Shown here: piece by piece, positions 1 through 64,000 of the stretch | How the letters are laid out: the number at the start of each line of letters is the position of its first letter | Position numbering within the stretch: position 1 is the first letter of the stretch | DNA from: an uncultured Bacilli bacterium | GTDB taxonomy: Bacteria > Bacillota_I > Bacilli_A > RF39 > UBA660 | Assembly (NCBI GenBank): GCA_947598325.1 | Contig: CANQFD010000002.1 | Coordinates: 26,765-90,764, forward strand | Reading direction: 5' to 3' | DNA length: 64,000 nucleotides | The notes under the pieces: generated by a model | Told to the model about the DNA's origin: nothing | Database searches by the model: none | Seen by the model: the letters and a program-made list of their open reading frames with translations, nothing else | Program-made: the position numbers and the translations under genes

Positions 1-3000
1 TTATTTTGCGCTGTTACTGTTATTTTTACATCATTATTTCCTTCTAGTAAGTATGTTGTTCCTTTTATATCTACTTTCGCATTCTCTTCATCTTCTGCGA
101 TTGCTTCTATTTCTATGTTCTCATATTCATATGGTATTTGTACACTATATTCTGTTTTTTCTCTTTCAAATCCTTCTATTTCTTTCTCTGGACTTATTAG
201 TTTTAAACTCTTTAAATAATTATTTGTATTTTCTAATCTTGTTATTTTATATATATACTCTATCTTCTCTCCTAAACTATTTGTTACCTCTATTTTATAA
301 TTATTTATTCCTACTTCTAGTGTATATTTCTCTACTTCTATTCCTTCTTTATATACTTTTACTTTTTGTCCTTCATGTTTCTTTTCTATATTAAATCCTA
401 TTTCTTTTACTTCATATGGTACTGTTATCTCATATTCATATATTGTTTCTTCATATTCTGGTATTTCGCAGCTCTCACATACTTCTTCTATTCCTGTTAT
501 TTGTACATCCTTTAATGTCTTCTCTCTTGTCTTGTCTTTTTTTACTGTTATTTCATATACTGATGTACTTCCATCTTCTGCTTGTACTGTTAGTCTTATT
601 TCTGTTTCTGTTTCTTTTAATTCATATACTAAATTCTCATTTATTAATTTACTTCTTTCATCATTTAATTCTACTGTTAGTTCTACTTCTTCGTCTGTAT
701 CAAATACTGATAATGTATATTTATATATATCTTTATCAAATGTTGGACTTAATTCTCCTATGCTTGTCTCTAATACCTTTATTCTTGAATCATTTGATAA
801 CTCATGTTTTACATAGATTATATATGTCTTCTCTTCACTCTTATCTGCACTTGTTACTTTTATTATATATCTATTTTCTCCCTCTGTTATCTCTAACTCT
901 TCTTGTTTCTCTACTGTCGCATGCGCATCCTCTGTTATTACTGTGAAGTTATATTTTGTTACTTTTGTTACATCTTCTGGTACCGTTAACTCATATGATC
1001 CTTCATCTAACTGTTTTAGTGTCCCTACATTTGATGTTATACTTCTTATTCTTGTATTATTACTTTCTTTTCTTGTTACTACTACTGTGTATGTTCTTGT
1101 TATTCCGCCTTTACTTCTTACTACTATCTTATATGTATTTTCTCCTACTTGTAATTCTTTTTCTCCTGTTCCTATTACTTCACTTGTTATTATCTCTGCC
1201 GCTGCTTGTATTGTTATTCTCTCTACTTCATTTCCTACTTCTACTTCGTACCTTAATTCTTCTTTCTTAAATTCTGGACTTAATTTCCCTTCACTTACTG
1301 TTAGGCTTCTTAAATATGTATTACTATAACTTTGTCTATTTACTAGTAGTTTATATGTTGTTTTATCTATTCCATTACTACTTGTTGATATTATTTTTAC
1401 TTCATTTAGTCCTACCTCAAAGTCCTTATTTCCTTCTACTACATATGTACTTCCTGGATCTAATTTACTTATTATTAATTCTAATTCTGTTACTTCATTA
1501 TCTACTACTACTGTATATTCTAATGTATTACTTTCAAATGCTTTATCTAGATAATAATTCTTTACTTCTATATTCTTTAATAATGATGTTACTGGATCCT
1601 TTCTTGTTACTACTATTTTATATGTCTTTACTTCTCCATGTTCTGCGGTTACTACTACTTCTATATTATTTTTTCCTTGTTTTAATTCTCTTATTCCGTC
1701 TCCATCTATTCTTGCATTTTCTTCTTCTGTTTCTGCGATTATCTCTATACTTTCTTCTTCATATTCTACTTCTAATGTGTATTCTGTTCTTTCACTCGTA
1801 AATTCTGGTGTTATTTCATGATCCTTTACGCTTAAGTTCCTTAAATTATTATTCCTTGAACCTAATCTCGTTACTATTATCTTATATTCTCTTGTTTCTC
1901 CTTTTTCACTCGTTACTCCTACTATTAACTCGTTTTCTCCTTTTACTAGGCTCCTCATTCCTCTTCCTGTTACTTGTGCGTACATACTCTCTGCTTCTGC
2001 TTTTATTATTACACTATTTACTTCGTTTTCTACTGTTAGTCTATATTCTTGTATCCCTTTTTTAAATTCTGGTGTTATTTTTTCTCCTTCTATCTCTAAA
2101 CTCTTTAAATAGTTATTTTCTGATTCTTCTTTCGTTACTTTTATTGTATACGTTCTTGTATGGTTTTTATCCGCACTTGTTACTATGATTTTTATCTCAT
2201 TTTGACCTAATTTTAATCCTTCATTTCCTTGAATCTCTATACTTTCTTCTTCATGCATTTTCTCTATTATTATCTCTAGATTCTCTTCTTTTGTTGTTAT
2301 ACTATATTCTTCTTTATCTGGGTTAAATGCTTCATTTAATGTATGATTCTTTACTTCTATTTTCTTTAGCCTTGTCTCTGTACTTTCTTTTCTTGTTACT
2401 ACTACTTGATAATCTTTTTCTTGTCCTTTTGTATTTTTTACTCTTATTTCTATTACATTTTTCCCTTGTTTTAAATTATATTCTCCTATTCCTGTTACTT
2501 CATTTGTTTCATCTTCTGCGCTTGCATTTACCTGTACTTTCTCTACCTCATATTCTACTTCACATTCGTAGTATTGTTTTCCTTTCTCATACACTATATT
2601 ACAGCTTGTTACATCTAACGTTTTTAAATCTAAACTATTTTCTGATTCTTCTTCTTTTGTTACTTTTATTTTATATGTCTTTTCTTCTCCATTTTCTGCC
2701 GTTACTATTATATTTATTTCTGCTTCGTTATTTTCTCCTATTTCTGTTCCTGTTATATTTACCTCTGATGTTTTCTTCTCTGGTTCTGCGATTACATTTA
2801 ATTCTCTTACTTCATTTGGTACTTTTGCTGTGTATTCTAATCTCATTGGATCAAATTTTGGCTCTATTATTCCTTCTTTTAATAGTAAGAATGACAAATT
2901 CGCATTATCTCCTTCGTCTCTTATTACTCTTATTACATACTCTTCCTCTGTTACTCCATCTTCTGCTTTTGTCCTTAATATTATCCTATTTTCTCCATAG

Positions 3001-4860
3001 TTTAGTTTATATTTCCCATTTCCTATTACTTGTGTTGTCTTACTTCTTGCGTATCCTGTTATTTGTATCTCTTCTTCTGTTTCTCCTAGGTTTACTGTAT
3101 ATTCTTTTTCTTCACTACTAAATTCTGGTGTTAATTCTCCTTTATTTACTACTATATTACTTAACAGTGCGTCACTATTATATTCTCTATACACTTTTAT
3201 TTTATATGTCCTTTGTTTTCCTGTCTCACTTGTTACTACTACTTGTATCTCATTTTCTCCACTTGCTAGTGTATATTTCCCTAATCCTATTACACTTGAA
3301 AGTTCATCTTCTTTTTCTCCTTCTACTATTATACTCTCTACTTCATTTCCTAATCTTACTTCGTATTCTTCTCCTTCTCGTGTAAATCCTGGACTTAATT
3401 CTCCTTCACTTACTTCTAAGCTCTTTAAGTAATTTATATCTGATCCTTCTTTTGTTACTACTATTATGTATTCTCTTTCTTCTCCATTTTCTGCCGTTAC
3501 TATTAATCTTACTACGTTCTCTCCTATTTTGAAATTTCCATTACCTATTACTCTTACTTTTGAGGTTTCTTTTTCTGGTGTATAGCTTAATGTTAATTTC
3601 TTTACATATGGATTTACTTGTATTGTATAGTTTCCTTCTTCTTTTTCAAATGGTTCATTAAATTCGCCTTCTTCTGCGCTTAATTCACTTAGATAATTAT
3701 TTGATGATTTCTCTCTTGTTATCATTATTGTATATGTCTCTGTACTTCCATCTTCTGCGGTTGTTAATACTTTTACTTCATTTATTCCTGTTCTTAATTC
3801 TTTTTCTTTATTTATTATTTCTTGTAATTTTGTTGTTCCTTCCATTGTTACATTTGTTGTTCCGGCTTGAGCTACCACATCTATTTGTACTCTTTCTATT
3901 TCATTTGGTACTGTCAATGTATATTTTGTTTGTATATCTTCAAACTCTGGACTTAATGTGTATATTTCTTCATTATTCCTTACCTCTAATTTATCTAATA
4001 ATGCATTACCATTTGACATCCTATATACTGTTAATATATAACTTCTTACTTCTCCATTTTCTGCTGTTACTTCTATCTCTACTATATTATTTCCTACTTG
4101 TAAATCCTTATCTCCTTTTATTTCATATCTTGCTTTTTCATCATCTAATTCTACTTTTAATTTTATCTCTGTTACACTATTTTCTACTTTAAATGCGTAC
4201 TCTGTGATTAAATAGTTGAATCCTATGTCTATACTTGGCTCTACTACCTCTAGGTTATCTATATAGTTATTTCCTGTCATATCTCTTGTGATCTCATATC
4301 TATATACTGTTCTATGCTGTCCATCTTCACTTGTTACCTCTATTGTTATTACATTGTCTCCTCCATTTAATCTTGTTACTCCATCTCCTATTACTTCTTC
4401 ATATTCATGTTTCTTATCTACTGTAAACTCTAAATCTCTTATTCCACTTGGTACTGTCATATAATATGTTGTTGTATCTTCATCAAATTCTTTTGGATCT
4501 ATTTCACAGTATCCTTCATATCCTTCACATACACTTGGCATTAATCCTGTGATTGTTATATCTCTTGCTTTACTTTCACTACTCTTCTCTCTTTTTGTCT
4601 TTATTTTATATATCCTTATTTCTCCACTTTCACTTGTTACTGTTATTTCAAATGTTGTTTCTCCTCCTGGTACTTTTTGCTTCCCTAAGCCTTCTATTTT
4701 TGCTGTATCATCTGATGGTCTTGCGCTTATCTCTATCTCTGTTTCATCTACTTCTAATTCTAATTCATATTCTTCTGTTAGTGGATTAAATTCTGGACTT
4801 AACTTTCCTTTATCTGTCCCTAAATATATTAAGTAGTTATCTCTTGATAATAGCTTCTCT
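1..4860 (-). repeat. Array of ~18 diverged ~85-95-aa cadherin-like beta-sandwich repeats within the giant ORF
   Basis: The translated motif recurs roughly every 270 nt. Examples: NNYLKSLEIEGEKITPEFKKGIQEYRLTVENEV...ELIVGVTSEKGETREYKIIVTR; TYLRSLTVSEGKLSPEFKKEELRYEVEV; NNYLSELSAEEGEFNEPFEKEEGNYTIQV. Repeat-start markers on the plus strand (ctttaaataattat and similar) occur near 215, 1310, 1850, 2105, 3425, 3690 and 4840. The repeat count is by eye. Confidence 0.7.
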
Positions 4861-7800
4861 GGTGTGATTCTTGCGTATCCATCTCCTTCATTTCCTGTCA
4901 TTACATCTGTTCCATCATGTGTTGGCATATTTACTACTTCAGTTCCTTTTTTAGTTGTCCAAGAGTATCCATCTCCATCTATCATTTGTGTATCTGTAAA
5001 ATACATTTCACTATAATGAATACTATCTCCTGTATATTCTATATTTTCTTCAGTTGATTCTTTTGTTACTGCATTACTTCCTTCATGGCCTGAAATGTAT
5101 GATACTCCTCCATAGTCTGGAGATCCACCATAGTAGCCTCCACCGCCACCTCCTAGAGGTGTCCTATTATCTGAACTACTGCCTCCTAATCCGAATTTAT
5201 ATATATGAGAATCCACTGTAGAACGTCCTCCTGCATAACCTGCTTTTGTGTAACTTCCTCCAGATCCTCCAGCAGCAATCATTATTCTAGATTTTAAGGA
5301 ATCAAAATTATCCCATGCTCCATCTTCTGAAACAAATAATCTTACATCTGTGGCACCTCCGCCACCTCCAGCGGGATCTTGTGCATCATTTGAATCATTA
5401 CCAGCTGTTCCTCCGCCGTTATAGCCCCCTGTTCCTCCTTTGTAATTTTCTACTAGTCCACCTTCTTCACCTTGACCTCCAGTGAATATGTATAACGTTT
5501 GGTTCTGTGCAAGGCTTATAATTCCAGAAGTGTAGCCACCTTTTCCGCCATTTCTTGTTGATGACCAATAGTATCTTCCAAAACCACCTTGAGCTCCCCA
5601 TAGTTCTATTTTATATTTTGCTGCAAAAGGTGCTATAAATGTTTGATATTCATTTTTATATTTAAATGTATATTCTTCTTCCATTTCTATTTTTTTATAA
5701 TTTATTGTATATATTGTTGTTTCTGAATGAGGCTCTGTTACTGTTATTATTACTTGTCCTGAATCTTCTTGAATGTACCTATTTCCTTCAATTGTTACTT
5801 TTGCTTCATCATCAAATGTTCCTGTTGTTATATTTAAATCTATTTCATTTGATAAAATTTCTACGTTATATGTTTCTTCTAATGGATGAAATTCTGGATT
5901 TAAATCAGTTTCGTATCTTTCTATTTCTAGTTTTGATAATTTGCTTGAATGTGTTCCTTCTGGTAGTTCTTTTCTTGTTGCATTTACAGTATATGTTCTT
6001 ATATCTCCTGATTCACTTGTTACTGATATTGTTACTTGTTTTGTTTCACCAAACTCAATATCATATTTTTCTAAACCTGTTACGCTTGCTTTTTCATCAG
6101 ATAATTCTCCTGTTAATGTAAAGTGCATATCATACATATCTAAACTTAAATTATATTCTTCTATTGTTGGATCAAATGTTGGACTTAGTGTTCCATAACT
6201 TGATGATAAACTTGATAAGTAATTATCTTTAGATAGTATATTCTCTGGTGTAATTTTTGCGTATCCATCTCCTTCATTTCCTACTTGTGATTCTTCTCCA
6301 TTATATGTTGGTTGATTAACTACTTTATCTCCTTTTTTAGTTGTCCAAGAGTATCCATCTCCATCTATCATTTTGGTATCTGTGAAATATAATTCACTAT
6401 AATGAATACTGTTACCAGTATGTGTTATCTTTTCTTCAGTTGATTCTTTATCTATAGAATTACTTCCTTCGTGACCTGATATATATGATGTTCCTCCATA
6501 TCCTGCGGCACTATCTGATTTTCCAGAACTTCCGCCATAATATCCGCCACCTCCGGCGCCTGAACCTCCTGTAAAGACTAAACCATTTTCTCCTATACCA
6601 AATTTATATACATTTGTATCAAAAGTTGACTTTCCACCTGAGTATCCTTCTCTATTATAAGCACCACCGCCACCTCCGGCAGCGACCATAATTCTTGATT
6701 TCAATGAATCAAAATTATCCCAATCTCCTGTTTCATTTATGTCTAAACGGATATCTGTAGCTCCTCCTGATCCTCCACCTGGATCTGGGTGAGAGTCTCC
6801 TGCATAGCTTGAATCATCTCCACCTTTTCCGCCACCATTATATCCACTATTTCCTCCAATATACTTGATTTCATCTCCACCATCATGTCCTTTTCCACCG
6901 ACAAAGACATATAGAATTTTACCTTTATTTAGTCTAATGTTTCCTGATGTATAGCCTCCATATCCGCCTCTTTCTAAGGTACTTAAATCTTTTAGACCTG
7001 CTCCACCTTGAGCCCCCCAAAGTTGTATTTTATATATTCCTGTTGCTGGTACAATAAATTTTTGATAGTTTCCTTTATAACTAAATTCATATTTAGAATC
7101 TAACTCTATTTTTCTATAGTTAATTGTATACACTGTTTGGGCTACATTTGATTCTGTTACTGTTATTGTTATTTGTCCAGAATCATTTTTCATATATTTA
7201 TTACCTTGAATTTTTACTTTTGCTTCACTATCAAATGTCTCTGTTTTTATATTTAAATCTATTTCACTCGATAAAATTTCTACATTATATGTTTCCTCTA
7301 ATGGTTGAAATTCTGGATTTAATTGAGCTTCATAGCCCTCTATTTCTAGTTTTGATAGTTTGCTTGAATGAATTCCTTCTAATAACTCTTCTCTTGTTAC
7401 ATTTACCTTGTATGTTCTTATATCTCCTGATTCACTCATTACTGATATTATTATTTCTTTTGTTTGACCTGGTTCTACCGCATATCTACCTAAACCTGTA
7501 ACACTTGATTTTTCATCTGATAATTCTCCTGATAATGTAAAATGTGTATCATACATACCTAAGTTTAAATTATATTCTTCTATTAATGGATTAAATTCTT
7601 GATTTAACTTTCCATAATTTGATGATAATTTTTTTAAATAATTATCTTTTGAAAGAACTACAAAAGATGTTATTTTTGCATATCCATTTCCTAAATTTCC
7701 AGTCATTACATTTGTTTCATCATGTGTTGGCATTTCTTCATTTCCTGATTTCATAATTGTATCAGTAAAAATCATATTACTATAATGATATGAACATTCT

Positions 7801-9182
7801 ATATTTTCTGTTCCTGTTTCACATTCAGCTTTTGGTGTTGGATCTGTTTGCGATGTTATTGCTACACTTCCTTGATGCCCTGATATATATGATGAACCGC
7901 CTGCTCCACCATTACCTGTAGAACTATTGGCACCGCCAGCTCCTCCATAGTAGCCGCCGCCACCGCCGCCACCATAATTTTCGCCGGTACCTCCTAAGCC
8001 AAATTTACCATTTTTATTATCTAAATTAGAATAAGATTTACCTCCTGCAGTTTGTGTCCCTCCTGTTGGTTGTTGATTTCCTGCACCATTTGCACCAGTA
8101 AGACCTCCTGCATAACCACCTTTATATCCAGAAGTATAACTGTTATATCCGCCACCGCCTGCTGCTACCATAATCCTACTAGATAGTGATGATGAATCAT
8201 TCCAGTCTCCATTCGATATTCTTACATCTGTAGCTCCACCGCCAGATGTACAATAACTACCACAAGAGCCACCACCATTAAAAGTTGCACTAGCTGAAGA
8301 TAATGATTGACCAACATAAAAATATAATTTTTGACCTGCTTCTAAATCTATCTTACCTGAAGTATATGCGCCTTTACCTGCCAAAGATGTATGAGTACTT
8401 CCTGATGCTCCCCATAGTTCTATCTTATATATTCCTAATGTCGGAGCAATAAATTCTTGTTCATTTGCTTCAAAATCAAAAGTAGTTGAAACACCCTCTA
8501 CAAGTTGAAGCTTATCTGAATTCTTACTATTTAACTCTATTTTTTTATAATTAATTGTGTATGTTGTAGGTGCTTCGTTAGATGCTGTTACTATTATTTT
8601 AACAATTCCCGAATTGTCTTTTATATACTTATTTCCCTCAATTGTTACTTTGGCATCTTTATCAAATGTTTCTGTTTTTATATTTAAGTCTATTTCGTTT
8701 GGCAAAATATCTACGTTGTATATTCCTTCTAATGGATGAAATTCTGGTTCTAAGTCAGTTTCATATCCTTCTATTTCTAGTTTTGATAATTTACTAGAAT
8801 GATTTGCAGTAGTAATTTGATCTCTTGTCGCAGTTATGGTATACGTTGTTTCTTCACTAGAATCATTACTTAATGTTATTAATATTACTTGTGATTGTCC
8901 TGCATCTACTTCATATTTTCCAAGTCCACTTATTTTTATATTTTCATTTGCTGTCGCAGTTAATGTAAAACTTACATCATATTCGCCTAATTTTAATTCA
9001 TATGCTTTTTGATTAGAACTAAAAGATGGACTTAGTTCCCCATGACTTGTTTCAAGTGTATTTAATAATAAACTACTTTCATCTGCTTTTGCCGAATTTA
9101 TGTTCACGCAAAATAGTGTTAATGATACCATTAACACTACAAATATAAAACTAAGTTTTGTGCGCACATTTTTTAGTTTCAT
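1..9182 (-). CDS. Giant secreted or cell-surface repeat protein, first >3,060 codons (3' end of gene lies beyond window start). Layout: signal peptide, then 3 x [two cadherin-like beta-sandwich repeats + glycine-rich module], then ~18 more cadherin-like repeats
   Basis: The reverse complement from 9182 reads ATG AAA CTA AAA AAT GTG..., giving MKLKNVRTKLSFIFVVLMVSLTLFCVNINSAKA/DESSLLLNTLETSHGELSPSF. An RBS (GAAGGAAG) lies 6 nt upstream. I hand-checked the frame (plus-strand triplets starting at positions divisible by 3) at 3-59, 1260-1320, 2580-2640, 3660-3720, 4500-4560, 4920-4980 and 6780-6840 and found no TTA/CTA/TCA. The frame is still open at position 3. It is absent from the ORF track only because no stop lies in the window. 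Confidence 0.9.
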   Translation of the reverse strand, partial: MKLKNVRTKLSFIFVVLMVSLTLFCVNINSAKADESSLLLNTLETSHGELSPSFSSNQKAYELKLGEYDVSFTLTATANENIKISGLGKYEVDAGQSQVILITLSNDSSEETTYTITATRDQITTANHSSKLSKLEIEGYETDLEPEFHPLEGIYNVDILPNEIDLNIKTETFDKDAKVTIEGNKYIKDNSGIVKIIVTASNEAPTTYTINYKKIELNSKNSDKLQLVEGVSTTFDFEANEQEFIAPTLGIYKIELWGASGSTHTSLAGKGAYTSGKIDLEAGQKLYFYVGQSLSSASATFNGGGSCGSYCTSGGGATDVRISNGDWNDSSSLSSRIMVAAGGGGYNSYTSGYKGGYAGGLTGANGAGNQQPTGGTQTAGGKSYSNLDNKNGKFGLGGTGENYGGGGGGGYYGGAGGANSSTGNGGAGGSSYISGHQGSVAITSQTDPTPKAECETGTENIECSYHYSNMIFTDTIMKSGNEEMPTHDETNVMTGNLGNGYAKITSFVVLSKDNYLKKLSSNYGKLNQEFNPLIEEYNLNLGMYDTHFTLSGELSDEKSSVTGLGRYAVEPGQTKEIIISVMSESGDIRTYKVNVTREELLEGIHSSKLSKLEIEGYEAQLNPEFQPLEETYNVEILSSEIDLNIKTETFDSEAKVKIQGNKYMKNDSGQITITVTESNVAQTVYTINYRKIELDSKYEFSYKGNYQKFIVPATGIYKIQLWGAQGGAGLKDLSTLERGGYGGYTSGNIRLNKGKILYVFVGGKGHDGGDEIKYIGGNSGYNGGGKGGDDSSYAGDSHPDPGGGSGGATDIRLDINETGDWDNFDSLKSRIMVAAGGGGGAYNREGYSGGKSTFDTNVYKFGIGENGLVFTGGSGAGGGGYYGGSSGKSDSAAGYGGTSYISGHEGSNSIDKESTEEKITHTGNSIHYSELYFTDTKMIDGDGYSWTTKKGDKVVNQPTYNGEESQVGNEGDGYAKITPENILSKDNYLSSLSSSYGTLSPTFDPTIEEYNLSLDMYDMHFTLTGELSDEKASVTGLEKYDIEFGETKQVTISVTSESGDIRTYTVNATRKELPEGTHSSKLSKLEIERYETDLNPEFHPLEETYNVEILSNEIDLNITTGTFDDEAKVTIEGNRYIQEDSGQVIITVTEPHSETTIYTINYKKIEMEEEYTFKYKNEYQTFIAPFAAKYKIELWGAQGGFGRYYWSSTRNGGKGGYTSGIISLAQNQTLYIFTGGQGEEGGLVENYKGGTGGYNGGGTAGNDSNDAQDPAGGGGGATDVRLFVSEDGAWDNFDSLKSRIMIAAGGSGGSYTKAGYAGGRSTVDSHIYKFGLGGSSSDNRTPLGGGGGGYYGGSPDYGGVSYISGHEGSNAVTKESTEENIEYTGDSIHYSEMYFTDTQMIDGDGYSWTTKKGTEVVNMPTHDGTDVMTGNEGDGYARITPEKLLSRDNYLIYLGTDKGKLSPEFNPLTEEYELELEVDETEIEISARPSDDTAKIEGLGKQKVPGGETTFEITVTSESGEIRIYKIKTKREKSSESKARDITITGLMPSVCEGYEGYCEIDPKEFDEDTTTYYMTVPSGIRDLEFTVDKKHEYEEVIGDGVTRLNGGDNVITIEVTSEDGQHRTVYRYEITRDMTGNNYIDNLEVVEPSIDIGFNYLITEYAFKVENSVTEIKLKVELDDEKARYEIKGDKDLQVGNNIVEIEVTAENGEVRSYILTVYRMSNGNALLDKLEVRNNEEIYTLSPEFEDIQTKYTLTVPNEIERVQIDVVAQAGTTNVTMEGTTKLQEIINKEKELRTGINEVKVLTTAEDGSTETYTIMITREKSSNNYLSELSAEEGEFNEPFEKEEGNYTIQVNPYVKKLTLSYTPEKETSKVRVIGNGNFKIGENVVRLIVTAENGEEREYIIVVTKEGSDINYLKSLEVSEGELSPGFTREGEEYEVRLGNEVESIIVEGEKEDELSSVIGLGKYTLASGENEIQVVVTSETGKQRTYKIKVYREYNSDALLSNIVVNKGELTPEFSSEEKEYTVNLGETEEEIQITGYARSKTTQVIGNGKYKLNYGENRIILRTKAEDGVTEEEYVIRVIRDEGDNANLSFLLLKEGIIEPKFDPMRLEYTAKVPNEVRELNVIAEPEKKTSEVNITGTEIGENNEAEINIIVTAENGEEKTYKIKVTKEEESENSLDLKTLDVTSCNIVYEKGKQYYECEVEYEVEKVQVNASAEDETNEVTGIGEYNLKQGKNVIEIRVKNTKGQEKDYQVVVTRKESTETRLKKIEVKNHTLNEAFNPDKEEYSITTKEENLEIIIEKMHEEESIEIQGNEGLKLGQNEIKIIVTSADKNHTRTYTIKVTKEESENNYLKSLEIEGEKITPEFKKGIQEYRLTVENEVNSVIIKAEAESMYAQVTGRGMRSLVKGENELIVGVTSEKGETREYKIIVTRLGSRNNNLRNLSVKDHEITPEFTSERTEYTLEVEYEEESIEIIAETEEENARIDGDGIRELKQGKNNIEVVVTAEHGEVKTYKIVVTRKDPVTSLLKNIEVKNYYLDKAFESNTLEYTVVVDNEVTELELIISKLDPGSTYVVEGNKDFEVGLNEVKIISTSSNGIDKTTYKLLVNRQSYSNTYLRSLTVSEGKLSPEFKKEELRYEVEVGNEVERITIQAAAEIITSEVIGTGEKELQVGENTYKIVVRSKGGITRTYTVVVTRKESNNTRIRSITSNVGTLKQLDEGSYELTVPEDVTKVTKYNFTVITEDAHATVEKQEELEITEGENRYIIKVTSADKSEEKTYIIYVKHELSNDSRIKVLETSIGELSPTFDKDIYKYTLSVFDTDEEVELTVELNDERSKLINENLVYELKETETEIRLTVQAEDGSTSVYEITVKKDKTREKTLKDVQITGIEEVCESCEIPEYEETIYEYEITVPYEVKEIGFNIEKKHEGQKVKVYKEGIEVEKYTLEVGINNYKIEVTNSLGEKIEYIYKITRLENTNNYLKSLKLISPEKEIEGFEREKTEYSVQIPYEYENIEIEAIAEDEENAKVDIKGTTYLLEGNNDVKITVTAQN
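4861..5675 (-). repeat. Glycine-rich module 3 of the giant ORF
   Basis: Translates as EYTFKYKNEYQTFIAPFAAKYKIELWGAQGG...GDGYARITP. Gly/Ser/Tyr-rich runs appear on the plus strand as ccacc/gccacc tracts. It shares near-identical stretches with module 2, for example ttttttagttgtccaagagtatccatctccatctatcatt. Confidence 0.75.
6247..7092 (-). repeat. Glycine-rich module 2 of the giant ORF
   Basis: Translates as YEFSYKGNYQKFIVPATGIYKIQLWGAQGGAG...NGGGKGGDDSSYAGDSHPDPGGGSGGATDIRL...VAAGGGGGAYN...GGGGYYGGSSG...SYISGHEGS...GDGYAKITP. Confidence 0.75.
7661..8490 (-). repeat. Glycine-rich module 1 of the giant ORF
   Basis: Translates as TTFDFEANEQEFIAPTLGIYKIELWGASGS...GGGATDVRISNGDWNDSSSLSSRIMVAAGGGGYN...GENYGGGGGGGYYGGAGGANSSTGNGGAGGSSYISGHQGS...GNGYAKITSF. 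Confidence 0.75.
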
Positions 9183-9380
9183 ACTTATCTTCCTTCGTGT
9201 ATTATTACGATATTAATTATATCATTTTTTGACATATAAAATCAATATTCTTGCTTTATTTTATATGATTTTTGCATAAAAAAAATAAACTACTTGCTAA
9301 TCATTAATAATTTAGTTTCCTGTATTGTTTTTTACTTTATGCAAATTATTAAAAATACTTAATAAAATCTTTACTTATGT

Positions 9381-9417
9381 AAAAAAAAGATAGTATCTAA
9401 AGAAAAATACTATCTTT
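9381..9417 (-). terminator. Rho-independent terminator after the 291-aa gene, separating it from the giant ORF
   Basis: Hairpin AGATAGTAT-N10-ATACTATCT at 9388-9415, followed on the minus strand by a U-run (plus-strand A-run 9381-9387). Confidence 0.7.
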
Positions 9418-10293
9418 TTAATAATTTTTCATATTTATAGTATATGGATTTAATTGTGATCCATCACCATTTTCTATCACAACATTATTTTTAAGTTTGA
9501 TGACATATTTAATACATGCCCCTTCATTTGATGCTGGTATATATATATCTGAATTTACACTATCTATTATTTCATAATCATTTTCAGTTTTTATCCAAAT
9601 ATTTTTATTGCCTTTGATATATGTATCATCATTTATAAAACTATTAATATATAAATCTTTTGTTATTACATCTAACTTAGATGCCATTATTTTTTTCATA
9701 TATACATCATATTTATCATTATATGTTGTTGATAAATTTGATTTAATATTATTCTTTTTAATTGTTTTATCACAATTTTCTTTTATTATATACATATATC
9801 CCATTTTATCAACTTTAATTATTCTATATATTTCTTGATTAAAACTTATATAATTTTTAGCTTCTGTGCCTTTATAGATATATTCATCATTTTCATAATA
9901 AATTCCATCTTTAGAATTTAATTTTTTAACTAATTCTAAAATTGTACTACCACTTATATAATATAATTTTATTTTTCCATTCTCATTAGATACTATTACT
10001 TTTGTATCATCATCATATTTTTTTCCTGTAAGTGGATTTTTTACATCTTTACTTATATATCCACTTTCTATTAATTCACCTACTGTATACTCAGTAATAG
10101 TATTAGATACATTACTTACATCAGCTGAATATTTATTTTCAGCACTTTTTAATATTCTATCTTTAGATTCATTAAAAGAAATATATCTAGACTGTTCTAC
10201 AGAATTTAATATCATTGGACATATTATAAATATTAGAATTAATATTATAACAACCGAAGTTATACATAATATTATTTTATTATTTTTACTCAA
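9418..10293 (-). CDS. Hypothetical N-terminally membrane-anchored extracellular protein
   Basis: ORF with one N-terminal hydrophobic helix (IILCITSVVIILILIFIICPMIL). The post-helix segment looks pseudopilin-like but there is no G-F-T-L-x-E prepilin motif. It overlaps the upstream gene by 4 nt. Confidence 0.6.
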   Translation of the reverse strand: MSKNNKIILCITSVVIILILIFIICPMILNSVEQSRYISFNESKDRILKSAENKYSADVSNVSNTITEYTVGELIESGYISKDVKNPLTGKKYDDDTKVIVSNENGKIKLYYISGSTILELVKKLNSKDGIYYENDEYIYKGTEAKNYISFNQEIYRIIKVDKMGYMYIIKENCDKTIKKNNIKSNLSTTYNDKYDVYMKKIMASKLDVITKDLYINSFINDDTYIKGNKNIWIKTENDYEIIDSVNSDIYIPASNEGACIKYVIKLKNNVVIENGDGSQLNPYTINMKNY

Positions 10294-12101
10294 TTAGACC
10301 CCTCCTGTTTCAATTCATATATTTTTTTTCCACTATAATTATAATAATTATCTGATGCAACTATATAATTTTCATAAACATCTACAGAGTCTTTAACTTT
10401 TATAGATAGTTCTTCCATACTATCCAAATTTACCAATAAAGTCTCATCCTTGTATTTAGCCATTATAATTGGATATTTAGTAGATAAAATATCAAAAGAA
10501 TCATACACTGGTTTTAACATTATTTTACCATCTGAATTGATTATACCATATTTATTATTTACAGAAAATATGAATAATTCCTGTTTATTTATACTTTTAA
10601 TATTTTTAAATAAATCCTCATCTAATAAAATAATTTCATCATATATAGTTTTAATAACTTCTTTACCATCATTACGTAAAACTCCATAATTTCCATCATT
10701 ACAAACAACAGCATATCCATAACTAGAAAAATCTGACGTTTCTTCATAGTCTTTTTCTGTTATTTTTTTACCATTTTTTGAAATAAAATTATATTTATTA
10801 TCTTTTGAATAAACTTTCATATATCCATTTACAAATGTATCATCAACAGGTTTTATATCACTAAATTCTCCAAATTTTTTATTTGGATTCATAATAGTAT
10901 ATTCATCTTTATTTGTATTAAAATTATGTGTCATCTGAAGAACCACACCATCTGAATAATTATATTCATTGTTAGTATTTGAATTAATAACTTCTCTTGT
11001 TTTTAAATCAATATAATCCTTTTCAGTATTATCTTTTATACCAATTGCAATATTCGAATCAACATCCTCAACTCTAATTCTTTTATAGTTTGACGATTCA
11101 AAAACAACTTTATCATCACTTATGATTAAATATTTATTATTTTCATCATCTTTCTTTGATTTAATATAAAAAACATTATTATCTAAAACATTAATATCAT
11201 CCAATGTATATTTATAAACTTCTTTACCAGTTTTAATATTTACAATCGTTGATGATGAATTTATTTTTATTTTAGCATATTTATCTTTTGATTTTGATGA
11301 TGATGGTTCTACTACTATGTTTCTATCATCTACTTCGTCAACGGTATATGTATATATTTCCTTACCATCACTATTCATTATCCCCATTGTTTCATCTCTT
11401 ATAAATAAGAATAGTCCAGATTTTGAATAACTTAAATTATCATATTTAAAACTAGTTATATCTTTTAAATTTTCATCAAGTAAACCCTGTTTTAATCCCT
11501 TATCTGTAAATTTACTTGCTATATACCTCTTACCATATAAATTTATATAAAAATATGTACCAAATTGTGCTTCTAATTTAGCTCTACCATTTAATATACC
11601 AGATAAATTATTATAATTTTTTACTATTGCATATCCTTTATAAAAATCAGTTCCAGATATATATTTTGGTTTAGCCATAACCTCGCCATCACTATTTATA
11701 TAACCTACTTTGTTATTTTCTTCAATTCTTATTAAGTTAATTCCTTCTGCATTTGTATTTGATATAAATAAATATAAGCCAAGGATTGAAACAAAAACAA
11801 ATGCAAATATAGGAAGTGCAGATGATCCGACCTTAATTTTTTGATATAAATTATCAAATTTATTATTTTCTGTTTTTAATTCATCTAAGTTAATAAAATC
11901 TTTAGCACTAAAATTTTCGTCTGGTATATAACTTTTTATAGGCAAAATTTCTTTTTCTTCTTCAACAGGTAAAGCAATTGCTTCAAACGATTTTGTATCA
12001 TCTAAATTACTAACTTCTTCTTTTTTATTTGAATCAAAAGAGGGTTCAAATGGTAAGTCATCATTTTCTTCCTCTGAAAATGGCAACTCTTCTAGATTCA
12101 T
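10290..12101 (-). CDS. Membrane-anchored WG/KWG-type beta-propeller repeat protein
   Basis: Acidic N-terminus and one TM helix (ALPIFAFVFVSILGLYLFI). Repeated motifs follow: GYINSDGEVMAKPKYI, GIMNSDGKEIYTY, YGVLRNDGKEVIKTIYDEI, YGIINSDGKIMLKPVYDSF. These are typical of WG-containing repeats. Confidence 0.65.
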   Translation of the reverse strand: MNLEELPFSEEENDDLPFEPSFDSNKKEEVSNLDDTKSFEAIALPVEEEKEILPIKSYIPDENFSAKDFINLDELKTENNKFDNLYQKIKVGSSALPIFAFVFVSILGLYLFISNTNAEGINLIRIEENNKVGYINSDGEVMAKPKYISGTDFYKGYAIVKNYNNLSGILNGRAKLEAQFGTYFYINLYGKRYIASKFTDKGLKQGLLDENLKDITSFKYDNLSYSKSGLFLFIRDETMGIMNSDGKEIYTYTVDEVDDRNIVVEPSSSKSKDKYAKIKINSSSTIVNIKTGKEVYKYTLDDINVLDNNVFYIKSKKDDENNKYLIISDDKVVFESSNYKRIRVEDVDSNIAIGIKDNTEKDYIDLKTREVINSNTNNEYNYSDGVVLQMTHNFNTNKDEYTIMNPNKKFGEFSDIKPVDDTFVNGYMKVYSKDNKYNFISKNGKKITEKDYEETSDFSSYGYAVVCNDGNYGVLRNDGKEVIKTIYDEIILLDEDLFKNIKSINKQELFIFSVNNKYGIINSDGKIMLKPVYDSFDILSTKYPIIMAKYKDETLLVNLDSMEELSIKVKDSVDVYENYIVASDNYYNYSGKKIYELKQEGSN

Positions 12102-12251
12102 ATACTCCCTCCTATCTTCTATAATTATAATATCATATATTTCAAATAAAAAAAAGATATAAAATTTAAAAAAATTATTAACTATTAAATATAAGATAAA
12201 TTTATATTTTATATCTTTAAAATAATTTAATAATTTCTTTTATCTATATAG

Positions 12252-13490
12252 TTACTTTCTATTTAATACACATACACACTCAACATGATAAGTTTGTGGA
12301 AACATATCAAATGCACTTATTTCAATTAATTCATATTTTTCCTTTAATACATTTACATCTCTTGCAAGAGTTACTGGATTACATGATATATAAATTATTT
12401 TTTTTGGTTCTATTTCAAGTATAGACTCTAAACTTTTTTTATCACTTCCGCTCCTTGGAGGATCTAAAACAATTGCATCTACCTTTAATTTTTTTAATTC
12501 ATCTATTTTATTTTCTACTTTTCCACAAATAAACTCCGCATTATTTATATTATTTAAAAGTAAATTATTTTTAGCATCCTTTACTGCATCTTTTACTACT
12601 TCTACCCCTATTACTCTTTTTGCTTTTTTTGACAAAAGCATAGTTATTGTTCCTGTTCCTGAATATAAATCTAATATTAAATCAGATTTATCTATATATT
12701 CAAGTGCTTTATTATAAAGATTTTCAGCTACTACAGAATTAACTTGAAAAAATGATTTAGGTGAAATATTAAACATTAAATTATTTAACTTTTTATTCAA
12801 ACTTAATAACCCGTACACTAATTTATTATTTATATATATACTACTTACACCATCTAATGCTTTAATAAATTTATCTATGTATCCTTCTTTAATATTATCA
12901 AGTGATATCATTATATTATTATCACATACTCTTATCATAACTTCATTTATTTCATTATCTTTATTTTTTTTAATAAATTCTCTAATTTTGATTAGACATT
13001 CATTAATCTTTTCATCTGATATTATGCATCTATCAATATCAATAAGTTCATTAGTTTTTGGTTTATAAAAACCTATTTTATCTTTTTTAACTTTAAATAC
13101 TACTTTATTTCTATAATTAAGAATATTATAACTATTAACTTTTTCTAAATCTATATCTATATTACATATCTTTTTAAAAATAGAAATTATTTTATCTTTT
13201 TTAAATTCTAATTGAGACTCATAACTTTGATGCATCAAATTACATCCACCGCATTCATAAAAAAATGGACATTTTGGGGTTTTTCTATTTTGATTTGCTT
13301 CTTTTACCTCAACTAAATCTCCATAAGCATAATTTTTATAAATTTTTATAATTTTTACATTAACTACTTCATTAGGTAATGCATCATTTACAAAAGTAAT
13401 AATTCCATCAATTAATCCAATTCCCAAACCTTCATTATTTTGTCTTAAAATTTTTGTCTCATAAATTTTATTTACTTCCATAATTTCCAC
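12252..13490 (-). CDS. rlmCD: 23S rRNA (uracil-5)-methyltransferase, RumA/RlmCD family (TRAM + Fe-S + SAM methyltransferase)
   Basis: N-terminal TRAM-like region, Cys cluster CPFFYECGGCNLMH, SAM motif LDLYSGTGTI, and a C-terminal DPPRSG...YISCNP signature. Confidence 0.8.
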   Translation of the reverse strand: MEIMEVNKIYETKILRQNNEGLGIGLIDGIITFVNDALPNEVVNVKIIKIYKNYAYGDLVEVKEANQNRKTPKCPFFYECGGCNLMHQSYESQLEFKKDKIISIFKKICNIDIDLEKVNSYNILNYRNKVVFKVKKDKIGFYKPKTNELIDIDRCIISDEKINECLIKIREFIKKNKDNEINEVMIRVCDNNIMISLDNIKEGYIDKFIKALDGVSSIYINNKLVYGLLSLNKKLNNLMFNISPKSFFQVNSVVAENLYNKALEYIDKSDLILDLYSGTGTITMLLSKKAKRVIGVEVVKDAVKDAKNNLLLNNINNAEFICGKVENKIDELKKLKVDAIVLDPPRSGSDKKSLESILEIEPKKIIYISCNPVTLARDVNVLKEKYELIEISAFDMFPQTYHVECVCVLNRK

Positions 13491-13555
13491 CTTTAAATAT
13501 TATACTATATTTTTATAAAATTTGGATAAACTATTCTTATAAAGGAGTTAAAATT

Positions 13556-14950
13556 ATGGATATAGAAAAAATCAAATTATTTCAGAAATATAACCCTGAT
13601 TTAAAGATTAGAGAACTAAAAAATGATAAAATCAGTATTTATGTGATATATTTTGAAACGTTATGTGATTCATCATCTATTAATGACTTTATATTAAAGC
13701 CAATAAATATGAATATTATAAAAACTATAGATGATATAAAGGATAAGATCCCTAGTGGTAATTTAAAAGATATAACTGATGAAAAAACTCTATATGATAC
13801 TCTTTATAATGGTTTTACTATAGTATGTGTAAAAAATAAATTTATATCATTTGAAACTAAATATCCTCTTGATAGTGGCATTAGTGAAGCATCTAATGAA
13901 AAAGTTATAAAAGGTCCTAAAGATGCATTTACAGAAAATTATCAAAATAATATGGGATTAATTAGAAAAAGAATTAGATCTAAGGATTTAAAGATAAATG
14001 AATATGTAATTGGTACATCAAGTAAAACGAAAGTAGCTTTATTTTATGTAGATGGTATTGTAAATAAAGATTTAGTAAATAAAATAGAAAAAAAGTTAAA
14101 AAATATGACTATGGATTATGTTGCTAATAGCAACTATATAACTGAAAATTTAGAAAAAAAAGATTATATGTTACCAACTAATTTAATGACTGAAAGACCA
14201 GATCTTGCTAGTTTTCATCTTATGGAAGGAAGAATAATAATATTAGTTGAAAATACACCACAAGTAATAATATTACCAGCATTTTTTAATGATTTTATAA
14301 AAACCATAGACGATTACTATCAAAATCCTAAAAATGTATCCGTTACAAGAATAATCAGAGTAATTGCACTTATAATTGCAATTTTTACTCCAGCAATTTA
14401 TGTTGCACTTTCCACATTTAATCAAGAAACTTTACCAACAGGAGTTCTTATAAATTTCTCTATTCAAAGAGGAGGAGTTCCATTTCCTACGATTGTTGAA
14501 GCTATTGTTATGTGGTTAATATTTGAAGTATTAAGAGAAGCTGATACTAGAATACCATATGTAATGGGATCATCAATGTCTATTGTAGGAGCACTTGTTG
14601 TTGGACAAGCTGCTGTTGATGCAGGTATGATAACTCCTATTATGATAATAATAATTGCAGTTTCATCAGTTGCATCCTTATTATTTAATGATAATGATAT
14701 TGTTAATGCAATAAGAATATGGAAATTAATTTTCTTACTTTTTGCTGCATTCACTGGTTTATATGGTGTATTTATTGCAAGTTTACTTTTCATAACTAAA
14801 TTATGTTCTATGGAACCATATGGTTTTGATTATACAATTCCAAATGCACCATTTAATAAAAATGAACAAAAAAATAACATTATCTTAACTAAAAAATATA
14901 AATTGAATAAAAGAAATCCATTCTTAACAAAAAATATAGATAGGAGATAA
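13556..14950 (+). CDS. Spore germination protein, GerA (A-subunit) family
   Basis: Family-typical length and motifs (TENYQNNMGLIRKRIR, ERPDLASFHLMEGRIIILVENTP). Membrane C-terminal half. First gene of an A-C-B operon. Confidence 0.85.
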   Translation: MDIEKIKLFQKYNPDLKIRELKNDKISIYVIYFETLCDSSSINDFILKPINMNIIKTIDDIKDKIPSGNLKDITDEKTLYDTLYNGFTIVCVKNKFISFETKYPLDSGISEASNEKVIKGPKDAFTENYQNNMGLIRKRIRSKDLKINEYVIGTSSKTKVALFYVDGIVNKDLVNKIEKKLKNMTMDYVANSNYITENLEKKDYMLPTNLMTERPDLASFHLMEGRIIILVENTPQVIILPAFFNDFIKTIDDYYQNPKNVSVTRIIRVIALIIAIFTPAIYVALSTFNQETLPTGVLINFSIQRGGVPFPTIVEAIVMWLIFEVLREADTRIPYVMGSSMSIVGALVVGQAAVDAGMITPIMIIIIAVSSVASLLFNDNDIVNAIRIWKLIFLLFAAFTGLYGVFIASLLFITKLCSMEPYGFDYTIPNAPFNKNEQKNNIILTKKYKLNKRNPFLTKNIDRR

Positions 14951-14953
14951 CAA

Positions 14954-16090
14954 ATGAAAAAAATATTTATTATTTTATTAATATTTTTAGTAAGTGGTTG
15001 TTATAACTACAAAGAATTAAATCAAATATCAATAGTTAGTTCTATAGCAATTGATAAAGCTGATGATGAATATAAAGTAAGTGCACAAATTATGAATGCT
15101 AAAGAAGATGAAGAAAGTGAAAATAGTCAAGTAATAGTATATACCGAAAATGGAAAAACAATTAATGAAGCACTTAGAAAAATGATTTTAAAAGCCCCTA
15201 ATAATTTATATGGTGGACATTTAAGTAAACTTGTCTTATCTGAAGAAGTTGCTAAAGAAGGTATTATAAATGTCTTGGATTTATTCCAAAGATTAACTGA
15301 AGTAAGAAACGAATTTACTATCACAGTTGCTAAAGGTATTGATGCATCTGATGTTATTAAAGTTATGACCTCCCCTGAATCAATTCCAGCAGAGTATGTT
15401 ACAAATTCTCTAAAATCTGCAGATGTTTCAAGTGCTCTTACTTATTCTACTAAACTTGATGAATTTGTATCTCTTTATTTAAAAGATTATATAGATCCTG
15501 TCATTGCAATAATAGAAGTAAAGGACTATGAAAAAAAAGGTACAACAATGGATAACACATCCACAACTGATCCAATATCAAAATTAGTCCTTGGAAATAT
15601 TGCTATTACAAAAGATGGTAAACTTGAAAAATATTTAACTGAAAATGAAACAATAGGATACAATTTTGTTAAGAACCAAGTTCAAGAAATGATTATACCA
15701 GTTAAATGTGATAATAATAGCTATTCTTCTATATCTATACTTGAAAATAAGACTAAAACTAATGTAGATAGAGTTAATAATAAATATAAAGTTAATATTA
15801 ATATTACATCAAGTGCTGTAATTTCAGAATATAATTGTGTGAATAATATTACAAATGAAAAAAACATAAAAAAACTAGAAAAAGAAACTGAAAAAAAGAT
15901 AAAATATTACGTTAATAAATCAATTAATGCACAAAAGGAATCTAAAGGAAGATTTCTAGGACTTGAAAGAACTATATATTTGGACTATCCAGAATATAAA
16001 AATGAAGATTTTGATATAAAAGTTAATGTAAGTGTAAATTTATCAAGAAAAGGCGAAACAAGAAATTCCAGTAAAGGAGCTAAAAGATAA
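14954..16090 (+). CDS. Spore germination lipoprotein, Ger(x)C family
   Basis: Lipobox LVSGC at the N-terminus. Starts 4 nt after the A subunit. The middle region is Ger(x)C-like. Confidence 0.8.
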   Translation: MKKIFIILLIFLVSGCYNYKELNQISIVSSIAIDKADDEYKVSAQIMNAKEDEESENSQVIVYTENGKTINEALRKMILKAPNNLYGGHLSKLVLSEEVAKEGIINVLDLFQRLTEVRNEFTITVAKGIDASDVIKVMTSPESIPAEYVTNSLKSADVSSALTYSTKLDEFVSLYLKDYIDPVIAIIEVKDYEKKGTTMDNTSTTDPISKLVLGNIAITKDGKLEKYLTENETIGYNFVKNQVQEMIIPVKCDNNSYSSISILENKTKTNVDRVNNKYKVNINITSSAVISEYNCVNNITNEKNIKKLEKETEKKIKYYVNKSINAQKESKGRFLGLERTIYLDYPEYKNEDFDIKVNVSVNLSRKGETRNSSKGAKR

Positions 16091-17169
16091 TGAATACAAA
16101 AATTAGTAATAAAGGATTTGCAAGTCTATTATATTTCTTATCACAATCAATGTTTTTAGGAGTTGGTATTACACAAATTTTAAATTCCTCTGAACAAAGC
16201 AGTCCATTATCTATAATATTAGGTTTTTTAATAGGTTTTTTAATTTTATATTTTTTTATAAAGTTATTTAATTATGAAAAAGATTTAGATCTATTTAAAA
16301 AAATAGAAAAATTATTTGGAAAAACATTTGGAAATATATTAAATATAATTTTAGTCTTACTATTTATATTATATTTTATTTATACACTATGGAGTATTCA
16401 ATTATATATTCAAAATAAATATTTAGATAAAACTCCTAGTATAATAATACTACTTTTATTTCTAATGCCTGTAATATATTCTGTAAATAGCGGTGTTAAA
16501 ACTATATGTAAAGTATCACTAATAATATTTTTTATAGCAATAATAGAAATTCTTCTTTCTATTTTTGGACTTACTAGTTTTATAGAAATTGATAATTTAA
16601 AACCATTCTTTACTATTCCATTTTCTACTATACTAAAAAATTCATTATATTTTATATCCTATTTTTTAACACCTATAATATTAATGTTAACTATTCCAAA
16701 AAACCAAATTGAAAATCAAAATAAATTAAATAAAAGAATAATTGGATTTTATATATTTGGTTGTATAAACTTCCTATTATTATTTACATTTATAATAAGC
16801 ATATTTGGTATAGAACTAGCTAAATTATTCTATTATCCTGAATTTACACTTATAAAGAGAATAAATTATTTTGATTTTATTCAGCATGTTGAAAATATTT
16901 TATCTACACAATGGTTATTTAGTCTATTTATAAGTTCAGTTATGAGTTTGTTTTTCATAAAAAGCTATTTAAATCATAAAAATATTGATAGAAAAAAAAT
17001 ATATTATCCACTTATAATAATTATATTAATTATATCCACAATGTTATTTAAAAATACAACTATCGCATATGATATAGTTAAAAATTACTTTGTTTTTATA
17101 TATACAATACCTATATTTTTACTTATAATTATTAGTTTAATAGTAGTAAAAAGAAATAGAATTTCCTAG
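16090..17169 (+). CDS. Spore germination permease, GerAB (B-subunit, APC-like) family
   Basis: Polytopic membrane protein of ~10 TM helices. Its start overlaps the stop of the C subunit. Confidence 0.8.
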   Translation: MNTKISNKGFASLLYFLSQSMFLGVGITQILNSSEQSSPLSIILGFLIGFLILYFFIKLFNYEKDLDLFKKIEKLFGKTFGNILNIILVLLFILYFIYTLWSIQLYIQNKYLDKTPSIIILLLFLMPVIYSVNSGVKTICKVSLIIFFIAIIEILLSIFGLTSFIEIDNLKPFFTIPFSTILKNSLYFISYFLTPIILMLTIPKNQIENQNKLNKRIIGFYIFGCINFLLLFTFIISIFGIELAKLFYYPEFTLIKRINYFDFIQHVENILSTQWLFSLFISSVMSLFFIKSYLNHKNIDRKKIYYPLIIIILIISTMLFKNTTIAYDIVKNYFVFIYTIPIFLLIIISLIVVKRNRIS

Positions 17170-17196
17170 TAATATTTTCTTTATAATTTTTAAATC

Positions 17197-18042
17197 TTAT
17201 TTTATATCATCTTTATTTATGTTTCTCTTATAATGAAACATATATTGTATTATAAGACCTGAATATTCTTTGTATTTATCTTTAGTAAATTTTTTTATAT
17301 TTTTTACACCATTTATATTATAGGTATCATTCATATATTTTTTTACCCAAGTATCTATAGGAAATACATCAAATCTAGAATATCCAAATAAAAGTATGCA
17401 GGAAGCTACCTTTTCTCCTATTCCTTTATTTTTCATAAGATAATTCATCGCATCATCTGATTTCATATTAGAAATAGATTCTATGTCTATTTCTTTATTA
17501 TTAATTTTGTTTATAAACTCATATATGTATGTATCTCTAAATCCTGTTTTTAATTCTCTTAGTTGTTCTTTTGTACAGTTTTTCATGTCATAACTACTTG
17601 GAAATAGATAATAATTTTTTCCTTCAAAAACAATTTGTCTTCCATATGTTTCAGCTATGTTATTAAGTACTTTTTGTATTTGAGGAACTCTATTATTCGC
17701 AGAAACCATATAGCTTATAATTGTTTCAAATTTCGGACTATTTATTATTTTAAATCCTTTACATGCATTTACTGTTTCTTCTAATGATGAATCAATATCT
17801 ATTATTGACTTATTTAACTTATCATAATTTCTATCTAAATCTAAATAATCCCTTATAACTTTTTCTAAATTATCTTCTTTGTTTGATTTTACTATTAAAG
17901 TATTTTTATCTTGTTTTATATTAACTACTCTATCATACAGTATCACTGTATATGAGTTATCATCTTCCTCTATAAATCTAAATATTTGTCCACAAGTAAT
18001 TGTATCTTTTAAATTAATATCTACATTATTTATTACAACCAT
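17197..18042 (-). CDS. ogg: 8-oxoguanine DNA glycosylase / HhH-GPD base-excision glycosylase
   Basis: Motif CGQIFRF near the N-terminus and an HhH-GPD region (GIGEKVASCILLFGY...FPIDTW). Start moved to the ATG at 18042, preceded by RBS AAAGGTGG. The track start at 18060 would place that RBS inside codons. Confidence 0.75.
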   Translation of the reverse strand: MVVINNVDINLKDTITCGQIFRFIEEDDNSYTVILYDRVVNIKQDKNTLIVKSNKEDNLEKVIRDYLDLDRNYDKLNKSIIDIDSSLEETVNACKGFKIINSPKFETIISYMVSANNRVPQIQKVLNNIAETYGRQIVFEGKNYYLFPSSYDMKNCTKEQLRELKTGFRDTYIYEFINKINNKEIDIESISNMKSDDAMNYLMKNKGIGEKVASCILLFGYSRFDVFPIDTWVKKYMNDTYNINGVKNIKKFTKDKYKEYSGLIIQYMFHYKRNINKDDIK

Positions 18043-18124
18043 ACTACCACCTTTAAACATTTTAACATATTATGTATAATTTTTAAATTGCAAGCCATAA
18101 TAATATTGAAGGAGATTGATTAAT

Positions 18125-18400
18125 ATGTCATGTAAAAATAAAAATAATGAAAATAAAAAGAAGGATAAAAAAATAGTTTGTGAATCATGCAAATGTTCTT
18201 ATGATGAAAATAACAAATTAAAAGTTGAATGTACTGGATGTGAAAATGATGATGATATGACTATAATTTGTGAATCATGCAACTGTATAGAAAGCGATGA
18301 TGATAAAAAAGAGGTTTGTTTAAAAAAATGTTCATGTGATGGATGTGAAGAAGATACTGTTTATATTACTTGTACAGAATATGAAGAAGATTTAGATTAA
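18125..18400 (+). CDS. Small acidic cysteine-rich protein (14 Cys, repeated CESCxC / CxxC motifs)
   Basis: MSCKNKNNENKKKDKKIVCESCKCSYDENNKLKVECTGCENDDDMTIICESCNCIESDDDKKEVCLKKCSCDGCEEDTVYITCTEYEEDLD. GGAG lies 10 nt upstream of the ATG at 18125. Confidence 0.6.
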   Translation: MSCKNKNNENKKKDKKIVCESCKCSYDENNKLKVECTGCENDDDMTIICESCNCIESDDDKKEVCLKKCSCDGCEEDTVYITCTEYEEDLD

Positions 18401-18434
18401 TTTTAAATCTTTTTATTATAGGAGAATTTTAAAT

Positions 18435-18953
18435 ATGGAATTACTTATAATGTGTACAAAAATATTTTTTGGAAGACTTTTTGATGTTTCACTTGGAACA
18501 CTAGTTACTATATATGTAGTTAAAAATAAAAGAACCTTAGCAACTATTATAGGTTTTATAGATGTTCTTATTTGGTTTATTGTCGTAAAAGAAGCACTTA
18601 ATACTAATAATCAAAGTTTGTGGATAGCACTTTCATATGCTTCAGGATATGCGATAGGTACTTATGTTGGAAGTGGCTTATCACAATTATTTAGTAAAGG
18701 AACAGTAAGTGTACAAATTATAACAAAAAATATAAAAAACGAAGTAACAAAAATGCTTAAAGAATCTGGATATTCAGCATCTATAATAGAATGCAAAGGT
18801 TTATATAACGAAGAAAATAGCTATATGATTTACGCACAAATAGAAAATAAGAAACTAAAGGATTTTAAAGAACTGATTACTAAAATAGATAATAATGCAT
18901 TCATTACAGTTACAGAAAGTAAAGAAATGTTAAATGGATATCTTGGAAAATAA
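18435..18953 (+). CDS. UPF0316-type membrane protein (DUF2179 C-terminal domain)
   Basis: Three N-terminal TM helices plus a soluble C-terminal domain (VQIITKNIKNEVTKMLKESGYSASIIECKGLY...). This resembles the UPF0316/DUF2179 family. Confidence 0.55.
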   Translation: MELLIMCTKIFFGRLFDVSLGTLVTIYVVKNKRTLATIIGFIDVLIWFIVVKEALNTNNQSLWIALSYASGYAIGTYVGSGLSQLFSKGTVSVQIITKNIKNEVTKMLKESGYSASIIECKGLYNEENSYMIYAQIENKKLKDFKELITKIDNNAFITVTESKEMLNGYLGK

Positions 18954-19028
18954 AAATTCTTAATTGCTAAAATAGTATAAAAAAATAGACAAAAGTCTAT
19001 TTTTTTAGTCAAAAGTTAAATTTTATTT

Positions 19029-19760
19029 TTATTCTATTAAAATACTTATAACTAATATTATAAATCCTATAAAAATCCCAAATATGGATAACAATTTATT
19101 TTTACAATGAAATAAATGCGGTATAAGCTCAAATATAATTATATAAATAAGCATTCCAAGAGTTATGCATATAAGTATTCCTATAATAGTTTCACTAAGT
19201 AATGGGCTTATAAGCATCATAAGAAGACCCCCAATAAGAGTTGAAAATACTGTAAATAATAATATAATTACTCTTTTCTTAGTATTCTCATTTTTTAATG
19301 TTGAATAAATTACCATACCCATTGGTATATTATGAAGGCCTACTCCTAATGAAACTATTAAACCAAGTTTTAAAGATTCTATAGTCATACTATAAACAGC
19401 CATACCTTCAATTATATTATGAAGAATAATTGCTACTGAAGAAACTACTCCAATATGAATTAAATTATCTTTTGAGCAATCATGTGAAAATCCAAACTCG
19501 TGATCATGTTCTGGTATAAATTTATCTAATATTTTTAGTATTAATATACCTAATAAAATCGATATAATTATTATATATTTTTTTGATTTAAATGTTTCTA
19601 AAACCTCAGGTAATAATTCTAATAACACTAATGATAACATAGTCCCAAGTGCAATAGATATAGATAATTGTTCTACTGTTTTACTATTATTTGATAATTT
19701 AATTACTAATACACCTATTAATATAAATATTCCTAAAATAAAAGTTATTAAAAGTGCCAT
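19029..19760 (-). CDS. zupT: ZIP-family divalent metal (zinc) transporter
   Basis: Polytopic protein with ZIP signatures HNIIEGMAV and GVGLHNIPMGM, and a His-rich loop (EHDHEFGFSHD). Confidence 0.75.
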   Translation of the reverse strand: MALLITFILGIFILIGVLVIKLSNNSKTVEQLSISIALGTMLSLVLLELLPEVLETFKSKKYIIIISILLGILILKILDKFIPEHDHEFGFSHDCSKDNLIHIGVVSSVAIILHNIIEGMAVYSMTIESLKLGLIVSLGVGLHNIPMGMVIYSTLKNENTKKRVIILLFTVFSTLIGGLLMMLISPLLSETIIGILICITLGMLIYIIIFELIPHLFHCKNKLLSIFGIFIGFIILVISILIE

Positions 19761-19818
19761 ATAACCACCTATTTGTAATTATAACAAAAAAAGGATATAA
19801 TTTATACCCTTTTTTTAT

Positions 19819-20205
19819 TTATTTTATTTCAATATTTTTCTTAGTTTCTACCTTTTCAGCCTTAGGTATTACTAAAGTTAATGTACCATCATTATATTCT
19901 GCAGATATTTCATCTTCCTTTATATCTCCAAAATTAAATGATCTTTCACATCTTTCAAATTTTCTCTCACGTCTTATATACTTCTTGTCATCATCATCAT
20001 TAGTTTCTTCATTTTTTTCGCATGATATATTTATTATACCATTATCACATTCAATCTTTATATCTTCTTTAGAAAATCCTGGAATATCCATAACTACATT
20101 ATAATTTCCATCCTTTTCATAAATATCACATTTCATCATTTTTTTAAACTTATTATCCTCAAAATCATCTAAAAAATTATCGAAAAATATTCTACTTGGT
20201 AACAT
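19819..20205 (-). CDS. Small heat-shock protein, Hsp20/alpha-crystallin family
   Basis: Alpha-crystallin core (MKCDIYEKDGNYNVVMDIPGFSKEDIKIE...AEYNDGTLTLVIPK). Only 48 nt downstream of htpG with no obvious terminator, so probably co-transcribed. Confidence 0.85.
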   Translation of the reverse strand: MLPSRIFFDNFLDDFEDNKFKKMMKCDIYEKDGNYNVVMDIPGFSKEDIKIECDNGIINISCEKNEETNDDDDKKYIRRERKFERCERSFNFGDIKEDEISAEYNDGTLTLVIPKAEKVETKKNIEIK

Positions 20206-20253
20206 ATTATCATTCCTCCCTTTTTTATTATGTACCTTTATATTTTATATATT

Positions 20254-22131
20254 CTATTTTGATAATAATTCACATATTAAATTACTTACCTCTGTTGGGT
20301 TATCTATTGATAATCCCTCTATTAATCTTGCTTGTGAATAAAGTATTTTTGTATAACTTTCAAATTTTTCTTTATCTTCTTTATATAATTTCTTTAATTT
20401 ATCGGCAATTGGATGAGAATCATTTATTTCAAGTATAATTTTAGCATTAATATTCTCATCTGTAGGCATTGCATTTATAACCTTTTGCATTTCTATTGAA
20501 ACAGGTCCTTCACTTACTAAACATACTGGATGATTTTTAAGCCTATGAGTAAATCTAACATCAGCTACTTCATTATTTAGATTTTCCTTCATTAAGTTAA
20601 ACATATCCTTATTATCTTCATTTAATTTTTTCAAAGATTCCTTTTCTTCTTCTGAATCAAGATTTAAATCATTCTCACAAACATTTATAAAATTCTTTCC
20701 ATCATATTGCATTAATGTTTTAATAACAAATTCATCAATATATTCAGTTAAATATAATATATTATATCCCTTATCTTTTATTTTTTCTACTTGTGGAAGC
20801 ATATCTATTTTATCTATAGTTTCTCCGCAAGCATAATAAATATTTTCATCATCTTTATTCATACCTGAAACATATTCTTTAAATGTTATTAATTTTCCTT
20901 CTTTAGATGAATGAAACAATATTAAATCCTGTAATTCATCTTTATGCATGCCATAATCATTATATATTCCCATCTTTAATTGCATTCCAAATTCCTTAAA
21001 GAATTTCTCATATAAATCTCTATCACTTTTAAGCATATCAGCAAGTTCATTTTTTATTTTCTTTTCTATATTACTAGCTATTAACTTTAATTGTCTATCT
21101 TGCTGAAGCATTTCTCTTGATATATTAAGTGATAAATCATCACTATCAACAAGTCCTTTTACAAATCCAAAATAATCTGGAAGTAAATCAGAACATTTAT
21201 CCATTATAAGTACACCATTTGAGTAAAGTGCTAGTCCTTTTTCATATTCCTTTGAATAATAATCATATGGTGCATGAGATGGAATAAATAAAAGTGATTT
21301 ATAACTTGTCATTCCCTCTACACTAGTATGTATTACTTTTAATGGATCTTGATAATCATAAAATTTACTTTGGTAAAATGAATTATATTCTTCTTCCTTT
21401 ATCTTACTTTTATTTTTCTTCCATAAAGGAATCATACTATTTAATATTTCTTCTTTAGTTACATCCTCATATTCATTATCAGAACCTTTTTTTAATTCTC
21501 TTCTTGTTACATTCATTTTAATTGGGTATCTAATATAATCTGAATACTTTTTAACTAAAGACTCAATAGTATAGCTATCTATAAAATCGCTATATGTAAA
21601 TTCATCTGAATCTTCTTTTATTTTTAATGTTATCGTAGTTCCATAATCATCTTTTGATGTTTCTGTTATGTTATATCCCTCTACTCCCTTAGAAGTCCAT
21701 TTATAAGCTTTATCAGTCCCATAAGCTTTTGTTACTACTTCGACTTTATCACTTACCATGAATGATGAATAAAATCCAACACCAAACTGTCCAATTATGT
21801 CAATGTCTTTTTTTGATTCATTTTCTTCTTTAAACTTAAGTGAGCCTGAATTTGCAATCATACCAAGATTATTTTCAAGTTCTTCTTTTGTCATACCTAT
21901 ACCATTATCAGATATAGTAAGTAATCTATTATCTTTATCAATATTTAGTTTAATGCATAAATCTTTTTTATTAACTTTTATTTTCTTATCAGTTAAAGAA
22001 TTATAATAAAGTTTATCTATCGCATCACTTGCATTTGAAATTAATTCTCTTAAAAAAATTTCTTTGTTTGTATAAATAGAATTAATCATAAGATCAAGTA
22101 ATCTTTTTGATTCTGCTTTAAACTGTTTCAT
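20254..22131 (-). CDS. htpG: Chaperone HtpG (Hsp90)
   Basis: N-terminal GHKL ATPase motifs (ELISNASDAIDK, GQFGVGFYS). Full length of 625 aa. Confidence 0.95.
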   Translation of the reverse strand: MKQFKAESKRLLDLMINSIYTNKEIFLRELISNASDAIDKLYYNSLTDKKIKVNKKDLCIKLNIDKDNRLLTISDNGIGMTKEELENNLGMIANSGSLKFKEENESKKDIDIIGQFGVGFYSSFMVSDKVEVVTKAYGTDKAYKWTSKGVEGYNITETSKDDYGTTITLKIKEDSDEFTYSDFIDSYTIESLVKKYSDYIRYPIKMNVTRRELKKGSDNEYEDVTKEEILNSMIPLWKKNKSKIKEEEYNSFYQSKFYDYQDPLKVIHTSVEGMTSYKSLLFIPSHAPYDYYSKEYEKGLALYSNGVLIMDKCSDLLPDYFGFVKGLVDSDDLSLNISREMLQQDRQLKLIASNIEKKIKNELADMLKSDRDLYEKFFKEFGMQLKMGIYNDYGMHKDELQDLILFHSSKEGKLITFKEYVSGMNKDDENIYYACGETIDKIDMLPQVEKIKDKGYNILYLTEYIDEFVIKTLMQYDGKNFINVCENDLNLDSEEEKESLKKLNEDNKDMFNLMKENLNNEVADVRFTHRLKNHPVCLVSEGPVSIEMQKVINAMPTDENINAKIILEINDSHPIADKLKKLYKEDKEKFESYTKILYSQARLIEGLSIDNPTEVSNLICELLSK

Positions 22132-22186
22132 TCACATTCCTTCTTTCTGTCATTATATACTTGACATATTAATAGTAACACTTTAT

Positions 22187-22213
22187 CTAGCACTTGTCAA
22201 TATAGAGTGCTAA
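22187..22213 (-). promoter_or_regulatory. CIRCE-like HrcA operator overlapping the htpG promoter
   Basis: CTAGCACTT-GTCAATATA-GAGTGCTAA against the consensus TTAGCACTC-N9-GAGTGCTAA. On the minus strand the N9 spacer contains TTGACA (22195-22200), followed 17 nt later by TACTAT (22172-22177). Confidence 0.75.
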
Positions 22214-22331
22214 AATTGTTGTAAATAATAATTTAGTATATTTAAAAACACACTATGAAATAATATTTCTTTATGAATTTTTTTTGTAAAAAATAGAAAA
22301 AATACATCTTTAAAATGCATTTCTTATACTA

Positions 22332-23063
22332 CTATTTAAGTTCACTATGACCATTACTATAATCTATAATAATACCATCTTGAACATTATAAACATAAAC
22401 ATTAAACTTAATTCCCTTACCCCCATCTTCAACTGATAAACCTTCCATTTGAACACCACTAGCTAGTAAATTATTGCCTTCAAATATTGGAGTAACTCTA
22501 TATAAAACATGATTATGGGTTTTCTTTATATACTCTGCAACTTTATTTTCAAATTCTAACATTCCAACAGAATTCATATATCTAGTACAAGTAATTAAAT
22601 TCTTTTCATTAGCATTTTCACCAGTTAATTGATATCCTATTAAATGGCACCTATTATATAAGTATTTACCATCTACAATATCATATTTAATTGTATGCCA
22701 GCCTGAAGGCTTTATCATACCAATTCTACCTCGCTCCTGTGTAGGCATAGTATCAATACATACATTAGCATACGCAATTCCTGCTCTTTTAAGTGAATCT
22801 AGATCACTATAGTTTTCAAAAGTTGTAGTAGTTATATCCTCTTCATTAAAATTTGGATTATTATTATTTATTACAACATAAGCTTTACCATTATACTCTG
22901 GAATTTCCCCAATATTATATGATTTTTGTTCATATGGAATTATGTTTGCCAAAAACTTATTAAAATCATCTTTATAATAATCATAAAAATAAATGGCAGT
23001 AGAAATTATTAAGGTAGATATTATATATTTTATAGTTTTATTTTTTGTCCTTCTTCTTGACAT
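22332..23063 (-). CDS. Membrane-anchored DNA/RNA non-specific endonuclease (EndA/NucA-like)
   Basis: N-terminal TM anchor and nuclease motif RCHLIGYQLTGENANEKNLITCTRYMN. Confidence 0.8.
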   Translation of the reverse strand: MSRRRTKNKTIKYIISTLIISTAIYFYDYYKDDFNKFLANIIPYEQKSYNIGEIPEYNGKAYVVINNNNPNFNEEDITTTTFENYSDLDSLKRAGIAYANVCIDTMPTQERGRIGMIKPSGWHTIKYDIVDGKYLYNRCHLIGYQLTGENANEKNLITCTRYMNSVGMLEFENKVAEYIKKTHNHVLYRVTPIFEGNNLLASGVQMEGLSVEDGGKGIKFNVYVYNVQDGIIIDYSNGHSELK

Positions 23064-23193
23064 GTTACACCTCTACAAATTTGTTAATATAACTTTTTTA
23101 CTATTTCTTTGAAACATAAAGTATTTTTCTATCTTGTTTTCATTATACTATAACCTATTTTTAATTTCAATAATTACAAAAAAACTAATGATT

Positions 23194-25311
23194 TTACTCA
23201 TTAGTTATTATAAGTTCATTATTTTTAATATCGATTATTACTTCAGACCCAGTTTCTACTTTATCATTTATAATAGCATTAGCAAGTAATGTTTCCAAAT
23301 TTCTTGATACAAATCTTTTAATAGGTCTTGCACCATATTTTTCATCATAAGAATTATTTATTATAAAATCTTTAGCATTTTTAGTTAATTTTAATGTAAT
23401 ATGTTTATCCTCTAATCTTTTTTCTATATCACTAATTATTTTATCTAATATTTCATATACTACATTTTTATCTAGAGATTTAAATATAATTACTTCATCA
23501 ATACGATTTATAAATTCAGGTTTAAAAGTATGTTTTAATTCACCCATTACAAGTTCATCTTTATTCTCCATATCTTCTAATATATATTCACTACCAAGGT
23601 TAGATGTCATAATTATAATTGTATTTTTAAAATCAACTGTTCTACCTTGTGAATCTGTTATTCTACCATCATCTAATATTTGAAGAAGTATATTAAATAC
23701 ATCTTTATGTGCTTTTTCTATTTCATCAAATAATACAATACTATATGGATTTCTCCTTACTGCTTCTGTTAATTGTCCACCTTCATCATAACCTACATAT
23801 CCTGGAGGAGCACCAACAAGTCTTGAAACAGAATGAGATTCCATATACTCACTCATATCAATTCTAACTATATGTCTTTCATCGTCAAAAAGTTCATATG
23901 CTAGTGTTTTAGCAACTTCTGTCTTACCAACACCAGTAGGTCCTAGAAATATAAACGAACCAATTGGCCTATTTGGATCTTTAATACCTGCACGTGATCT
24001 TATAATTGCTTCACTTACTAATTTTAAAGCATCATCTTGCCCTTTTACTCTTTTTTTCATATTTTCTTCTAGATGTATAATTTTTTCTCTTTCTCCACCT
24101 ACAAGTTTACTAATAGGTATCTTAGTCCAATTAGATATTATTTTAGCAATATCTTCCTCATCAACTGTATCAGATAAAATTTCATTTTTAGCCTTATTAT
24201 TAAGTTCATCTAATTCTTTTTCTAGTTTTGGAATAGTTCCATGTCTTAACTTTGCTGCTGTTTCTAAATCATAAATATTTTCAGCTTGTTCTAATTTAAA
24301 ATTAGCATTTGATAATTCTTCCTTTTTTGCCTTTATCTTATCATTAATATTTTTTTCTTCTTCCCAATCGTTTCTAAGTCTTTTCTCATCTTCTTTTAAT
24401 TTATTCAAAGTTTCATTAAGTTCAATTACTCTATTTTTTGATATTTCATCTTTTTCTTTTTTTAATGCCTCTTTTTCTATTTCTAAACGCATTATTTTTC
24501 TTGTTAATGTATCAAGTTCAGTAGGCACTGAATCCATTTGAACTTTTATAGTTGCACAAGCTTCATCAATTAAATCAATTGCTTTATCTGGTAAAAATCT
24601 ATCTGTTATATATCTATTTGAAAGTGTTGCAGCTGATACAAGTGCTCTATCTTTTATTGTTACACCATGATGAACCTCAAATCTTTCTTTTAATCCTCTA
24701 AGTATTGTAATTGTGTCAATTACAGTAGGTTCATTTACTTGTACCTTTTGAAAACGTCTTTCAAGAGCACCATCCTTTTCAATATATTTTCTATATTCAT
24801 TAAGTGTAGTTGCACCAATACAAAGTATTTCTCCCCTTGCAAGCATTGGTTTAAGCATATTACCAGCATCCATAGCACCCTCTAAAGCTCCTGCACCTAC
24901 AATCATATGTATTTCATCAATAAATAATATTATTTCTCCATTAGAATCTTTTATTTCTTTTAATACCGATTTTAATCTCTCTTCAAATTCACCTCTATAT
25001 TTAGCACCAGCGATTAATGCTCCCATATCAAGTTCCCAAATTCTTTTATTTCTTAAACTATTTGGAACATCCCCTTTTACTATTCTAAGTGCTAAGCCCT
25101 CTACAATCGCAGTTTTACCAACACCGGGTTCACCAATTAAAACTGGATTATTTTTTGTTTTACGAGATAAAATTCTAGTAATACTTCTTATTTCTTCATC
25201 TCTTCCAATAACTGGATCTATTTTACCATCCTTTACAGCTTGAACAATATCTCTACCATATTTTTCAAGTGGATTTTGTAAATTTTCCTCATATGGATTT
25301 TGCATATTCAT
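23194..25311 (-). CDS. clpB: ClpB disaggregase lacking the N-terminal domain (two AAA+ modules plus coiled-coil M domain)
   Basis: Starts at ...[60 protein letters not shown]. This aligns with roughly residue 150 onward of E. coli ClpB. Walker A sites GEPGVGKT and GPTGVGKT are present. Only 112 nt of non-coding DNA lies upstream. Confidence 0.9.
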
Positions 25312-25377
25312 ATATTACCCCTCCTAACACTATTTTTTTATTCACTTAAAAAATTATGCATTTTTCTGCATAATTTA

Positions 25378-25418
25378 ATTATATCACTGTTTTAGCACTT
25401 GTCAAGTGTAAGTGCTAA
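25378..25418 (-). promoter_or_regulatory. clpB promoter with embedded CIRCE operator
   Basis: CIRCE TTAGCACTT-GTCAAGTGT-AAGTGCTAA at 25392-25418. The minus strand reads TTGACA (25400-25405), a 16-nt spacer, then TGaTATAAT (-10 at 25378-25383). A 9-bp perfect hairpin AATTATGCA-N6-TGCATAATT (25352-25375) sits at the predicted mRNA 5' end. Confidence 0.75.
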
Positions 25419-25423
25419 AAAGA

Positions 25424-26002
25424 TTATTGTTCGTCTATTACTTTAGTAGCTTCCTTAATAACATTTTTAAACTTAATTTTTATTAATATACAATCTATAA
25501 TATCAAGAAACGCATATATACATATTATTATACCTAAAATATTTGTCACCAATTGTGCACCACTTATTGGATTAATAATAAAGTATGCACCTGTAATTAT
25601 TATAATTATTGAAAATACAAACGTTACTACCCAGCTTTTTTCTTTTTCATCTCTTATTTCAAATGCAATTTGAAGTTTATTTATTCCATTAATTATCATC
25701 CATACTCCAATAAATACTGGAACTAAAATCATTAACATTTTTTCATTTAATAAAAACATAAGACCACAAACTATAGAAAATATTCCAGATATAAGACTTA
25801 TACCTGCAAGTATCCCCTCTTTTCTATATCTAAAATAATCTACAACTGGAAATATACCAATTAAAAGTAATATTACCCCTATAATTGCTGATATTGACTT
25901 TATAAATCCTTCAGCATTTAATATTAGTAATAAACCAAATAGAAATAAAATAATTGACGAAACAATTGACATTCTGTACACTTTTTTTACCATTTTATCC
26001 AT
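25424..26002 (-). CDS. HdeD/DUF308-family membrane protein
   Basis: Six-TM small protein with the repeating G-rich helix pattern typical of DUF308. Confidence 0.55.
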   Translation of the reverse strand: MDKMVKKVYRMSIVSSIILFLFGLLLILNAEGFIKSISAIIGVILLLIGIFPVVDYFRYRKEGILAGISLISGIFSIVCGLMFLLNEKMLMILVPVFIGVWMIINGINKLQIAFEIRDEKEKSWVVTFVFSIIIIITGAYFIINPISGAQLVTNILGIIICIYAFLDIIDCILIKIKFKNVIKEATKVIDEQ

Positions 26003-26061
26003 CCTTTCATTAATAATGATAACATAAATTTACAATAATTTTTTTATTAAACAATAAAATT

Positions 26062-26583
26062 TCATAATTTATATTCCAATATCTTCCCTTCATATATTTT
26101 ATTAAGTCCCTCGATATTTGTAAAGTCCATAGGTTTTACTATATTATCAGTTTTTGGAAATATATTCACACTTTCATCTGATAATATTTTATATATAAAT
26201 TCTGAACAATAGTACTTTCTTCTATTTATCTTTTTATTAAATATAGCAAGAACAAGACCTATAAAATTATAACCCTTACTAGAATTTCCATACTCATTTA
26301 AAAGTCTAATAATATTATCATATTGTAATTTTGACACATTAAGTTCATATATCAATATTTCTGCATTTGGATTTAAAATAAATACACCCTTATATATATT
26401 TTCATTCTTATATACACCAGTAAAAGGATAATAAGTATATTTTCTACCAATAGAATACATATCTGTACATTCTTCATCAAAAGATAATGATATATGTGAA
26501 TATTTTCCATTAGTTACCTTTTGTATTAATCTTGCAAGTAAAGTATAACTTTGTGTTAACACTATATATATTTTATAACTCAT
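26062..26583 (-). CDS. Permuted papain-like (YiiX/YaeF, C92-like) cysteine peptidase/amidase family protein
   Basis: Motifs KYSHISLSF and YYCSEFIYKIL. Start set at the ATG at 26583 (MSYKIYIV), preceded by GGGAG. The track's longer ORF to 26775 would overlap the rubrerythrin start and promoter. Confidence 0.6.
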   Translation of the reverse strand: MSYKIYIVLTQSYTLLARLIQKVTNGKYSHISLSFDEECTDMYSIGRKYTYYPFTGVYKNENIYKGVFILNPNAEILIYELNVSKLQYDNIIRLLNEYGNSSKGYNFIGLVLAIFNKKINRRKYYCSEFIYKILSDESVNIFPKTDNIVKPMDFTNIEGLNKIYEGKILEYKL

Positions 26584-26743
26584 ATTACTGCTCCCTAAAC
26601 TAATTATAATACACAAATTACAAACTGAAAAACTAAAATTAACAACTTTACATTTTATTTTAAATATCGTTGAATTTTTATTATCAAAATGATATAATTT
26701 TTTTGAAATCATTATTAGATTAAATTTAGAAAGGAAGTATATT

Positions 26744-27283
26744 ATGACATTAAAAGGTAGTAAAACAGAAAGCAATTTAATGACTGCTTTCGCAGGTGAA
26801 AGCCAAGCTAGAAATAAGTATACTTATTATGCTAGTAAAGCAAAAAAAGAAGGATATGAACAAATTTCTAATATATTTAAGGAAACAGCTGATAATGAAA
26901 AAGAACATGCAAAAATATGGTTTAAATTATTACATGATGGCGATGTACCTAGTACAGTTGATAATTTAAAAGACGCTGCCGGTGGTGAAAACTACGAATG
27001 GACAGACATGTATGCAAAATTTGCTAAGGAAGCCAAAGAAGAAGGATTTGATCATATTGCTTATCTTTTTGAAGAAGTAGGAAAAATCGAAAAACATCAT
27101 GAAGAAAGATATATGACATTACTTGGTAATGTAGAAAATGATATGGTATTTAAGAAAGGTGAAGAAACAGTTTGGATTTGTCGTAACTGTGGATATGTAT
27201 ATGTTGGAAAAGAAGCACCTAAGGTATGTCCAGTTTGTGCACATCCTCAAAGTTTCTTTGAAAAAAAATCTGAGAATTATTAA
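26744..27283 (+). CDS. rbr: Rubrerythrin
   Basis: Ferritin-like diiron region ([12 protein letters not shown]...EKEHAKIW...E..H) plus a C-terminal rubredoxin-like CRNCG...CPVC. Upstream promoter is TTGAAT-N17-TATAAT with a TG extension. Confidence 0.9.
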
Positions 27284-27324
27284 TAAAAGATATTCATTGA
27301 ATATCTTTTATTAAAGTGTAGACA

Positions 27325-27355
27325 AACCCCTAGTTTTTAAACTAGGGGTTTTCTT
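27325..27355 (+). terminator. Rho-independent terminator after rbr (second of two hairpins)
   Basis: AACCCCTAGTT...AACTAGGGGTT followed by TTTTCTT. An additional hairpin AAAGATATTC-ATT-GAATATCTTT lies at 27286-27309. Confidence 0.8.
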
Positions 27356-27406
27356 ATATAATTTTAAAAAAGAAAACTCACACCCTCGTGTGAGTAATTA
27401 TTACAA

Positions 27407-27480
27407 TGGAGCAGGTGAGGAGAATCGAACTCCCGTATACAGCTTGGAAGGCTGTGGTTCTACCATTAAACTACACCTGC
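27407..27480 (-). tRNA. tRNA-Gly (anticodon UCC)
   Basis: The reverse complement GCAGGTGTAGTTTAATGGTAGAACCACAGCCTTCCAAGCTGTATACGGGAGTTCGATTCTCCTCACCTGCTCCA folds as a cloverleaf. Anticodon loop is CTTCCAA and CCA is encoded. A terminator hairpin CTCACAC-N4-GTGTGAG plus U-run lies at 27364-27394. Confidence 0.9.
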
Positions 27481-27539
27481 ATAAAAAATAAGTACTATTT
27501 AATTATACTTATTTTTTTATTTATGTCAATACAATGACT

Positions 27540-28142
27540 CTACATTTTTTTATTTTCAACTAATTTTAAACTTCTTTCAATGTCAATTTTTTTAGATTTA
27601 TCATATGCATTTTCAACTTTTTTTACTTTAATTAACAATTTTTTTGCTATTTTTGTATTTTTTAATTGTTTACTTATTATTTTCCTTTGTCTTTTTTCAA
27701 GGGTTGATATTTGTGACCTTATAGAATAATATTCATCTTCAGTATTTCTTATAAATTCTTCCAATTTTTTTTCGTCATCTTGAGCTTTTTTTAATTCTTC
27801 TTTCAAAATAGGAATTAATAATTCCATTTTTCTTTTGTTATTTTCATTTATTAAACCTCTATAAGAATCATATGCATCAGCACTTAGTTTATCAATTTTT
27901 TGTTCTATTACAATAGGTAATTTTTTTATTTCGTAATATTTTCCTTTACCAATTTGTAATAAACATATTTCCCTATAGTCTTCTTTTAGTTCATCATATT
28001 TAATACATAGTTCTTTTAATTCTTCACAAATTTTGGCATATTCATAATCTAATCTTTCAGTTTCTTTATTTAATAAATTAATATTTGAAAATGCTTTAAC
28101 ACAAAATTCCTCTTTTTTTTCTTCAGTTAAAATTTCTCTCAC
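27540..28142 (-). CDS. Hypothetical coiled-coil protein
   Basis: 200-aa ORF rich in E/K heptad-like sequence, downstream of tex. No recognisable motif. Confidence 0.5.
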   Translation of the reverse strand: MREILTEEKKEEFCVKAFSNINLLNKETERLDYEYAKICEELKELCIKYDELKEDYREICLLQIGKGKYYEIKKLPIVIEQKIDKLSADAYDSYRGLINENNKRKMELLIPILKEELKKAQDDEKKLEEFIRNTEDEYYSIRSQISTLEKRQRKIISKQLKNTKIAKKLLIKVKKVENAYDKSKKIDIERSLKLVENKKM

Positions 28143-28196
28143 TATCTCACCTCCTGAATTGAATCAGCTATATAATAGCATATTAATTCATATAAA

Positions 28197-30365
28197 TCAA
28201 ACATTTTCATCATTTTTATCATTTTCATCACTGCCAATTAGGGTTAGTGCAACCTTCCCTTTATCTAAAAATATATCTTCTACATAACAGGTTATAATAT
28301 CCCCTACGCTTAAAATTTCAGATGGATGTTTTATATATTGATCTGTCATTTTTGATATATGAACTAAGCCATCATTTTTTATTCCAATATCAATAAAAGC
28401 TCCAAAGTCTACTACATTTCTCACTGTTCCTTGTAGTTTCATTCCTTTTTTTAAATCTTCCAATTTTAACACATCACTTTTAAGAATTGGTTTATCAAAT
28501 TCATCACGTGGATCTCTATATGGCATTTTTAAAGAATTTATAATATCTTCAAATGTGAAAATATCTATATTTAGTTTTGTTGAATATTCTTGTACATCAA
28601 TACAATTTAATTTATTTATCAATTTTTCTTTTCCCAAATCTTCATATGATAAATCAAGCATATTTAATAATTGATATGTTTTGTTATAACTTTCAGGATG
28701 TATACTTGTTCTATCAAGTGGATTATCACCATCAACTATCCTCATAAAACCAATAGATTGTTCATAAATTTTATCACTTAATATTTTATTCTTTTTAAGT
28801 TCTTCCCTAGATTTAAATTTTCCATTATTGTTCCTAAAAGCCAATATCTTTTCTATTGACTTTTTTGTTAATCCAGATACATATTTTAATAAAGAAAAAC
28901 TTGCTGTATTTATATTTACACCTACATTATTAACTGATTTACTAACTATAAAATCAAGTGTTTCATTTAACCTTTTCTGTTTTACATCATGTTGGTATTG
29001 TCCAACTCCTATTGATTTCGGATCAATTTTTACAAGTTCACTAAGTGGATCTTGGAGTCTTCTTGCAATTGAGATTGCACTTCTTTCTTCAACATGCAAA
29101 TTTGGAAATTCCTCTATTGCAAGTTTACTTGCAGAATATACACTAGCACCTGCTTCATTAACTATAATATATTTAACATTTTTTCCTGATTCTTTTATAA
29201 CATTACTAATAAATGTTTCACTCTCTCTTGACGCAGTACCATTTCCAATCGCAATTATATCAATGTTATATTTATCTATCAAATCTAAAACTATCTTTTT
29301 ACTTTGCTCATATTCATTTTTAGGTTCATGAGGATATATAACTCCTATATCAAGAACTTGACCAGTATAATCAATAACTGCAAGTTTACATCCAGTTCTA
29401 TAGGCAGGATCAAGACCTAAAACTACTTTATCCTTCATAGGAGGAGTTAGAAGATATTTTTCTAAATTCTTTGCGAATACATTTATAGCATCCTCCTCAC
29501 TTCTTTCTGTAAGCTCACCTCTTATTTCCCTTTCAACGCTCGGTCCTATTAATCTCTTGTATGAATCCTCTATTGCATATTTTACGATTTTTACACACTC
29601 TGATAATTTATCTTTTACTATTTTTTTCTCTAAATATTCTAAAATATACTCTTTATTATATTCCAATGAAACATTAAGTATTCCTTCTTTTTCTCCCCTA
29701 TTTATTGCTAATACTCTATGAGATTTTATATATTTTATATTTTCATTATAATCATAATACATCTCATATACCTTTTTCTCATCAATACTATTTTTTTTCA
29801 ATTTAGTTCTAATTGTACCATTATTAAATATATTATTTCTAATCCATTTTCTATAATATGCATTATCACTAATATATTCCGCTATTATATAACCTGCACC
29901 TTCTATAGCAGCATCCTTTGTTTTAACATTGTCATTTATAAACTTTTCCACATTATAAAGTTTTTTTGGAAAACTAAGAATAATCTTTGCTAATGGTTCA
30001 AGTCCATTATTTATTGCATCAGTAGCTTTTGTTTTTTTCTTTTCTTTATATGGTCTATATAAATCCTCTACCTCTATCAACTTCTTAGCATCCATTATTG
30101 CATTTTTTATATCTTCTGTTAAAAGACCTTTTTCATCTATTAATCTAATCACATCTTCTTTTCTTTTAAGCAAATTTAATTGATATTCATATTCTTCTTT
30201 AATTACTCTTATTTGCTCTTCATTTAAATTTCCAGTTTTTTCCTTTCTATATCTCGCAATAAAAGGAATTGTACTTCCATCTTCCAACATTCTTAATGTT
30301 GATAAAACTTGGTTTTCTTTTATATTTAATTCTATAACAATTTTGTTTATTATATCTTTATTCAT
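28197..30365 (-). CDS. tex: Tex-like transcription accessory protein (YqgF/HhH/S1 domains)
   Basis: N-terminal ...TIPFIARYRKE, a YqgF-like centre, and a C-terminal S1 domain (GMKLQGTVRNVVDFGAFIDIG...DGLVHISK). Confidence 0.9.
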   Translation of the reverse strand: MNKDIINKIVIELNIKENQVLSTLRMLEDGSTIPFIARYRKEKTGNLNEEQIRVIKEEYEYQLNLLKRKEDVIRLIDEKGLLTEDIKNAIMDAKKLIEVEDLYRPYKEKKKTKATDAINNGLEPLAKIILSFPKKLYNVEKFINDNVKTKDAAIEGAGYIIAEYISDNAYYRKWIRNNIFNNGTIRTKLKKNSIDEKKVYEMYYDYNENIKYIKSHRVLAINRGEKEGILNVSLEYNKEYILEYLEKKIVKDKLSECVKIVKYAIEDSYKRLIGPSVEREIRGELTERSEEDAINVFAKNLEKYLLTPPMKDKVVLGLDPAYRTGCKLAVIDYTGQVLDIGVIYPHEPKNEYEQSKKIVLDLIDKYNIDIIAIGNGTASRESETFISNVIKESGKNVKYIIVNEAGASVYSASKLAIEEFPNLHVEERSAISIARRLQDPLSELVKIDPKSIGVGQYQHDVKQKRLNETLDFIVSKSVNNVGVNINTASFSLLKYVSGLTKKSIEKILAFRNNNGKFKSREELKKNKILSDKIYEQSIGFMRIVDGDNPLDRTSIHPESYNKTYQLLNMLDLSYEDLGKEKLINKLNCIDVQEYSTKLNIDIFTFEDIINSLKMPYRDPRDEFDKPILKSDVLKLEDLKKGMKLQGTVRNVVDFGAFIDIGIKNDGLVHISKMTDQYIKHPSEILSVGDIITCYVEDIFLDKGKVALTLIGSDENDKNDENV

Positions 30366-30453
30366 ATAATCATATCTCCATTTAACTATCCGTATAAATA
30401 ATTATAACATAATACACTTAAAACAATTAATAAAACCGATCATCCATAATCAT

Positions 30454-31641
30454 TTAATTTAATTTATTTCCTTTAAAAATTGAATTACTGCCATATTCAT
30501 TATTAATTTTATCTATAAGATTTTCAATTACTTCCTTATTTTTATTATCTAAATTTTTATCAAATAAAGATAGTTGATAATTACCTGAATTAGTAAAATC
30601 TACGGCTCTAAGACCTATTAATCTAATCTCTTCTCTATTCCATACTTCATTAAATAGTTCTTTTGCTTTTTCATATATATCTTCAGTAAAAACAAAAGAA
30701 TTTGTATATTTTTTCTGGTGATTACTTGTTTTAAATTCAAAATCTCTAATTGTTACCATTAATGTAGTTGCATATACCTTTTTTTCTCTTAATTTCTTTG
30801 ATATTTTTTTAGAAAAAGAATACAAAGTTTTATAAATCAATTCTATATCATCTGTATCATATTCCAATGTTCTAGAAAATCCAATTCCCTTTCTATCAAG
30901 ATATTTATCAGTTTCTATCTTACTATCATCTATACAATTAGCATATTCATAAAGTAATTTACCCTGTGATTTCAAATTTCTAACAAGCATATCTACATCT
31001 GCAGTAGCAAGCTCCCCAATTGTATTTATATTAAGTTCCTTTAATTTTTTACATGATGATTTTCCTGCCATAAATAATTGTGATATATCTTTATCCCAAA
31101 CTTTTTCCTTAAATTCATTCTTATATAAAGTATGAACCTTATTTGGTTTTTCAAAATCTGAAGCCATTTTAGCAGACAATTTATTATTACCTATACCTAT
31201 ATTAACTGTAAAGCCAAATTTTTCATAAATTTCATCCTTTAATTTATATGCATATTTTACTTCATCTCCATATAAAAATTTCATGGATGTATAATCAATA
31301 AAACACTCATCAATAGAATATTGTTGAATTTCAGGAAATAATCCTTTTAAATAATCCATTAATGCTTTAGATTTACTATAATAATAATTATAATCTGGTT
31401 TTATAACTAACAAACTTTTACATTTATTTCTTGCTTCATATAAATTTATTGGAGGTTTTATACCTATTCTTTTAGCAGGAATAGATGCAGCTACTATAAC
31501 ACCATGTCTCTTATTTGGATCTCCCGCTATTACTGATATTTCATTTCTAATATCTTTTTTATAGCCTTCTTCTAATAATTTTAATGCAGACCATGATAAA
31601 AAGGCACTATTAACATCAATATGTAATATTATTTTTTCCAA
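30454..31641 (-). CDS. Y-family DNA polymerase (UmuC/PolY2-like)
   Basis: ILHIDVNSAFLSW resembles the UmuC-type DVNAFYAS motif, and the palm/little-finger length fits. Start moved to the TTG at 31641, 7 nt after RBS GAGGTG. The longer track ORF adds 23 unconserved residues. Confidence 0.8.
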   Translation of the reverse strand: MEKIILHIDVNSAFLSWSALKLLEEGYKKDIRNEISVIAGDPNKRHGVIVAASIPAKRIGIKPPINLYEARNKCKSLLVIKPDYNYYYSKSKALMDYLKGLFPEIQQYSIDECFIDYTSMKFLYGDEVKYAYKLKDEIYEKFGFTVNIGIGNNKLSAKMASDFEKPNKVHTLYKNEFKEKVWDKDISQLFMAGKSSCKKLKELNINTIGELATADVDMLVRNLKSQGKLLYEYANCIDDSKIETDKYLDRKGIGFSRTLEYDTDDIELIYKTLYSFSKKISKKLREKKVYATTLMVTIRDFEFKTSNHQKKYTNSFVFTEDIYEKAKELFNEVWNREEIRLIGLRAVDFTNSGNYQLSLFDKNLDNKNKEVIENLIDKINNEYGSNSIFKGNKLN

Positions 31642-31755
31642 GAATAAACACCTCTTTTTTATTATAGCAAACATTTGTTTCAGATGCAATATAGACTTAA
31701 ACACATACAAAAATTAAACCATTGTCATAGTATATTAGCGGAAAGGATGATTATA

Positions 31756-32133
31756 ATGAATAATTCAAATAATTTTAATGATATATCTAACTCTAATAAA
31801 CTAGTATCACCAAAAGAAGCTCTTAATAGAGGTAATTTATTTGAAAACATTTATTGGCCATATAAATATGTTTCAAATCTAAAACCTCAAAATAAAAGAC
31901 AGGAATTAATGCAAAATATTCAAGCATATGGATTCGCAGCACATGAATTAAATTTATATTTAGATGTATACCCAAATGATATGCAAGCTGTTGGTTTATA
32001 TAATCAATATAAAGAAATGTCAGATAAATATTTAAATGAATATGAAAAAGAATTCGGTCCAGTTATTCTTGATTCAAATGAAAAATATCCTTGGATGTGG
32101 ATAAATAGTCCATGGCCATGGGAAAAACTTTAG
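31756..32133 (+). CDS. Spore coat protein, apparent CotJA-CotJB fusion
   Basis: The N-terminal part (SPKEALNRGNLFENIYWPYKY) matches the CotJA signature (SP.EAL..GTLW..LY..Y). The C-terminal part (LMQNIQAYGFAAHELNLYLDVYPNDMQAVGLYNQY...EFGP) matches CotJB. Start taken at the ATG at 31756, 8 nt after AAAGGA. Confidence 0.7.
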   Translation: MNNSNNFNDISNSNKLVSPKEALNRGNLFENIYWPYKYVSNLKPQNKRQELMQNIQAYGFAAHELNLYLDVYPNDMQAVGLYNQYKEMSDKYLNEYEKEFGPVILDSNEKYPWMWINSPWPWEKL

Positions 32134-32143
32134 GAGGTTTATT

Positions 32144-32722
32144 ATGTGGAAATATGAAAAAAAATTACAATATCCTGTAAACATTAAAAAGAAAAATGTT
32201 CAAATGGCGAAATATATTATTACCCAAAATGGTGGTGCTAATGGAGAACTTGCAGCTACACTTAGATATTTAAATCAAAGATATACAATGCCTGATGAAA
32301 AAGGTAAAGCCGTTTTATCAGATATTGCAACAGAAGAAATGGCACATATGGAAATAATAAGTGCTATGGTATATCAACTACTTGATGGTGCTACTCCTGA
32401 AGAATTAAGAGAAGCAGGTCTTGGAAGTCAATATACTGAACATGGAAATGCAGTTTATCCACAAGATTCAAATGGAGTTCCATTTACCGCAGCATATTTT
32501 GCAGTAACTGGAGATCCACTCGCTGATATTGCAGAAGATATGGCAGCAGAACAAAAAGCAAGAGCAACATATGAAAATTTAATGAATTTAACTGATGATG
32601 AAGATATATTAGGGCCACTTTCCTTTTTAAGGCAAAGAGAAGTAATCCACTATGAAAGATTTAAAGAATTATATGAAGATTATGCAAAAATGTTTTTAGG
32701 AGATAAAAGTTATTTAATTTAA
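32144..32722 (+). CDS. cotJC: Spore coat protein CotJC (manganese catalase-like)
   Basis: MWKYEKKLQYPVNIKKKNVQMAKYIITQNGGANGELAATLRYLNQRY...EEMAHMEII. This is the ferritin-like Mn-catalase fold signature. Confidence 0.9.
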   Translation: MWKYEKKLQYPVNIKKKNVQMAKYIITQNGGANGELAATLRYLNQRYTMPDEKGKAVLSDIATEEMAHMEIISAMVYQLLDGATPEELREAGLGSQYTEHGNAVYPQDSNGVPFTAAYFAVTGDPLADIAEDMAAEQKARATYENLMNLTDDEDILGPLSFLRQREVIHYERFKELYEDYAKMFLGDKSYLI

Positions 32723-32746
32723 AAAAGCATACATTAAGATGCTTTT

Positions 32747-33025
32747 TTAATTACCACTTTTATTTTTATCTTTCTTATCAGAATTCAAATCCTGTAAATC
32801 TTTATTAACATCAACAGGTGACATAACTATTGTTGGTTCCTTTTCATAACCGTATGAAAATTCTTGATTATTTTCTGAAACTCCTATATTTTCAATATCC
32901 AATATACTCATAGGCTTTTCTTCTACTTTCTTTCTGTTTTTAATAAATATAATAAATAATATAATGGCTATTAATACTATTAGCCCTACTATAATTACTA
33001 AAATACTACTACTCATAATCACCAT
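32747..33025 (-). CDS. Small single-pass membrane protein
   Basis: N-terminal TM helix (ILVIIVGLIVLIAIILFIIFI) followed by a charged tail. Confidence 0.5.
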   Translation of the reverse strand: MVIMSSSILVIIVGLIVLIAIILFIIFIKNRKKVEEKPMSILDIENIGVSENNQEFSYGYEKEPTIVMSPVDVNKDLQDLNSDKKDKNKSGN

Positions 33026-33091
33026 CCCTATAATAAATATACACTAATATAATATAAATTTCAATAATCATTCAATATCTTTTTTCATATA

Positions 33092-33120
33092 TTGACTTTT
33101 ATATTAATTTTAGATACAAT
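33092..33120 (+). promoter_or_regulatory. Sigma-A-type promoter for the tRNA-Cys/tRNA-Gly pair
   Basis: TTGACT (33092-33097), a 17-nt spacer, then TACAAT (33115-33120), about 40 nt upstream of the first tRNA. Confidence 0.65.
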
Positions 33121-33159
33121 GAATATGCAATTAATTTTTGCATATATTTTAATAAAAAT

Positions 33160-33233
33160 GGGTCTATAGCCAAGTGGTAAGGCACGGGACTGCAACTCCC
33201 TGATCGTTGGTTCAAATCCGACTAGGCCCTCCA
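33160..33233 (+). tRNA. tRNA-Cys (anticodon GCA)
   Basis: GGGTCTATAGCCAAGTGGTAAGGCACGGGACTGCAACTCCCTGATCGTTGGTTCAAATCCGACTAGGCCCTCCA. The acceptor, D and T arms pair. Anticodon loop is CTGCAAC and CCA is encoded. Confidence 0.85.
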
Positions 33234-33234
33234 T

Positions 33235-33309
33235 GCAGGTGTAGTACAATGGTTAGTACGCAGCCTTGCCAAGGCCGAGATGGGAGTTCGATTCTCCTCA
33301 CTTGCTCCA
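33235..33309 (+). tRNA. tRNA-Gly (anticodon GCC)
   Basis: GCAGGTGTAGTACAATGGTTAGTACGCAGCCTTGCCAAGGCCGAGATGGGAGTTCGATTCTCCTCACTTGCTCCA. Anticodon loop is TTGCCAA. There is one A-C mismatch in the anticodon stem. CCA is encoded. Confidence 0.85.
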
Positions 33310-33355
33310 ATATGATAGGAAACTCGAACTTTTAAGATTTCGAGAGTAATAAATG

Positions 33356-33378
33356 CTAACAGAAATGTTAGTTTTTTT
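33356..33378 (+). terminator. Rho-independent terminator of the tRNA operon
   Basis: CTAACA-GAAA-TGTTAG followed by TTTTTTT. It is preceded by a second hairpin CTCGAA-N10-TTCGAG at 33323-33344. Confidence 0.7.
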
Positions 33379-33411
33379 GTTATCTAAATTTAGAAAGTGA
33401 GAGTGATATAT

Positions 33412-33687
33412 ATGTTAACAATAGAAACTAAAGAATTAGAAATAAGTGATGAACTAAAAAGAAAGGTTGAAATGATATGTAAGTTTGCTTGTGCTAAACC
33501 TACTATCACAAATGGAAATATCAAAAGCATTAAAGAAACAAATATTGCTTATGTAATGCCACATATTATTAAAATTAATAATATTGATTATTTAATGTTT
33601 GACGAATGTGATGACATATTTGTTAATGGTTATGATGAAAAAATAAAGTTTAAAGACTTTGAAAACTACATTAAAAGCCATTTTTAA
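33412..33687 (+). CDS. Hypothetical small protein (91 aa from the ATG at 33412). Membership in the element is uncertain
   Basis: ORF MLTIETKELEISDELKRKVEMICKF... with no recognisable motif. The track start (GTG at 33397) is less likely. Confidence 0.45.
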   Translation: MLTIETKELEISDELKRKVEMICKFACAKPTITNGNIKSIKETNIAYVMPHIIKINNIDYLMFDECDDIFVNGYDEKIKFKDFENYIKSHF

Positions 33688-33696
33688 GCCAATGGT

Positions 33697-33724
33697 TTGA
33701 CATTTCTTAAAAAAGTGATAGAAT
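33697..33724 (+). promoter_or_regulatory. Near-consensus extended -10 promoter upstream of the recombinase leader
   Basis: TTGACA (33697-33702), a 16-nt spacer, then TGaTAGAAT (-10 at 33719-33724). Confidence 0.65.
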
Positions 33725-33770
33725 ATTCAAACAGGAAAACTTATGTCTATTTAAGGGGGGTTAAATAGTT

Positions 33771-33830
33771 ATGAGATTCAAGTTTAAAAGTAATTTATAT
33801 TCAAGATTAAATTTTAAGAGGTGTCAATAG
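33771..33830 (+). CDS. Candidate 19-codon leader peptide (MRFKFKSNLYSRLNFKRCQ)
   Basis: The ATG at 33771 lies 10 nt after AAGGGGGG. The stop TAG (33828-33830) lies inside the 5' arm of the downstream hairpin. Confidence 0.3.
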   Translation: MRFKFKSNLYSRLNFKRCQ

Positions 33831-33861
33831 TATTAACTAGTACTTTTGACGCCTCTTTTTT
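33816..33861 (+). terminator. Terminator-like 42-bp dyad immediately upstream of the recombinase RBS (alternative reading: att-type site)
   Basis: AAGAGGTGTCAATAGTATTAA|CTAGTACTTTTGACGCCTCTT. 17 of 21 positions are symmetric, and TTTTTT follows. The recombinase RBS AAAGGAG is at 33866-33872. Confidence 0.5.
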
Positions 33862-33879
33862 AGTAAAAGGAGTTGATAA

Positions 33880-36982
<3,103 letters not shown>

Positions 36983-36983
36983 A

Positions 36984-37013
36984 AAGCCGAGCAAATTTCA
37001 AATGCTCGGCTTT
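36984..37013 (+). terminator. Terminator hairpin after the relaxase gene
   Basis: AAGCCGAGCA-N9-TGCTCGGCTT followed by a short T-run, 2 nt after the stop. Confidence 0.6.
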
Positions 37014-37040
37014 AATAAAACCATTTTTCCGAAATGGTAA

Positions 37041-37075
37041 CACACTACGCTATTGGCAGAGCCAATAACGGTGTG
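37041..37075 (+). promoter_or_regulatory. Candidate oriT hairpin for the MOBV relaxase
   Basis: CACAC-TACGC-TATTGGC-AGA-GCCAATA-ACG-GTGTG, followed by CAAAGGG. It is locally GC-rich in an AT-rich context. The GTGTG at the 3' arm resembles the pMV158-type nick region. Confidence 0.35.
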
Positions 37076-37147
37076 CAAAGGGAATATTCCCTTTTGAAAC
37101 CTTTTTATTTATTTTCAAGATTTTGCAATGAAAATATACTTACTTTG

Positions 37148-38698
37148 TTACATTTTCATAGATGTTTTTTGTTCTTGTGAAATTTCACCATTATATCTAA
37201 TACTATCTAATTCAGCATTTTTTGGCCTATGTTGTTGTATAAATGATTCCATATCTTTTAAATTTGTTCTTAACATATCTGCAACTTCTATTGGAATATA
37301 ATCTTTAAAATTATCAAATAATGTTTTAAATTCTTGATATGAAATTAATCTCTCATCATAACTTTTTGCTAATGTTGCTTTTTGATTCCATTTATTCATA
37401 ATTTCATTTAAACCATAGTTAATAAATTCCCTATATTTATCTGTTTGTAATTTTGGTATTGCTTGTAAAACACCAAAATATTGATTAGAATCTATCAATG
37501 ACATAACATCATCATTTGAATTTCCTATTGCTGTTTCATTATTAGGTGTTGGATTTGGATTAGAATTTTTATTTTTTGTATTAGACATAGACAATGTTAT
37601 AATTTTATCAATTAAAATAGAATATTCAACTTCTAAATTTTTATTTGTATCATAATCATAAGTTCCTAAAACTTGTTCTATGGATGCTTTACCTTGCATT
37701 AAATCTTTTAAATTTGATGAACTTATTATTTTTTTATGTAATTCTTCAATATTAATTGAAGGCATAGAATAATTGCTATAATTAACTTGTGCTTGGTGAC
37801 CATATTGTTTTTCAACTTCATTTGTTAAATTACTTACAGACATCAAACTAGGTATTTCTTGATGAATAACATTATTACATATTACATTTAATTCTTGCGT
37901 ATCAGAAAATTTACTAATTAAATCTTGAGTATATTTTCCTGCTGATAACTTTTCTATAAATTCACCTAATTGTAAAATTGCTTTTTTTAATTCTTCTTTT
38001 TCAAATAAAATTCTACTTGATGAAACATTATAACTTCCAGAATTAAGATATGATAATCTTCTTTGCAGCTCATTATATTGTTTTTTACTTGTTGCAATTA
38101 AAGTGTTTATTGCTTGATTTGGATTAATAGAAGTATTTTTTTTACTTTCTTGATTTTGTTGATCTTCCTTTACATTTTGATTTTTTTGTAATTGCTGCAT
38201 TTCTTCCATTAGTTGTGGAGTTAATTTTACTAATGAATCTACTATATTTTTGTTATATGATAAAATCATATTTATAATATTTTCTTTTTTACTCATTAAA
38301 TGTTGATAAAATTGTTCTCTTGTTATTCCAGTTTGAAATTTACTTGAAATTTGTGTTGCTAAATTCATAAAATCATCATCTAATGATATAGATTTGGGCT
38401 CATTTTTTCTTAATCTTTCTGTTAAAGAGTTAGAAATACTATCATAATCAACCATATTTTTTTCGGATTTTTGTTGTCTTATTTTTGACAATTCTTCATT
38501 TATCGTATTTTGTAATTGACTTAAAAAGTTTCTCTCTACCAAGTTTAAATCAAAGTGTTCTATGCACTCCTTAATAAATTCATTTAATTTTTCGTTCTCA
38601 CTATTTATTCCAATTGATTTATAAACTTGTTCTCTAATTTCTTTTTCTAAATTTTCATAATTATCTAAAACAATACCAAACATTTCTAATGCTTTCAT
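37148..38698 (-). CDS. Hypothetical 516-aa alpha-helical protein (element cargo, unknown function)
   Basis: Long clean ORF. Start set at the ATG at 38698 (MKALEMFGIV...), 8 nt after GAGAGGAAAG. Q/N/E/K-rich helical sequence with no catalytic or nucleotide-binding motif I can recognise. Confidence 0.7.
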   Translation of the reverse strand: MKALEMFGIVLDNYENLEKEIREQVYKSIGINSENEKLNEFIKECIEHFDLNLVERNFLSQLQNTINEELSKIRQQKSEKNMVDYDSISNSLTERLRKNEPKSISLDDDFMNLATQISSKFQTGITREQFYQHLMSKKENIINMILSYNKNIVDSLVKLTPQLMEEMQQLQKNQNVKEDQQNQESKKNTSINPNQAINTLIATSKKQYNELQRRLSYLNSGSYNVSSSRILFEKEELKKAILQLGEFIEKLSAGKYTQDLISKFSDTQELNVICNNVIHQEIPSLMSVSNLTNEVEKQYGHQAQVNYSNYSMPSINIEELHKKIISSSNLKDLMQGKASIEQVLGTYDYDTNKNLEVEYSILIDKIITLSMSNTKNKNSNPNPTPNNETAIGNSNDDVMSLIDSNQYFGVLQAIPKLQTDKYREFINYGLNEIMNKWNQKATLAKSYDERLISYQEFKTLFDNFKDYIPIEVADMLRTNLKDMESFIQQHRPKNAELDSIRYNGEISQEQKTSMKM

Positions 38699-38956
38699 AA
38701 TATCTTTCCTCTCATAAAATATAATTAGTAATAAATACATTTCTTTAGTCAATTATAACATATTTTTTAATAATTTTTATAATTTTGTTGTAAAATAGGC
38801 AAAAAAATTTGTTTCAAAATGTAAAATATGTAGTATAATCATATTAGTTAGTAGTTATTACTACTTGATTATTGGTATGAGAAAAGTTATTCAACTTCTT
38901 CTCTATACGCTCCATTGACGAATCTGTTCGAACTTTTCGAACATTTAAATATATTT

Positions 38957-38980
38957 CATCTCTACTAGAGATGATTTTTT
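38957..38980 (+). terminator. Orphan plus-strand Rho-independent terminator
   Basis: CATCTCT-ACT-AGAGATG followed by ATTTTTT. No annotated plus-strand gene ends here. Confidence 0.55.
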
Positions 38981-38987
38981 GTTACAA

Positions 38988-39038
38988 TAAAAAATCCCCT
39001 ATAGAACATTTTGATACACCTATCAAAATTTCTAGGGA
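38988..39038 (-). terminator. Terminator of the HD-domain gene
   Basis: Long imperfect hairpin CCCTATAGAACATTTTGATA...TATCAAAATTTCTAGGG, followed on the minus strand by TTTTTTATT. Confidence 0.7.
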
Positions 39039-39043
39039 ATTAA

Positions 39044-39694
39044 TTATTTTAATTTTTTCTTTTTTTCGCTTATTTCATTGTTAATAGCATGATTTGAAAC
39101 TGCTCTAAAATTTTCATCATATGGATAAACTTGTTGCCCAAATTGAAGCCACATAGTTGACCATGAAGCACCTGATTTAAGTAATTTTTGAACTATTTCA
39201 TTATTCATTGTAGCATTACCCTCTTGTTTATCTAAATCAACGCAGCCTTCTTCATCATACAATTTACTTTGTAAATCACATTCTAGTTTATCACACTGAT
39301 ACGCAAATATTGATTCTTTTGTATTATGTGCATCAAATTCTAAAAATAATTCTTCAATTTGATTACCATCTAATAAACCATTTAATATTTTATGTACTGC
39401 TTCATGTTCCATTTTCTCTTTTTCTTCTTTTGATATTTGAAATTGAGTTAAATCACCAATAATAGTCTCACCAAGTTCATGGATAGCGATCATATATATT
39501 ACTTTCATAATATCAACATCATATTGATACTCCGATTTCATAGCAATTGCTAACATTTGAACTCCAAAAATATGTTCAGCAACACTTTCAATTCTTTCTC
39601 TTTTAACATTCCAATCTTTCCAGCCTGTTCTAATTATATTCTTTAACCTATTACATATTACATAATAATTAATGACATTTTGTTCTTTAGACAT
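39044..39694 (-). CDS. HD-domain phosphohydrolase (YfbR-like 5'-nucleotidase family)
   Basis: RTGWKDWNV...ESVAEHIFGVQMLA...AIHELGETIIGDLT. This is the HD_3/YfbR-type motif pattern. Confidence 0.7.
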   Translation of the reverse strand: MSKEQNVINYYVICNRLKNIIRTGWKDWNVKRERIESVAEHIFGVQMLAIAMKSEYQYDVDIMKVIYMIAIHELGETIIGDLTQFQISKEEKEKMEHEAVHKILNGLLDGNQIEELFLEFDAHNTKESIFAYQCDKLECDLQSKLYDEEGCVDLDKQEGNATMNNEIVQKLLKSGASWSTMWLQFGQQVYPYDENFRAVSNHAINNEISEKKKKLK

Positions 39695-39808
39695 ATAGCT
39701 CCTTCTTTCTTGGTATGTTATTATAGCATTTTAATTAAATTTAAACAATAACTCAATTTTTGTAATATTTTCGTTATATATTAAAAAATTGTTAAATTTA
39801 ACAATTTT

Positions 39809-41179
39809 TTATTTTTCATAATCTACTAATAATAATTTATAATATTTCCATGCTAATACTCTAAAAGCTAATTTATCAATTTGTTCTTCACTTAATGTTT
39901 GATTCTTAATAGCATCTTTTATTGAATTAAAACTTTTTTCATAATCTGTAGTAATTATTATATCATTTCCTGCAAGTAGTGCTTTTACTGTTACATCCTC
40001 AATACTATTTACTGCACCCATTCCTATATCATCCGCTATTGAAATACCAGTAAAACCAAGTTTATTTCTAAGAAGATTATGAACACTAGCAGATAATGAG
40101 GCAGGATTACTATTATCTATACCATTTACTGTATTATGACTTACCAAAACTGCTTCCGCTCCTACATCTATACCTGCTTTAAATGGGGGTAAATCATTAT
40201 TTAATATATCATCATATGATCTATTATCTATTGATGAACCTATATGAGTATCTGCATTACCAGAATAGCCAGGAAAATGTTTTAGTGTATAAGATACCCC
40301 TGTACCTTTACTTGATTCAATAACAGTCTTCGCATAAGTTGAAGTCAAATCTGTATCTTGTTTTAATGTTCTTTCATGTATATAATCTCTTTCATTTGTT
40401 GATACATCAACAACAGGTGCTAAATTTAAATTTAATCCTAAATTATATAATATTCTACTTTTATCTATAGTATCTTCTTTAATTTTATTAAATCCACCTA
40501 ATGTATATAAATCACTTGGAGATTTAAACTTTTCACTTACTAATGCCGGGTTACTACTAACTCTTACTATACTACCACCTTCTTCATCCACTGCAGTTAA
40601 TAATGGAATATTTGACTCATTCTGAAGTTTATTTATCATTAACTTTACTTCAGACTCTGTCTTATTTCTGAAATCTTTTTCATAAAATACAACGCCGCCA
40701 ACGTTATACTTTTTAACTACCTCATCTTGATTTTCATCTGGATATCTAACTAATAGTAATTGACCTATTTTCTCATCTAATGATAATTTTTTTAACTTAT
40801 TATATGCTTGTTTATAATAATTACTAAATATTCCATTTTCAGACCAACTACTTGGTATACCAATTTCATCTGTTCCTTCCATAGCTTCAGAGTAAGTAAT
40901 AACTTTACAGTTTTGATTACTAGTATTTTTATCAAGTACTCCAGTATATTCTATTGTTATACTATCTCCAACATCTAAACTATCATTAGCAACATCAAAA
41001 GTATAAATAATATAATTAGGATCTTGAATAGTAACTTTACTATCATCACATGTCATAACTGTGCCAAATAGAGTTTTTTTATCTTCCTTACTACTATTTT
41101 TATTTACTAAGGAAGTAGCGCCAACAACTAAAGCCATAACAAATAACAAACTAACAAAAACTAAAATTTTTTTATTCAT
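39809..41179 (-). CDS. Secreted glycoside hydrolase family 3 beta-N-acetylhexosaminidase (NagZ-like) with an extra N-terminal domain
   Basis: Signal/anchor sequence. GH3 motifs AVDEEGGSIVRV and KHFPGYSGNADTHIG. Confidence 0.8.
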   Translation of the reverse strand: MNKKILVFVSLLFVMALVVGATSLVNKNSSKEDKKTLFGTVMTCDDSKVTIQDPNYIIYTFDVANDSLDVGDSITIEYTGVLDKNTSNQNCKVITYSEAMEGTDEIGIPSSWSENGIFSNYYKQAYNKLKKLSLDEKIGQLLLVRYPDENQDEVVKKYNVGGVVFYEKDFRNKTESEVKLMINKLQNESNIPLLTAVDEEGGSIVRVSSNPALVSEKFKSPSDLYTLGGFNKIKEDTIDKSRILYNLGLNLNLAPVVDVSTNERDYIHERTLKQDTDLTSTYAKTVIESSKGTGVSYTLKHFPGYSGNADTHIGSSIDNRSYDDILNNDLPPFKAGIDVGAEAVLVSHNTVNGIDNSNPASLSASVHNLLRNKLGFTGISIADDIGMGAVNSIEDVTVKALLAGNDIIITTDYEKSFNSIKDAIKNQTLSEEQIDKLAFRVLAWKYYKLLLVDYEK

Positions 41180-41252
41180 AACATCACCATCACTAAATTA
41201 TATTAAAAAAATTGTTATTTATTCAAATTCCTAGTAAAAAAGATAAAATAAA

Positions 41253-42188
41253 TTATATAGCAATTAATGTTATTTCAGTTGGATAGATAGGAGAACTATT
41301 AAATCTTAAATAAAATTTATAATCATTGTTCATTTCATATATCATTTTAGGAATTTTCCATAAATCCTCATTATTATGATATACAGATATTAAAAGTTTA
41401 GGATGATCATTAATTATATGATTTTTTGCACCTTCTATCATTTTTTGTTCAAACCCTTCAATATCAGATTTTATTAATGTAATTTTTTCATCAATATCTT
41501 TATCTAATGTAGTAACAGAAATTTTTCCATTTTCATTAGAAATAAGTCTATTAGCAGATGAACTTTCAATATTATTATCAATATCCATTACACCTTCCTC
41601 ATTAGAAATACCTTTTAATCTACATTCAATATTTTCATAAGGTTCTAAATTATTTTTCAACATTTCAAATGTATCCTCAGTTATCTCATAACAATATATT
41701 TTTTTATAACAATCTTCTCCATAATTTCTAATATACGAAAGGACTGTATCGCCCGTATATGCACCTAGATCTACTATAACTTCATTGCTATCACATTTTA
41801 TCAAATCTAAATCAAAATAATCATCATACATATATTCTCTTGATCTATAAGTATTTGCAAAATCATATCTATAAAAATTACTTAAAATAGAAAACAATGT
41901 ATATTTAGACCTATAATCACCTAAACAATTATACAACCATATAAAATCATCAATATGATTATAAAACATATCACACTTAAGTTCTATCTGTTCATAATTA
42001 CCAGTATTTATGTCTATCTTTCCCCAATATCCAAATTTATTAAAAAAATCTATACAACTTTTTTTAGTTTCATCTGATATTGCATCAAAACTTTTTCTAA
42101 TTCTATAATACAGTTCCTTTTCACTAAGCTGTCTTATTTCATTTACTAGATTATTAAATTCTCTATCTATTACATTCAAAAAAATCAC
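41253..42188 (-). CDS. FkbM-family SAM-dependent methyltransferase
   Basis: VIVDLGAYTGDT (SAM-binding loop) and the FkbM-like C-terminal half. Confidence 0.65.
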   Translation of the reverse strand: MIFLNVIDREFNNLVNEIRQLSEKELYYRIRKSFDAISDETKKSCIDFFNKFGYWGKIDINTGNYEQIELKCDMFYNHIDDFIWLYNCLGDYRSKYTLFSILSNFYRYDFANTYRSREYMYDDYFDLDLIKCDSNEVIVDLGAYTGDTVLSYIRNYGEDCYKKIYCYEITEDTFEMLKNNLEPYENIECRLKGISNEEGVMDIDNNIESSSANRLISNENGKISVTTLDKDIDEKITLIKSDIEGFEQKMIEGAKNHIINDHPKLLISVYHNNEDLWKIPKMIYEMNNDYKFYLRFNSSPIYPTEITLIAI

Positions 42189-42284
42189 GCTCCTTATTTG
42201 ATTATATTATCAAAGCGTGAATAATATTTTATAAGATATAGTTATTTAATGTCGATTATTAACTAAAATCCGATAAAATATCAA

Positions 42285-43496
42285 TTATTTATACATAACA
42301 TCAATATCTACTTTACCATCTATACCATCAATTTTTCCATCACTACACATTTGCCAAATTAAATATTTTCCATGGTAATCTGTCTTATCAGTATAATGAG
42401 CTAACCATATATCATGTTTAGTAGGTAACCATATTTTTTCTAAATAATTCTTACTTCCATAAAGCATTCCTTTATATCCTGCCTTTTCAACTGTTTTAAT
42501 AAAATCTTCAGCCATAGTCGTTAATCTAAAAAAACTTAAATGATAAGAATTATAATCTGAAAAATCCTCCCAGTCAAATGCAATAGGTAAAGTTACATCA
42601 TAATCCTTTATATGTTTAATTACCCACTTTGCTTCATTAATAGCTTGCTTACTATTTGATGCATAAGAGAAAAAATATATTCCAACATCAATTCCTAGTT
42701 TATTTGCATTTTCTATATTTTGCTTAAACTTACTATCTAAGAAATATTCTTTATTAGTGCCTTTCGCACCACCTACTCTAATTATTACAAACTCAGCACC
42801 TGCTTTTTTAATTTTTTCAAAATCTACATCACCCTGCCAATTAGAAATATCAATCCCAATTTTCGTATCTTTTGTTTTATAATCTTTTACTACATCATTA
42901 AAGTATGTATATGATGAATCAGAATAATTATTCTCCCCTTTTTTTGGTTCATATACATTTAAAGAAAAATTTTTTTGAGTAATGTTATTACTATTATCTA
43001 TTGCTTTAAATAATAACGGATAAGTTCCAACATTATTAAGATCATAATTCCCAATTATTTCACACTTAGGTTTGTTATCATAATTATCTCCACAAAGTAT
43101 ATCAGAAAGAAGAGTATCTTCACTACCTTTTTTAATAAAATAGTCATCATTAAGCCAAACTACAGGAGGTTTAGTATCTATAACTTTTACTTTATAACTA
43201 TAATCTAATTTTATATTATCATCATTTATAAATTTAAATTTAACATTTTTTTCACCCAACTTATCAGAACTTATTATATAATCATTTACTATTTTTCCAT
43301 TTATACTTTTAATATAATCTGATACTCTTTTATTCTCATTAAATTCTAATGTCATATCAGATACTAAAGTTACTTCTACTTTCGCATATTTAACCCTTAA
43401 ATACATTATAAGTTTAAATAAAGAAAAACAAAGAAATAAAATTACTAATATTACTAAAATAATCTTTATTATTTTATTTTTTCTTTCCATAATCAT
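42285..43496 (-). CDS. Membrane-anchored GH25 muramidase (lysozyme) with an Ig-like domain
   Basis: TM anchor. Ig-like segment (DTKPPVVWLN...GTYPLLFKAIDNSNN). GH25 core GIDISNWQGDVDFEKIKKAGAEFVIIRVG...DIWLAHY. Confidence 0.8.
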   Translation of the reverse strand: MIMERKNKIIKIILVILVILFLCFSLFKLIMYLRVKYAKVEVTLVSDMTLEFNENKRVSDYIKSINGKIVNDYIISSDKLGEKNVKFKFINDDNIKLDYSYKVKVIDTKPPVVWLNDDYFIKKGSEDTLLSDILCGDNYDNKPKCEIIGNYDLNNVGTYPLLFKAIDNSNNITQKNFSLNVYEPKKGENNYSDSSYTYFNDVVKDYKTKDTKIGIDISNWQGDVDFEKIKKAGAEFVIIRVGGAKGTNKEYFLDSKFKQNIENANKLGIDVGIYFFSYASNSKQAINEAKWVIKHIKDYDVTLPIAFDWEDFSDYNSYHLSFFRLTTMAEDFIKTVEKAGYKGMLYGSKNYLEKIWLPTKHDIWLAHYTDKTDYHGKYLIWQMCSDGKIDGIDGKVDIDVMYK

Positions 43497-43901
43497 TCTC
43501 CTTGTTATTTTTTAATTATTTTATACTAAACTAAGAAAATAATGTATTATTTTCTATTATACAATAGTTTTAAAATATATTTTTATTATACATTTCTTTT
43601 GTTATTTTTGAAAGTGATTTCATTTTTATATTAAAAAAATTTAAACTTGGCTTTTTATCTCTTGGAAAAATATATATAGGTAACTTCCCAGCATACATAG
43701 TTTTTATTTTTTTAATATATTTATATAATACATTTTGTGTCCCAATAGAGTATATTCTCATAATATAATGTCATCTATACTTTTATCAATTAAAAGTGTA
43801 TTTATGCCTTATATTACAGATAGTTTTACTACTTTTAATACTAAAAGAAATAATAAAAAATGCCTTGAAATCGTTTAAAATCAAGACATTTATTATAAAT
43901 C

Positions 43902-43978
43902 TGGTGTCCTCGGAGAGATTCGAACTCTCGACACCCGCCTTAGGAGGGCGGTGCTCTATCCTACTGAGCTACGAAGAC
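43902..43978 (-). tRNA. tRNA-Arg (anticodon CCU)
   Basis: Reverse complement GTCTTCGTAGCTCAGTAGGATAGAGCACCGCCCTCCTAAGGCGGGTGTCGAGAGTTCGAATCTCTCCGAGGACACCA. Cloverleaf with anticodon loop CTCCTAA. CCA is encoded. Confidence 0.9.
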
Positions 43979-43996
43979 ATTAAGCTTATTAAATTA

Positions 43997-44494
43997 TTAT
44001 AATCTAATAAGCAAAAAAAGTAAAATCGCTTTTGTTTTTATTTTCATATTTAATTCTATAAAACTGACTATTTTATCAACAATGGATACGATATAACTCT
44101 CTTTATAAATAGGTAGTTTTATATTTAAAGGAAACATATGCTTTTCCACTATATCCCTTTCTTTATTGTTTAAACCAAAGAATTTTTCTGCATTTTTTGA
44201 TGCTTTTTTACTATGTGTAAATGTTGATATTATTCCATCTTTGGTAATACCCCCATTTTCATTATAGAAAAAATCATGTACTAAACCACCTCTAGCAGCA
44301 CTCTCAAAATCCCATTTCAATTTTTTTGATACAATGTATGAAAAATAAGATACTCTAAGTGAATGATTAAGTCTTGAAGTCCCATGATGAGTGCATTCAC
44401 CTATCTTTTTAAATTCATCATTGCACAATATATGATTAACAATAGAATAATACTCTTTATCCGTTAATATCTCTTTTTGTATATTTTTAAACAT
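43997..44494 (-). CDS. HD-domain protein
   Basis: CTHHGTSRLNHSLRVSYFSY...GGLVHDFF (H...HD pattern). Start at the ATG at 44494, 5 nt after AAGGTGG. Confidence 0.7.
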   Translation of the reverse strand: MFKNIQKEILTDKEYYSIVNHILCNDEFKKIGECTHHGTSRLNHSLRVSYFSYIVSKKLKWDFESAARGGLVHDFFYNENGGITKDGIISTFTHSKKASKNAEKFFGLNNKERDIVEKHMFPLNIKLPIYKESYIVSIVDKIVSFIELNMKIKTKAILLFLLIRL

Positions 44495-45800
44495 TTTTAC
44501 CACCTTGTTTTTTTATTGATTTAAACATCTTTTTCCAAATGTTTGAATTTGAATAATTTAATATTCCTTCTTTATAAATTTTAATACCATATTTCAATAA
44601 TATGTATATTATTACAACCATTATTAATATTGATAAAATTATATCTTTATAACCAATTACTCCCGTAAGAAGTAAAGATGGGGATAAAATCGCAGATATA
44701 AATGGAATATATGATAATATTCTTATAAATATTGATCCTTCAAACATTGAACTCATCAGTGACAAATAAAATCCTACTAATAATATTATCATAATTGGAG
44801 TTTGAATTTGTTGAAAATCTTCCATATTCGTAGTCATAGATGCGAGTAATCCCGCTAATATTGAATAACCAAGTATTGTTATAATCATAAGTAATAAAAC
44901 AAAAGGTACTGCTGGAAGTACTTTATCCATAATTGATAATTTTTTTAATTCAGGAAGTACATCACTTATAAAATTAATATTATTTATAAATTTATTCCCG
45001 CTTCTAATTAAAAATCCAACAAATGCATACATAAATAATAATAAGGTTTGTATTAATATAAATAAATTAGATGATAAAATCTTTGAGAAAAAGTGAGTTT
45101 TAACAGAAACATTTGATATTATAATTTCCATACTTCTAGTTGATTTCTCCTCATTTATCTCTGCTCCTATCATTTGAATAACAAGAATAGTTAATAGGAA
45201 AAATGGAAGTATTATTATTGGAACAATAATTCCCATAATAGTATTTGTATCCTCATCATTTTTATTTTTATCTTTATCCATATAAACTCTTTCAATATTA
45301 ACGGTTTGACTAATTTTTTGTAGATCATCACTACTTATATTTAATTCATTAATTGCTAAAAATTGTTTACTTGAATTTATTGAACTTTGTAATAATTGAT
45401 ATAAATTTGAATTTATATATCCATATGTTACTAATTTTGCATCTATAACATTTTCATCACTTTTATTTATTATTATTCCAATATCTTCTTCACTTTTTAT
45501 TTCTTTTTTAAGTAAATTTTCGTTATTTACTTTAGACATTTTATAATTTAAATTAGTTTTCAATATACTTTCAGTATTTTTAATATAATTAGTTAATATA
45601 TCATATGTTTGACCTGTATTATCAACAATCATTATATTTTTTTCATTACTAAAATCCCCACCAAAAAAGCTGACTATTCTATCTATATTTACAAGTGAAA
45701 TTAAAATAAGTGATAAAAAAATATTAACAATAATAAATGTTTTGTTTTTTATTTTCTTAAGTAAACTTGTCTTTGTTAGAAATATAAATTTATTTTTCAT
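44487..45800 (-). CDS. ABC-2-type transporter permease
   Basis: N-terminal TM, a large extracytoplasmic loop and a C-terminal 5-TM bundle. Sits immediately downstream of the ATPase. Confidence 0.75.
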   Translation of the reverse strand: MKNKFIFLTKTSLLKKIKNKTFIIVNIFLSLILISLVNIDRIVSFFGGDFSNEKNIMIVDNTGQTYDILTNYIKNTESILKTNLNYKMSKVNNENLLKKEIKSEEDIGIIINKSDENVIDAKLVTYGYINSNLYQLLQSSINSSKQFLAINELNISSDDLQKISQTVNIERVYMDKDKNKNDEDTNTIMGIIVPIIILPFFLLTILVIQMIGAEINEEKSTRSMEIIISNVSVKTHFFSKILSSNLFILIQTLLLFMYAFVGFLIRSGNKFINNINFISDVLPELKKLSIMDKVLPAVPFVLLLMIITILGYSILAGLLASMTTNMEDFQQIQTPIMIILLVGFYLSLMSSMFEGSIFIRILSYIPFISAILSPSLLLTGVIGYKDIILSILIMVVIIYILLKYGIKIYKEGILNYSNSNIWKKMFKSIKKQGGKNV

Positions 45801-45802
45801 CC

Positions 45803-46690
45803 TTAAGCACCTACTTCTCTTGTAAATATTTCGTGTAATGATAACTCTACCACTTCAAATTTAGTAACATTTTTGCAATTTGAAACATACTTAAATATAT
45901 CTTTAACATACTTTTTATCAGCTACTTTAACTTCAAGTTCATCACCTTTTATAATAACACCTTTAACTCCCGGTATTTTACTTAATTCCGCCTTTGTTAC
46001 ATCAGCTTTTATTAATATATTTCTATCATCATATCTTTGTTTTATTTCTTTTAAATCACCTGATATTATTGTTTTACCTTTATTTAAAATAAGTAATTTT
46101 TCACAAAATAATTCTACGTGATTCATTTGATGTGATGAAAAAATAATCATTGTACCTTTTTCTTTTAACTCATTTATAACATCTATAAATAAATCTACAT
46201 TTATTGGATCAAGACCACTAAATGGCTCATCTAGTATTAAAAGTTTAGGATTATGTATTATTGCTGAAATAAATTGAATTTTTTGTTTATTTCCTTTTGA
46301 TAATTCCTTAATCTTTTTGTTTTCATATTCTTCTATATTAAATCTTTTAAGCCATTTTTTTAATTCTATTATTATATCTTCTTCTTTCATACCTTTTAAT
46401 GTAGCATAATATATCATTAATTCTTTAACAGTAAGTTTAAGTAATAAACTTCTCTCTTCAGTCAAAAAACCAATCTCATCTGTTATATTATAATCTATTT
46501 TCTTATCATTTAAAGTAATAGTTCCAGAACTTGGTTCTATTAAATTCATAATCATTCTAAATGTTGTAGTTTTACCTGCACCATTCGCACCTAATAAACC
46601 AAAAATTTCTCCTTCTCTAACACAAAAGGACAAATTATCAACAGCTTTATAATCATTATAAAATTTTGTAACACCTTCTAATTTTAGCAT
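45803..46690 (-). CDS. ABC transporter ATP-binding protein
   Basis: Walker A GANGAGKTT, signature LSKGNKQK, Walker B LLILDEP. Start at the ATG at 46690, 7 nt after GGAG. Confidence 0.9.
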   Translation of the reverse strand: MLKLEGVTKFYNDYKAVDNLSFCVREGEIFGLLGANGAGKTTTFRMIMNLIEPSSGTITLNDKKIDYNITDEIGFLTEERSLLLKLTVKELMIYYATLKGMKEEDIIIELKKWLKRFNIEEYENKKIKELSKGNKQKIQFISAIIHNPKLLILDEPFSGLDPINVDLFIDVINELKEKGTMIIFSSHQMNHVELFCEKLLILNKGKTIISGDLKEIKQRYDDRNILIKADVTKAELSKIPGVKGVIIKGDELEVKVADKKYVKDIFKYVSNCKNVTKFEVVELSLHEIFTREVGA

Positions 46691-46694
46691 TTTT

Positions 46695-47981
46695 TTACTC
46701 CTTATTTTCATATGGTTTCATTATAGTTATACTCTTGTTTTTGTTATTAAACAAATCTATTACACTAATAAATTCTTCATAATTTAAATTATTAATATCA
46801 CTATATGACTCCTTTGTTATTTTTCCATAACTATAATATTCATTGTACATAAAATTCATTATTGAGTCAATAGAAGTAAATCCGTATAAAACACTAGAAA
46901 TAAATGAATTTTTAATTAATTCAAACTCTTTTTTATCATATGTTATATTATTTATTTTATCGTCAATCAATTTTATTATTTCATTTGGATAATCAGTAGA
47001 TACACATATACTTAAAACCATGTAATTAAAATATTGTGAACAATCAACATCAAAATCTCCATCAATTTTATTTTCTTCTTTTAATTTCAAATTAAATGGA
47101 GAAATACTTCCAAAATTCATTAATAATAATATATATAAATATAATCTATATTTTCTACTAGATATATTAATATAGTCAATTTTTAATTTTATACAATATG
47201 ATAATTCAGGCTTTGTTATATTATCATAGTACTCATCATATTCTTTATTAACATTACAAGGCTCATCATATTTTTTAACATTAATATTATTTATTTTATC
47301 AAACTTTTTGTTTTTTTGATTTTCTATAACTGAATCTAATATTTTATTTTCATCCTCACTTGATATTATAATTAGACACATATTTGATGGATTATAAAAC
47401 GTATTATAACATAAATATAAGTCCTCTTTCGTTATGGAATCTATATCACTATTATCACCTAATACAGATCTCCCATATGGAATATTAACAAACAAATTTG
47501 ACAAAACTCTTATATAAAACATTTTATATGGATTATCTTTTGTCATTAATAATTCTTGTTTAATTATCCCTTTTTCCTTTTCTACATTTTCTAATGTAAA
47601 ATATGGACTTTGAACATAATCTATAAGAAAATTTAAATTCTCATAAAAATTATTTGTTCCTTCAACTAAATAAGTAGTATTTAAATAGTTTGTAAATGCA
47701 TTACAAATACTCCCATAAGAAGAAAACCTCTCCATTACATTTACACCATCTTCTTGTTCAAATAATTTATGTTCAAGAAAATGTGCTATCCCAGCGGGAA
47801 ATTTTTTTACTTTTTTCTCATTAATTGGAACAAAACTATCAATAAGCGCACCGAACTTAGTTATAAAATATGCCATGTAAGTATTGAATTTTTCCTTTTT
47901 TAAGATATATACTTCTAGACCATTATCCAATTTATGATAATAAACTTCTTCATTTAAACCTTCTAAATTAATCTTCTGCAT
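46695..47981 (-). CDS. M16-family zinc peptidase (YmfH-like, active-site copy)
   Basis: Inverted zinc motif HFLEHKLFE. Start at the ATG at 47981, 9 nt after GGAG. Paired with an upstream M16 paralogue, as in Bacillus ymfF-ymfH. Confidence 0.8.
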   Translation of the reverse strand: MQKINLEGLNEEVYYHKLDNGLEVYILKKEKFNTYMAYFITKFGALIDSFVPINEKKVKKFPAGIAHFLEHKLFEQEDGVNVMERFSSYGSICNAFTNYLNTTYLVEGTNNFYENLNFLIDYVQSPYFTLENVEKEKGIIKQELLMTKDNPYKMFYIRVLSNLFVNIPYGRSVLGDNSDIDSITKEDLYLCYNTFYNPSNMCLIIISSEDENKILDSVIENQKNKKFDKINNINVKKYDEPCNVNKEYDEYYDNITKPELSYCIKLKIDYINISSRKYRLYLYILLLMNFGSISPFNLKLKEENKIDGDFDVDCSQYFNYMVLSICVSTDYPNEIIKLIDDKINNITYDKKEFELIKNSFISSVLYGFTSIDSIMNFMYNEYYSYGKITKESYSDINNLNYEEFISVIDLFNNKNKSITIMKPYENKE

Positions 47982-49236
47982 TTTCTTTGTCTCCTTCAAG
48001 TAAATATATAATACTTAATTCTAATTTTTTTGATAATTCTACTACCTCTTCTATAGACACAGTCTCTAATTCTTTTTCCCTTGTTACTAAATTATCTGAA
48101 TCAAATAAAATACTTGATATAAAGGCATACAATATTGATATATTACTATCATAAAATCTTTTAATTAAACAGCCTCTAGACATTATGGCATTGTTAAATG
48201 ATTCTTTTGTTATGTTTCCTTTTTGTATTTGTTCTAACTCATATTTTACTGAATTTATAACATCATCTGAACTTTTTTTACTAATTCCCGCTAAAACTAT
48301 ATCAATACTCTCATCTGGATACGAAATAGACCTAATATCATATGCCAATGATTTTTCTTCCCTTACATTCATAAATAATCTTGAATTATTACCAACTCCA
48401 AAAATCCTATTAAAAATAGGAAGAATAACATTTCTTTCTCTTCTATTTATATCTATCATTTTATATAACATAACTAATTTTGTTTGATTATTTTCCTCTT
48501 TATCTATTTTGGTTTTTACATCTTTAGAAGTTAAAAAATTATTAACCCTGTAAGGATTTTCATTTTTCTTTAAAACAGGATCAAGATTTTCAGTTATTTT
48601 TTTAGTCATATCATCATCGTTAAAATCTCCTATTGCAAAAACACTTGCTGATGAATTTAAAAATAATTCCTTATAATATTCATACATATTACTCTCATTA
48701 AGTTTATCAAGTTCCTCTTTATATCCATTTACATTATATGTCAAATATTTTTCATCCAGTAATTCAAAAGCTTTATTTATAGAATATGTATTTTTATCTT
48801 CTTTTTGTCTATCATAAAAACTATATAAATTATCTTTTGCAATTTTAAAATTAACTGATTCAAATTTTCCATTATCAACATTAGGATTTAATATCATATC
48901 AAAAAAATAATTTACTATTTGATTATTCATCCCACTTTTTGTATACTTTTCATCTATGAATTCTATATTAAAATTTGTTACCATAACATTATTTAATATT
49001 TCACTAGTAATTTTAAAAGTTGAATTATATAACTCATATTCTTTTTTTATTACTTCAACTTCACTTTTCAAATTTTTATTTGATCTTGTAATTAAATTTC
49101 TTAAAAGTGCATTTTTTGTAAGAGTTAATTTATCAAATTCAGTTATAAGAACTAAAGATAATATATTACTTTTAAATTTATTTGTTTTAATAAAATGCAC
49201 ATCATAATTTTCAAATTTATGTGTTATATTTTTCAT
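47968..49236 (-). CDS. M16-family peptidase-like protein (YmfF-like, no HxxEH motif seen)
   Basis: Length and C-terminal M16 domain features. No HxxEH motif is visible. Overlaps the next gene. Confidence 0.7.
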   Translation of the reverse strand: MKNITHKFENYDVHFIKTNKFKSNILSLVLITEFDKLTLTKNALLRNLITRSNKNLKSEVEVIKKEYELYNSTFKITSEILNNVMVTNFNIEFIDEKYTKSGMNNQIVNYFFDMILNPNVDNGKFESVNFKIAKDNLYSFYDRQKEDKNTYSINKAFELLDEKYLTYNVNGYKEELDKLNESNMYEYYKELFLNSSASVFAIGDFNDDDMTKKITENLDPVLKKNENPYRVNNFLTSKDVKTKIDKEENNQTKLVMLYKMIDINRRERNVILPIFNRIFGVGNNSRLFMNVREEKSLAYDIRSISYPDESIDIVLAGISKKSSDDVINSVKYELEQIQKGNITKESFNNAIMSRGCLIKRFYDSNISILYAFISSILFDSDNLVTREKELETVSIEEVVELSKKLELSIIYLLEGDKENAED

Positions 49237-49273
49237 AATTATCTCCTTCTTATATATTATTCGTAAAATACAA

Positions 49274-49990
49274 TTATATTATGCTCTCTAATGCTAGTAT
49301 TGTCATTTGATCTATTGAATTTTGTCTTTCCTCAGCACTTAATTCTTGTTTTTTATAATGTGAATCAACAACAGTTAAAAGACATGCAGCCTCTTTATTT
49401 AATACTTTTGCTGTATAAAAAAGTGCAAAAGATTCCATTTCAGCAGCTATTATATTTAAATCTTTTGGAAGTCTTTCCAAAAATTTATTTAAATCAGTCA
49501 TATACCAATCAAAACAATCTGTTGAACATACATTCCCCTTCACTATGTTTATTCTCTCTTTTTTTGAAATTTCCTCTATCTTCTTATTTAATTTTTCTGA
49601 TCCTGCTACTAAATTAACTTTTTCATTATTAAATGTATAAGAAAAATTACTCTCTGTATAACTGTTTTGAACAAGAATAATATCAAGTAAATTAATATTA
49701 TCTACATATGTACCACAAGATCCTAATCTTATTATCTTATCTACATCATAAAATTTATATAATTCATAAGAATATATTCCCATACTAGGAATTCCCATAC
49801 CATGTGCCATAATAGTTACTTCTTTTCCTTTATAAGTTCCTGTATATGCATATATATTCCTTATCTCATTTACTAATTTTGCATTATTTAAATATTTTTC
49901 TGCAATTGCTTTAACTCTAAGTGGATCACCTGACATTATTACTGTCTTTGCAATATCCCCTTTATTTGCAGAATTATGTGCAGTTGCCAT
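49274..49990 (-). CDS. deoD: Purine nucleoside phosphorylase, DeoD type
   Basis: MATAHNSANKGDIAKTVIMSGDPLRVKAIAEKYL... and GMGIPS, AAEMES motifs. Confidence 0.9.
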   Translation of the reverse strand: MATAHNSANKGDIAKTVIMSGDPLRVKAIAEKYLNNAKLVNEIRNIYAYTGTYKGKEVTIMAHGMGIPSMGIYSYELYKFYDVDKIIRLGSCGTYVDNINLLDIILVQNSYTESNFSYTFNNEKVNLVAGSEKLNKKIEEISKKERINIVKGNVCSTDCFDWYMTDLNKFLERLPKDLNIIAAEMESFALFYTAKVLNKEAACLLTVVDSHYKKQELSAEERQNSIDQMTILALESII

Positions 49991-50116
49991 AATATCACCA
50001 TCCTATCATAATATAATTATATCATAAAAAAAATAAATCTAACTAGATTTACTTTTTTTGTATTTATATTCTAAAGATTTTTTAGATTATTCCCTTTATT
50101 TTAACTACTCAATTAT

Positions 50117-52342
50117 TTATTCTTCTTCACTTTCATCAAGTGCTACTAATACTTCTCTTGGTTTAGAACCATTTTGAGGGCCTATTATACCTCTTTCTTC
50201 AAGCAAATCAATTAATCTTGCAGCCCTATTATAACCTAGTTTAAATCTCCTTTGAAGAAGTGATGTACTTGCCTTTCCTGATGTTATTACAAATTCAACA
50301 ACATCATTATAAAGTGGATCATCATTATCTACATCATCTTTATCAAGGCTTTGTTTAGCTGGTTCTGAATCAAGTTTCATAAAATTCTCATCATAAGTTG
50401 CTTTTTGTTGATCTATTACAAAATCAACTATCTTAATAACTTCTTCTTCAGATATAAATGCACCTTGAATTCTTGTTAAGGTAGATGACCCCATTGGATA
50501 ATAAAGCATATCTCCTTTTCCAAGAAGTTTTTCTGCACCTGGATGATCTAAAATAGTTCTTGAATCAATCTGTGATGATACAGAAAAGGCAATTCTAGAT
50601 GGAATATTTGCTTTTATTACACCTGTTATTACATCTGTTGAAGGTCTTTGAGTTGCAACTATTAAATGTATACCTGCTGCTCTTGCCATTTGAGTTATAC
50701 GCATTATAGAATCTTCTACTTCTTTTCTTGCTACTACCATTAAATCTGCAAGTTCATCAATTATAACAACCATATATGGTAATAATGGAGTTTTAGATTC
50801 CTCAGGTAACTTACTATTTTTATTAGACAAATAGTTATTATATCCCTCTATATTCTTTGTTTTACTATTTTCAAACAAATCATAACGTCTTAACATTTCA
50901 TCTACTACCTTTTGAAGAGCAGCTGCTGCTTTTTTAGGATCAGTTATAACTGGCATTAATAAATGAGGAATACAGTTATACATACTAAGTTCTACCTTTT
51001 TTGGATCAACCATTATCATTTTAACTTCATCTGGTTTTGCTTTCATTAAAATTGAAGATATTATACAATTAACACAAACTGACTTACCTGAACCAGTTGC
51101 TCCTGCGATTAGTAAATGTGGTGTTTTATTTACTTCCATATATTTTGCATTACCCATTATGTCTTTTCCAAGTACAACAGTAAGTTTATTATCTATCTTA
51201 TCATTTGGAAAAAGAGCAATCATTTCTTTAAAGGATACACCAACATTAACCTTGTTTGGAATTTCAACACCAACTGTATTTTTACCTGGAATTGGTGCTT
51301 GTATTCTTACATCTGTTGCCGCTAATGCTAGAGCAATTTCACTACTCAAACCCTTAACTTTACTCATTTTTGTACCTGATTTAACTTCAAGTTCATACTG
51401 AGTAATTGATGGTCCTACATGAACTTCTCTAACCTTTGATAAAACATCAAAATCTGCAAGTACACCTTCAAGTCTTTTAATATTATCTTTTATTATTGTT
51501 TCATTTTCTTTTATATTCTTTTTCTTAGGAGTATTTAATAAATTTATACTTGGAAGTTTATAATTTAAATACTTATTACTAGCACTCTTACTAGAAGTTT
51601 TCTCTTGTTCAACATCATTACTTTCTTCTTCAGTATTATTCTCATCAGTATTTATGTGAGTTAATTCATTAATAGATGATATTTTTACCTTCTTATCTGC
51701 TTTCAAATTACCCTCTTCTAGATTTATCTCATCCTCATCAAAATTCTCATCATCTTCTTCATCTGAATCATCACTTACTCCTTTGAATTTATCAATAATC
51801 CAAAGTATACCATTTCCAATAGATATATTTGCAAATAATACAACACCAACAATCATTAATACACTAATTACAATTACACTACCCATTTTACCAAGTAATA
51901 AATATAAAATAGATATTAAAAATGCACCTAAAATTCCTCCTCCTGGGAAATTTACCTCAGTATTGATACATCTTACAAACTCATCTATTGTGTCCTTCAT
52001 CGTTTGAAAAAAGTTTGGTTTTTCACCTAAATAATTTAAATGTGCTAAAGCAAGTAAGCCAACAAGAAACACATATAAACCTATTAATCTTGTACTAAAA
52101 TATTTTGGACTTTTTCTCTTAACTAACATATAAGAACCAGTTAAAAATATTAACACTAAAACAATAAAATCAAAAGAGCCCATTAAAAACATAGAAAATC
52201 CCTTGAATATAGTACCTAAAATATTAGCTTTATATCCAAGTACTCCAATGACTGATATAACAATTAAAATAATTCCTTTTATTTCTATAGGATATTTAAA
52301 ACTAGAATTCTTATTATCCTTCTTTTGTTTCTTTTTAGCCAC
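50117..52342 (-). CDS. ftsK: DNA translocase FtsK/SpoIIIE
   Basis: N-terminal TM helices, acidic linker, motor domain with HLLIAGATGSGKSV, and a C-terminal gamma winged-helix (LQRRFKLGYNRAARLIDLLEERGIIGP). Confidence 0.95.
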   Translation of the reverse strand: MAKKKQKKDNKNSSFKYPIEIKGIILIVISVIGVLGYKANILGTIFKGFSMFLMGSFDFIVLVLIFLTGSYMLVKRKSPKYFSTRLIGLYVFLVGLLALAHLNYLGEKPNFFQTMKDTIDEFVRCINTEVNFPGGGILGAFLISILYLLLGKMGSVIVISVLMIVGVVLFANISIGNGILWIIDKFKGVSDDSDEEDDENFDEDEINLEEGNLKADKKVKISSINELTHINTDENNTEEESNDVEQEKTSSKSASNKYLNYKLPSINLLNTPKKKNIKENETIIKDNIKRLEGVLADFDVLSKVREVHVGPSITQYELEVKSGTKMSKVKGLSSEIALALAATDVRIQAPIPGKNTVGVEIPNKVNVGVSFKEMIALFPNDKIDNKLTVVLGKDIMGNAKYMEVNKTPHLLIAGATGSGKSVCVNCIISSILMKAKPDEVKMIMVDPKKVELSMYNCIPHLLMPVITDPKKAAAALQKVVDEMLRRYDLFENSKTKNIEGYNNYLSNKNSKLPEESKTPLLPYMVVIIDELADLMVVARKEVEDSIMRITQMARAAGIHLIVATQRPSTDVITGVIKANIPSRIAFSVSSQIDSRTILDHPGAEKLLGKGDMLYYPMGSSTLTRIQGAFISEEEVIKIVDFVIDQQKATYDENFMKLDSEPAKQSLDKDDVDNDDPLYNDVVEFVITSGKASTSLLQRRFKLGYNRAARLIDLLEERGIIGPQNGSKPREVLVALDESEEE

Positions 52343-52405
52343 TTAAACACACCTCTACTATTCACTTATAATTATACCATAGATATTAATTATTTAAATA
52401 TTTTA

Positions 52406-54052
52406 TTATATCTCACTTATAACTGTTATAATCATTGGTTTACATTCAGTTTCTAAATATAAAAATTTCCCAAGTTCATCTCTAATTCCTGTTTTTATCT
52501 TATTAAACTCCACATAATTATTACTTATATTACTATTAATAACATGAACAGATATTTCTTTTATCTTTTCTATTATATCTGTATTTTCTTTCACATATAT
52601 AAATCCTCTTGTTAAGACTTCTGGTCCCGCTAATATTTCTTTTGTTTTTCTATTTAATGTTGCACAAATTATTACAATACCGTTATCACTTAAAAGTTCC
52701 CTATCTTTTAATACAAGTTCCCCAATATCCTTTGCTTGATTTCCATCAATAAGCAATTCATCTATTTTTATTTTTTCATTTGTTTCTACTAACTTACCAT
52801 TTTCAAAAGTTACTACATTACCATTTTGTTTCAATAATATATTTTCCTTCTTCATACCAATAGAAGACGCTACATTTGCATTTTCTACTTGATTTCGATA
52901 CTCTCCAATAACAGGAAAATAATATTTAGGATTCATTAAATTTAACATAAGCATCAAATCCTCTTGAGATGCATGATTAAGAAGATGGGTCTTAGATGAT
53001 AATGTTATTACATTTGCACCCATTTTACTCAATTCATCACTTACTTTTACTGATTTTTTCTCCATACCAACCTGAACTGGTTCTAAAAAGAATATAGTAT
53101 CATTTTCATTTATTTTTATATATTTATCATATCCATTTATAATTCTTTCTAAATTCATAAATGGCTTTTCATTCTCATTAGAAATAAGTATTATTGAATC
53201 TCTATCATTTATATTATTTAAATTTCCAATTTGATCTTTATTAAATGTAACATAACCGTTATCAATAACATGATTAACTAAATTTTGAAGTTTTTTACCC
53301 ATTATTACCATTTTTCTGTGTGTTTTTGATATTTCTGTAAACAATTCTTGAAGTCTTGATATATGAGTAGTTAAAACAGTTACTATTATTCTACCTTCAT
53401 TATGTAAAAATACATCTCTAATAGTACTTGAAATTCTATTGTTAGGAACTGTATACCCAACTCTTTCTGCATATTCTGATTCACTCATTAAACATAATAC
53501 ACCTTGTTTGCCTATATATGCTAATTTACCAATATCTGTTTTATATGGACCTGTCATACTTGAATCAAATACAAAATTACCAGTATAAACAATAGCACCA
53601 TCCTGTGTATTTAAAACATACCCTACTGCATCTGGAACTGAATTAGTTAAACCTACTGGGAAAATACTATTTTTACCAAAATTTATCTTTTTATGTACTT
53701 GTATTAAATGTAACTTTTTAAATTTAATTCCTAAATCTTCAAAATCTTTATTTAAAATATCGCATGTGAATTTTGTTGCATAAATATTAATATTTGGAAG
53801 TTCCCTTACTATATCACAAACCGCACCAATATATTTTTCATGTGCATGTGTTAAAAAAATACCCTTTATATTATTTATATTTTCTTTTAAATATGTCAAA
53901 TCTGGTATTATATAATCTACTCCTAGCATCTTATCATCTGCAAATTTTAGACCAGCATCAAAAATAAATATGTCCTCATTAACATTAATTACATACATAT
54001 TTTTTCCACTCTCATTAAGTCCCCCAAGGGCAAAAATTTTTATCTTACTCAT
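52406..54052 (-). CDS. Ribonuclease J family protein (J2-like, degenerate metal-binding motif II)
   Basis: IFALGGLNESGKNMYVINV...GVDYIIPD...GIFLTHAHEKYIGA aligns with RNase J1 FITHGHEDHIGG. The synteny (next to ftsK/spoIIIE) matches B. subtilis rnjB. Confidence 0.85.
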   Translation of the reverse strand: MSKIKIFALGGLNESGKNMYVINVNEDIFIFDAGLKFADDKMLGVDYIIPDLTYLKENINNIKGIFLTHAHEKYIGAVCDIVRELPNINIYATKFTCDILNKDFEDLGIKFKKLHLIQVHKKINFGKNSIFPVGLTNSVPDAVGYVLNTQDGAIVYTGNFVFDSSMTGPYKTDIGKLAYIGKQGVLCLMSESEYAERVGYTVPNNRISSTIRDVFLHNEGRIIVTVLTTHISRLQELFTEISKTHRKMVIMGKKLQNLVNHVIDNGYVTFNKDQIGNLNNINDRDSIILISNENEKPFMNLERIINGYDKYIKINENDTIFFLEPVQVGMEKKSVKVSDELSKMGANVITLSSKTHLLNHASQEDLMLMLNLMNPKYYFPVIGEYRNQVENANVASSIGMKKENILLKQNGNVVTFENGKLVETNEKIKIDELLIDGNQAKDIGELVLKDRELLSDNGIVIICATLNRKTKEILAGPEVLTRGFIYVKENTDIIEKIKEISVHVINSNISNNYVEFNKIKTGIRDELGKFLYLETECKPMIITVISEI

Positions 54053-54172
54053 TATTTAATCTCCTTTCATAAATTAATAAAGAAATCCATTAATATTAAT
54101 TATAACAAAAAAAGACAAATATTTAAAGCATTTGTCTTTTTTTATAAATAAAATTATATAATATATTTCTAA

Positions 54173-55021
54173 TTACTTACATTTATTACTCTCATTTAAT
54201 AATTCATCTAAAGATACAATATTGTATCCTTTTGATAATATATAATTAATTGAAACTTTAATATCATTTATTTTATCCGTATTAAATGCAATAATACTTC
54301 CATTAGATAACTTTTTTCTAACATTTGTCAAAATATTATCTGTTATAAACTCTGATTTTATTGTTCTCATATTATAATTTGTACATACATTTAATACGTT
54401 CTCATCTCTTTTATTTACTAAACAATAGGTTGATTCATTATTACTGTTTACATCAATTAAATTATTATCATATATTATATATTTTTCATTATAAACACCA
54501 TTATCACCATAATAATAAATATTATGTAATTTTGATATTTTTTTTACTTCCACTGAATTTTTTTCCAAAAATTGTTTACTAACAAAAAAATTAGACTTTA
54601 TTTTACCTGAATTAAGATATTCAACTAAATTATTATTTAAATTATTATTTATAACAAATATTATACTAATATTCTTTATCTTTTTGTTACCACCTACAAT
54701 ATATTTATTACCTATATTTTTGTCATTATTTACCTCATTCATAACAAGCAAATTTTCATTATATTCTCCAGTTCCCTTCATTTTTGTATAACTTTTTTCA
54801 ACATCAATTACACATCCATTTACTCCTGCAATATATTCATCATCATTTATTATAGGTTTTACACTAGAGACCTCGAAATCATCTTTAACTTGATTAATTT
54901 TAATCATTATTGGGTCACTATTTCTCGCTATTTTAGTAACCTTCTCTGTATAAAAGAAACTAAATCCTGCCAAAACTACTACTCCTGTTATCTGAATAAA
55001 TTTCTTTAACATACTCTTCAC
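54173..55021 (-). CDS. Membrane-anchored hypothetical protein. Possibly a divergent polysaccharide-deacetylase-like protein, but the function is uncertain
   Basis: N-terminal TM. The C-terminal ...GSIIAFNTDKINDIKVSINYILSKGYNIVSLDELL resembles the C-terminus of the deacetylase family. No catalytic motifs could be confirmed. Confidence 0.45.
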   Translation of the reverse strand: MKSMLKKFIQITGVVVLAGFSFFYTEKVTKIARNSDPIMIKINQVKDDFEVSSVKPIINDDEYIAGVNGCVIDVEKSYTKMKGTGEYNENLLVMNEVNNDKNIGNKYIVGGNKKIKNISIIFVINNNLNNNLVEYLNSGKIKSNFFVSKQFLEKNSVEVKKISKLHNIYYYGDNGVYNEKYIIYDNNLIDVNSNNESTYCLVNKRDENVLNVCTNYNMRTIKSEFITDNILTNVRKKLSNGSIIAFNTDKINDIKVSINYILSKGYNIVSLDELLNESNKCK

Positions 55022-55066
55022 CTAAATAATTATATGAAAAAAAAAAGAAATCATTACTGACTAAGT

Positions 55067-56782
55067 TTAACCTTTAATATTATATGCTGACATTATTTTG
55101 TTATGAATTCCTGGTTCAACATAATCTATAGCATTCATAGTAATTTCTAAAGCCTTTTTATAAGACCCTTGATAAAATAACTTTTCAGCCAAATTTAAAC
55201 CCTCATTAACTTTTTCTTTTTCTCCTCTATATCTATTGCCATATACAATAGTTTCTTCAAGCATAACTATTGTTCGTAGTAAATTGTTCGTAGTATTAAA
55301 TACCTTAAATACTAAGTCTCTAGCAGTATCTACTCTTATGTTTAATGTATCAATATTTATAGGTTTTTTGTTTAACTCTTTTTGAATTTCTTTGATCGCA
55401 TCACTAGCATCTTGAAGTTCTACAAAATAATTATCTGGTATAACAGGAATATTATATAGTCTAATTCTATTTCTTGCTTTTTTTAATATATCCTTTATAT
55501 TTTCTAATTGCTCTCTTGCTCTTAATTCATCATCTTTCATACTACCAATATTTTTAAGATCATAATTTAATGTTTCATCAAGTTTTGATACTTTTATGAT
55601 TAAAATATCTAATTCTCTTACCATCTTAGAATATGGAAAAGAATGATTTTTATTACAATCCATCAAGTTATTATAGTCTTTTTTAATATTATCAATTTCT
55701 TTATTAATTACATTTAACCTTTTAATATCATCATCAGATAGATTATATGTAGATTTTAAATCATTTAATTCATTCATAAGTCCACTTATTGCTTTATCTG
55801 TTCTAACTAATTTTGCTTTCAAAGACTTTATATTAGATTCAAATGTTCTTTTTGCTATTTTCTCTATTTCAAAATCATTAAATAAAGAATCAAAATAATT
55901 AATAATTGTTTTTAATTCAAAAACAACATCCTCTAAGTTTAAAACCTTTACCCTATCTAGTATATCTTTTATTTTTTTATTAGTTTCATTTATATTATAT
56001 TCAACATTAAGATAATCAAGTTGATATTGTTCTCTAGTCATTTTTATGTATACTTGTGATACCTCTTCAATTTTTCCTGGAATTAATTCTTTACACATAA
56101 TTAATATTGCTGGTACTTCTTTTATTACATATTTCATATGATCAATCATATCACTAATACCTTTTACTAGATAATTAATTTCGTCATAATCTTTTTTTTC
56201 CATAACGATTTCAAACTCTTGAAATCTTTTTTCTATATTTTCAAACTGAAGTTCTATTTGATTCTTCACTAATTGATATTCTGTTTTATTTTTTTCGAAA
56301 TCAGATTTAATTTTTCTATAATCTGTTTTTAAATTAACAATTTGATTTCTATTCTTTTCTTCGCTCAAAGTAATTTCTTTAATCTCATTTAACAAATTAT
56401 TTGTCTTTTCTCTCAACTTATATATTTTTAACTCAACATCAGCAAGTAATACCCTAAGTGATTTATAATCTTTAAGATCAGCATAATTATCACAATCAAG
56501 TAACATATCTGTTATTTCAGGTATATATATATTTCTTATATCATCAAATTTTCTTTGCCAGTTATCATATTTAACTTTTAATTTATCATCTCTAACAAGT
56601 GCTTCAACTTTAGACAATTCATTTAATATTGGAGCGCCTAAAATCAAATTTTTTTCTTTTTCAAGCTCATCTATTATTGATTTGATTTTTTTGTTTTGTT
56701 TTGTATTCTTTACAAAAAGAATTGATATTAAAATAATTGCGGTAATTATATAAATTGTTACTATTAATAATTTTGCACTCAT
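55067..56782 (-). CDS. ezrA: Septation ring formation regulator EzrA
   Basis: N-terminal TM followed by a ~540-aa spectrin-like coiled coil. Position next to rpsD/tyrS matches Bacillus. Start at the ATG at 56782, 9 nt after GAGGTG. Confidence 0.8.
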   Translation of the reverse strand: MSAKLLIVTIYIITAIILISILFVKNTKQNKKIKSIIDELEKEKNLILGAPILNELSKVEALVRDDKLKVKYDNWQRKFDDIRNIYIPEITDMLLDCDNYADLKDYKSLRVLLADVELKIYKLREKTNNLLNEIKEITLSEEKNRNQIVNLKTDYRKIKSDFEKNKTEYQLVKNQIELQFENIEKRFQEFEIVMEKKDYDEINYLVKGISDMIDHMKYVIKEVPAILIMCKELIPGKIEEVSQVYIKMTREQYQLDYLNVEYNINETNKKIKDILDRVKVLNLEDVVFELKTIINYFDSLFNDFEIEKIAKRTFESNIKSLKAKLVRTDKAISGLMNELNDLKSTYNLSDDDIKRLNVINKEIDNIKKDYNNLMDCNKNHSFPYSKMVRELDILIIKVSKLDETLNYDLKNIGSMKDDELRAREQLENIKDILKKARNRIRLYNIPVIPDNYFVELQDASDAIKEIQKELNKKPINIDTLNIRVDTARDLVFKVFNTTNNLLRTIVMLEETIVYGNRYRGEKEKVNEGLNLAEKLFYQGSYKKALEITMNAIDYVEPGIHNKIMSAYNIKG

Positions 56783-56882
56783 AAAACAAATCACCTCTAT
56801 TATAAATATTATTTTAACACAAAATATTACAATTTTATACCTATTTCTATATTTTTCATTAAAAATTTTAAATAAAAGAGAT

Positions 56883-56910
56883 TTGACTAATTAATATTTT
56901 ATGTTATAAT
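56883..56910 (+). promoter_or_regulatory. rpsD promoter (extended -10) followed by a ~170-nt leader
   Basis: TTGACT (56883-56888), a 16-nt spacer, then TGtTATAAT (-10 at 56905-56910). A long untranslated leader runs to the ATG at 57089. Confidence 0.65.
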
Positions 56911-57088
56911 TATTACTGCAAACATTTTGTAGCACCTTTTGATATATATAATGTGTTATTTAGCGATAAGCATTATTAGTATTATGCCCTTTTAAAGCTA
57001 CGCATAAGAAAGTATTAAAAATTAACACCCTATATATTGGCGAAAGGATACTTAAGGTTTGATAATCTTATGAGAGGAGGAAAGGAAA

Positions 57089-57691
57089 ATGTCTAGATAT
57101 ACTGGTCCAGCCTATAAAAAGAGTCGTAGAGTTTCATTTTCTACACTAGAAAATGGAAAAGATTTAGCAAAAAGACCTTATAAACCAGGTGTTCATGGTC
57201 AAGATAGAAAAGGTAAAGCATCAAACTATTCTATCCAATTAAATGAAAAACAAAAGGTTAAATTTACATATGGATTAAACGAAAAACAATTTAGAACATT
57301 ATTTAATAAGGCAGAGAAGATGCAAGGTATTCATGGTGAAAACTTTTTAAAACTTCTTGAAAGTAGACTTGATAATATAGTTTACCGTATGGGAATTGCA
57401 AGAACAAGAAGAGGCGCAAGACAAATAGTTAACCATGGTCATATTTTAGTTAATGGTAAAAAAGTTGATATTCCATCATATTCCGTTAAACCAGGTGACG
57501 TAATTAGCATTAAAGAAAGTTCAAAAGAACATAAGGCTATGAAAGAATCACTTGAAGCTGTTAACAATAGACCAGAATATGTTTCATTTGACGATAAGAA
57601 ACTTGAAGGAACTTATATTAGATTACCTGAAAGAAGTGAATTAAGTAGCGACATCAATGAAGCATTAATAGTTGAATTTTATAGTAGATAA
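57089..57691 (+). CDS. rpsD: 30S ribosomal protein S4
   Basis: [18 protein letters not shown]...[42 protein letters not shown]. Confidence 0.97.
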
Positions 57692-57718
57692 AAAAAACGA
57701 TTTCAAAATCGTTTTTTA
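57692..57718. terminator. Bidirectional terminator between rpsD and the convergent membrane-protein gene
   Basis: AAAAAAACGATTT-CA-AAATCGTTTTTT palindrome flanked by A- and T-runs. Confidence 0.75.
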
Positions 57719-58084
57719 TTTTGTCTTTTTATTTAATAAACTGATAAATAATGAAACAATAACTATATTAGAAATTAATATTAAAATATTGTCTACATTA
57801 GTTTTATTCATATTTTCTGTTTTCTTTTTTTCACTTATATAACTTGCATAACAATTATCTTTAATTAAATCCTGATCTACTTCCTCTACTGGTATTTTAT
57901 CTAAATCACAGACCATTTTAGAATAATCACTATAAGATACTACCTCGTCCTTATTTATTATTTTAATACCTATGCCAAAAGTTATAACAATGGAAATTAT
58001 AAGCCAAATTATTAATATTGAATTTACTATTTTTAGAAATATATCTTTTTCACTTGAAAATAATTTCATTTTATTCCTCCTCAA
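57716..58084 (-). CDS. Small membrane protein
   Basis: Two hydrophobic helices. Overlaps the tyrS stop by 14 nt. Confidence 0.5.
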   Translation of the reverse strand: MRRNKMKLFSSEKDIFLKIVNSILIIWLIISIVITFGIGIKIINKDEVVSYSDYSKMVCDLDKIPVEEVDQDLIKDNCYASYISEKKKTENMNKTNVDNILILISNIVIVSLFISLLNKKTK

Positions 58085-59303
58085 ATATAACTAAGTAGTA
58101 TTTTTTCTTACCACGTCTTACTACTATATATTTATTATATAACATACTTTCTTTATTTACAAGCATATCTAAATCATTTATTTTCTTACCATTTATACTT
58201 ATGGAACCGTTAGTTATAAATTCTCTTGCTTCTCTTTTACTAGATAATATTTTAGTATTAACAAGCATATCAACTATATTCATTTCTTCATTAATAGTAG
58301 ATGTTGTAATTCCATTCATTGCAGATACTAATTCATCTTCTGTTAAATCATTTATATTTCCACTAAATAATGCATCTGTTATTTTTAAAGCTGATTTCAA
58401 ACCATCTTCTCCATGTAAAAACTTTACTATTTCTTCTGCTAATTTCTTTTGAGCAATTCTTAAATGAGGAGCTTCATTATGTTTCTTTTCTATTTCTTCA
58501 ATTTGTTGTTTTGTTAATAATGTTAATTGTTTTAAATAATCTATAACCTTATCATCATCTGAATTTAATAAATATTGATATATTTCATATGATGAAGTCT
58601 TATTTTTATCAAGCCATAATGCTCCGCCTTCACTTTTACCAAATTTAGTACCATCCTTTTTAGTAACAAGTGGCATAGTAAATGCATATACATCTTCTCC
58701 GTATTTTCTTCTAACAAGTTCAACACCAGATGTTATATTTCCCCACTGATCTTGACCTGCCACTTGCATAATACATCCTCTTTCTTTGTATAGATGTTCA
58801 AAATCAAGAGATTGAATTATCATATAAGAAAACTCTGTATAAGTAATTCCTTCATCTAGTCTTCTTTTTATTATATCTTTAGAAAGCATATAACTAACGT
58901 TAAAATATTTCCCATAATCTCTTAAAAAATCTATAAAATTAATATCTTTGCACCAATCATAGTTATTTACTACCTCATATCCAAATATATCTTTAATCTG
59001 TTTTTTTAAGCACTCAAAATTATGTAATACTTCTTCTTTTGTTATCATAGGTCTTTCAGTTGTAGGTCTTGGATCTCCTATTAAACCAGTAGCGCCACCA
59101 ACCAATATTATTGGATGATGCCCTGCCATTTCTAATCTCTTAGCCATTAATAAAGACGAATAATGTCCAATATGCATGGAATCAGCAGTTGGATCTGTTC
59201 CCCAATAAAATGTCATACCACCATTATTTAATTTTTCTTCTAAATCTGGACTTGTTATATCCTTAATAAGTCCTCTCCATTTTAAATCATCATATAGTTT
59301 CAT
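58071..59303 (-). CDS. tyrS: Tyrosyl-tRNA synthetase
   Basis: HIGH motif (MHIGHY), KMSKS-type KFGKS, and a C-terminal S4-like domain. Confidence 0.97.
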   Translation of the reverse strand: MKLYDDLKWRGLIKDITSPDLEEKLNNGGMTFYWGTDPTADSMHIGHYSSLLMAKRLEMAGHHPIILVGGATGLIGDPRPTTERPMITKEEVLHNFECLKKQIKDIFGYEVVNNYDWCKDINFIDFLRDYGKYFNVSYMLSKDIIKRRLDEGITYTEFSYMIIQSLDFEHLYKERGCIMQVAGQDQWGNITSGVELVRRKYGEDVYAFTMPLVTKKDGTKFGKSEGGALWLDKNKTSSYEIYQYLLNSDDDKVIDYLKQLTLLTKQQIEEIEKKHNEAPHLRIAQKKLAEEIVKFLHGEDGLKSALKITDALFSGNINDLTEDELVSAMNGITTSTINEEMNIVDMLVNTKILSSKREAREFITNGSISINGKKINDLDMLVNKESMLYNKYIVVRRGKKKYYLVIFEEE

Positions 59304-59309
59304 TTTATT

Positions 59310-59505
59310 CCTCCTAATAAAAAAACTATGAATATAAGGACGAATATTCCCGCGGTACCACCTTATTTCATAGATTGCTATGCACTTTGATTCATAACGC
59401 TGAATTAGCGAGTCAATTCAAAATATTGTAATTCATTAATAAATTGCTTAAGTTTTCACTAACCACTTAAGTCTCTAATTTTCAAACTTTATTAACTACT
59501 AATAT
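59310..59505 (-). promoter_or_regulatory. T-box leader (tyrosine specifier) upstream of tyrS
   Basis: The minus strand has AGAGA (59472-59476), specifier-loop GAAT-UAC-A with UAC at 59428-59430, and the conserved T-box AGGTGGTACCGCGGG at 59349-59363. Confidence 0.85.
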
Positions 59506-59570
59506 ATTTATCAATATCAACTTGTATATATTATATAACAATATTTTACTTTAGTAAAGTAAAAAGAAGA

Positions 59571-59969
59571 TTATTCATCTTCTAATTTAGCAAGTACTTC
59601 TCTACATACATTAGCTGCTTGTTTTTTTACTTCTTTAGCAGCCTTTTCAAGAACTGGTGTACCTTTTTCTTTTGCATATTCAACTAATTCTTCAGTTTTC
59701 TTTTTTAATTCTTTTACTTTTTTATCAGCTATTTTTTTAACCTTTTCCTTATCTAATTCCTCTATTTCAACTTTTATTTCTTCGATTTTCTTTTCTAAGT
59801 TTTCTTTTACTTCTTCTTTATCAACTTCTTTAGCCTTATTGATAAGATCATTTGTTCTGTTTTTTAAATCCTTTCTCAATTCTTCACCTTTTTTTGGTGC
59901 GAATAACAATGCAAGACCTGCACCTATACTAGCTCCCAATAATAATTTTCCAGTTCCTTTCTTACTCAT
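59571..59969 (-). CDS. YtxH-like general stress protein
   Basis: MSKKGTGKLLLGASIGAGLALLFAPKKGEELRKDL... Start at the ATG at 59969, 6 nt after GAGGAGG. Confidence 0.7.
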   Translation of the reverse strand: MSKKGTGKLLLGASIGAGLALLFAPKKGEELRKDLKNRTNDLINKAKEVDKEEVKENLEKKIEEIKVEIEELDKEKVKKIADKKVKELKKKTEELVEYAKEKGTPVLEKAAKEVKKQAANVCREVLAKLEDE

Positions 59970-60255
59970 CTTTATCCTCCTCAACTTTCTTTTCATTTTT
60001 TTTAAATATTTTATTAATAAAATAGATTATCTTATCTATTGCTCTATCACTTAATACTACTATTTTATCAGTGATTCCATCAATTACTTGAAAAAAACCA
60101 TTAAGAGATTGAATTTTATCATCAACATCTTCAGCTATTTTTTGAACTTTATTCATTGCATTAATAAATTTTACTGCTATAACTATAAGCAAGATAATTA
60201 ATATTATTAATAATATATATATTATTATAGGCAAAAAATCATTTAAATATTCCAT
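59962..60255 (-). CDS. DUF948-like membrane protein (YtxG-type)
   Basis: N-terminal TM followed by a helical region (VKFINAMNKVQKIAEDVDDKIQSLNGFF). Paired with the YtxH-like gene. Confidence 0.6.
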   Translation of the reverse strand: MEYLNDFLPIIIYILLIILIILLIVIAVKFINAMNKVQKIAEDVDDKIQSLNGFFQVIDGITDKIVVLSDRAIDKIIYFINKIFKKNEKKVEEDKDE

Positions 60256-60256
60256 A

Positions 60257-61066
60257 TTAGTCCTCCTCTTCTTCCTCTGAGCTATACATATTATCTATTA
60301 AATTAAATAAATCCTGCTCATTAGAATCGGATAATATTTTATCTTCGTCATCTTCCTCTTTTACCTTATTTCTTTCCTTACTTTTACTTCTAATTATCTT
60401 AGGAACATCGACTTCTAAATCATCATCACTATCATTACTATCAAAATCTACATCATTATAAGTTATTTTTACATCAATATCATCTAAATCATTAGACTGT
60501 TTTTCATCCGTAAGATTAAAGAATAAGCCTTTATCTTCCTCTGCCTCAATTTTAGTCTTACCATATGCTTTTTCTCTTACTGTATCATAGTCTATTTTCT
60601 TTACTGGTTCCTTACTTACTGTACTTCCACTTTTTGCTTTATCTATTTTATTTTCTAAAATACCATATACAGGCGATATAATAGGTGTTGGTTTAAACTT
60701 TTTCTCTTGCTGTCTTGACGTATACATAGGGCTTGTCTGCCCTCTTGATGTGGTATTTGATGATTGATATCTTGTCTTTGGTTTATTCTCACTATTCTTA
60801 ACCTCAAAAGTGTTATTCAATCTATTTTCCCTACTAACAGGCATAAAATCAGGTTCATCTTCCATATCTATTGGAAAGTTAAAAGTTCTCTCTGATTTAA
60901 ATAACTCTCTTTCACTAATATCACTGTCAGTTTTGTCTTCCTCAATTTCTTTTTCTAATTTTATCTTTGGTTTAACATTTTCTCTTTTTTTAGGAACAAC
61001 AATTTCTTCTTCTTCGATTTCTTCTTCATCATAGAAAAAATCCTTTAGTTTATTGATAAATCCCAT
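60257..61066 (-). CDS. Acidic, low-complexity protein with an N-terminal amphipathic helix
   Basis: MGFINKLKDFFYDEEEIEEEE..., then a central KFKPTPIISPVYGIL and acidic termini. No folded domain recognised. Confidence 0.55.
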   Translation of the reverse strand: MGFINKLKDFFYDEEEIEEEEIVVPKKRENVKPKIKLEKEIEEDKTDSDISERELFKSERTFNFPIDMEDEPDFMPVSRENRLNNTFEVKNSENKPKTRYQSSNTTSRGQTSPMYTSRQQEKKFKPTPIISPVYGILENKIDKAKSGSTVSKEPVKKIDYDTVREKAYGKTKIEAEEDKGLFFNLTDEKQSNDLDDIDVKITYNDVDFDSNDSDDDLEVDVPKIIRSKSKERNKVKEEDDEDKILSDSNEQDLFNLIDNMYSSEEEEED

Positions 61067-61077
61067 GTATACTCCTC

Positions 61078-61755
61078 CTATTTGTCAGAATCTTGATCAA
61101 CTTCCTCTTTTTCTATAAGGCTTTCTATATCGCCATCATATGAATCATATTCATTTATATAATCTAAAAAATTACCAGTTGATTTTTTCTTTGACTTAAA
61201 TATATTGTATGTTTCATTTTCACTTAAATCATATTTTTCATTTTCAAGAATAGTTTTTATAATTTTATCATTATATTTTATACTCGATAAAATATAACAC
61301 ATATTACTAACTGCGTCAACTAGATTATCACTATTAACTAATGCTTCCATTTTAGCATAATTTAACATAATTTCTACATAATAACCTTCATTAGACTTAT
61401 TTATTTCTATATAACCATTTTTCTTATTATAAGTTATTTTTTTCGATAAATAAGCATCTTTATCTACCTTATATGAATTTTTAGCTTTATAGTAATAACT
61501 AACTATGTCTGCATATAAATAATAAGTTGATCCATTTGAATATAATTCTTGATTAAAATCATTTACATTTTTTACACTAACTCCATTAGGTAAATAATAC
61601 TTATATCCAATCGCATCTTTATTACAATATTTTACTTCTTTATCAAGTATTACATCCATATTCTTAATTATATCTTTATCACTAATACTTTGAATAGAAC
61701 ATCCAGTAAATAATAATAGTGTAAAAAAAACTGTACAAATCTTTTTTATGCTCAT
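61078..61755 (-). CDS. Lipoprotein of unknown function
   Basis: Signal peptide with lipobox LLFTGC. Confidence 0.65.
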   Translation of the reverse strand: MSIKKICTVFFTLLLFTGCSIQSISDKDIIKNMDVILDKEVKYCNKDAIGYKYYLPNGVSVKNVNDFNQELYSNGSTYYLYADIVSYYYKAKNSYKVDKDAYLSKKITYNKKNGYIEINKSNEGYYVEIMLNYAKMEALVNSDNLVDAVSNMCYILSSIKYNDKIIKTILENEKYDLSENETYNIFKSKKKSTGNFLDYINEYDSYDGDIESLIEKEEVDQDSDK

Positions 61756-61858
61756 ATTACACCTACTCTTATCATAGTATATTATAACAAAAAAAAATAT
61801 AATAATAAAGTTATTTTTTAAAATACCATAAAATAAATGTAAAAAAATTAAGTTTTTC

Positions 61859-62632
61859 TTAATTTTTCATTTTTGTAATACCATGTTCTATTTTTAATTT
61901 ATCTGCTACCGTAACAATAAATTCACTATTAGTTGGCTTTGCTTTATCATAATCTACACTATGTCCAAATATTTCCTCCATAAGGTCAATATTACCTCTA
62001 TTCCAACTAACCTCAATTGCATGTCTTATTGCTCTTTCTACTCTAGATACCGTAGTGTCAAACTTACTAGCTATTTCTGGATATAATTCTTTAGTTATTC
62101 CTCCAATAATTTCTGGATTATCATATAAAATTAATATCCCTTCTCTTATATATTGATAACCTTTAATATGTGATGGTACTCCAAGTTCATGTAATAATTT
62201 AGTAACTGATATTTTTAAATCTTGATCATAAACACTTTCAGTCTTCTTAACCTTTATTTGATTTGTTGCTTCTAAAACTCTTTGTTCTAGATCTTTTAAA
62301 TCAAAAGGTTTAAGTAAAAAATATTTTATATTATAACTAGCAACCCTTCTTACCATTTCATCAGCATTAAAAGAAGTTACAACTATTATATTCATATTTA
62401 TTTTATTTTCTTTTAGCTTATCTAAAAAATAGATTCCATCCTTATTAGGCATTATTAAATCTAATAAAACTAAATCAATTTCGTCCCTATGTTTATTTAC
62501 AATATCAAATCCTTCTTTACCATCATGTGCTTCATATAGTATTTCTAATTTATCACTACTATTTGCGTACTCTCTTACCATATGAATTAAACTAACATTG
62601 TCATCTACTACTAATATTTTTTGTTTAGCCAT
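61859..62632 (-). CDS. spo0A: Sporulation master regulator Spo0A
   Basis: Receiver domain (ILVVDDN...DLVLLDLIMP) plus the Spo0A-specific C-terminal DNA-binding domain (HIKGYQYIREGILI...TTVSRVERAIRHAIEVSWNRG). Confidence 0.97.
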   Translation of the reverse strand: MAKQKILVVDDNVSLIHMVREYANSSDKLEILYEAHDGKEGFDIVNKHRDEIDLVLLDLIMPNKDGIYFLDKLKENKINMNIIVVTSFNADEMVRRVASYNIKYFLLKPFDLKDLEQRVLEATNQIKVKKTESVYDQDLKISVTKLLHELGVPSHIKGYQYIREGILILYDNPEIIGGITKELYPEIASKFDTTVSRVERAIRHAIEVSWNRGNIDLMEEIFGHSVDYDKAKPTNSEFIVTVADKLKIEHGITKMKN

Positions 62633-62713
62633 ATTTATCCCTCTTCCTATTTTTCACCATTACATTATACAACAAAATATACACATAATACTAGAGAATA
62701 ATTTAGCTACTTT

Positions 62714-62730
62714 TGTCGAATAATGTCGAA
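62714..62730 (+). promoter_or_regulatory. Two tandem perfect 0A boxes upstream of spo0A
   Basis: TGTCGAA at 62714-62720 and 62724-62730 (10-bp register), 82-98 nt upstream of the spo0A start codon. Confidence 0.7.
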
Positions 62731-62749
62731 AATTATCATATTGTAAATT

Positions 62750-63460
62750 TTAAAGAGTATTTAAAGTTGAAATAAAGTTTTTAGAAGAGGTACATAAGCC
62801 TCCAACCATAACCCCATCACTATAATTTAAAATTTCTTTAATATTATTTTCATTAACACTTCCACCATATATAACTGGTATATTAGATTCATAAGATAAA
62901 AGAATAGATTTTATGTATTTTACCATATCATTAATATCATTAGTATTCAAAGCCTTATTACCACCTATACAGTATATAGGCTCATATGCAATAATTACCC
63001 TTTTTAAATCATTCTTGTTTACATTATTAAGTGCCAATTTAATTTGATTTTCCAAAATACTTTTTCTTCTATTAGAATTTTTTTCAGTAATATTTTCTCC
63101 AATACATAATATAACATTTAAATTCGAATCTAAACTTGCTCTTAATTTTTTATTCACTATTTCATCTGTTTCATTAAAATTTATTCTTCTTTCACTATGT
63201 CCTATTATTACATAACCAATGCCTAGTTCCTTTAATTGATTTGGTGATATTTCGCCAGTATATGGTCCTTTGCTTTCAAAAAAAACATTTTGTGCTCCAA
63301 CATTATATTTTTTAGTATCAAATAAATTTATATGAATAAAAGATGGACATGTTATTAAAGTTATAGTTTCTGATTTAAAATCTCCAAGTGATTTTATATA
63401 TTCATTAATTTTATCTTTTGACATATTCATTTTCATATTAGCGACTACTACTTTTTTCAT
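62750..63460 (-). CDS. tpiA: Triosephosphate isomerase family protein
   Basis: ANMKMN, IIGHSERR and IAYEPIYCIGG match the TIM catalytic Lys/His/Glu motifs. Its start overlaps the upstream glycosyltransferase gene by 23 nt. Confidence 0.7.
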   Translation of the reverse strand: MKKVVVANMKMNMSKDKINEYIKSLGDFKSETITLITCPSFIHINLFDTKKYNVGAQNVFFESKGPYTGEISPNQLKELGIGYVIIGHSERRINFNETDEIVNKKLRASLDSNLNVILCIGENITEKNSNRRKSILENQIKLALNNVNKNDLKRVIIAYEPIYCIGGNKALNTNDINDMVKYIKSILLSYESNIPVIYGGSVNENNIKEILNYSDGVMVGGLCTSSKNFISTLNTL

Positions 63461-64000
63461 TTTTACTTTTCCTTTTTTTAATAGTATTTTTTATTTTATT
63501 TATAAATTTTCTATTCTTTTCATTATAATCTTTTATAGCTATATTATATACATCTAATACTCTTTCTGCAAAATATTTAGATGACTGAGAATCTGACAAT
63601 ATTCTAGATTGTTTTGATAATCTTGACTCCAATTTCTTATCATTATATATTTTAAAAATATAATTTATATATTCTTCATCACAATTATATAAATAACCAT
63701 TTAAATCATTTATAACTGAATTTATAAAACTCTCATCATTAATTGCAATAACTGGAAGAGAAGAAGCCATTGCTTCAATTACAGTTAATCCTTGAGTCTC
63801 CGTAATTGATGCTGTTGCAAATACATTTCCTAGTTGATAATAATATTTAACTTCATCTAAAGGTACCTTTCCTACAAATATGACATTGTTTTTAATACCA
63901 AGTCTTTTAGATAAATTAATTAATTTATCCATATCAGGGCCATCACCAACAATAAGTAATTTTATATTTGGATATTTTTTTACTATTTCTTTATGATTGA
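63438..64000 (-). CDS. GT1/GT4-type glycosyltransferase, C-terminal part (5' end beyond the window)
   Basis: The reading frame stays open past the track's ATG at 63932: ...KYPNIKLLIVGDGPDMDKLINLSKRLGIKNNVIFVGKVP...TETQGLTVIEAMASSLPVIA. Confidence 0.8.
   Translation of the reverse strand, partial: NHKEIVKKYPNIKLLIVGDGPDMDKLINLSKRLGIKNNVIFVGKVPLDEVKYYYQLGNVFATASITETQGLTVIEAMASSLPVIAINDESFINSVINDLNGYLYNCDEEYINYIFKIYNDKKLESRLSKQSRILSDSQSSKYFAERVLDVYNIAIKDYNEKNRKFINKIKNTIKKRKSKNEKSSSR

Follow-up and report, generated by a model that had tools for sequence, protein, structure and literature searches.

At the left edge of a 64-kb stretch of DNA from an uncultured gut Bacilli bacterium (the window), an intact gene encodes a secreted protein of 4,455 amino acids composed of three modules with ALK/LTK-type glycine-rich domains (GRDs), a long array of cadherin-like (Cad) repeats, and a C-terminal dockerin cassette. 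We judge this protein, with a probability only a little above one-half (about 0.55), to be a long-reach adhesin, namely a long surface fiber that would be docked at the cell by its C-terminus and would carry its GRD binding modules in the N-terminal third.

An intact gene of 4,455 codons

Read on the minus strand, positions 1-9182 of the window translate as 3,060 codons with zero stops. The preliminary description had proposed a single open frame here while allowing for an in-frame stop in the stretches that it left unchecked; none is found. With the probability of a stop per codon taken from that strand's own base composition (0.091), a stop-free run of this length has a chance probability of ~1e-127, and the remaining five frames of the same stretch contain 71-477 stops. 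The GC content at codon positions 1/2/3 (0.45/0.36/0.13) gives a strong coding periodicity, and the plus-strand ORFs at 53-8739 are antisense shadows of the gene. At the left window edge the frame has not yet closed, and the parent contig (L001) bears out the surmise that the protein is larger than its visible part: the gene extends 4,186 nt past the edge to a TAG, with zero stops across all 4,455 codons, of which the window holds the first 3,060. Its start, too, is as first read, with the ribosome-binding site GAAGGAAG, an ATG at 9182-9180, and a Sec-type signal peptide, the N-terminus being MKLKNVRTKLSFIFVVLMVSLTLFCVNINSAKA|DE.

The gene was rightly called the largest in the window (the second-largest ORF has 741 aa), and it is indeed absent from the ORF track, because the track drops ORFs running off the end of the source. 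Thus, the largest gene was hidden purely by the edge rule of an ORF list and was recovered by manual reading of the frame. The accompanying prediction that automated pipelines would miss it holds for this window-limited list but not for NCBI and ENA, where full contigs were called and the identical 4,455-aa product is already present on five of them.

That the ORF might be an assembly artifact or a pseudogene, e.g., a chimeric collapse of the repeats of several genes, is extremely improbable. Highly repetitive giant genes mis-assemble easily in metagenomes, and the nearest species-level relative differs in length (6,102 aa); however, the protein is colinear with this relative over aa 40-4449 at 76% identity, its start and stop signals are clean, and its repeats have diverged (51-65% mutual identity among the modules and a mean of 33% in the stalk) and are hence easily assembled. 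At 51-65% identity, the three modules represent old duplications rather than assembly repeats. The divergence of the repeats, the coding periodicity, and the identical product on five contigs led us to reject pseudogenization or mis-assembly.

Expression signals and genomic neighborhood

The gene is also predicted to be transcribed separately. A terminator (RNA fold of -14.6 kcal/mol, z = -6.6, with 0 of 200 shuffles folding as well) separates it from the upstream gene, which encodes 291 aa; a consensus scan missed this terminator because its hairpin has fewer than three G-C pairs. The promoter-like site between the two genes (Table 1) agrees with the consensus at 10 of 12 positions and has an extended -10, and sites of this kind are no more numerous in this AT-rich stretch than shuffling leads one to expect; it is consistent with a promoter and is not proof of one. 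At the other end, the giant gene's own terminator (L001 23355-23376) overlaps the stop codon and lies ahead of a separate rpsJ promoter, and the S10 ribosomal operon follows directly downstream.

The genes called in L001 provide a housekeeping context without phage, secretion-system, or immunity genes, and on this ground a reading of the protein as a prophage tail fiber was rejected. We found no synteny with the upstream region of the 76%-identical relative. A GerA operon lies nearby, from which the organism, a gut-dwelling and as yet uncultured member of the class Bacilli with very AT-rich DNA, is taken to form spores.

Domain architecture

The full protein comprises, in order, the signal peptide, three Cad-Cad-GRD modules, 31 tandem Cad repeats that make up the stalk, a Big_2 domain, a small X module, and the dockerin (Table 1). 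Cleavage of the signal peptide is predicted at AKA|DE by the AXA rule, and an N-terminal hydrophobic region is also present in 106 of the best 120 of 437 homologs. Reading the protein as a lipoprotein was rejected for lack of a lipobox. Beyond the signal peptide, the protein lacks hydrophobic segments (maximum 19-mer hydropathy of 1.1), and it is very acidic, with a net charge of -313 and 14% Glu.

Table 1. Features of the giant gene and its upstream region (window coordinates unless prefixed by L001)
Feature	Coordinates	Strand	Remarks
Sec-type signal peptide, aa 1-33	9084..9182	-	Basic n-region, hydrophobic core, AKA|DE motif, without lipobox
Module 1, aa 36-512	7647..9077	-	Cad aa 50-122 and 144-216; GRD1 aa 217-512 (nt 7647-8534)
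Module 2, aa 513-985	6228..7646	-	Two Cad; GRD2 aa 694-985 (nt 6228-7103)
Module 3, aa 986-1447	4842..6227	-	Two Cad; GRD3 aa 1167-1447 (nt 4842-5684)
Stalk, in-window part, aa 1461-3060	3..4802	-	17 complete and 1 partial of 31 tandem Cad
Out-of-window remainder	L001:19183-23368		13 more complete Cad and the rest of the partial copy (to aa 4221)
Out-of-window tail			Big_2 aa 4222-4291; X module ~aa 4295-4385; dockerin aa 4387-4442
Promoter-like site	9216..9245	-	TTGATT, 18-nt spacer, TG-extended TATAAT; ~34 nt upstream of ATG
Ribosome-binding site GAAGGAAG	9189..9196	-	6-nt spacer to ATG at 9182-9180; read from sequence
Intrinsic terminator of upstream 291-aa gene	9381..9419	-	15-bp hairpin, then U-run

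The Pfam HMM searches that had been suggested at the outset were run on aa 1-3060 and the C-terminal 315 aa. The interpretable matches are Cadherin-like, ALK_LTK_GRD, Big_2, and, just below its cutoff, Dockerin_1; matches to DUF4878, RBD_SIN1, and PHL fall below their curated cutoffs. The Cadherin-like family (PF12733) is matched at 482.3 bits (cutoff 24.2) by 17 stretches of the in-window sequence, and, together with PF12810 (ALK_LTK_GRD) and the domain map, it defines the boundaries of module 1. For aa 3061-4140, coverage comes solely from a cadherin-repeat HMM that we built, and it finds this stretch filled with tandem Cad repeats; iterated over the full protein, the HMM maps 37 Cad units, each copy at E values of 1e-16 to 1e-28. 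In the stalk, they recur with a period of ~88 aa and a maximum pairwise identity of 54%, and the array runs on past the left edge of the window. No part of the protein matches NCBIfam, and no PDB sequence relative was found for a two-repeat segment of the stalk. "Cadherin-like" designates a bacterial beta-sandwich family separate from the classical cadherins, whose PF00028 is not reported in the same Pfam scans.

Glycine-rich domains shared with ALK/LTK and phages

The three ALK/LTK-type GRDs in the N-terminal third are the most distinctive parts of the protein and had escaped the preliminary description. They match PF12810 in three stretches with 383.8 bits against a cutoff of 24.5, the best stretch spanning positions 8-242 of the 243-position model. 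A phmmer search with one GRD found nothing among PDB sequences; a 27-sequence GRD family profile matches human ALK (7MZY and 7LRZ) and Caenorhabditis elegans SCD-2 (7LIR) at E = 5e-9, across positions 13-209 of 290, with the C-terminal ~80 residues differing. Structure prediction, which had been proposed for each module, was run on GRD2 and on the C-terminal tail, and yielded an ALK/LTK-like and a dockerin fold, respectively. The AF2 model of GRD2 (pLDDT 94.7, pTM 0.93) retrieves in Foldseek ALK, LTK, or SCD-2 GRDs as all of its top 21 matches (probability 1.00, E 3e-10 to 3e-6), with the Bxb1 tail tip and the Pam3 fiber ranking next, although its TM scores against the ALK/LTK structures are only 0.36-0.48 at 13-22% identity. 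Model, Foldseek, and profile together thus place the domain in the GRD class by fold, i.e., as a TNF-like beta-sandwich with a glycine-rich part, and the modeled similarity to ALK is one at the level of fold and profile only. Long Gly-rich stretches of the model are of high confidence yet without DSSP secondary structure, as would be expected for polyglycine-II helices.

With the animal receptors (7MZY, 7LRZ, 7N00, 7NX1, and 7LIR), the giant protein shares the Pfam family PF12810, matched nearly over its full length. It shares nothing beyond this domain, however, and is not a member of the ALK/LTK receptor tyrosine kinases: it lacks a transmembrane segment, scans of aa 1-3060 and the last 315 aa with Pfam report no EGF or kinase domain, and its GRD occurs three times, set between Cad domains. 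An ALKAL-like ligand is not expected for it. In the other direction, the GRDs match the phage families phrog_7388, 1589, and 5811 at E values of 2e-40 to 8e-31, and the GRD profile as a whole retrieves 16,890 cluster representatives at E<=1e-3 and 3,150 at E<=1e-30. A TNF-like plus Gly-rich unit forms the receptor-binding part of the Pam3 gp24 and S16 gp38 fibers and resembles the ligand-binding domain of ALK (PMC9608196). The giant protein's GRDs belong to the same fold class as these phage tips (cyanophage Pam3 gp24, 7YPX; Salmonella phage S16 gp38, 6F45; Bxb1, 9D93) and likely share with them the role of a distal binding head on a long fiber (PMC9608196), although the structural matches to solved phage proteins are weak (Foldseek E values of 1.3e-3 and 0.1). 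The two also differ in setting and assembly: the giant gene is chromosomal rather than part of a prophage, and the phage fibers are trimers that need chaperones, whereas the giant protein shows no sign of trimerization.

This commonality with phage proteins, including the resemblance to tail-tip and fiber domains, could also be read in terms of antagonism, with phage-like GRD heads binding other bacteria so that the protein serves as a predatory contact device that delivers or positions lytic activities. Some family members (P0080, P0093, P0100, P0103, and P0115) do carry Peptidase_M23 domains, and one of these is named a murein endopeptidase by its source. Yet the giant protein itself has no enzymatic or toxin domain (Pfam on aa 1-3060 and the last 315 aa; NCBIfam), and its housekeeping neighborhood lacks phage, secretion-system, and immunity genes. 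We therefore consider a predatory role very unlikely.

A dockerin cassette in place of a conventional anchor

The preliminary description had listed LPXTG, SLH, CWB, and choline-binding anchors to be looked for at the unseen C-terminus. Leftward extension instead reveals the Big_2-X-dockerin cassette, the protein ending in ...LLKINSLNNIQSGQ. Neither an LPXTG motif nor a hydrophobic 18-mer occurs in the last 60 residues of this protein or of its 120 best homologs, which sets it apart from the sortase-anchored, MSCRAMM-type proteins, and no SLH, CW_binding, or choline-binding repeats were detected (Pfam on aa 1-3060 and the last 315 aa; NCBIfam).

Against PF00404 the dockerin, aligned to positions 2-57 of the 57-position model, scores 22.4 bits, just short of the 22.9 cutoff. 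As a single sequence it matches solved type-I dockerins over both repeats (E 6e-6 to 1e-3), its family profile matches more than 25 solved dockerins (E 3e-13 to 1e-5), and precomputed PF00404 matches exist for about half of the homologs. The type I pattern consists of two 12-residue EF-hand-like calcium loops (D1, N/D3, D5, N/D9, D12) with helices. Loop 1, DINEDGKINTND, is canonical, and loop 2, DIIIDDKLDVND, has Ile at position 3 without the usual acidic or amide residue; as a consequence of this imperfection, binding may be weakened or confined to a single mode. The AF2 model of the tail (pLDDT 93.3) has the three helices of the dockerin fold, at 176-186, 196-200, and 210-220, and superposes on the dockerin 4fl4_G with a TM score of 0.84 and an rmsd of 1.5 A over 65 columns. 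By sequence and predicted structure, the C-terminus is a probable type-I-like dockerin behind an X module.

These details bear on the possibility that the protein is released, or self-assembles into a matrix, coat, or sheath, with its slightly degenerate dockerin no longer docking a cohesin and its role structural instead of adhesive. The subthreshold Pfam score and the imperfect second loop could be taken this way, as could the strong acidity, the spore-forming habit indicated by GerA, and the fact that no cohesin partner is visible near the gene. However, the tail is modeled as a good dockerin, and the cassette forms the extreme C-terminus in 73 of the best 120 homologs, including P0014 and P0030, which adjoin cohesin genes. 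Further, neither SLH nor any known coat or sheath domain is present (Pfam on aa 1-3060 and the last 315 aa; NCBIfam). A released or matrix-forming protein is thus quite unlikely. Of the initial proposal of a surface adhesin or sheath-type protein, the first half agrees with the secretion signal and with a repeat architecture like that of giant surface fibers and adhesins, and the sheath role finds no support.

Putative cohesin-bearing partners in relatives

Neighbors were collected from the contigs of homologs, and the anchor family described below was retrieved by a search with a full-length alignment. In relatives, the giant gene adjoins the gene for a ~2,170-aa "mid" protein with an N-terminal cohesin, ~20 Cad repeats, and an X-dockerin of its own; a further ~500-aa "anchor" protein combines two Cad repeats with a cohesin at its N-terminus and has a single transmembrane helix with a cytoplasmic tail. 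The three genes occur together at the loci of four relatives (L006, L008, L010, and L012), and a fifth (L013) has the giant-then-mid part of the cluster. A Pfam scan of the anchor and mid N-domains calls no cohesin; the assignment is made because a profile of the anchor N-domain matches the Clostridium perfringens NagJ cohesin over its full length (E = 7e-5), the mid N-domain matches the CipA and ScaC cohesins (E 2.5e-4 and 1e-3), and five members of the anchor family have precomputed Pfam Cohesin (PF00963) matches. This linkage suggests a non-cellulosomal cohesin-dockerin tether.

At the present locus, tblastn detects no homologs of the anchor, the mid protein, or the small protein of the cluster in the 64-kb window or in a further 14 kb of L001 past the window's left edge, and the 225-kb contig carrying the giant protein (P0001) has no anchor-family member. 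Among the genes called in L001, no precomputed Pfam label is Cohesin, and our own Pfam scans of the three genes immediately upstream of the giant gene, up to ~13.5 kb in the window, likewise show none. For this genome, the tether is therefore putative.

The closest precedents for such a layout are the cellulosomes (Clostridium thermocellum CipA with its anchoring scaffoldins), the Ruminococcus bromii amylosome, and the C. perfringens NagJ/NagH toxin complexes, which likewise place a dockerin after an X module at the C-terminus. The relatives' cohesin- and X-dockerin-bearing adaptor and cell-bound cohesin protein are comparable to an adaptor and an anchoring scaffoldin. Beyond this, the systems diverge: the giant protein's system is without enzymes or CBMs, each partner in the relatives bears one cohesin rather than an array, the relatives' anchor is a single-pass membrane protein rather than SLH- or sortase-anchored, and the cargo is a giant fiber whose pairing with a cohesin is putative here, the partners not being seen in this window. 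An alternative is that the protein captures substrate as an arm of a cellulosome- or amylosome-like complex. Its dockerin would recruit it to a scaffoldin, and its GRD and Cad domains would bind dietary or host glycans and hold the cell on food particles, so that it would serve nutrient acquisition rather than adhesion to host or cells. The dockerin family profile indeed matches both cellulosomal dockerins and those of the R. bromii amylosome (Amy16 and Amy12), the metagenomes that yielded the relatives are from rumen, rabbit, and human gut, and PF12733 domains have reportedly been found in glycoside hydrolases by one paper. Nevertheless, neither the giant protein nor the neighboring cluster genes of its relatives contain a glycoside hydrolase or a recognized CBM, nor do the cohesin-bearing partners add anything but Cad repeats and a membrane anchor, which makes substrate capture unlikely in our view. 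This alternative overlaps largely with the docked-fiber explanation, the target alone being different.

A family of giant proteins in gut Bacilli

The giant protein has 437 homologs at E<=1e-10, the best 120 of which are ~2,200-5,300 aa in length. The most similar are giant "cadherin-like beta sandwich domain-containing proteins" from uncultured gut Bacilli, such as metagenome-assembled genomes labeled Bacilli bacterium and Candidatus Coprovivens, which combine a signal peptide with 1-8 Cad-Cad-GRD modules, 11-40 Cad repeats, and the same Big_2-X-dockerin tail; the present copy has three GRDs, 37 Cad repeats, and 4,455 aa. Whereas this gene stands alone beside the S10 operon, the relatives are found in tandem paralog arrays or in the giant-mid-anchor cluster. 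Of 118 GRD-bearing homologs, 115 have no fewer than half of their Cad repeats behind the last GRD, in keeping with the orientation proposed for the fiber.

Giant repeat adhesins of Gram-positive bacteria offer a parallel in design. Staphylococcus aureus Ebh, SasG/Aap, and the streptococcal Rib-domain proteins have a signal peptide, binding regions on the N-terminal side, and a long stalk of beta-sandwich repeats, and they are anchored via LPXTG and sortase or a C-terminal membrane segment. The giant protein shares with them a stalk of tandem Ig-like/beta-sandwich repeats that would project the binding regions from the cell, but it has a dockerin instead of an LPXTG motif or C-terminal membrane segment, and both its repeat family (PF12733) and its head domain (GRD) are different. 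Literature searches on PF12810/PF12733, cadherin-like domains with dockerins, non-cellulosomal cohesin-dockerin adhesins, and giant gut surface proteins found nothing on this family; a giant-gene preprint on Omnitrophota was set aside as it concerns different proteins.

Proposed function and implications

We propose that the giant protein is exported via Sec with removal of its signal peptide and that the mature form is a long, acidic, extended fiber. If it is assumed to be rod-shaped, ~38 beta-sandwich domains in series would reach roughly 150 nm, judging from typical domain size. The Big_2-X-dockerin cassette would hold this fiber at the cell by binding the cohesin of a partner, and docking at the C-terminus would leave the three Cad-Cad-GRD modules at a long distance from the cell. 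The GRDs are the most likely binding heads, since ALK/LTK use this fold to bind ligand and some phage tail fibers have it as their receptor-binding tip; the target could be a host, food-particle, or other microbial surface. The adhesin function is thus put forward from the architecture of the protein.

A more tentative extension, which is possible but which we would not favor on present evidence, is that the giant family constitutes the cargo of a non-enzymatic cohesin-dockerin "daisy chain," not described before, in uncultured gut Bacilli. Here, the single-pass membrane protein with one cohesin would hold the ~2,170-aa piece with its cohesin and X-dockerin, which in turn would hold the GRD-bearing giant of 4,000-6,000 aa, giving rise to surface fibers several hundred nanometers long that bear the ligand-binding fold of ALK/LTK and some phage tail fibers. 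The gene in the window would then be a stand-alone cargo with its partners elsewhere in the genome. Were this true, the assembly principle of the cellulosome would have been reused for an adhesive appendage, and any account of how the ALK/LTK ligand-binding domain arose would naturally draw its comparisons from bacterial and phage GRDs.

More generally, the giant gene is a member of a very large and essentially unstudied family of giant surface proteins, whose hosts are uncultured, small-genome gut Bacilli of humans, ruminants, and rabbits. It has repeated modules with homology to the ligand-binding domain of ALK/LTK, whose fold has otherwise been seen in animals and in a few phage fibers, and the genetic linkage in relatives between the dockerin tail and genes for cohesin adaptors and membrane anchors points to a non-cellulosomal way of mounting adhesive fibers.

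The giant gene is intact and publicly annotated

The giant gene at the left edge of the window is real, intact, and very large. As the preliminary description had it, a minus-strand frame opens at the ATG at 9182, six bases after the RBS GAAGGAAG, and the reverse complement of positions 1-9182 translates into 3,060 codons with zero stops; the remaining five frames contain 71-477 stops. With a coding strand composed of A 46%, T 23%, G 21%, and C 10%, stops should occur about every 11 codons, and 3,060 open codons would arise by chance with a probability of about 1e-127. GC at codon positions 1, 2, and 3 is 0.45, 0.36, and 0.13, and the protein begins with MKLKNVRTKLSFIFVVLMVSLTLFCVNINSAKA|DE. 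The plus-strand open reading frames (ORFs) across 53-8739 are antisense shadows of this gene. It is indeed absent from the ORF list, but for a trivial reason: the lister omits ORFs running off the end of its source, making this a window-edge artefact and not a failure of gene calling. The preliminary description held that an automated pipeline needing an in-window stop would miss the gene; on full contigs it is called: a homology search recovered its complete product, hereafter P0001 (4,455 aa; 100% identity over 100% of the query), from NCBI and ENA records, with the gene on five contigs of up to 225 kb, and public gene callers therefore do find it.

A promoter-like site, TTGATT-18-TG-TATAAT, lies 5' of the gene and is statistically undistinctive in such AT-rich DNA. 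The stop codon is overlapped by a G+C-containing hairpin followed by a T-run, and between this hairpin and rpsJ of the S10-spc ribosomal operon lie that operon's own promoter-like site and a long leader. Because it is flanked by its own signals on both sides, the giant gene is most likely monocistronic. GC skew across the window (1-64000) is mostly negative, with most large ORFs on the minus strand and local reversals at ~14-16 kb and 32-38 kb that coincide with plus-strand genes; the most extreme skews are those of the giant gene (GC skew -0.42, AT skew -0.47), since its coding strand is purine-rich and encodes a Glu/Lys/Gly-rich protein.

Coordinates of the giant gene, the modules of its product, and associated loci (L001, contig carrying the gene; L002-L014, loci of relatives)
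Feature	Location	Strand	Remarks
Giant gene	L001 10001-23368		window edge at L001 19182
Signal peptide	aa 1-33		
Three [Cad-Cad-GRD] modules	aa 36-1447		
Stalk	aa 1461-4221		31 tandem Cad domains, period ~88 aa
Big_2	aa 4222-4291		
X module	between Big_2 and dockerin-like module		~90 aa
Dockerin-like module	aa 4387-4442		
Terminator of 291-aa gene	5' of giant gene		15-bp hairpin + U-run, -14.6 kcal/mol, z = -6.6
Two genes directly 5' of giant	window 9418-12101	minus	
GerA / GerAC / spore-permease germinant-receptor operon	window 13556-17169	plus	
tRNA Gly-TCC	window 27407-27480	minus	
tRNA pair Cys-GCA + Gly-GCC	window 33160-33309	plus	
tRNA Arg-CCT	window 43902-43978	minus	
Ribosomal/replication neighbours	L001:23586-33368; L002:3079-3983; L008:690-1551; L010:5660-6652, 29794-31547		L001: S10 operon
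Partner genes beside giant in relatives	L006:25490-33606; L008:22783-30917; L010:21683-29696; L012:19521-27704		
Anchor C-termini with tail motif	L006:33200-33603; L008:30500-30914; L010:29400-29693; L012:27200-27701		
Start of mid-type gene after giant	L013:24242-25699		no further cluster gene shown
Giant paralog arrays	L011:1-34799; L014:272-24389; L013:1-24120		L011: Ca. Coprovivens MAG GCA_051891735.1
Homologs with extra domains	P0080, P0093, P0100, P0103, P0115; P0007, P0009, P0012 etc.		

A cadherin-like stalk with ALK-type glycine-rich modules

Pfam searches of the in-window part recovered the cadherin-like beta-sandwich domain (Cad; PF12733, 482 bits) and three copies of the glycine-rich ALK_LTK_GRD domain (GRD1-3; PF12810, 384 bits), and an HMM iterated on P0001 itself raised the Cad count to 37. 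The three [Cad-Cad-GRD] modules are 51-65% identical to one another and the stalk Cad repeats 33% on average (maximum 54%); both sets date from old duplications and are easily assembled. The protein is strongly acidic (Glu 14%, net charge -313), and no hydrophobic segment besides the signal peptide was found in it.

A single GRD found no match in the PDB by phmmer; a 27-sequence GRD profile from P0001 and its homologs matched the human ALK ectodomain (7MZY, 7LRZ) and Caenorhabditis elegans SCD-2 (7LIR) with E = 5e-9 over profile positions 13-209 of 290. An AlphaFold2 model of GRD2 built on this alignment (pLDDT 94.7, pTM 0.93) begins and ends in beta strands and contains long Gly-rich stretches to which DSSP assigns no structure. 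Its best 21 Foldseek matches in the PDB are all GRD structures of ALK, LTK, or SCD-2 (E 3e-10 to 3e-6, TM 0.36-0.48). Next in rank come the tail tip of mycobacteriophage Bxb1 (1.3e-3) and the fibre of cyanophage Pam3 (0.1). GRD1 and GRD2 also match three families of functionally uncharacterised phage proteins (E 2e-40 to 8e-31). In the Pam3 gp24 and S16 gp38 fibres, a terminal TNF-like plus glycine-rich unit has been described that recognises the receptor and resembles the ligand-binding domain of ALK (PMC9608196). Taken together with this description, the profile, Foldseek, and phage matches establish that the GRDs of P0001 are homologous to the ALK-type GRD at the domain level and make a putative binding role, by analogy, a reasonable inference.

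A C-terminal dockerin-like module in place of a cell wall anchor

The LPXTG, SLH, CWB, or choline-binding anchor that had been expected is found neither in P0001, whose tail instead reads Big_2, X module, and dockerin-like module, nor in any of its best 120 homologs. Against Pfam Dockerin_1, the tail alone covers the full model with 22.4 bits (cutoff 22.9), and phmmer aligns both of its repeats with solved type-I dockerins (E 6e-6 to 1e-3). A 24-sequence profile of the family tails matches more than 25 solved dockerins, among them those of CelS, Xyn10B, and the Ruminococcus bromii amylosome enzymes, with E down to 3e-13. The AlphaFold2 model of the tail (pLDDT 93.3) comprises a beta-sandwich, the small alpha/beta X module, and three helices, the helical part superimposing on the Clostridium thermocellum dockerin 4fl4_G (Foldseek TM 0.84, rmsd 1.5 A). 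The first calcium loop, DINEDGKINTND, is canonical, and the second, DIIIDDKLDVND, has Ile in place of the usual Asp or Asn ligand. In 73 of the best 120 homologs, the same cassette forms the very C-terminus.

Putative cohesin-bearing partners in relatives

Four independent metagenomic loci, from human gut and other sources (L006/L007, L008/L009, L010, and L012), have two more genes after the giant. The first encodes a protein of ~2,170 aa (mid), with an N-terminal cohesin-like domain, ~20 Cad repeats, an X module, and a canonical dockerin. The second encodes a protein of ~500-550 aa (anchor), in which a signal peptide, an N-terminal cohesin-like domain of ~130 aa, and a Ser/Thr/Asn-rich linker precede two Cad domains, one transmembrane helix, and a Lys/Glu-rich cytoplasmic tail. 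Pfam called no cohesin in either protein; the profile of the anchor N-domain matches the Clostridium perfringens NagJ cohesin over its whole length (E = 7e-5), and that of the mid N-domain matches the CipA and ScaC cohesins (E 2.5e-4 and 1e-3). A search with the full anchor alignment recovered 157 family members, five of them with a precomputed Pfam Cohesin match; the contigs of several are equal in length to those of giant homologs. Beside the rumen protein P0002, the closest database relative of P0001 (45% identical), the next gene encodes an N-domain of the same cohesin-like type as mid (hhalign probability 99.1%, E 1e-18). At all of these loci but L012, a gene for a ~146-aa membrane protein lies 5' of the giant; L012 instead has a ~149-aa gene downstream of the cluster. 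The cluster resembles a cohesin-dockerin assembly of a non-enzymatic kind, and the linkage of the giant, mid, and anchor genes supports a model in which a membrane-anchored cohesin would hold the dockerin-bearing giants, either directly or with mid as the adaptor between them.

In the cytoplasmic tail of the anchors, a strongly conserved motif, DDLYDD(I/V)VTKxELIxAIEExxPKKLKMLLxQEExNKLKxELK, occurs one to three times; it has no match in Pfam.

Genomic setting

In the present genome, the giant gene is solitary, with the S10 operon downstream and genes for a TRAM methyltransferase, a WG-repeat membrane protein, and a 291-aa membrane protein upstream. Searches by tblastn with the relatives' anchor, adaptor, and small proteins found nothing in the window or L001, and the anchor alignment search found no family member on P0001's contig; any cohesin partner that its dockerin may have must have its gene elsewhere. 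The 291-aa protein has an N-terminal transmembrane helix and no Pfam match, and the 603-aa protein a transmembrane helix and four WG_beta_rep repeats (E 8.5e-20). Their genes overlap by 4 nt (ATGA), are separated from the giant by a strong terminator, and have no counterparts beside the giant gene in relatives. Given its germinant-receptor operon, this gut member of the Bacilli (24% G+C) probably forms spores. Besides the four tRNA genes, no Rfam family reached its gathering threshold in the window.

In several genomes, genes for ribosomal proteins or replication (rpsJ operon, rplM-rpsI, rpsF-ssb-rpsR, rplI-dnaB, parAB) adjoin the giant gene or its cluster, which may reflect an origin-proximal, highly expressed setting or simply small genomes.

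A populous family and its likely mode of action

The family of the giant gene is uncharacterised but has many members. When 1.84 billion cluster representatives were searched exhaustively by HMMER, the GRD profile matched 16,890 proteins at E<=1e-3, 10,578 at <=1e-10, and 3,150 at <=1e-30; many of them are giants, reaching 7,775 aa and 12 GRDs. Their sources name the homologs only "cadherin-like beta sandwich domain-containing protein" or "hypothetical"; NCBIfam holds no model for the family, and a literature search found no paper on it. The species-level nearest relative, a rabbit-gut "uncultured Bacilli" MAG (L002), encodes a giant of 6,102 aa with 5 GRDs and 43 Cad domains, 76% identical to P0001 over aa 40-4449, in a different genomic position adjoining rplM-rpsI. 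Among the best 120 homologs, GRDs number 0-8 and Cad domains 11-40, and in 115 of the 118 that bear GRDs at least half of the Cad repeats are C-terminal to the last GRD.

Some homologs add Peptidase_M23 and CarboxypepD_reg domains, one of these proteins being called a murein endopeptidase by its source, and others FAIM1-like or HL_N-beta domains; the scaffold thus appears to carry different heads in different lineages. A giant homolog with 33% identity comes from a contig that was assigned to "uncultured Muribaculaceae" of the Bacteroidota (L003, CAYJPP010000001.1), which could represent mis-binning or cross-phylum transfer.

The initial suggestion of a surface adhesin was reasonable, although the putative anchor is a dockerin-like module and none of those proposed. 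Most likely, the protein would be exported by Sec, as its signal peptide suggests, and its ~38 beta-sandwich domains would form an extended stalk of perhaps ~150 nm. The C-terminal X-dockerin would provide the putative attachment to a cohesin partner, as the gene linkage in relatives suggests, and the three GRD modules of the N-terminal third, by their homology, would bind a target.

Some other relatives carry head-to-tail tandem arrays of two or three giants of 4,000-4,900 aa each, so that this family takes up over 40 kb in a small genome.

Follow-up and report, generated by a model that had tools for sequence, protein, structure and literature searches.

We found that a giant surface protein is encoded on the minus strand at the left end of the window, the 64,000-nucleotide stretch of DNA that was analysed. 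The protein has a Sec signal peptide, three units in each of which two cadherin-like domains are followed by a glycine-rich domain (GRD), and an uninterrupted rod of cadherin-like beta-sandwich domains. The identity of these domains and their arrangement are close to certain. From its sequence, we consider it moderately probable that the product is a multivalent adhesin fibre with three GRD heads. The host is an uncultured, spore-forming gut bacterium of ~25% G+C, and the gene is chromosomal.

Gene and domain architecture

The features of the gene and its product, listed from the 5' side of the coding strand, are as follows.

9216..9245 (-), promoter-like site: TTGATT, 18-nt spacer, TG-extended TATAAT (10/12 matches; consensus match only)
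9189..9196 (-), Shine-Dalgarno sequence GAAGGAAG, 6 nt upstream of the ATG at 9182 (read from the sequence)
1..9182 (-), gene for the giant surface protein, with codons 1-3,060 of 4,455 inside the window; the open frame runs on beyond its left end
9084..9182 (-), Sec-type signal peptide MKLKNVRTKLSFIFVVLMVSLTLFCVNINSAKA, followed by DE (read from the translation)
8502..9044 (-), unit 1 cadherin-like pair, aa 47-133 and 141-227 (Pfam PF12733 and a profile of the protein's own repeats)
7665..8486 (-), GRD-1, aa 233-506 (PF12810); its subtype also occurs on pilin-like proteins
7074..7616 (-), unit 2 cadherin-like pair, aa 523-610 and 618-703 (own-repeat profile)
6249..7094 (-), GRD-2, aa 697-978 (PF12810 and alignments); second subtype
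5652..6197 (-), unit 3 cadherin-like pair, aa 996-1083 and 1091-1177 (own-repeat profile)
4863..5675 (-), GRD-3, aa 1170-1440 (PF12810); second subtype
1..4811 (-), rod: 18 cadherin-like domains in a row, from aa 1458 to >3060, continuing beyond the window

A preliminary description of this DNA had proposed three tandem ~1.4-kb units, each with two cadherin-like repeats and then a module of ~275 aa. The domain map agrees on both counts, and direct DNA repeats are spaced by 1386, 1419 and 1431 nt. The three complete units together span ~4845-9074; the interval originally proposed, 4861-8490, takes in GRD-1 to GRD-3 but leaves the unit 1 cadherin-like pair (8502-9044) outside. Neither the ORF list nor Tandem Repeats Finder shows the feature, because the ORF leaves the window and the repeat period exceeds 500 nt, and the protein was obtained by direct translation of the minus strand, whose frame stays open from 9212 as far as the left edge of the window. 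By eye, the translated signal peptide has a basic n-region, a hydrophobic core and an A-K-A site. Promoter-like sites are no more numerous in the region than expected from shuffled sequence.

Among the 3,060 residues in the window, Pfam recognizes only PF12810 and PF12733, together with a sub-threshold match to DUF4878. PF12733 matches the protein in 17 stretches (482.3 bits, E = 5.6e-148), and a profile built from the protein's own repeats detects 24 cadherin-like domains in the window, or 26 with L007, which extends the protein sequence by 195 residues. The full product has 4,455 aa in the source contig (ENA ERZ27249228 NODE_13), where the remaining ~3.6 kb of the gene lie beyond position 198,951. 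The precomputed Pfam list for it gives PF12810, PF12733 and a weak Big_2 match; PF00404 (type I dockerin) is not in this list.

An ortholog, L001, from a rabbit-gut MAG (CANRCC01), is 72.8% identical to this protein and collinear with it over 3,276 columns. The rods are collinear at that identity, the N-terminus and signal peptide of L001 are almost identical to those found here, and the length difference of 1,647 is close to the alignment offset of 1,633. The register between the two proteins switches near aa 600-620, in unit 2, and L001 has an N-terminal extra domain, a unit 1 of its own and a block with a second, unannotated glycine-rich module, all of which are absent here. Its C-terminus carries Big_2 and Dockerin_1 (29.0 bits; cutoff 22.9). 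Because this 73%-identical, collinear ortholog ends in this way, the last 1,200 residues of our protein probably continue the rod and end in Big_2 and a type I dockerin. Pfam scans, which replaced a regular-expression count of dockerin motifs that was too strict, gave a significant C-terminal dockerin in five of the seven other family members tested. The dockerin would bind the C-terminus to a cohesin-bearing partner on the cell surface, and the N-terminal GRD region would then be held ~30 domains away from the cell. No cohesin was found in the 32 window ORFs (64 kb of genome) scanned against Pfam or NCBIfam.

The neighbouring genes (rlmD, gerXA/XC/XB, ogg, htpG and clpB) serve housekeeping and sporulation, and given these neighbours we rejected an origin of the giant gene in a prophage or mobile element. 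Relatives of the protein come from gut and rumen samples and are labelled as Bacilli or as Tenericutes/Mycoplasmatota MAGs. Two genes upstream of the giant gene encode a 291-aa protein without a family and a 603-aa WG-repeat protein. They were considered as parts of the same system and rejected: tblastn found them in none of the related loci, and the giant gene is preceded by a promoter-like site and a ribosome-binding site of its own.

The glycine-rich domain and its relatives

The modules had been assigned in the preliminary description to the glycine-rich family of the ALK/LTK receptors. Pfam upholds this assignment, as PF12810 scores far above its gathering cutoff (24.5 bits) in all three: 161.3 bits for GRD-1 (E = 5.4e-47), 136.5 for GRD-2 (E = 2e-39) and 127.7 for GRD-3 (E = 9.7e-37), with 383.8 bits over three stretches for the whole protein (E = 6.1e-115). 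The matches run from profile position 7/8 to 241/242 of 243 (8-242 in GRD-1). The sequence motifs quoted earlier (Q.F..P....YKI.LWGA.G, GGATD.R, SL.SRIM.AAGG.G, SYISGH.GS and G.GYA[KR]IT) are all present in the three-way alignment. GRD-2 lacks the GLTGANGAGNQQPTGGTQTAGG loop and has an extra IDGDGYSWTTKKG loop. When compared with PDB sequences, a profile of 95 bacterial GRDs matched 7lir (E = 6.5e-12), ALK (E ~2e-10) and LTK 7nx0 (E = 3.4e-5); single-sequence phmmer gave no match there, so a profile is required to reach ALK, LTK and SCD-2.

The AF2 models of GRD-1 and GRD-3 have pLDDT values of 96.9 and 94.1. In Foldseek searches of the PDB with these two models, all 21 hits with E <= 1e-5 were GRDs of ALK, LTK or SCD-2 (probability 1.00), and the next hits lay at E >= 0.5 for GRD-1 and at E >= 4.5e-3 for GRD-3, the latter to phage tail or fibre proteins. 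The superpositions on ALK/LTK are loose (TM 0.36-0.44, rmsd 8-13 A, identity 15-21%, where a TM of 0.5 is usual for the same fold). Either the global geometry of the modelled domains differs from that of ALK, therefore, or the models are imperfect. Residues 111-211 of the GRD-1 model are 39% glycine and have nearly no DSSP helix or strand at pLDDT >93, which points indirectly to a possible lattice of polyglycine-II helices.

Besides PF12810, shared nearly end to end, the ALK, LTK and SCD-2 domains (PDB 7LRZ, 7LS0, 7N00, 7NWZ, 7NX0 and 7LIR) have in common with ours that they are extracellular, ligand-binding modules, a role that is only predicted here. They occur in one copy per chain, against three in this protein, and the kinase, transmembrane, MAM, LDLa and EGF-like parts of ALK/LTK are absent here according to Pfam. 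The motifs ATD.R, SYISGH and HYS, invariant in bacteria, are not all conserved in ALK. Judged by domain content, the protein shares its GRD with the ALK/LTK receptors and is not a member of that receptor family.

A second comparison is with phage fibres. Cyanophage Pam3 gp24 (PDB 7YPX) and Salmonella phage S16 gp38 (PDB 6F45) combine a TNF-like sandwich with a lattice of glycine motifs, as is predicted for our GRDs; in these fibres, too, a conserved glycine stem bears variable loops and the module sits at the distal fibre end. [quoted passage not shown] The Pam3 fibres 7ypx and 7yfw, however, match GRD-3 only at a non-significant E of 0.19-0.3, and S16 gp38 is not among the listed hits. In BFVD, uncharacterised phage proteins and giant-virus proteins share the fold of the GRD-1 model with TM values reaching 0.77, and the labels that some of them bear are tail fibre, tail collar or virion structural protein; PHROG families with the domain match at E = 1e-40. 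The phage fibres are trimers, belong to the virion and have chaperones of their own, whereas the protein described here is a single chromosomally encoded chain with three heads in series and no prophage around it. By analogy, and in light of the BFVD matches, it may work like a phage receptor-binding protein without being one.

The protein belongs with a group of giant, uncharacterised metagenomic proteins (L001, P0122, P0124-P0127, P0130, P0131, P0154 and others) with the same repeat unit and the same architecture of [Cad-Cad-GRD]n, rod, Big_2 and dockerin; the relatives carry 2 to 9 GRDs, and this protein carries 3. At 50% identity the GRD family has 7,805 clusters. Among the best 150 of these in an exhaustive search of representatives, 149 had at least two matched stretches, and by our own domain count 32 had the Cad-Cad-GRD unit and 71 had at least three GRDs, with a maximum of 9 per protein. 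The earlier view that three copies in a bacterial surface protein are unusual is therefore not sustained, and the locus is an ordinary member of its family rather than a new kind of system. It is of value as a clean and complete example: its three paralogous heads are old, and it has an unambiguous ortholog with another number of units. The giant relatives were found through a genome scan and the exhaustive search of representatives; a database clustered at 90% identity returned neither this protein nor its giant relatives, only proteins of <=492 aa.

The nearest relatives of GRD-1 are on prepilin-type (PF07963) proteins, with which it groups in the tree; the GRDs of P0002, P0007, P0021 and L004 are 57-64% identical to it. 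These proteins are of ~410-900 aa, with one or two C-terminal GRDs and a type IV pilin methylation motif. Our protein differs from them in its Sec signal peptide and cadherin-like rod; Pfam finds no PF07963 prepilin motif in it, and its N-terminus is without G-F-T-L-x-E. Three kinds of display system carry the GRD at their exposed end: giant cadherin-like fibres, type IV pilin-like proteins and phage fibres. Bacteria have the domain in abundance, but the searchable literature presents it as metazoan, with a small number of similar domains in phages; within the searchable library, a search on PF12810 and bacterial glycine-rich domains returned no relevant paper on bacterial members.

A proposed adhesin and other readings of the protein

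In the adhesin that we propose, the GRDs would be the ligand-binding heads, each a TNF-like beta-sandwich with a projecting glycine lattice. The same module has been taken as a binding head both in ALK/LTK, where the ligand is a cytokine, and in the Pam3 tail fibre, where it is a host receptor, and the role suggested here follows by analogy. The glycine motifs would form a rigid, strongly conserved scaffold, and the variable loops between them the binding surface. Conservation across the GRD family is 0.78 at glycine positions and 0.53 at other residues, indels lie between the glycine motifs, and dN/dS between orthologs rises from 0.05 at scaffold positions to 0.86 at variable ones. In GRD-1 the variable segments are residues 32-37, 62-70, 76-83, 116-125, 136-143, 152-161, 171-174 and 189-195. 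As the dN/dS of the variable positions is not >1, we make no claim of positive selection in the loops; relaxed constraint fits it equally well as diversifying selection. The heads are old paralogs that have diverged strongly and fall into two subtypes with different loop indels, so several binding specificities per fibre are probable.

The general design is a familiar one. In the ice-binding adhesin MpIBP of Marinomonas primoryensis and in staphylococcal proteins of the Ebh/Bap type, binding modules are carried away from the cell on tens of Ig-like or beta-sandwich repeats. Their domains are unrelated to those described here, they rely on type I secretion or LPXTG rather than on Sec and a predicted dockerin, and in our protein the distal end is the N-terminus.

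In gut lineages about which little is known, the bacterial GRD proteins are candidate adhesins, and their GRDs amount to a natural library of loop variants on a single glycine scaffold. A broader proposal is more doubtful, and we put it forward tentatively: fibres with several ALK-type heads may form a large adhesin class of uncultured gut Bacilli, each paralogous head with a conserved glycine lattice, fast-evolving loops as at the tip of a phage tail fibre, and a different host, dietary or microbial ligand, and the ligand-binding domain of metazoan ALK/LTK may be an offshoot of this abundant receptor-binding module of prokaryotes and phages.

A variant of the binding model is that the protein is the polysaccharide-binding part of a cellulosome-like complex, in which the GRDs would serve as carbohydrate-binding modules for host glycans or dietary fibre and a dockerin would plug into an enzyme-bearing scaffoldin. 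PF12733 domains are found in Firmicutes surface proteins that act on carbohydrates, and both the type I dockerins of the ortholog and of five of the seven relatives tested and the gut and rumen origin of the relatives agree with this variant. We nevertheless consider it unlikely, as neither the protein nor the adjacent genes contain a glycoside hydrolase, a cohesin or a known carbohydrate-binding module; a GH3 and a GH25 gene, at 39.8-43.5 kb, lie >30 kb away and resemble cell-wall turnover enzymes. The GRD also occurs on pilins and phage fibres, for which the usual targets are protein or cell-surface receptors.

Slightly less likely again is a purely structural fibre, in which the GRDs would be rigid knobs or spacers without a specific ligand (for instance to space cells apart, or to form a sheath or capsule-like layer). 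The very strong purifying selection on the glycine scaffold, the loop dN/dS below 1 and the dominance of >24 structural beta-sandwich repeats in the protein all accord with such a role. The characterised settings that we found, ALK/LTK and the Pam3 fibre, use the module for recognition, however, and distinct paralog subtypes have been kept across species and not homogenised, which would not be expected of interchangeable spacers.

Five polar residues (D89, R91, R106, S204 and H236) are invariant across the 95 bacterial sequences, and two of these, D89 and R91, are not retained by ALK and SCD-2 in the alignment. The GRD could on this evidence be an enzyme or a metal- or cofactor-binding domain whose active site is made up of the invariant polar motifs GGATD.R, SRIM, SYISGH and HYS. 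Such a role is quite improbable: there is no similarity to an enzyme family in Pfam, in NCBIfam (which was applied to neighbouring genes only) or in the PDB, the PHROG families with the domain carry no assigned function, and the invariant residues may equally be structural.

Age and number of the repeated units

The preliminary description had further claimed long near-identical DNA stretches between modules 2 and 3, and from these a recent intragenic duplication with scope for copy-number variation. A 40-mer that it quoted does occur exactly twice (4947-4986 and 6333-6372), against 0 occurrences expected by chance, and lies within the following exact repeat.

4944..4987 (unstranded), 44-nt exact repeat, copy in GRD-3; contains the 40-mer
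6330..6373 (unstranded), 44-nt exact repeat, second copy, in GRD-2

This one run apart, the similarity had been overstated. There are only 8 exact repeats of at least 20 nt, and only the 44-nt one exceeds 26 nt. Units 2 and 3 are 66% identical at the protein level overall, and their nucleotide identity in 90-nt windows ranges from 51% to 91%, with 80-91% at the unit edges. In the GRD cores dS is 1.1-1.8 for all pairs; it falls to 0.36-0.48 in the more-alike patches (the first cadherin-like domain and the C-terminus of the GRD), and nowhere between units is it <0.36.

Each GRD has its nearer match in the ortholog of the other species, not among its own paralogs. GRD-1 shares 86% identity with GRD-2 of L001 but only 46-50% with the paralogs beside it, and our GRD-2 is 78% identical to GRD-5 and 73% to GRD-4 of L001. 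The dS between the orthologs is 0.2-0.34. On these distances the paralogous copies predate the split from the species of L001, and the duplications are old, not recent.

The number of units differs between the two orthologs, with five in the collinear L001 and three here, so that the suggested copy-number variation holds on the evolutionary scale only. On that scale, recombination between the repeated cadherin-like spacers adds and removes whole units, and patchy gene conversion leaves the unit edges more similar than the GRD cores.

A recently triplicated array that expands and contracts within populations, in the manner of copy-number variation at a contingency locus, is largely refuted and has very little probability. 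The 44-nt exact repeat, the similarity of the unit edges and the varying unit number among orthologs are the points in its favour; against it stand the dS values within the protein, the age of the paralogs relative to the L001 split and the scarcity of exact repeats, as well as six contigs with an identical neighbouring gene, which have mostly the same neighbouring proteins. That the three copies are an artefact of short-read metagenome assembly, by collapsed or chimeric repeats, is scarcely credible. The contig is of the SPAdes style, at ~11x coverage, and assemblies of this kind are known to be at risk from repeats; but the divergence of the units, whose longest exact repeat is 44 nt, is too great for collapse, the reading frame is intact across 9.2 kb, and an ortholog from a separate assembly is collinear with the entire region.

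The giant gene and its glycine-rich modules

An open frame on the minus strand fills the first 9.2 kb of the window and, read along the translated strand, exits at the left end; a mechanical ORF list misses the gene for this reason. The features at its start are as follows.

9182, minus strand: ATG start codon of the giant gene
6 bases upstream of ATG 9182, minus strand: GAAGGAAG, read directly from the sequence
9245-9216, minus strand: promoter-like site TTGATT-18-TG-TATAAT, a consensus match

The translation opens with a signal peptide of the Sec type (MKLKNVRTKLSFIFVVLMVSLTLFCVNINSAKA). An exact match to the neighbouring gene locates the window on ENA ERZ27249228 NODE_13 (225 kb), where the full-length product has 4,455 aa, and the families listed for it are PF12810, PF12733 and a weak Big_2 match. 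A map drawn from the protein's own repeats resolves units of two cadherin-like beta-sandwich domains (PF12733) followed by a module of ~275 residues. Three complete units cover ~4845-9074, and direct DNA repeats in the array are spaced 1386, 1419 and 1431 nt apart; Tandem Repeats Finder, with a maximum period of 500, is blind to repeats of ~1.4 kb. Of the 24 cadherin-like domains encoded in the window, six belong to the units and the other 18 follow one another without interruption as a rod; two more are contributed by L007, a sequence that extends the window protein by 195 residues. The preliminary description had recognized three tandem units, and every motif it quoted is found in the three-way alignment; the 40-mer it reported from two modules occurs exactly twice (0 expected by chance). 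Its interval, 4861-8490, runs from the start of the first glycine-rich domain (GRD-1) to the end of the third (GRD-3) but falls short of the complete units.

The same description assigned the modules to the ALK/LTK-type glycine-rich family, correctly: in Pfam all three match PF12810 (E = 5.4e-47, 2e-39 and 9.7e-37) nearly end to end, from profile positions 7/8 to 241/242 of 243, and across the 3,060 residues in the window only PF12733 is otherwise significant. A single module used as query found no match among PDB sequences; a profile built from 95 bacterial homologs matched C. elegans SCD-2 (E = 6.5e-12), human ALK (E ~2e-10) and LTK (E = 3.4e-5). AlphaFold2 models were obtained for GRD-1 (pLDDT 96.9, pTM 0.94) and for GRD-3, the most divergent paralog (pLDDT 94.1, pTM 0.93). 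For both, the 21 Foldseek matches in the PDB at E <= 1e-5 are all ALK/LTK/SCD-2 glycine-rich domains (probability 1.00). The next matches come only at E = 0.5 for GRD-1, and for GRD-3 are a mycobacteriophage tail-tip chain (E = 4.5e-3) and the cyanophage Pam3 fibre (E = 0.19). Homology to these domains is secure, but the overall geometry may differ: superposition gives TM 0.36-0.44 and rmsd 8-13 Å. Two indirect signs point to a possible lattice of polyglycine-II helices: residues 111-211 of GRD-1 are 39% glycine, and the model assigns them nearly no helix or strand although pLDDT is above 93.

Age, copy number and distribution of the units

Recent intragenic duplication, as had been proposed, is contradicted by the divergence of the units. 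Their protein identities are 51%, 55% and 66%, and dS is saturated (1.1-1.8) in the N-terminal and core parts of the GRDs in every unit pair; the lowest values (0.36-0.48) occur between units 2 and 3, in the first and second cadherin-like domains and the GRD C-terminus. GRD-1 is 86% identical to the second GRD of L001, an ortholog from a rabbit-gut MAG, versus 46-50% to GRD-2 and GRD-3, and GRD-2 is 73-78% identical to the fourth and fifth GRDs of L001 versus 62% to GRD-3. As the GRDs are nearer to their cross-species counterparts, and dS between the orthologs is only 0.2-0.34, the paralogs are far older than the split of the species. Old and partial gene conversion is the best reading of the patches that are more alike between units.

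Scope for copy-number variation, also suggested earlier, is real between species: the window protein has three GRDs, L001 five, and the related loci L003 and L004 two each, while L002 has at least four on a truncated contig. In a register scan, window residues ~193-600 track L001 unit 2 (62-95% identity, against 23-57% in the alternative register), and from residue ~610 unit 4 fits better. Relative to L001, the window gene is without an N-terminal extra domain and unit 1, and also without a block of four cadherin-like domains, an unannotated glycine-rich insert and the third GRD. These whole-unit differences are consistent with recombination between repeated spacers. Active variation of the array is nevertheless unlikely given the high GRD dS and a longest exact between-unit repeat of 44 nt (the next are 26 nt), which counts against frequent ongoing slippage. 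It also makes it unlikely that the three copies are an assembly artefact, as the units are too unlike to collapse.

An exhaustive profile search over 1.84 billion representative proteins yielded 7,805 proteins with the GRD at E <= 1e-3 and 1,149 at E <= 1e-30. Among the best 150 of the 7,805, this search matched two or more stretches in 149. The same 150 were scanned again with local profiles for domain counts.

Domain content of the best 150 proteins
Three or more GRDs: 71 of 150
GRDs together with cadherin-like domains: 35 of 150
Cad-Cad-GRD unit (Cad, cadherin-like domain) as in the window protein: 32 of 150

Three copies in one bacterial surface protein are therefore not unusual, contrary to what had been supposed. 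The largest of these 150 have nine GRDs, 45-50 cadherin-like domains and more than 7,000 residues. The family is widespread and uncharacterised, and within it the window architecture is of modest size. The domain family is known and the architecture common in metagenomes; a description of it was not found in the searchable literature. L003 (1-13398, buffalo-reticulum MAG) encodes a different giant protein of >4,466 aa with two GRDs and no cadherin-like domains; at its end a hydrophobic segment and then KKSKNR resemble a membrane anchor or a sorting signal. Other stalks and anchors are thus also paired with GRDs.

A second glycine-rich module of ~370 aa lies at ~9000-10120 in L001 (ORF residues ~1320-1690) and at the N-termini of two other giant GRD family proteins, P0131 and P0139, and is absent from the window protein. 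Its pattern is TYPVELINYYGD ... LTIEEGVTLTANTHT ... GTLTNxGTISMTARGT ... SYSGGxGGG ... GGLLVIYS ... GGxSGGGSINxFY, and no Pfam family matches this module at E <= 0.1.

Proposed anchoring and function

The complete L001 protein (~6,100 aa) has a signal peptide nearly identical to that of the window protein, whose residues 40-3255 align collinearly with L001 1673-4908 (72.8% identity). The total-length difference (1,647) agrees with the alignment offset (1,633), so the last 1,200 residues of the giant protein should correspond to the L001 end, where further cadherin-like domains are followed by Big_2 (E = 1e-7) and by a type I dockerin matched over its full length (29.0 bits, cutoff 22.9; E = 1.2e-6). 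Of seven further family members scanned, five likewise have a Pfam-significant terminal dockerin. From this collinearity and these dockerins we infer that the giant protein is anchored through a dockerin; no cohesin was found within the window.

GRD-1 has its closest relatives (57-64% identity) on pilus subunits of ~410-440 residues, which bear a GRD and the N-terminal methylation motif of prepilins. In L004 (9488-12106, mouse-gut MAG) a prepilin-type protein (MKKKGFTLIELL...) has two tandem GRDs sharing 82% identity, which shows lineage-specific duplication on a pilin scaffold as well. The GRD-1 model also matches predicted phage and giant-virus proteins (BFVD; TM up to 0.77, E = 2e-20), some labelled short tail fibre, tail collar or virion structural protein, and there are matches to three PHROG families (E = 1e-34 to 1e-40). 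Some BFVD matches (for example A0A8S5SE10, A0A8S5QTR7 and A0A2P0VMX4) are publicly named 'receptor protein-tyrosine kinase', which we read as a name transferred from the glycine-rich domain of ALK and not as a sign of a kinase. The Pam3 tail fibre combines a TNF-like and a glycine-rich module, assigned by its authors to host-receptor recognition (PMC9608196), and its pattern of conserved glycines and variable segments recurs in the window GRD family. Here glycines are more conserved than other residues (0.78 versus 0.53), variable, indel-bearing segments fall between glycine motifs, and the three window GRDs differ chiefly through loop insertions; between orthologs, scaffold positions have a dN/dS of 0.05 and variable positions one of 0.86.

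The pilin and phage contexts, the Pam3 precedent and the scaffold/loop pattern suggest that the GRD is a recognition module, and hence that the giant protein is, with moderate probability, a multivalent adhesin fibre, whose binding, ligands and anchor we infer. In such a fibre the C-terminal end would lie on the cell surface, with ~30 domains forming an extender that would hold three distinct binding heads out at the opposite end. Rival readings would make the GRDs carbohydrate-binding modules in a complex that dockerins assemble for polysaccharide degradation, structural knobs with no ligand, or domains in which the invariant Asp, Arg, Ser and His belong to an enzymatic or metal site. Should the heads turn out to be specific adhesins, the GRD family as a whole would be of more interest than this single locus.

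Neighbourhood and source organism

The neighbours are ordinary chromosomal genes (rlmD, the gerXA/XC/XB germination operon, ogg, htpG, clpB and, further along, spo0A, ftsK, ezrA, RNase J and tyrS).

9418-12101, minus strand: 603-aa WG-repeat protein (PF14903) and 291-aa protein without family match, just upstream of the giant gene
13556-17169, plus strand: GerXA/XC/XB-type spore germination operon
61859-62632, minus strand: Spo0A
33160-33306, plus strand: two adjacent tRNA genes
33883-35754, plus strand: serine recombinase
35735-36982, plus strand: Mob_Pre relaxase

The 603-aa and 291-aa genes overlap by 4 nt, are followed by an AT-rich hairpin with a T-run, and were not found in any related GRD locus. 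Window G+C is ~25%, ClpB relatives are labelled Bacilli or Tenericutes/Mycoplasmatota MAGs, and the MAGs that carry relatives of the GRDs are from the gut of rabbit, human, buffalo and mouse. The germination operon and Spo0A indicate that the source, an uncultured lineage, is an endospore-forming member of this poorly known Tenericutes/Mycoplasmatota/Bacilli group.

The ClpB-type AAA+ chaperone (23194-25311, minus strand) is without the N-terminal domain: it matches TIGR03346 at positions 145-852 of 853 with 1137 bits, under the 1232-bit cutoff, and its close relatives are equally long (703-705 aa). The segment at 33160-36982 resembles a small mobilisable element that has integrated beside tRNA genes; GC skew changes sign in this region.
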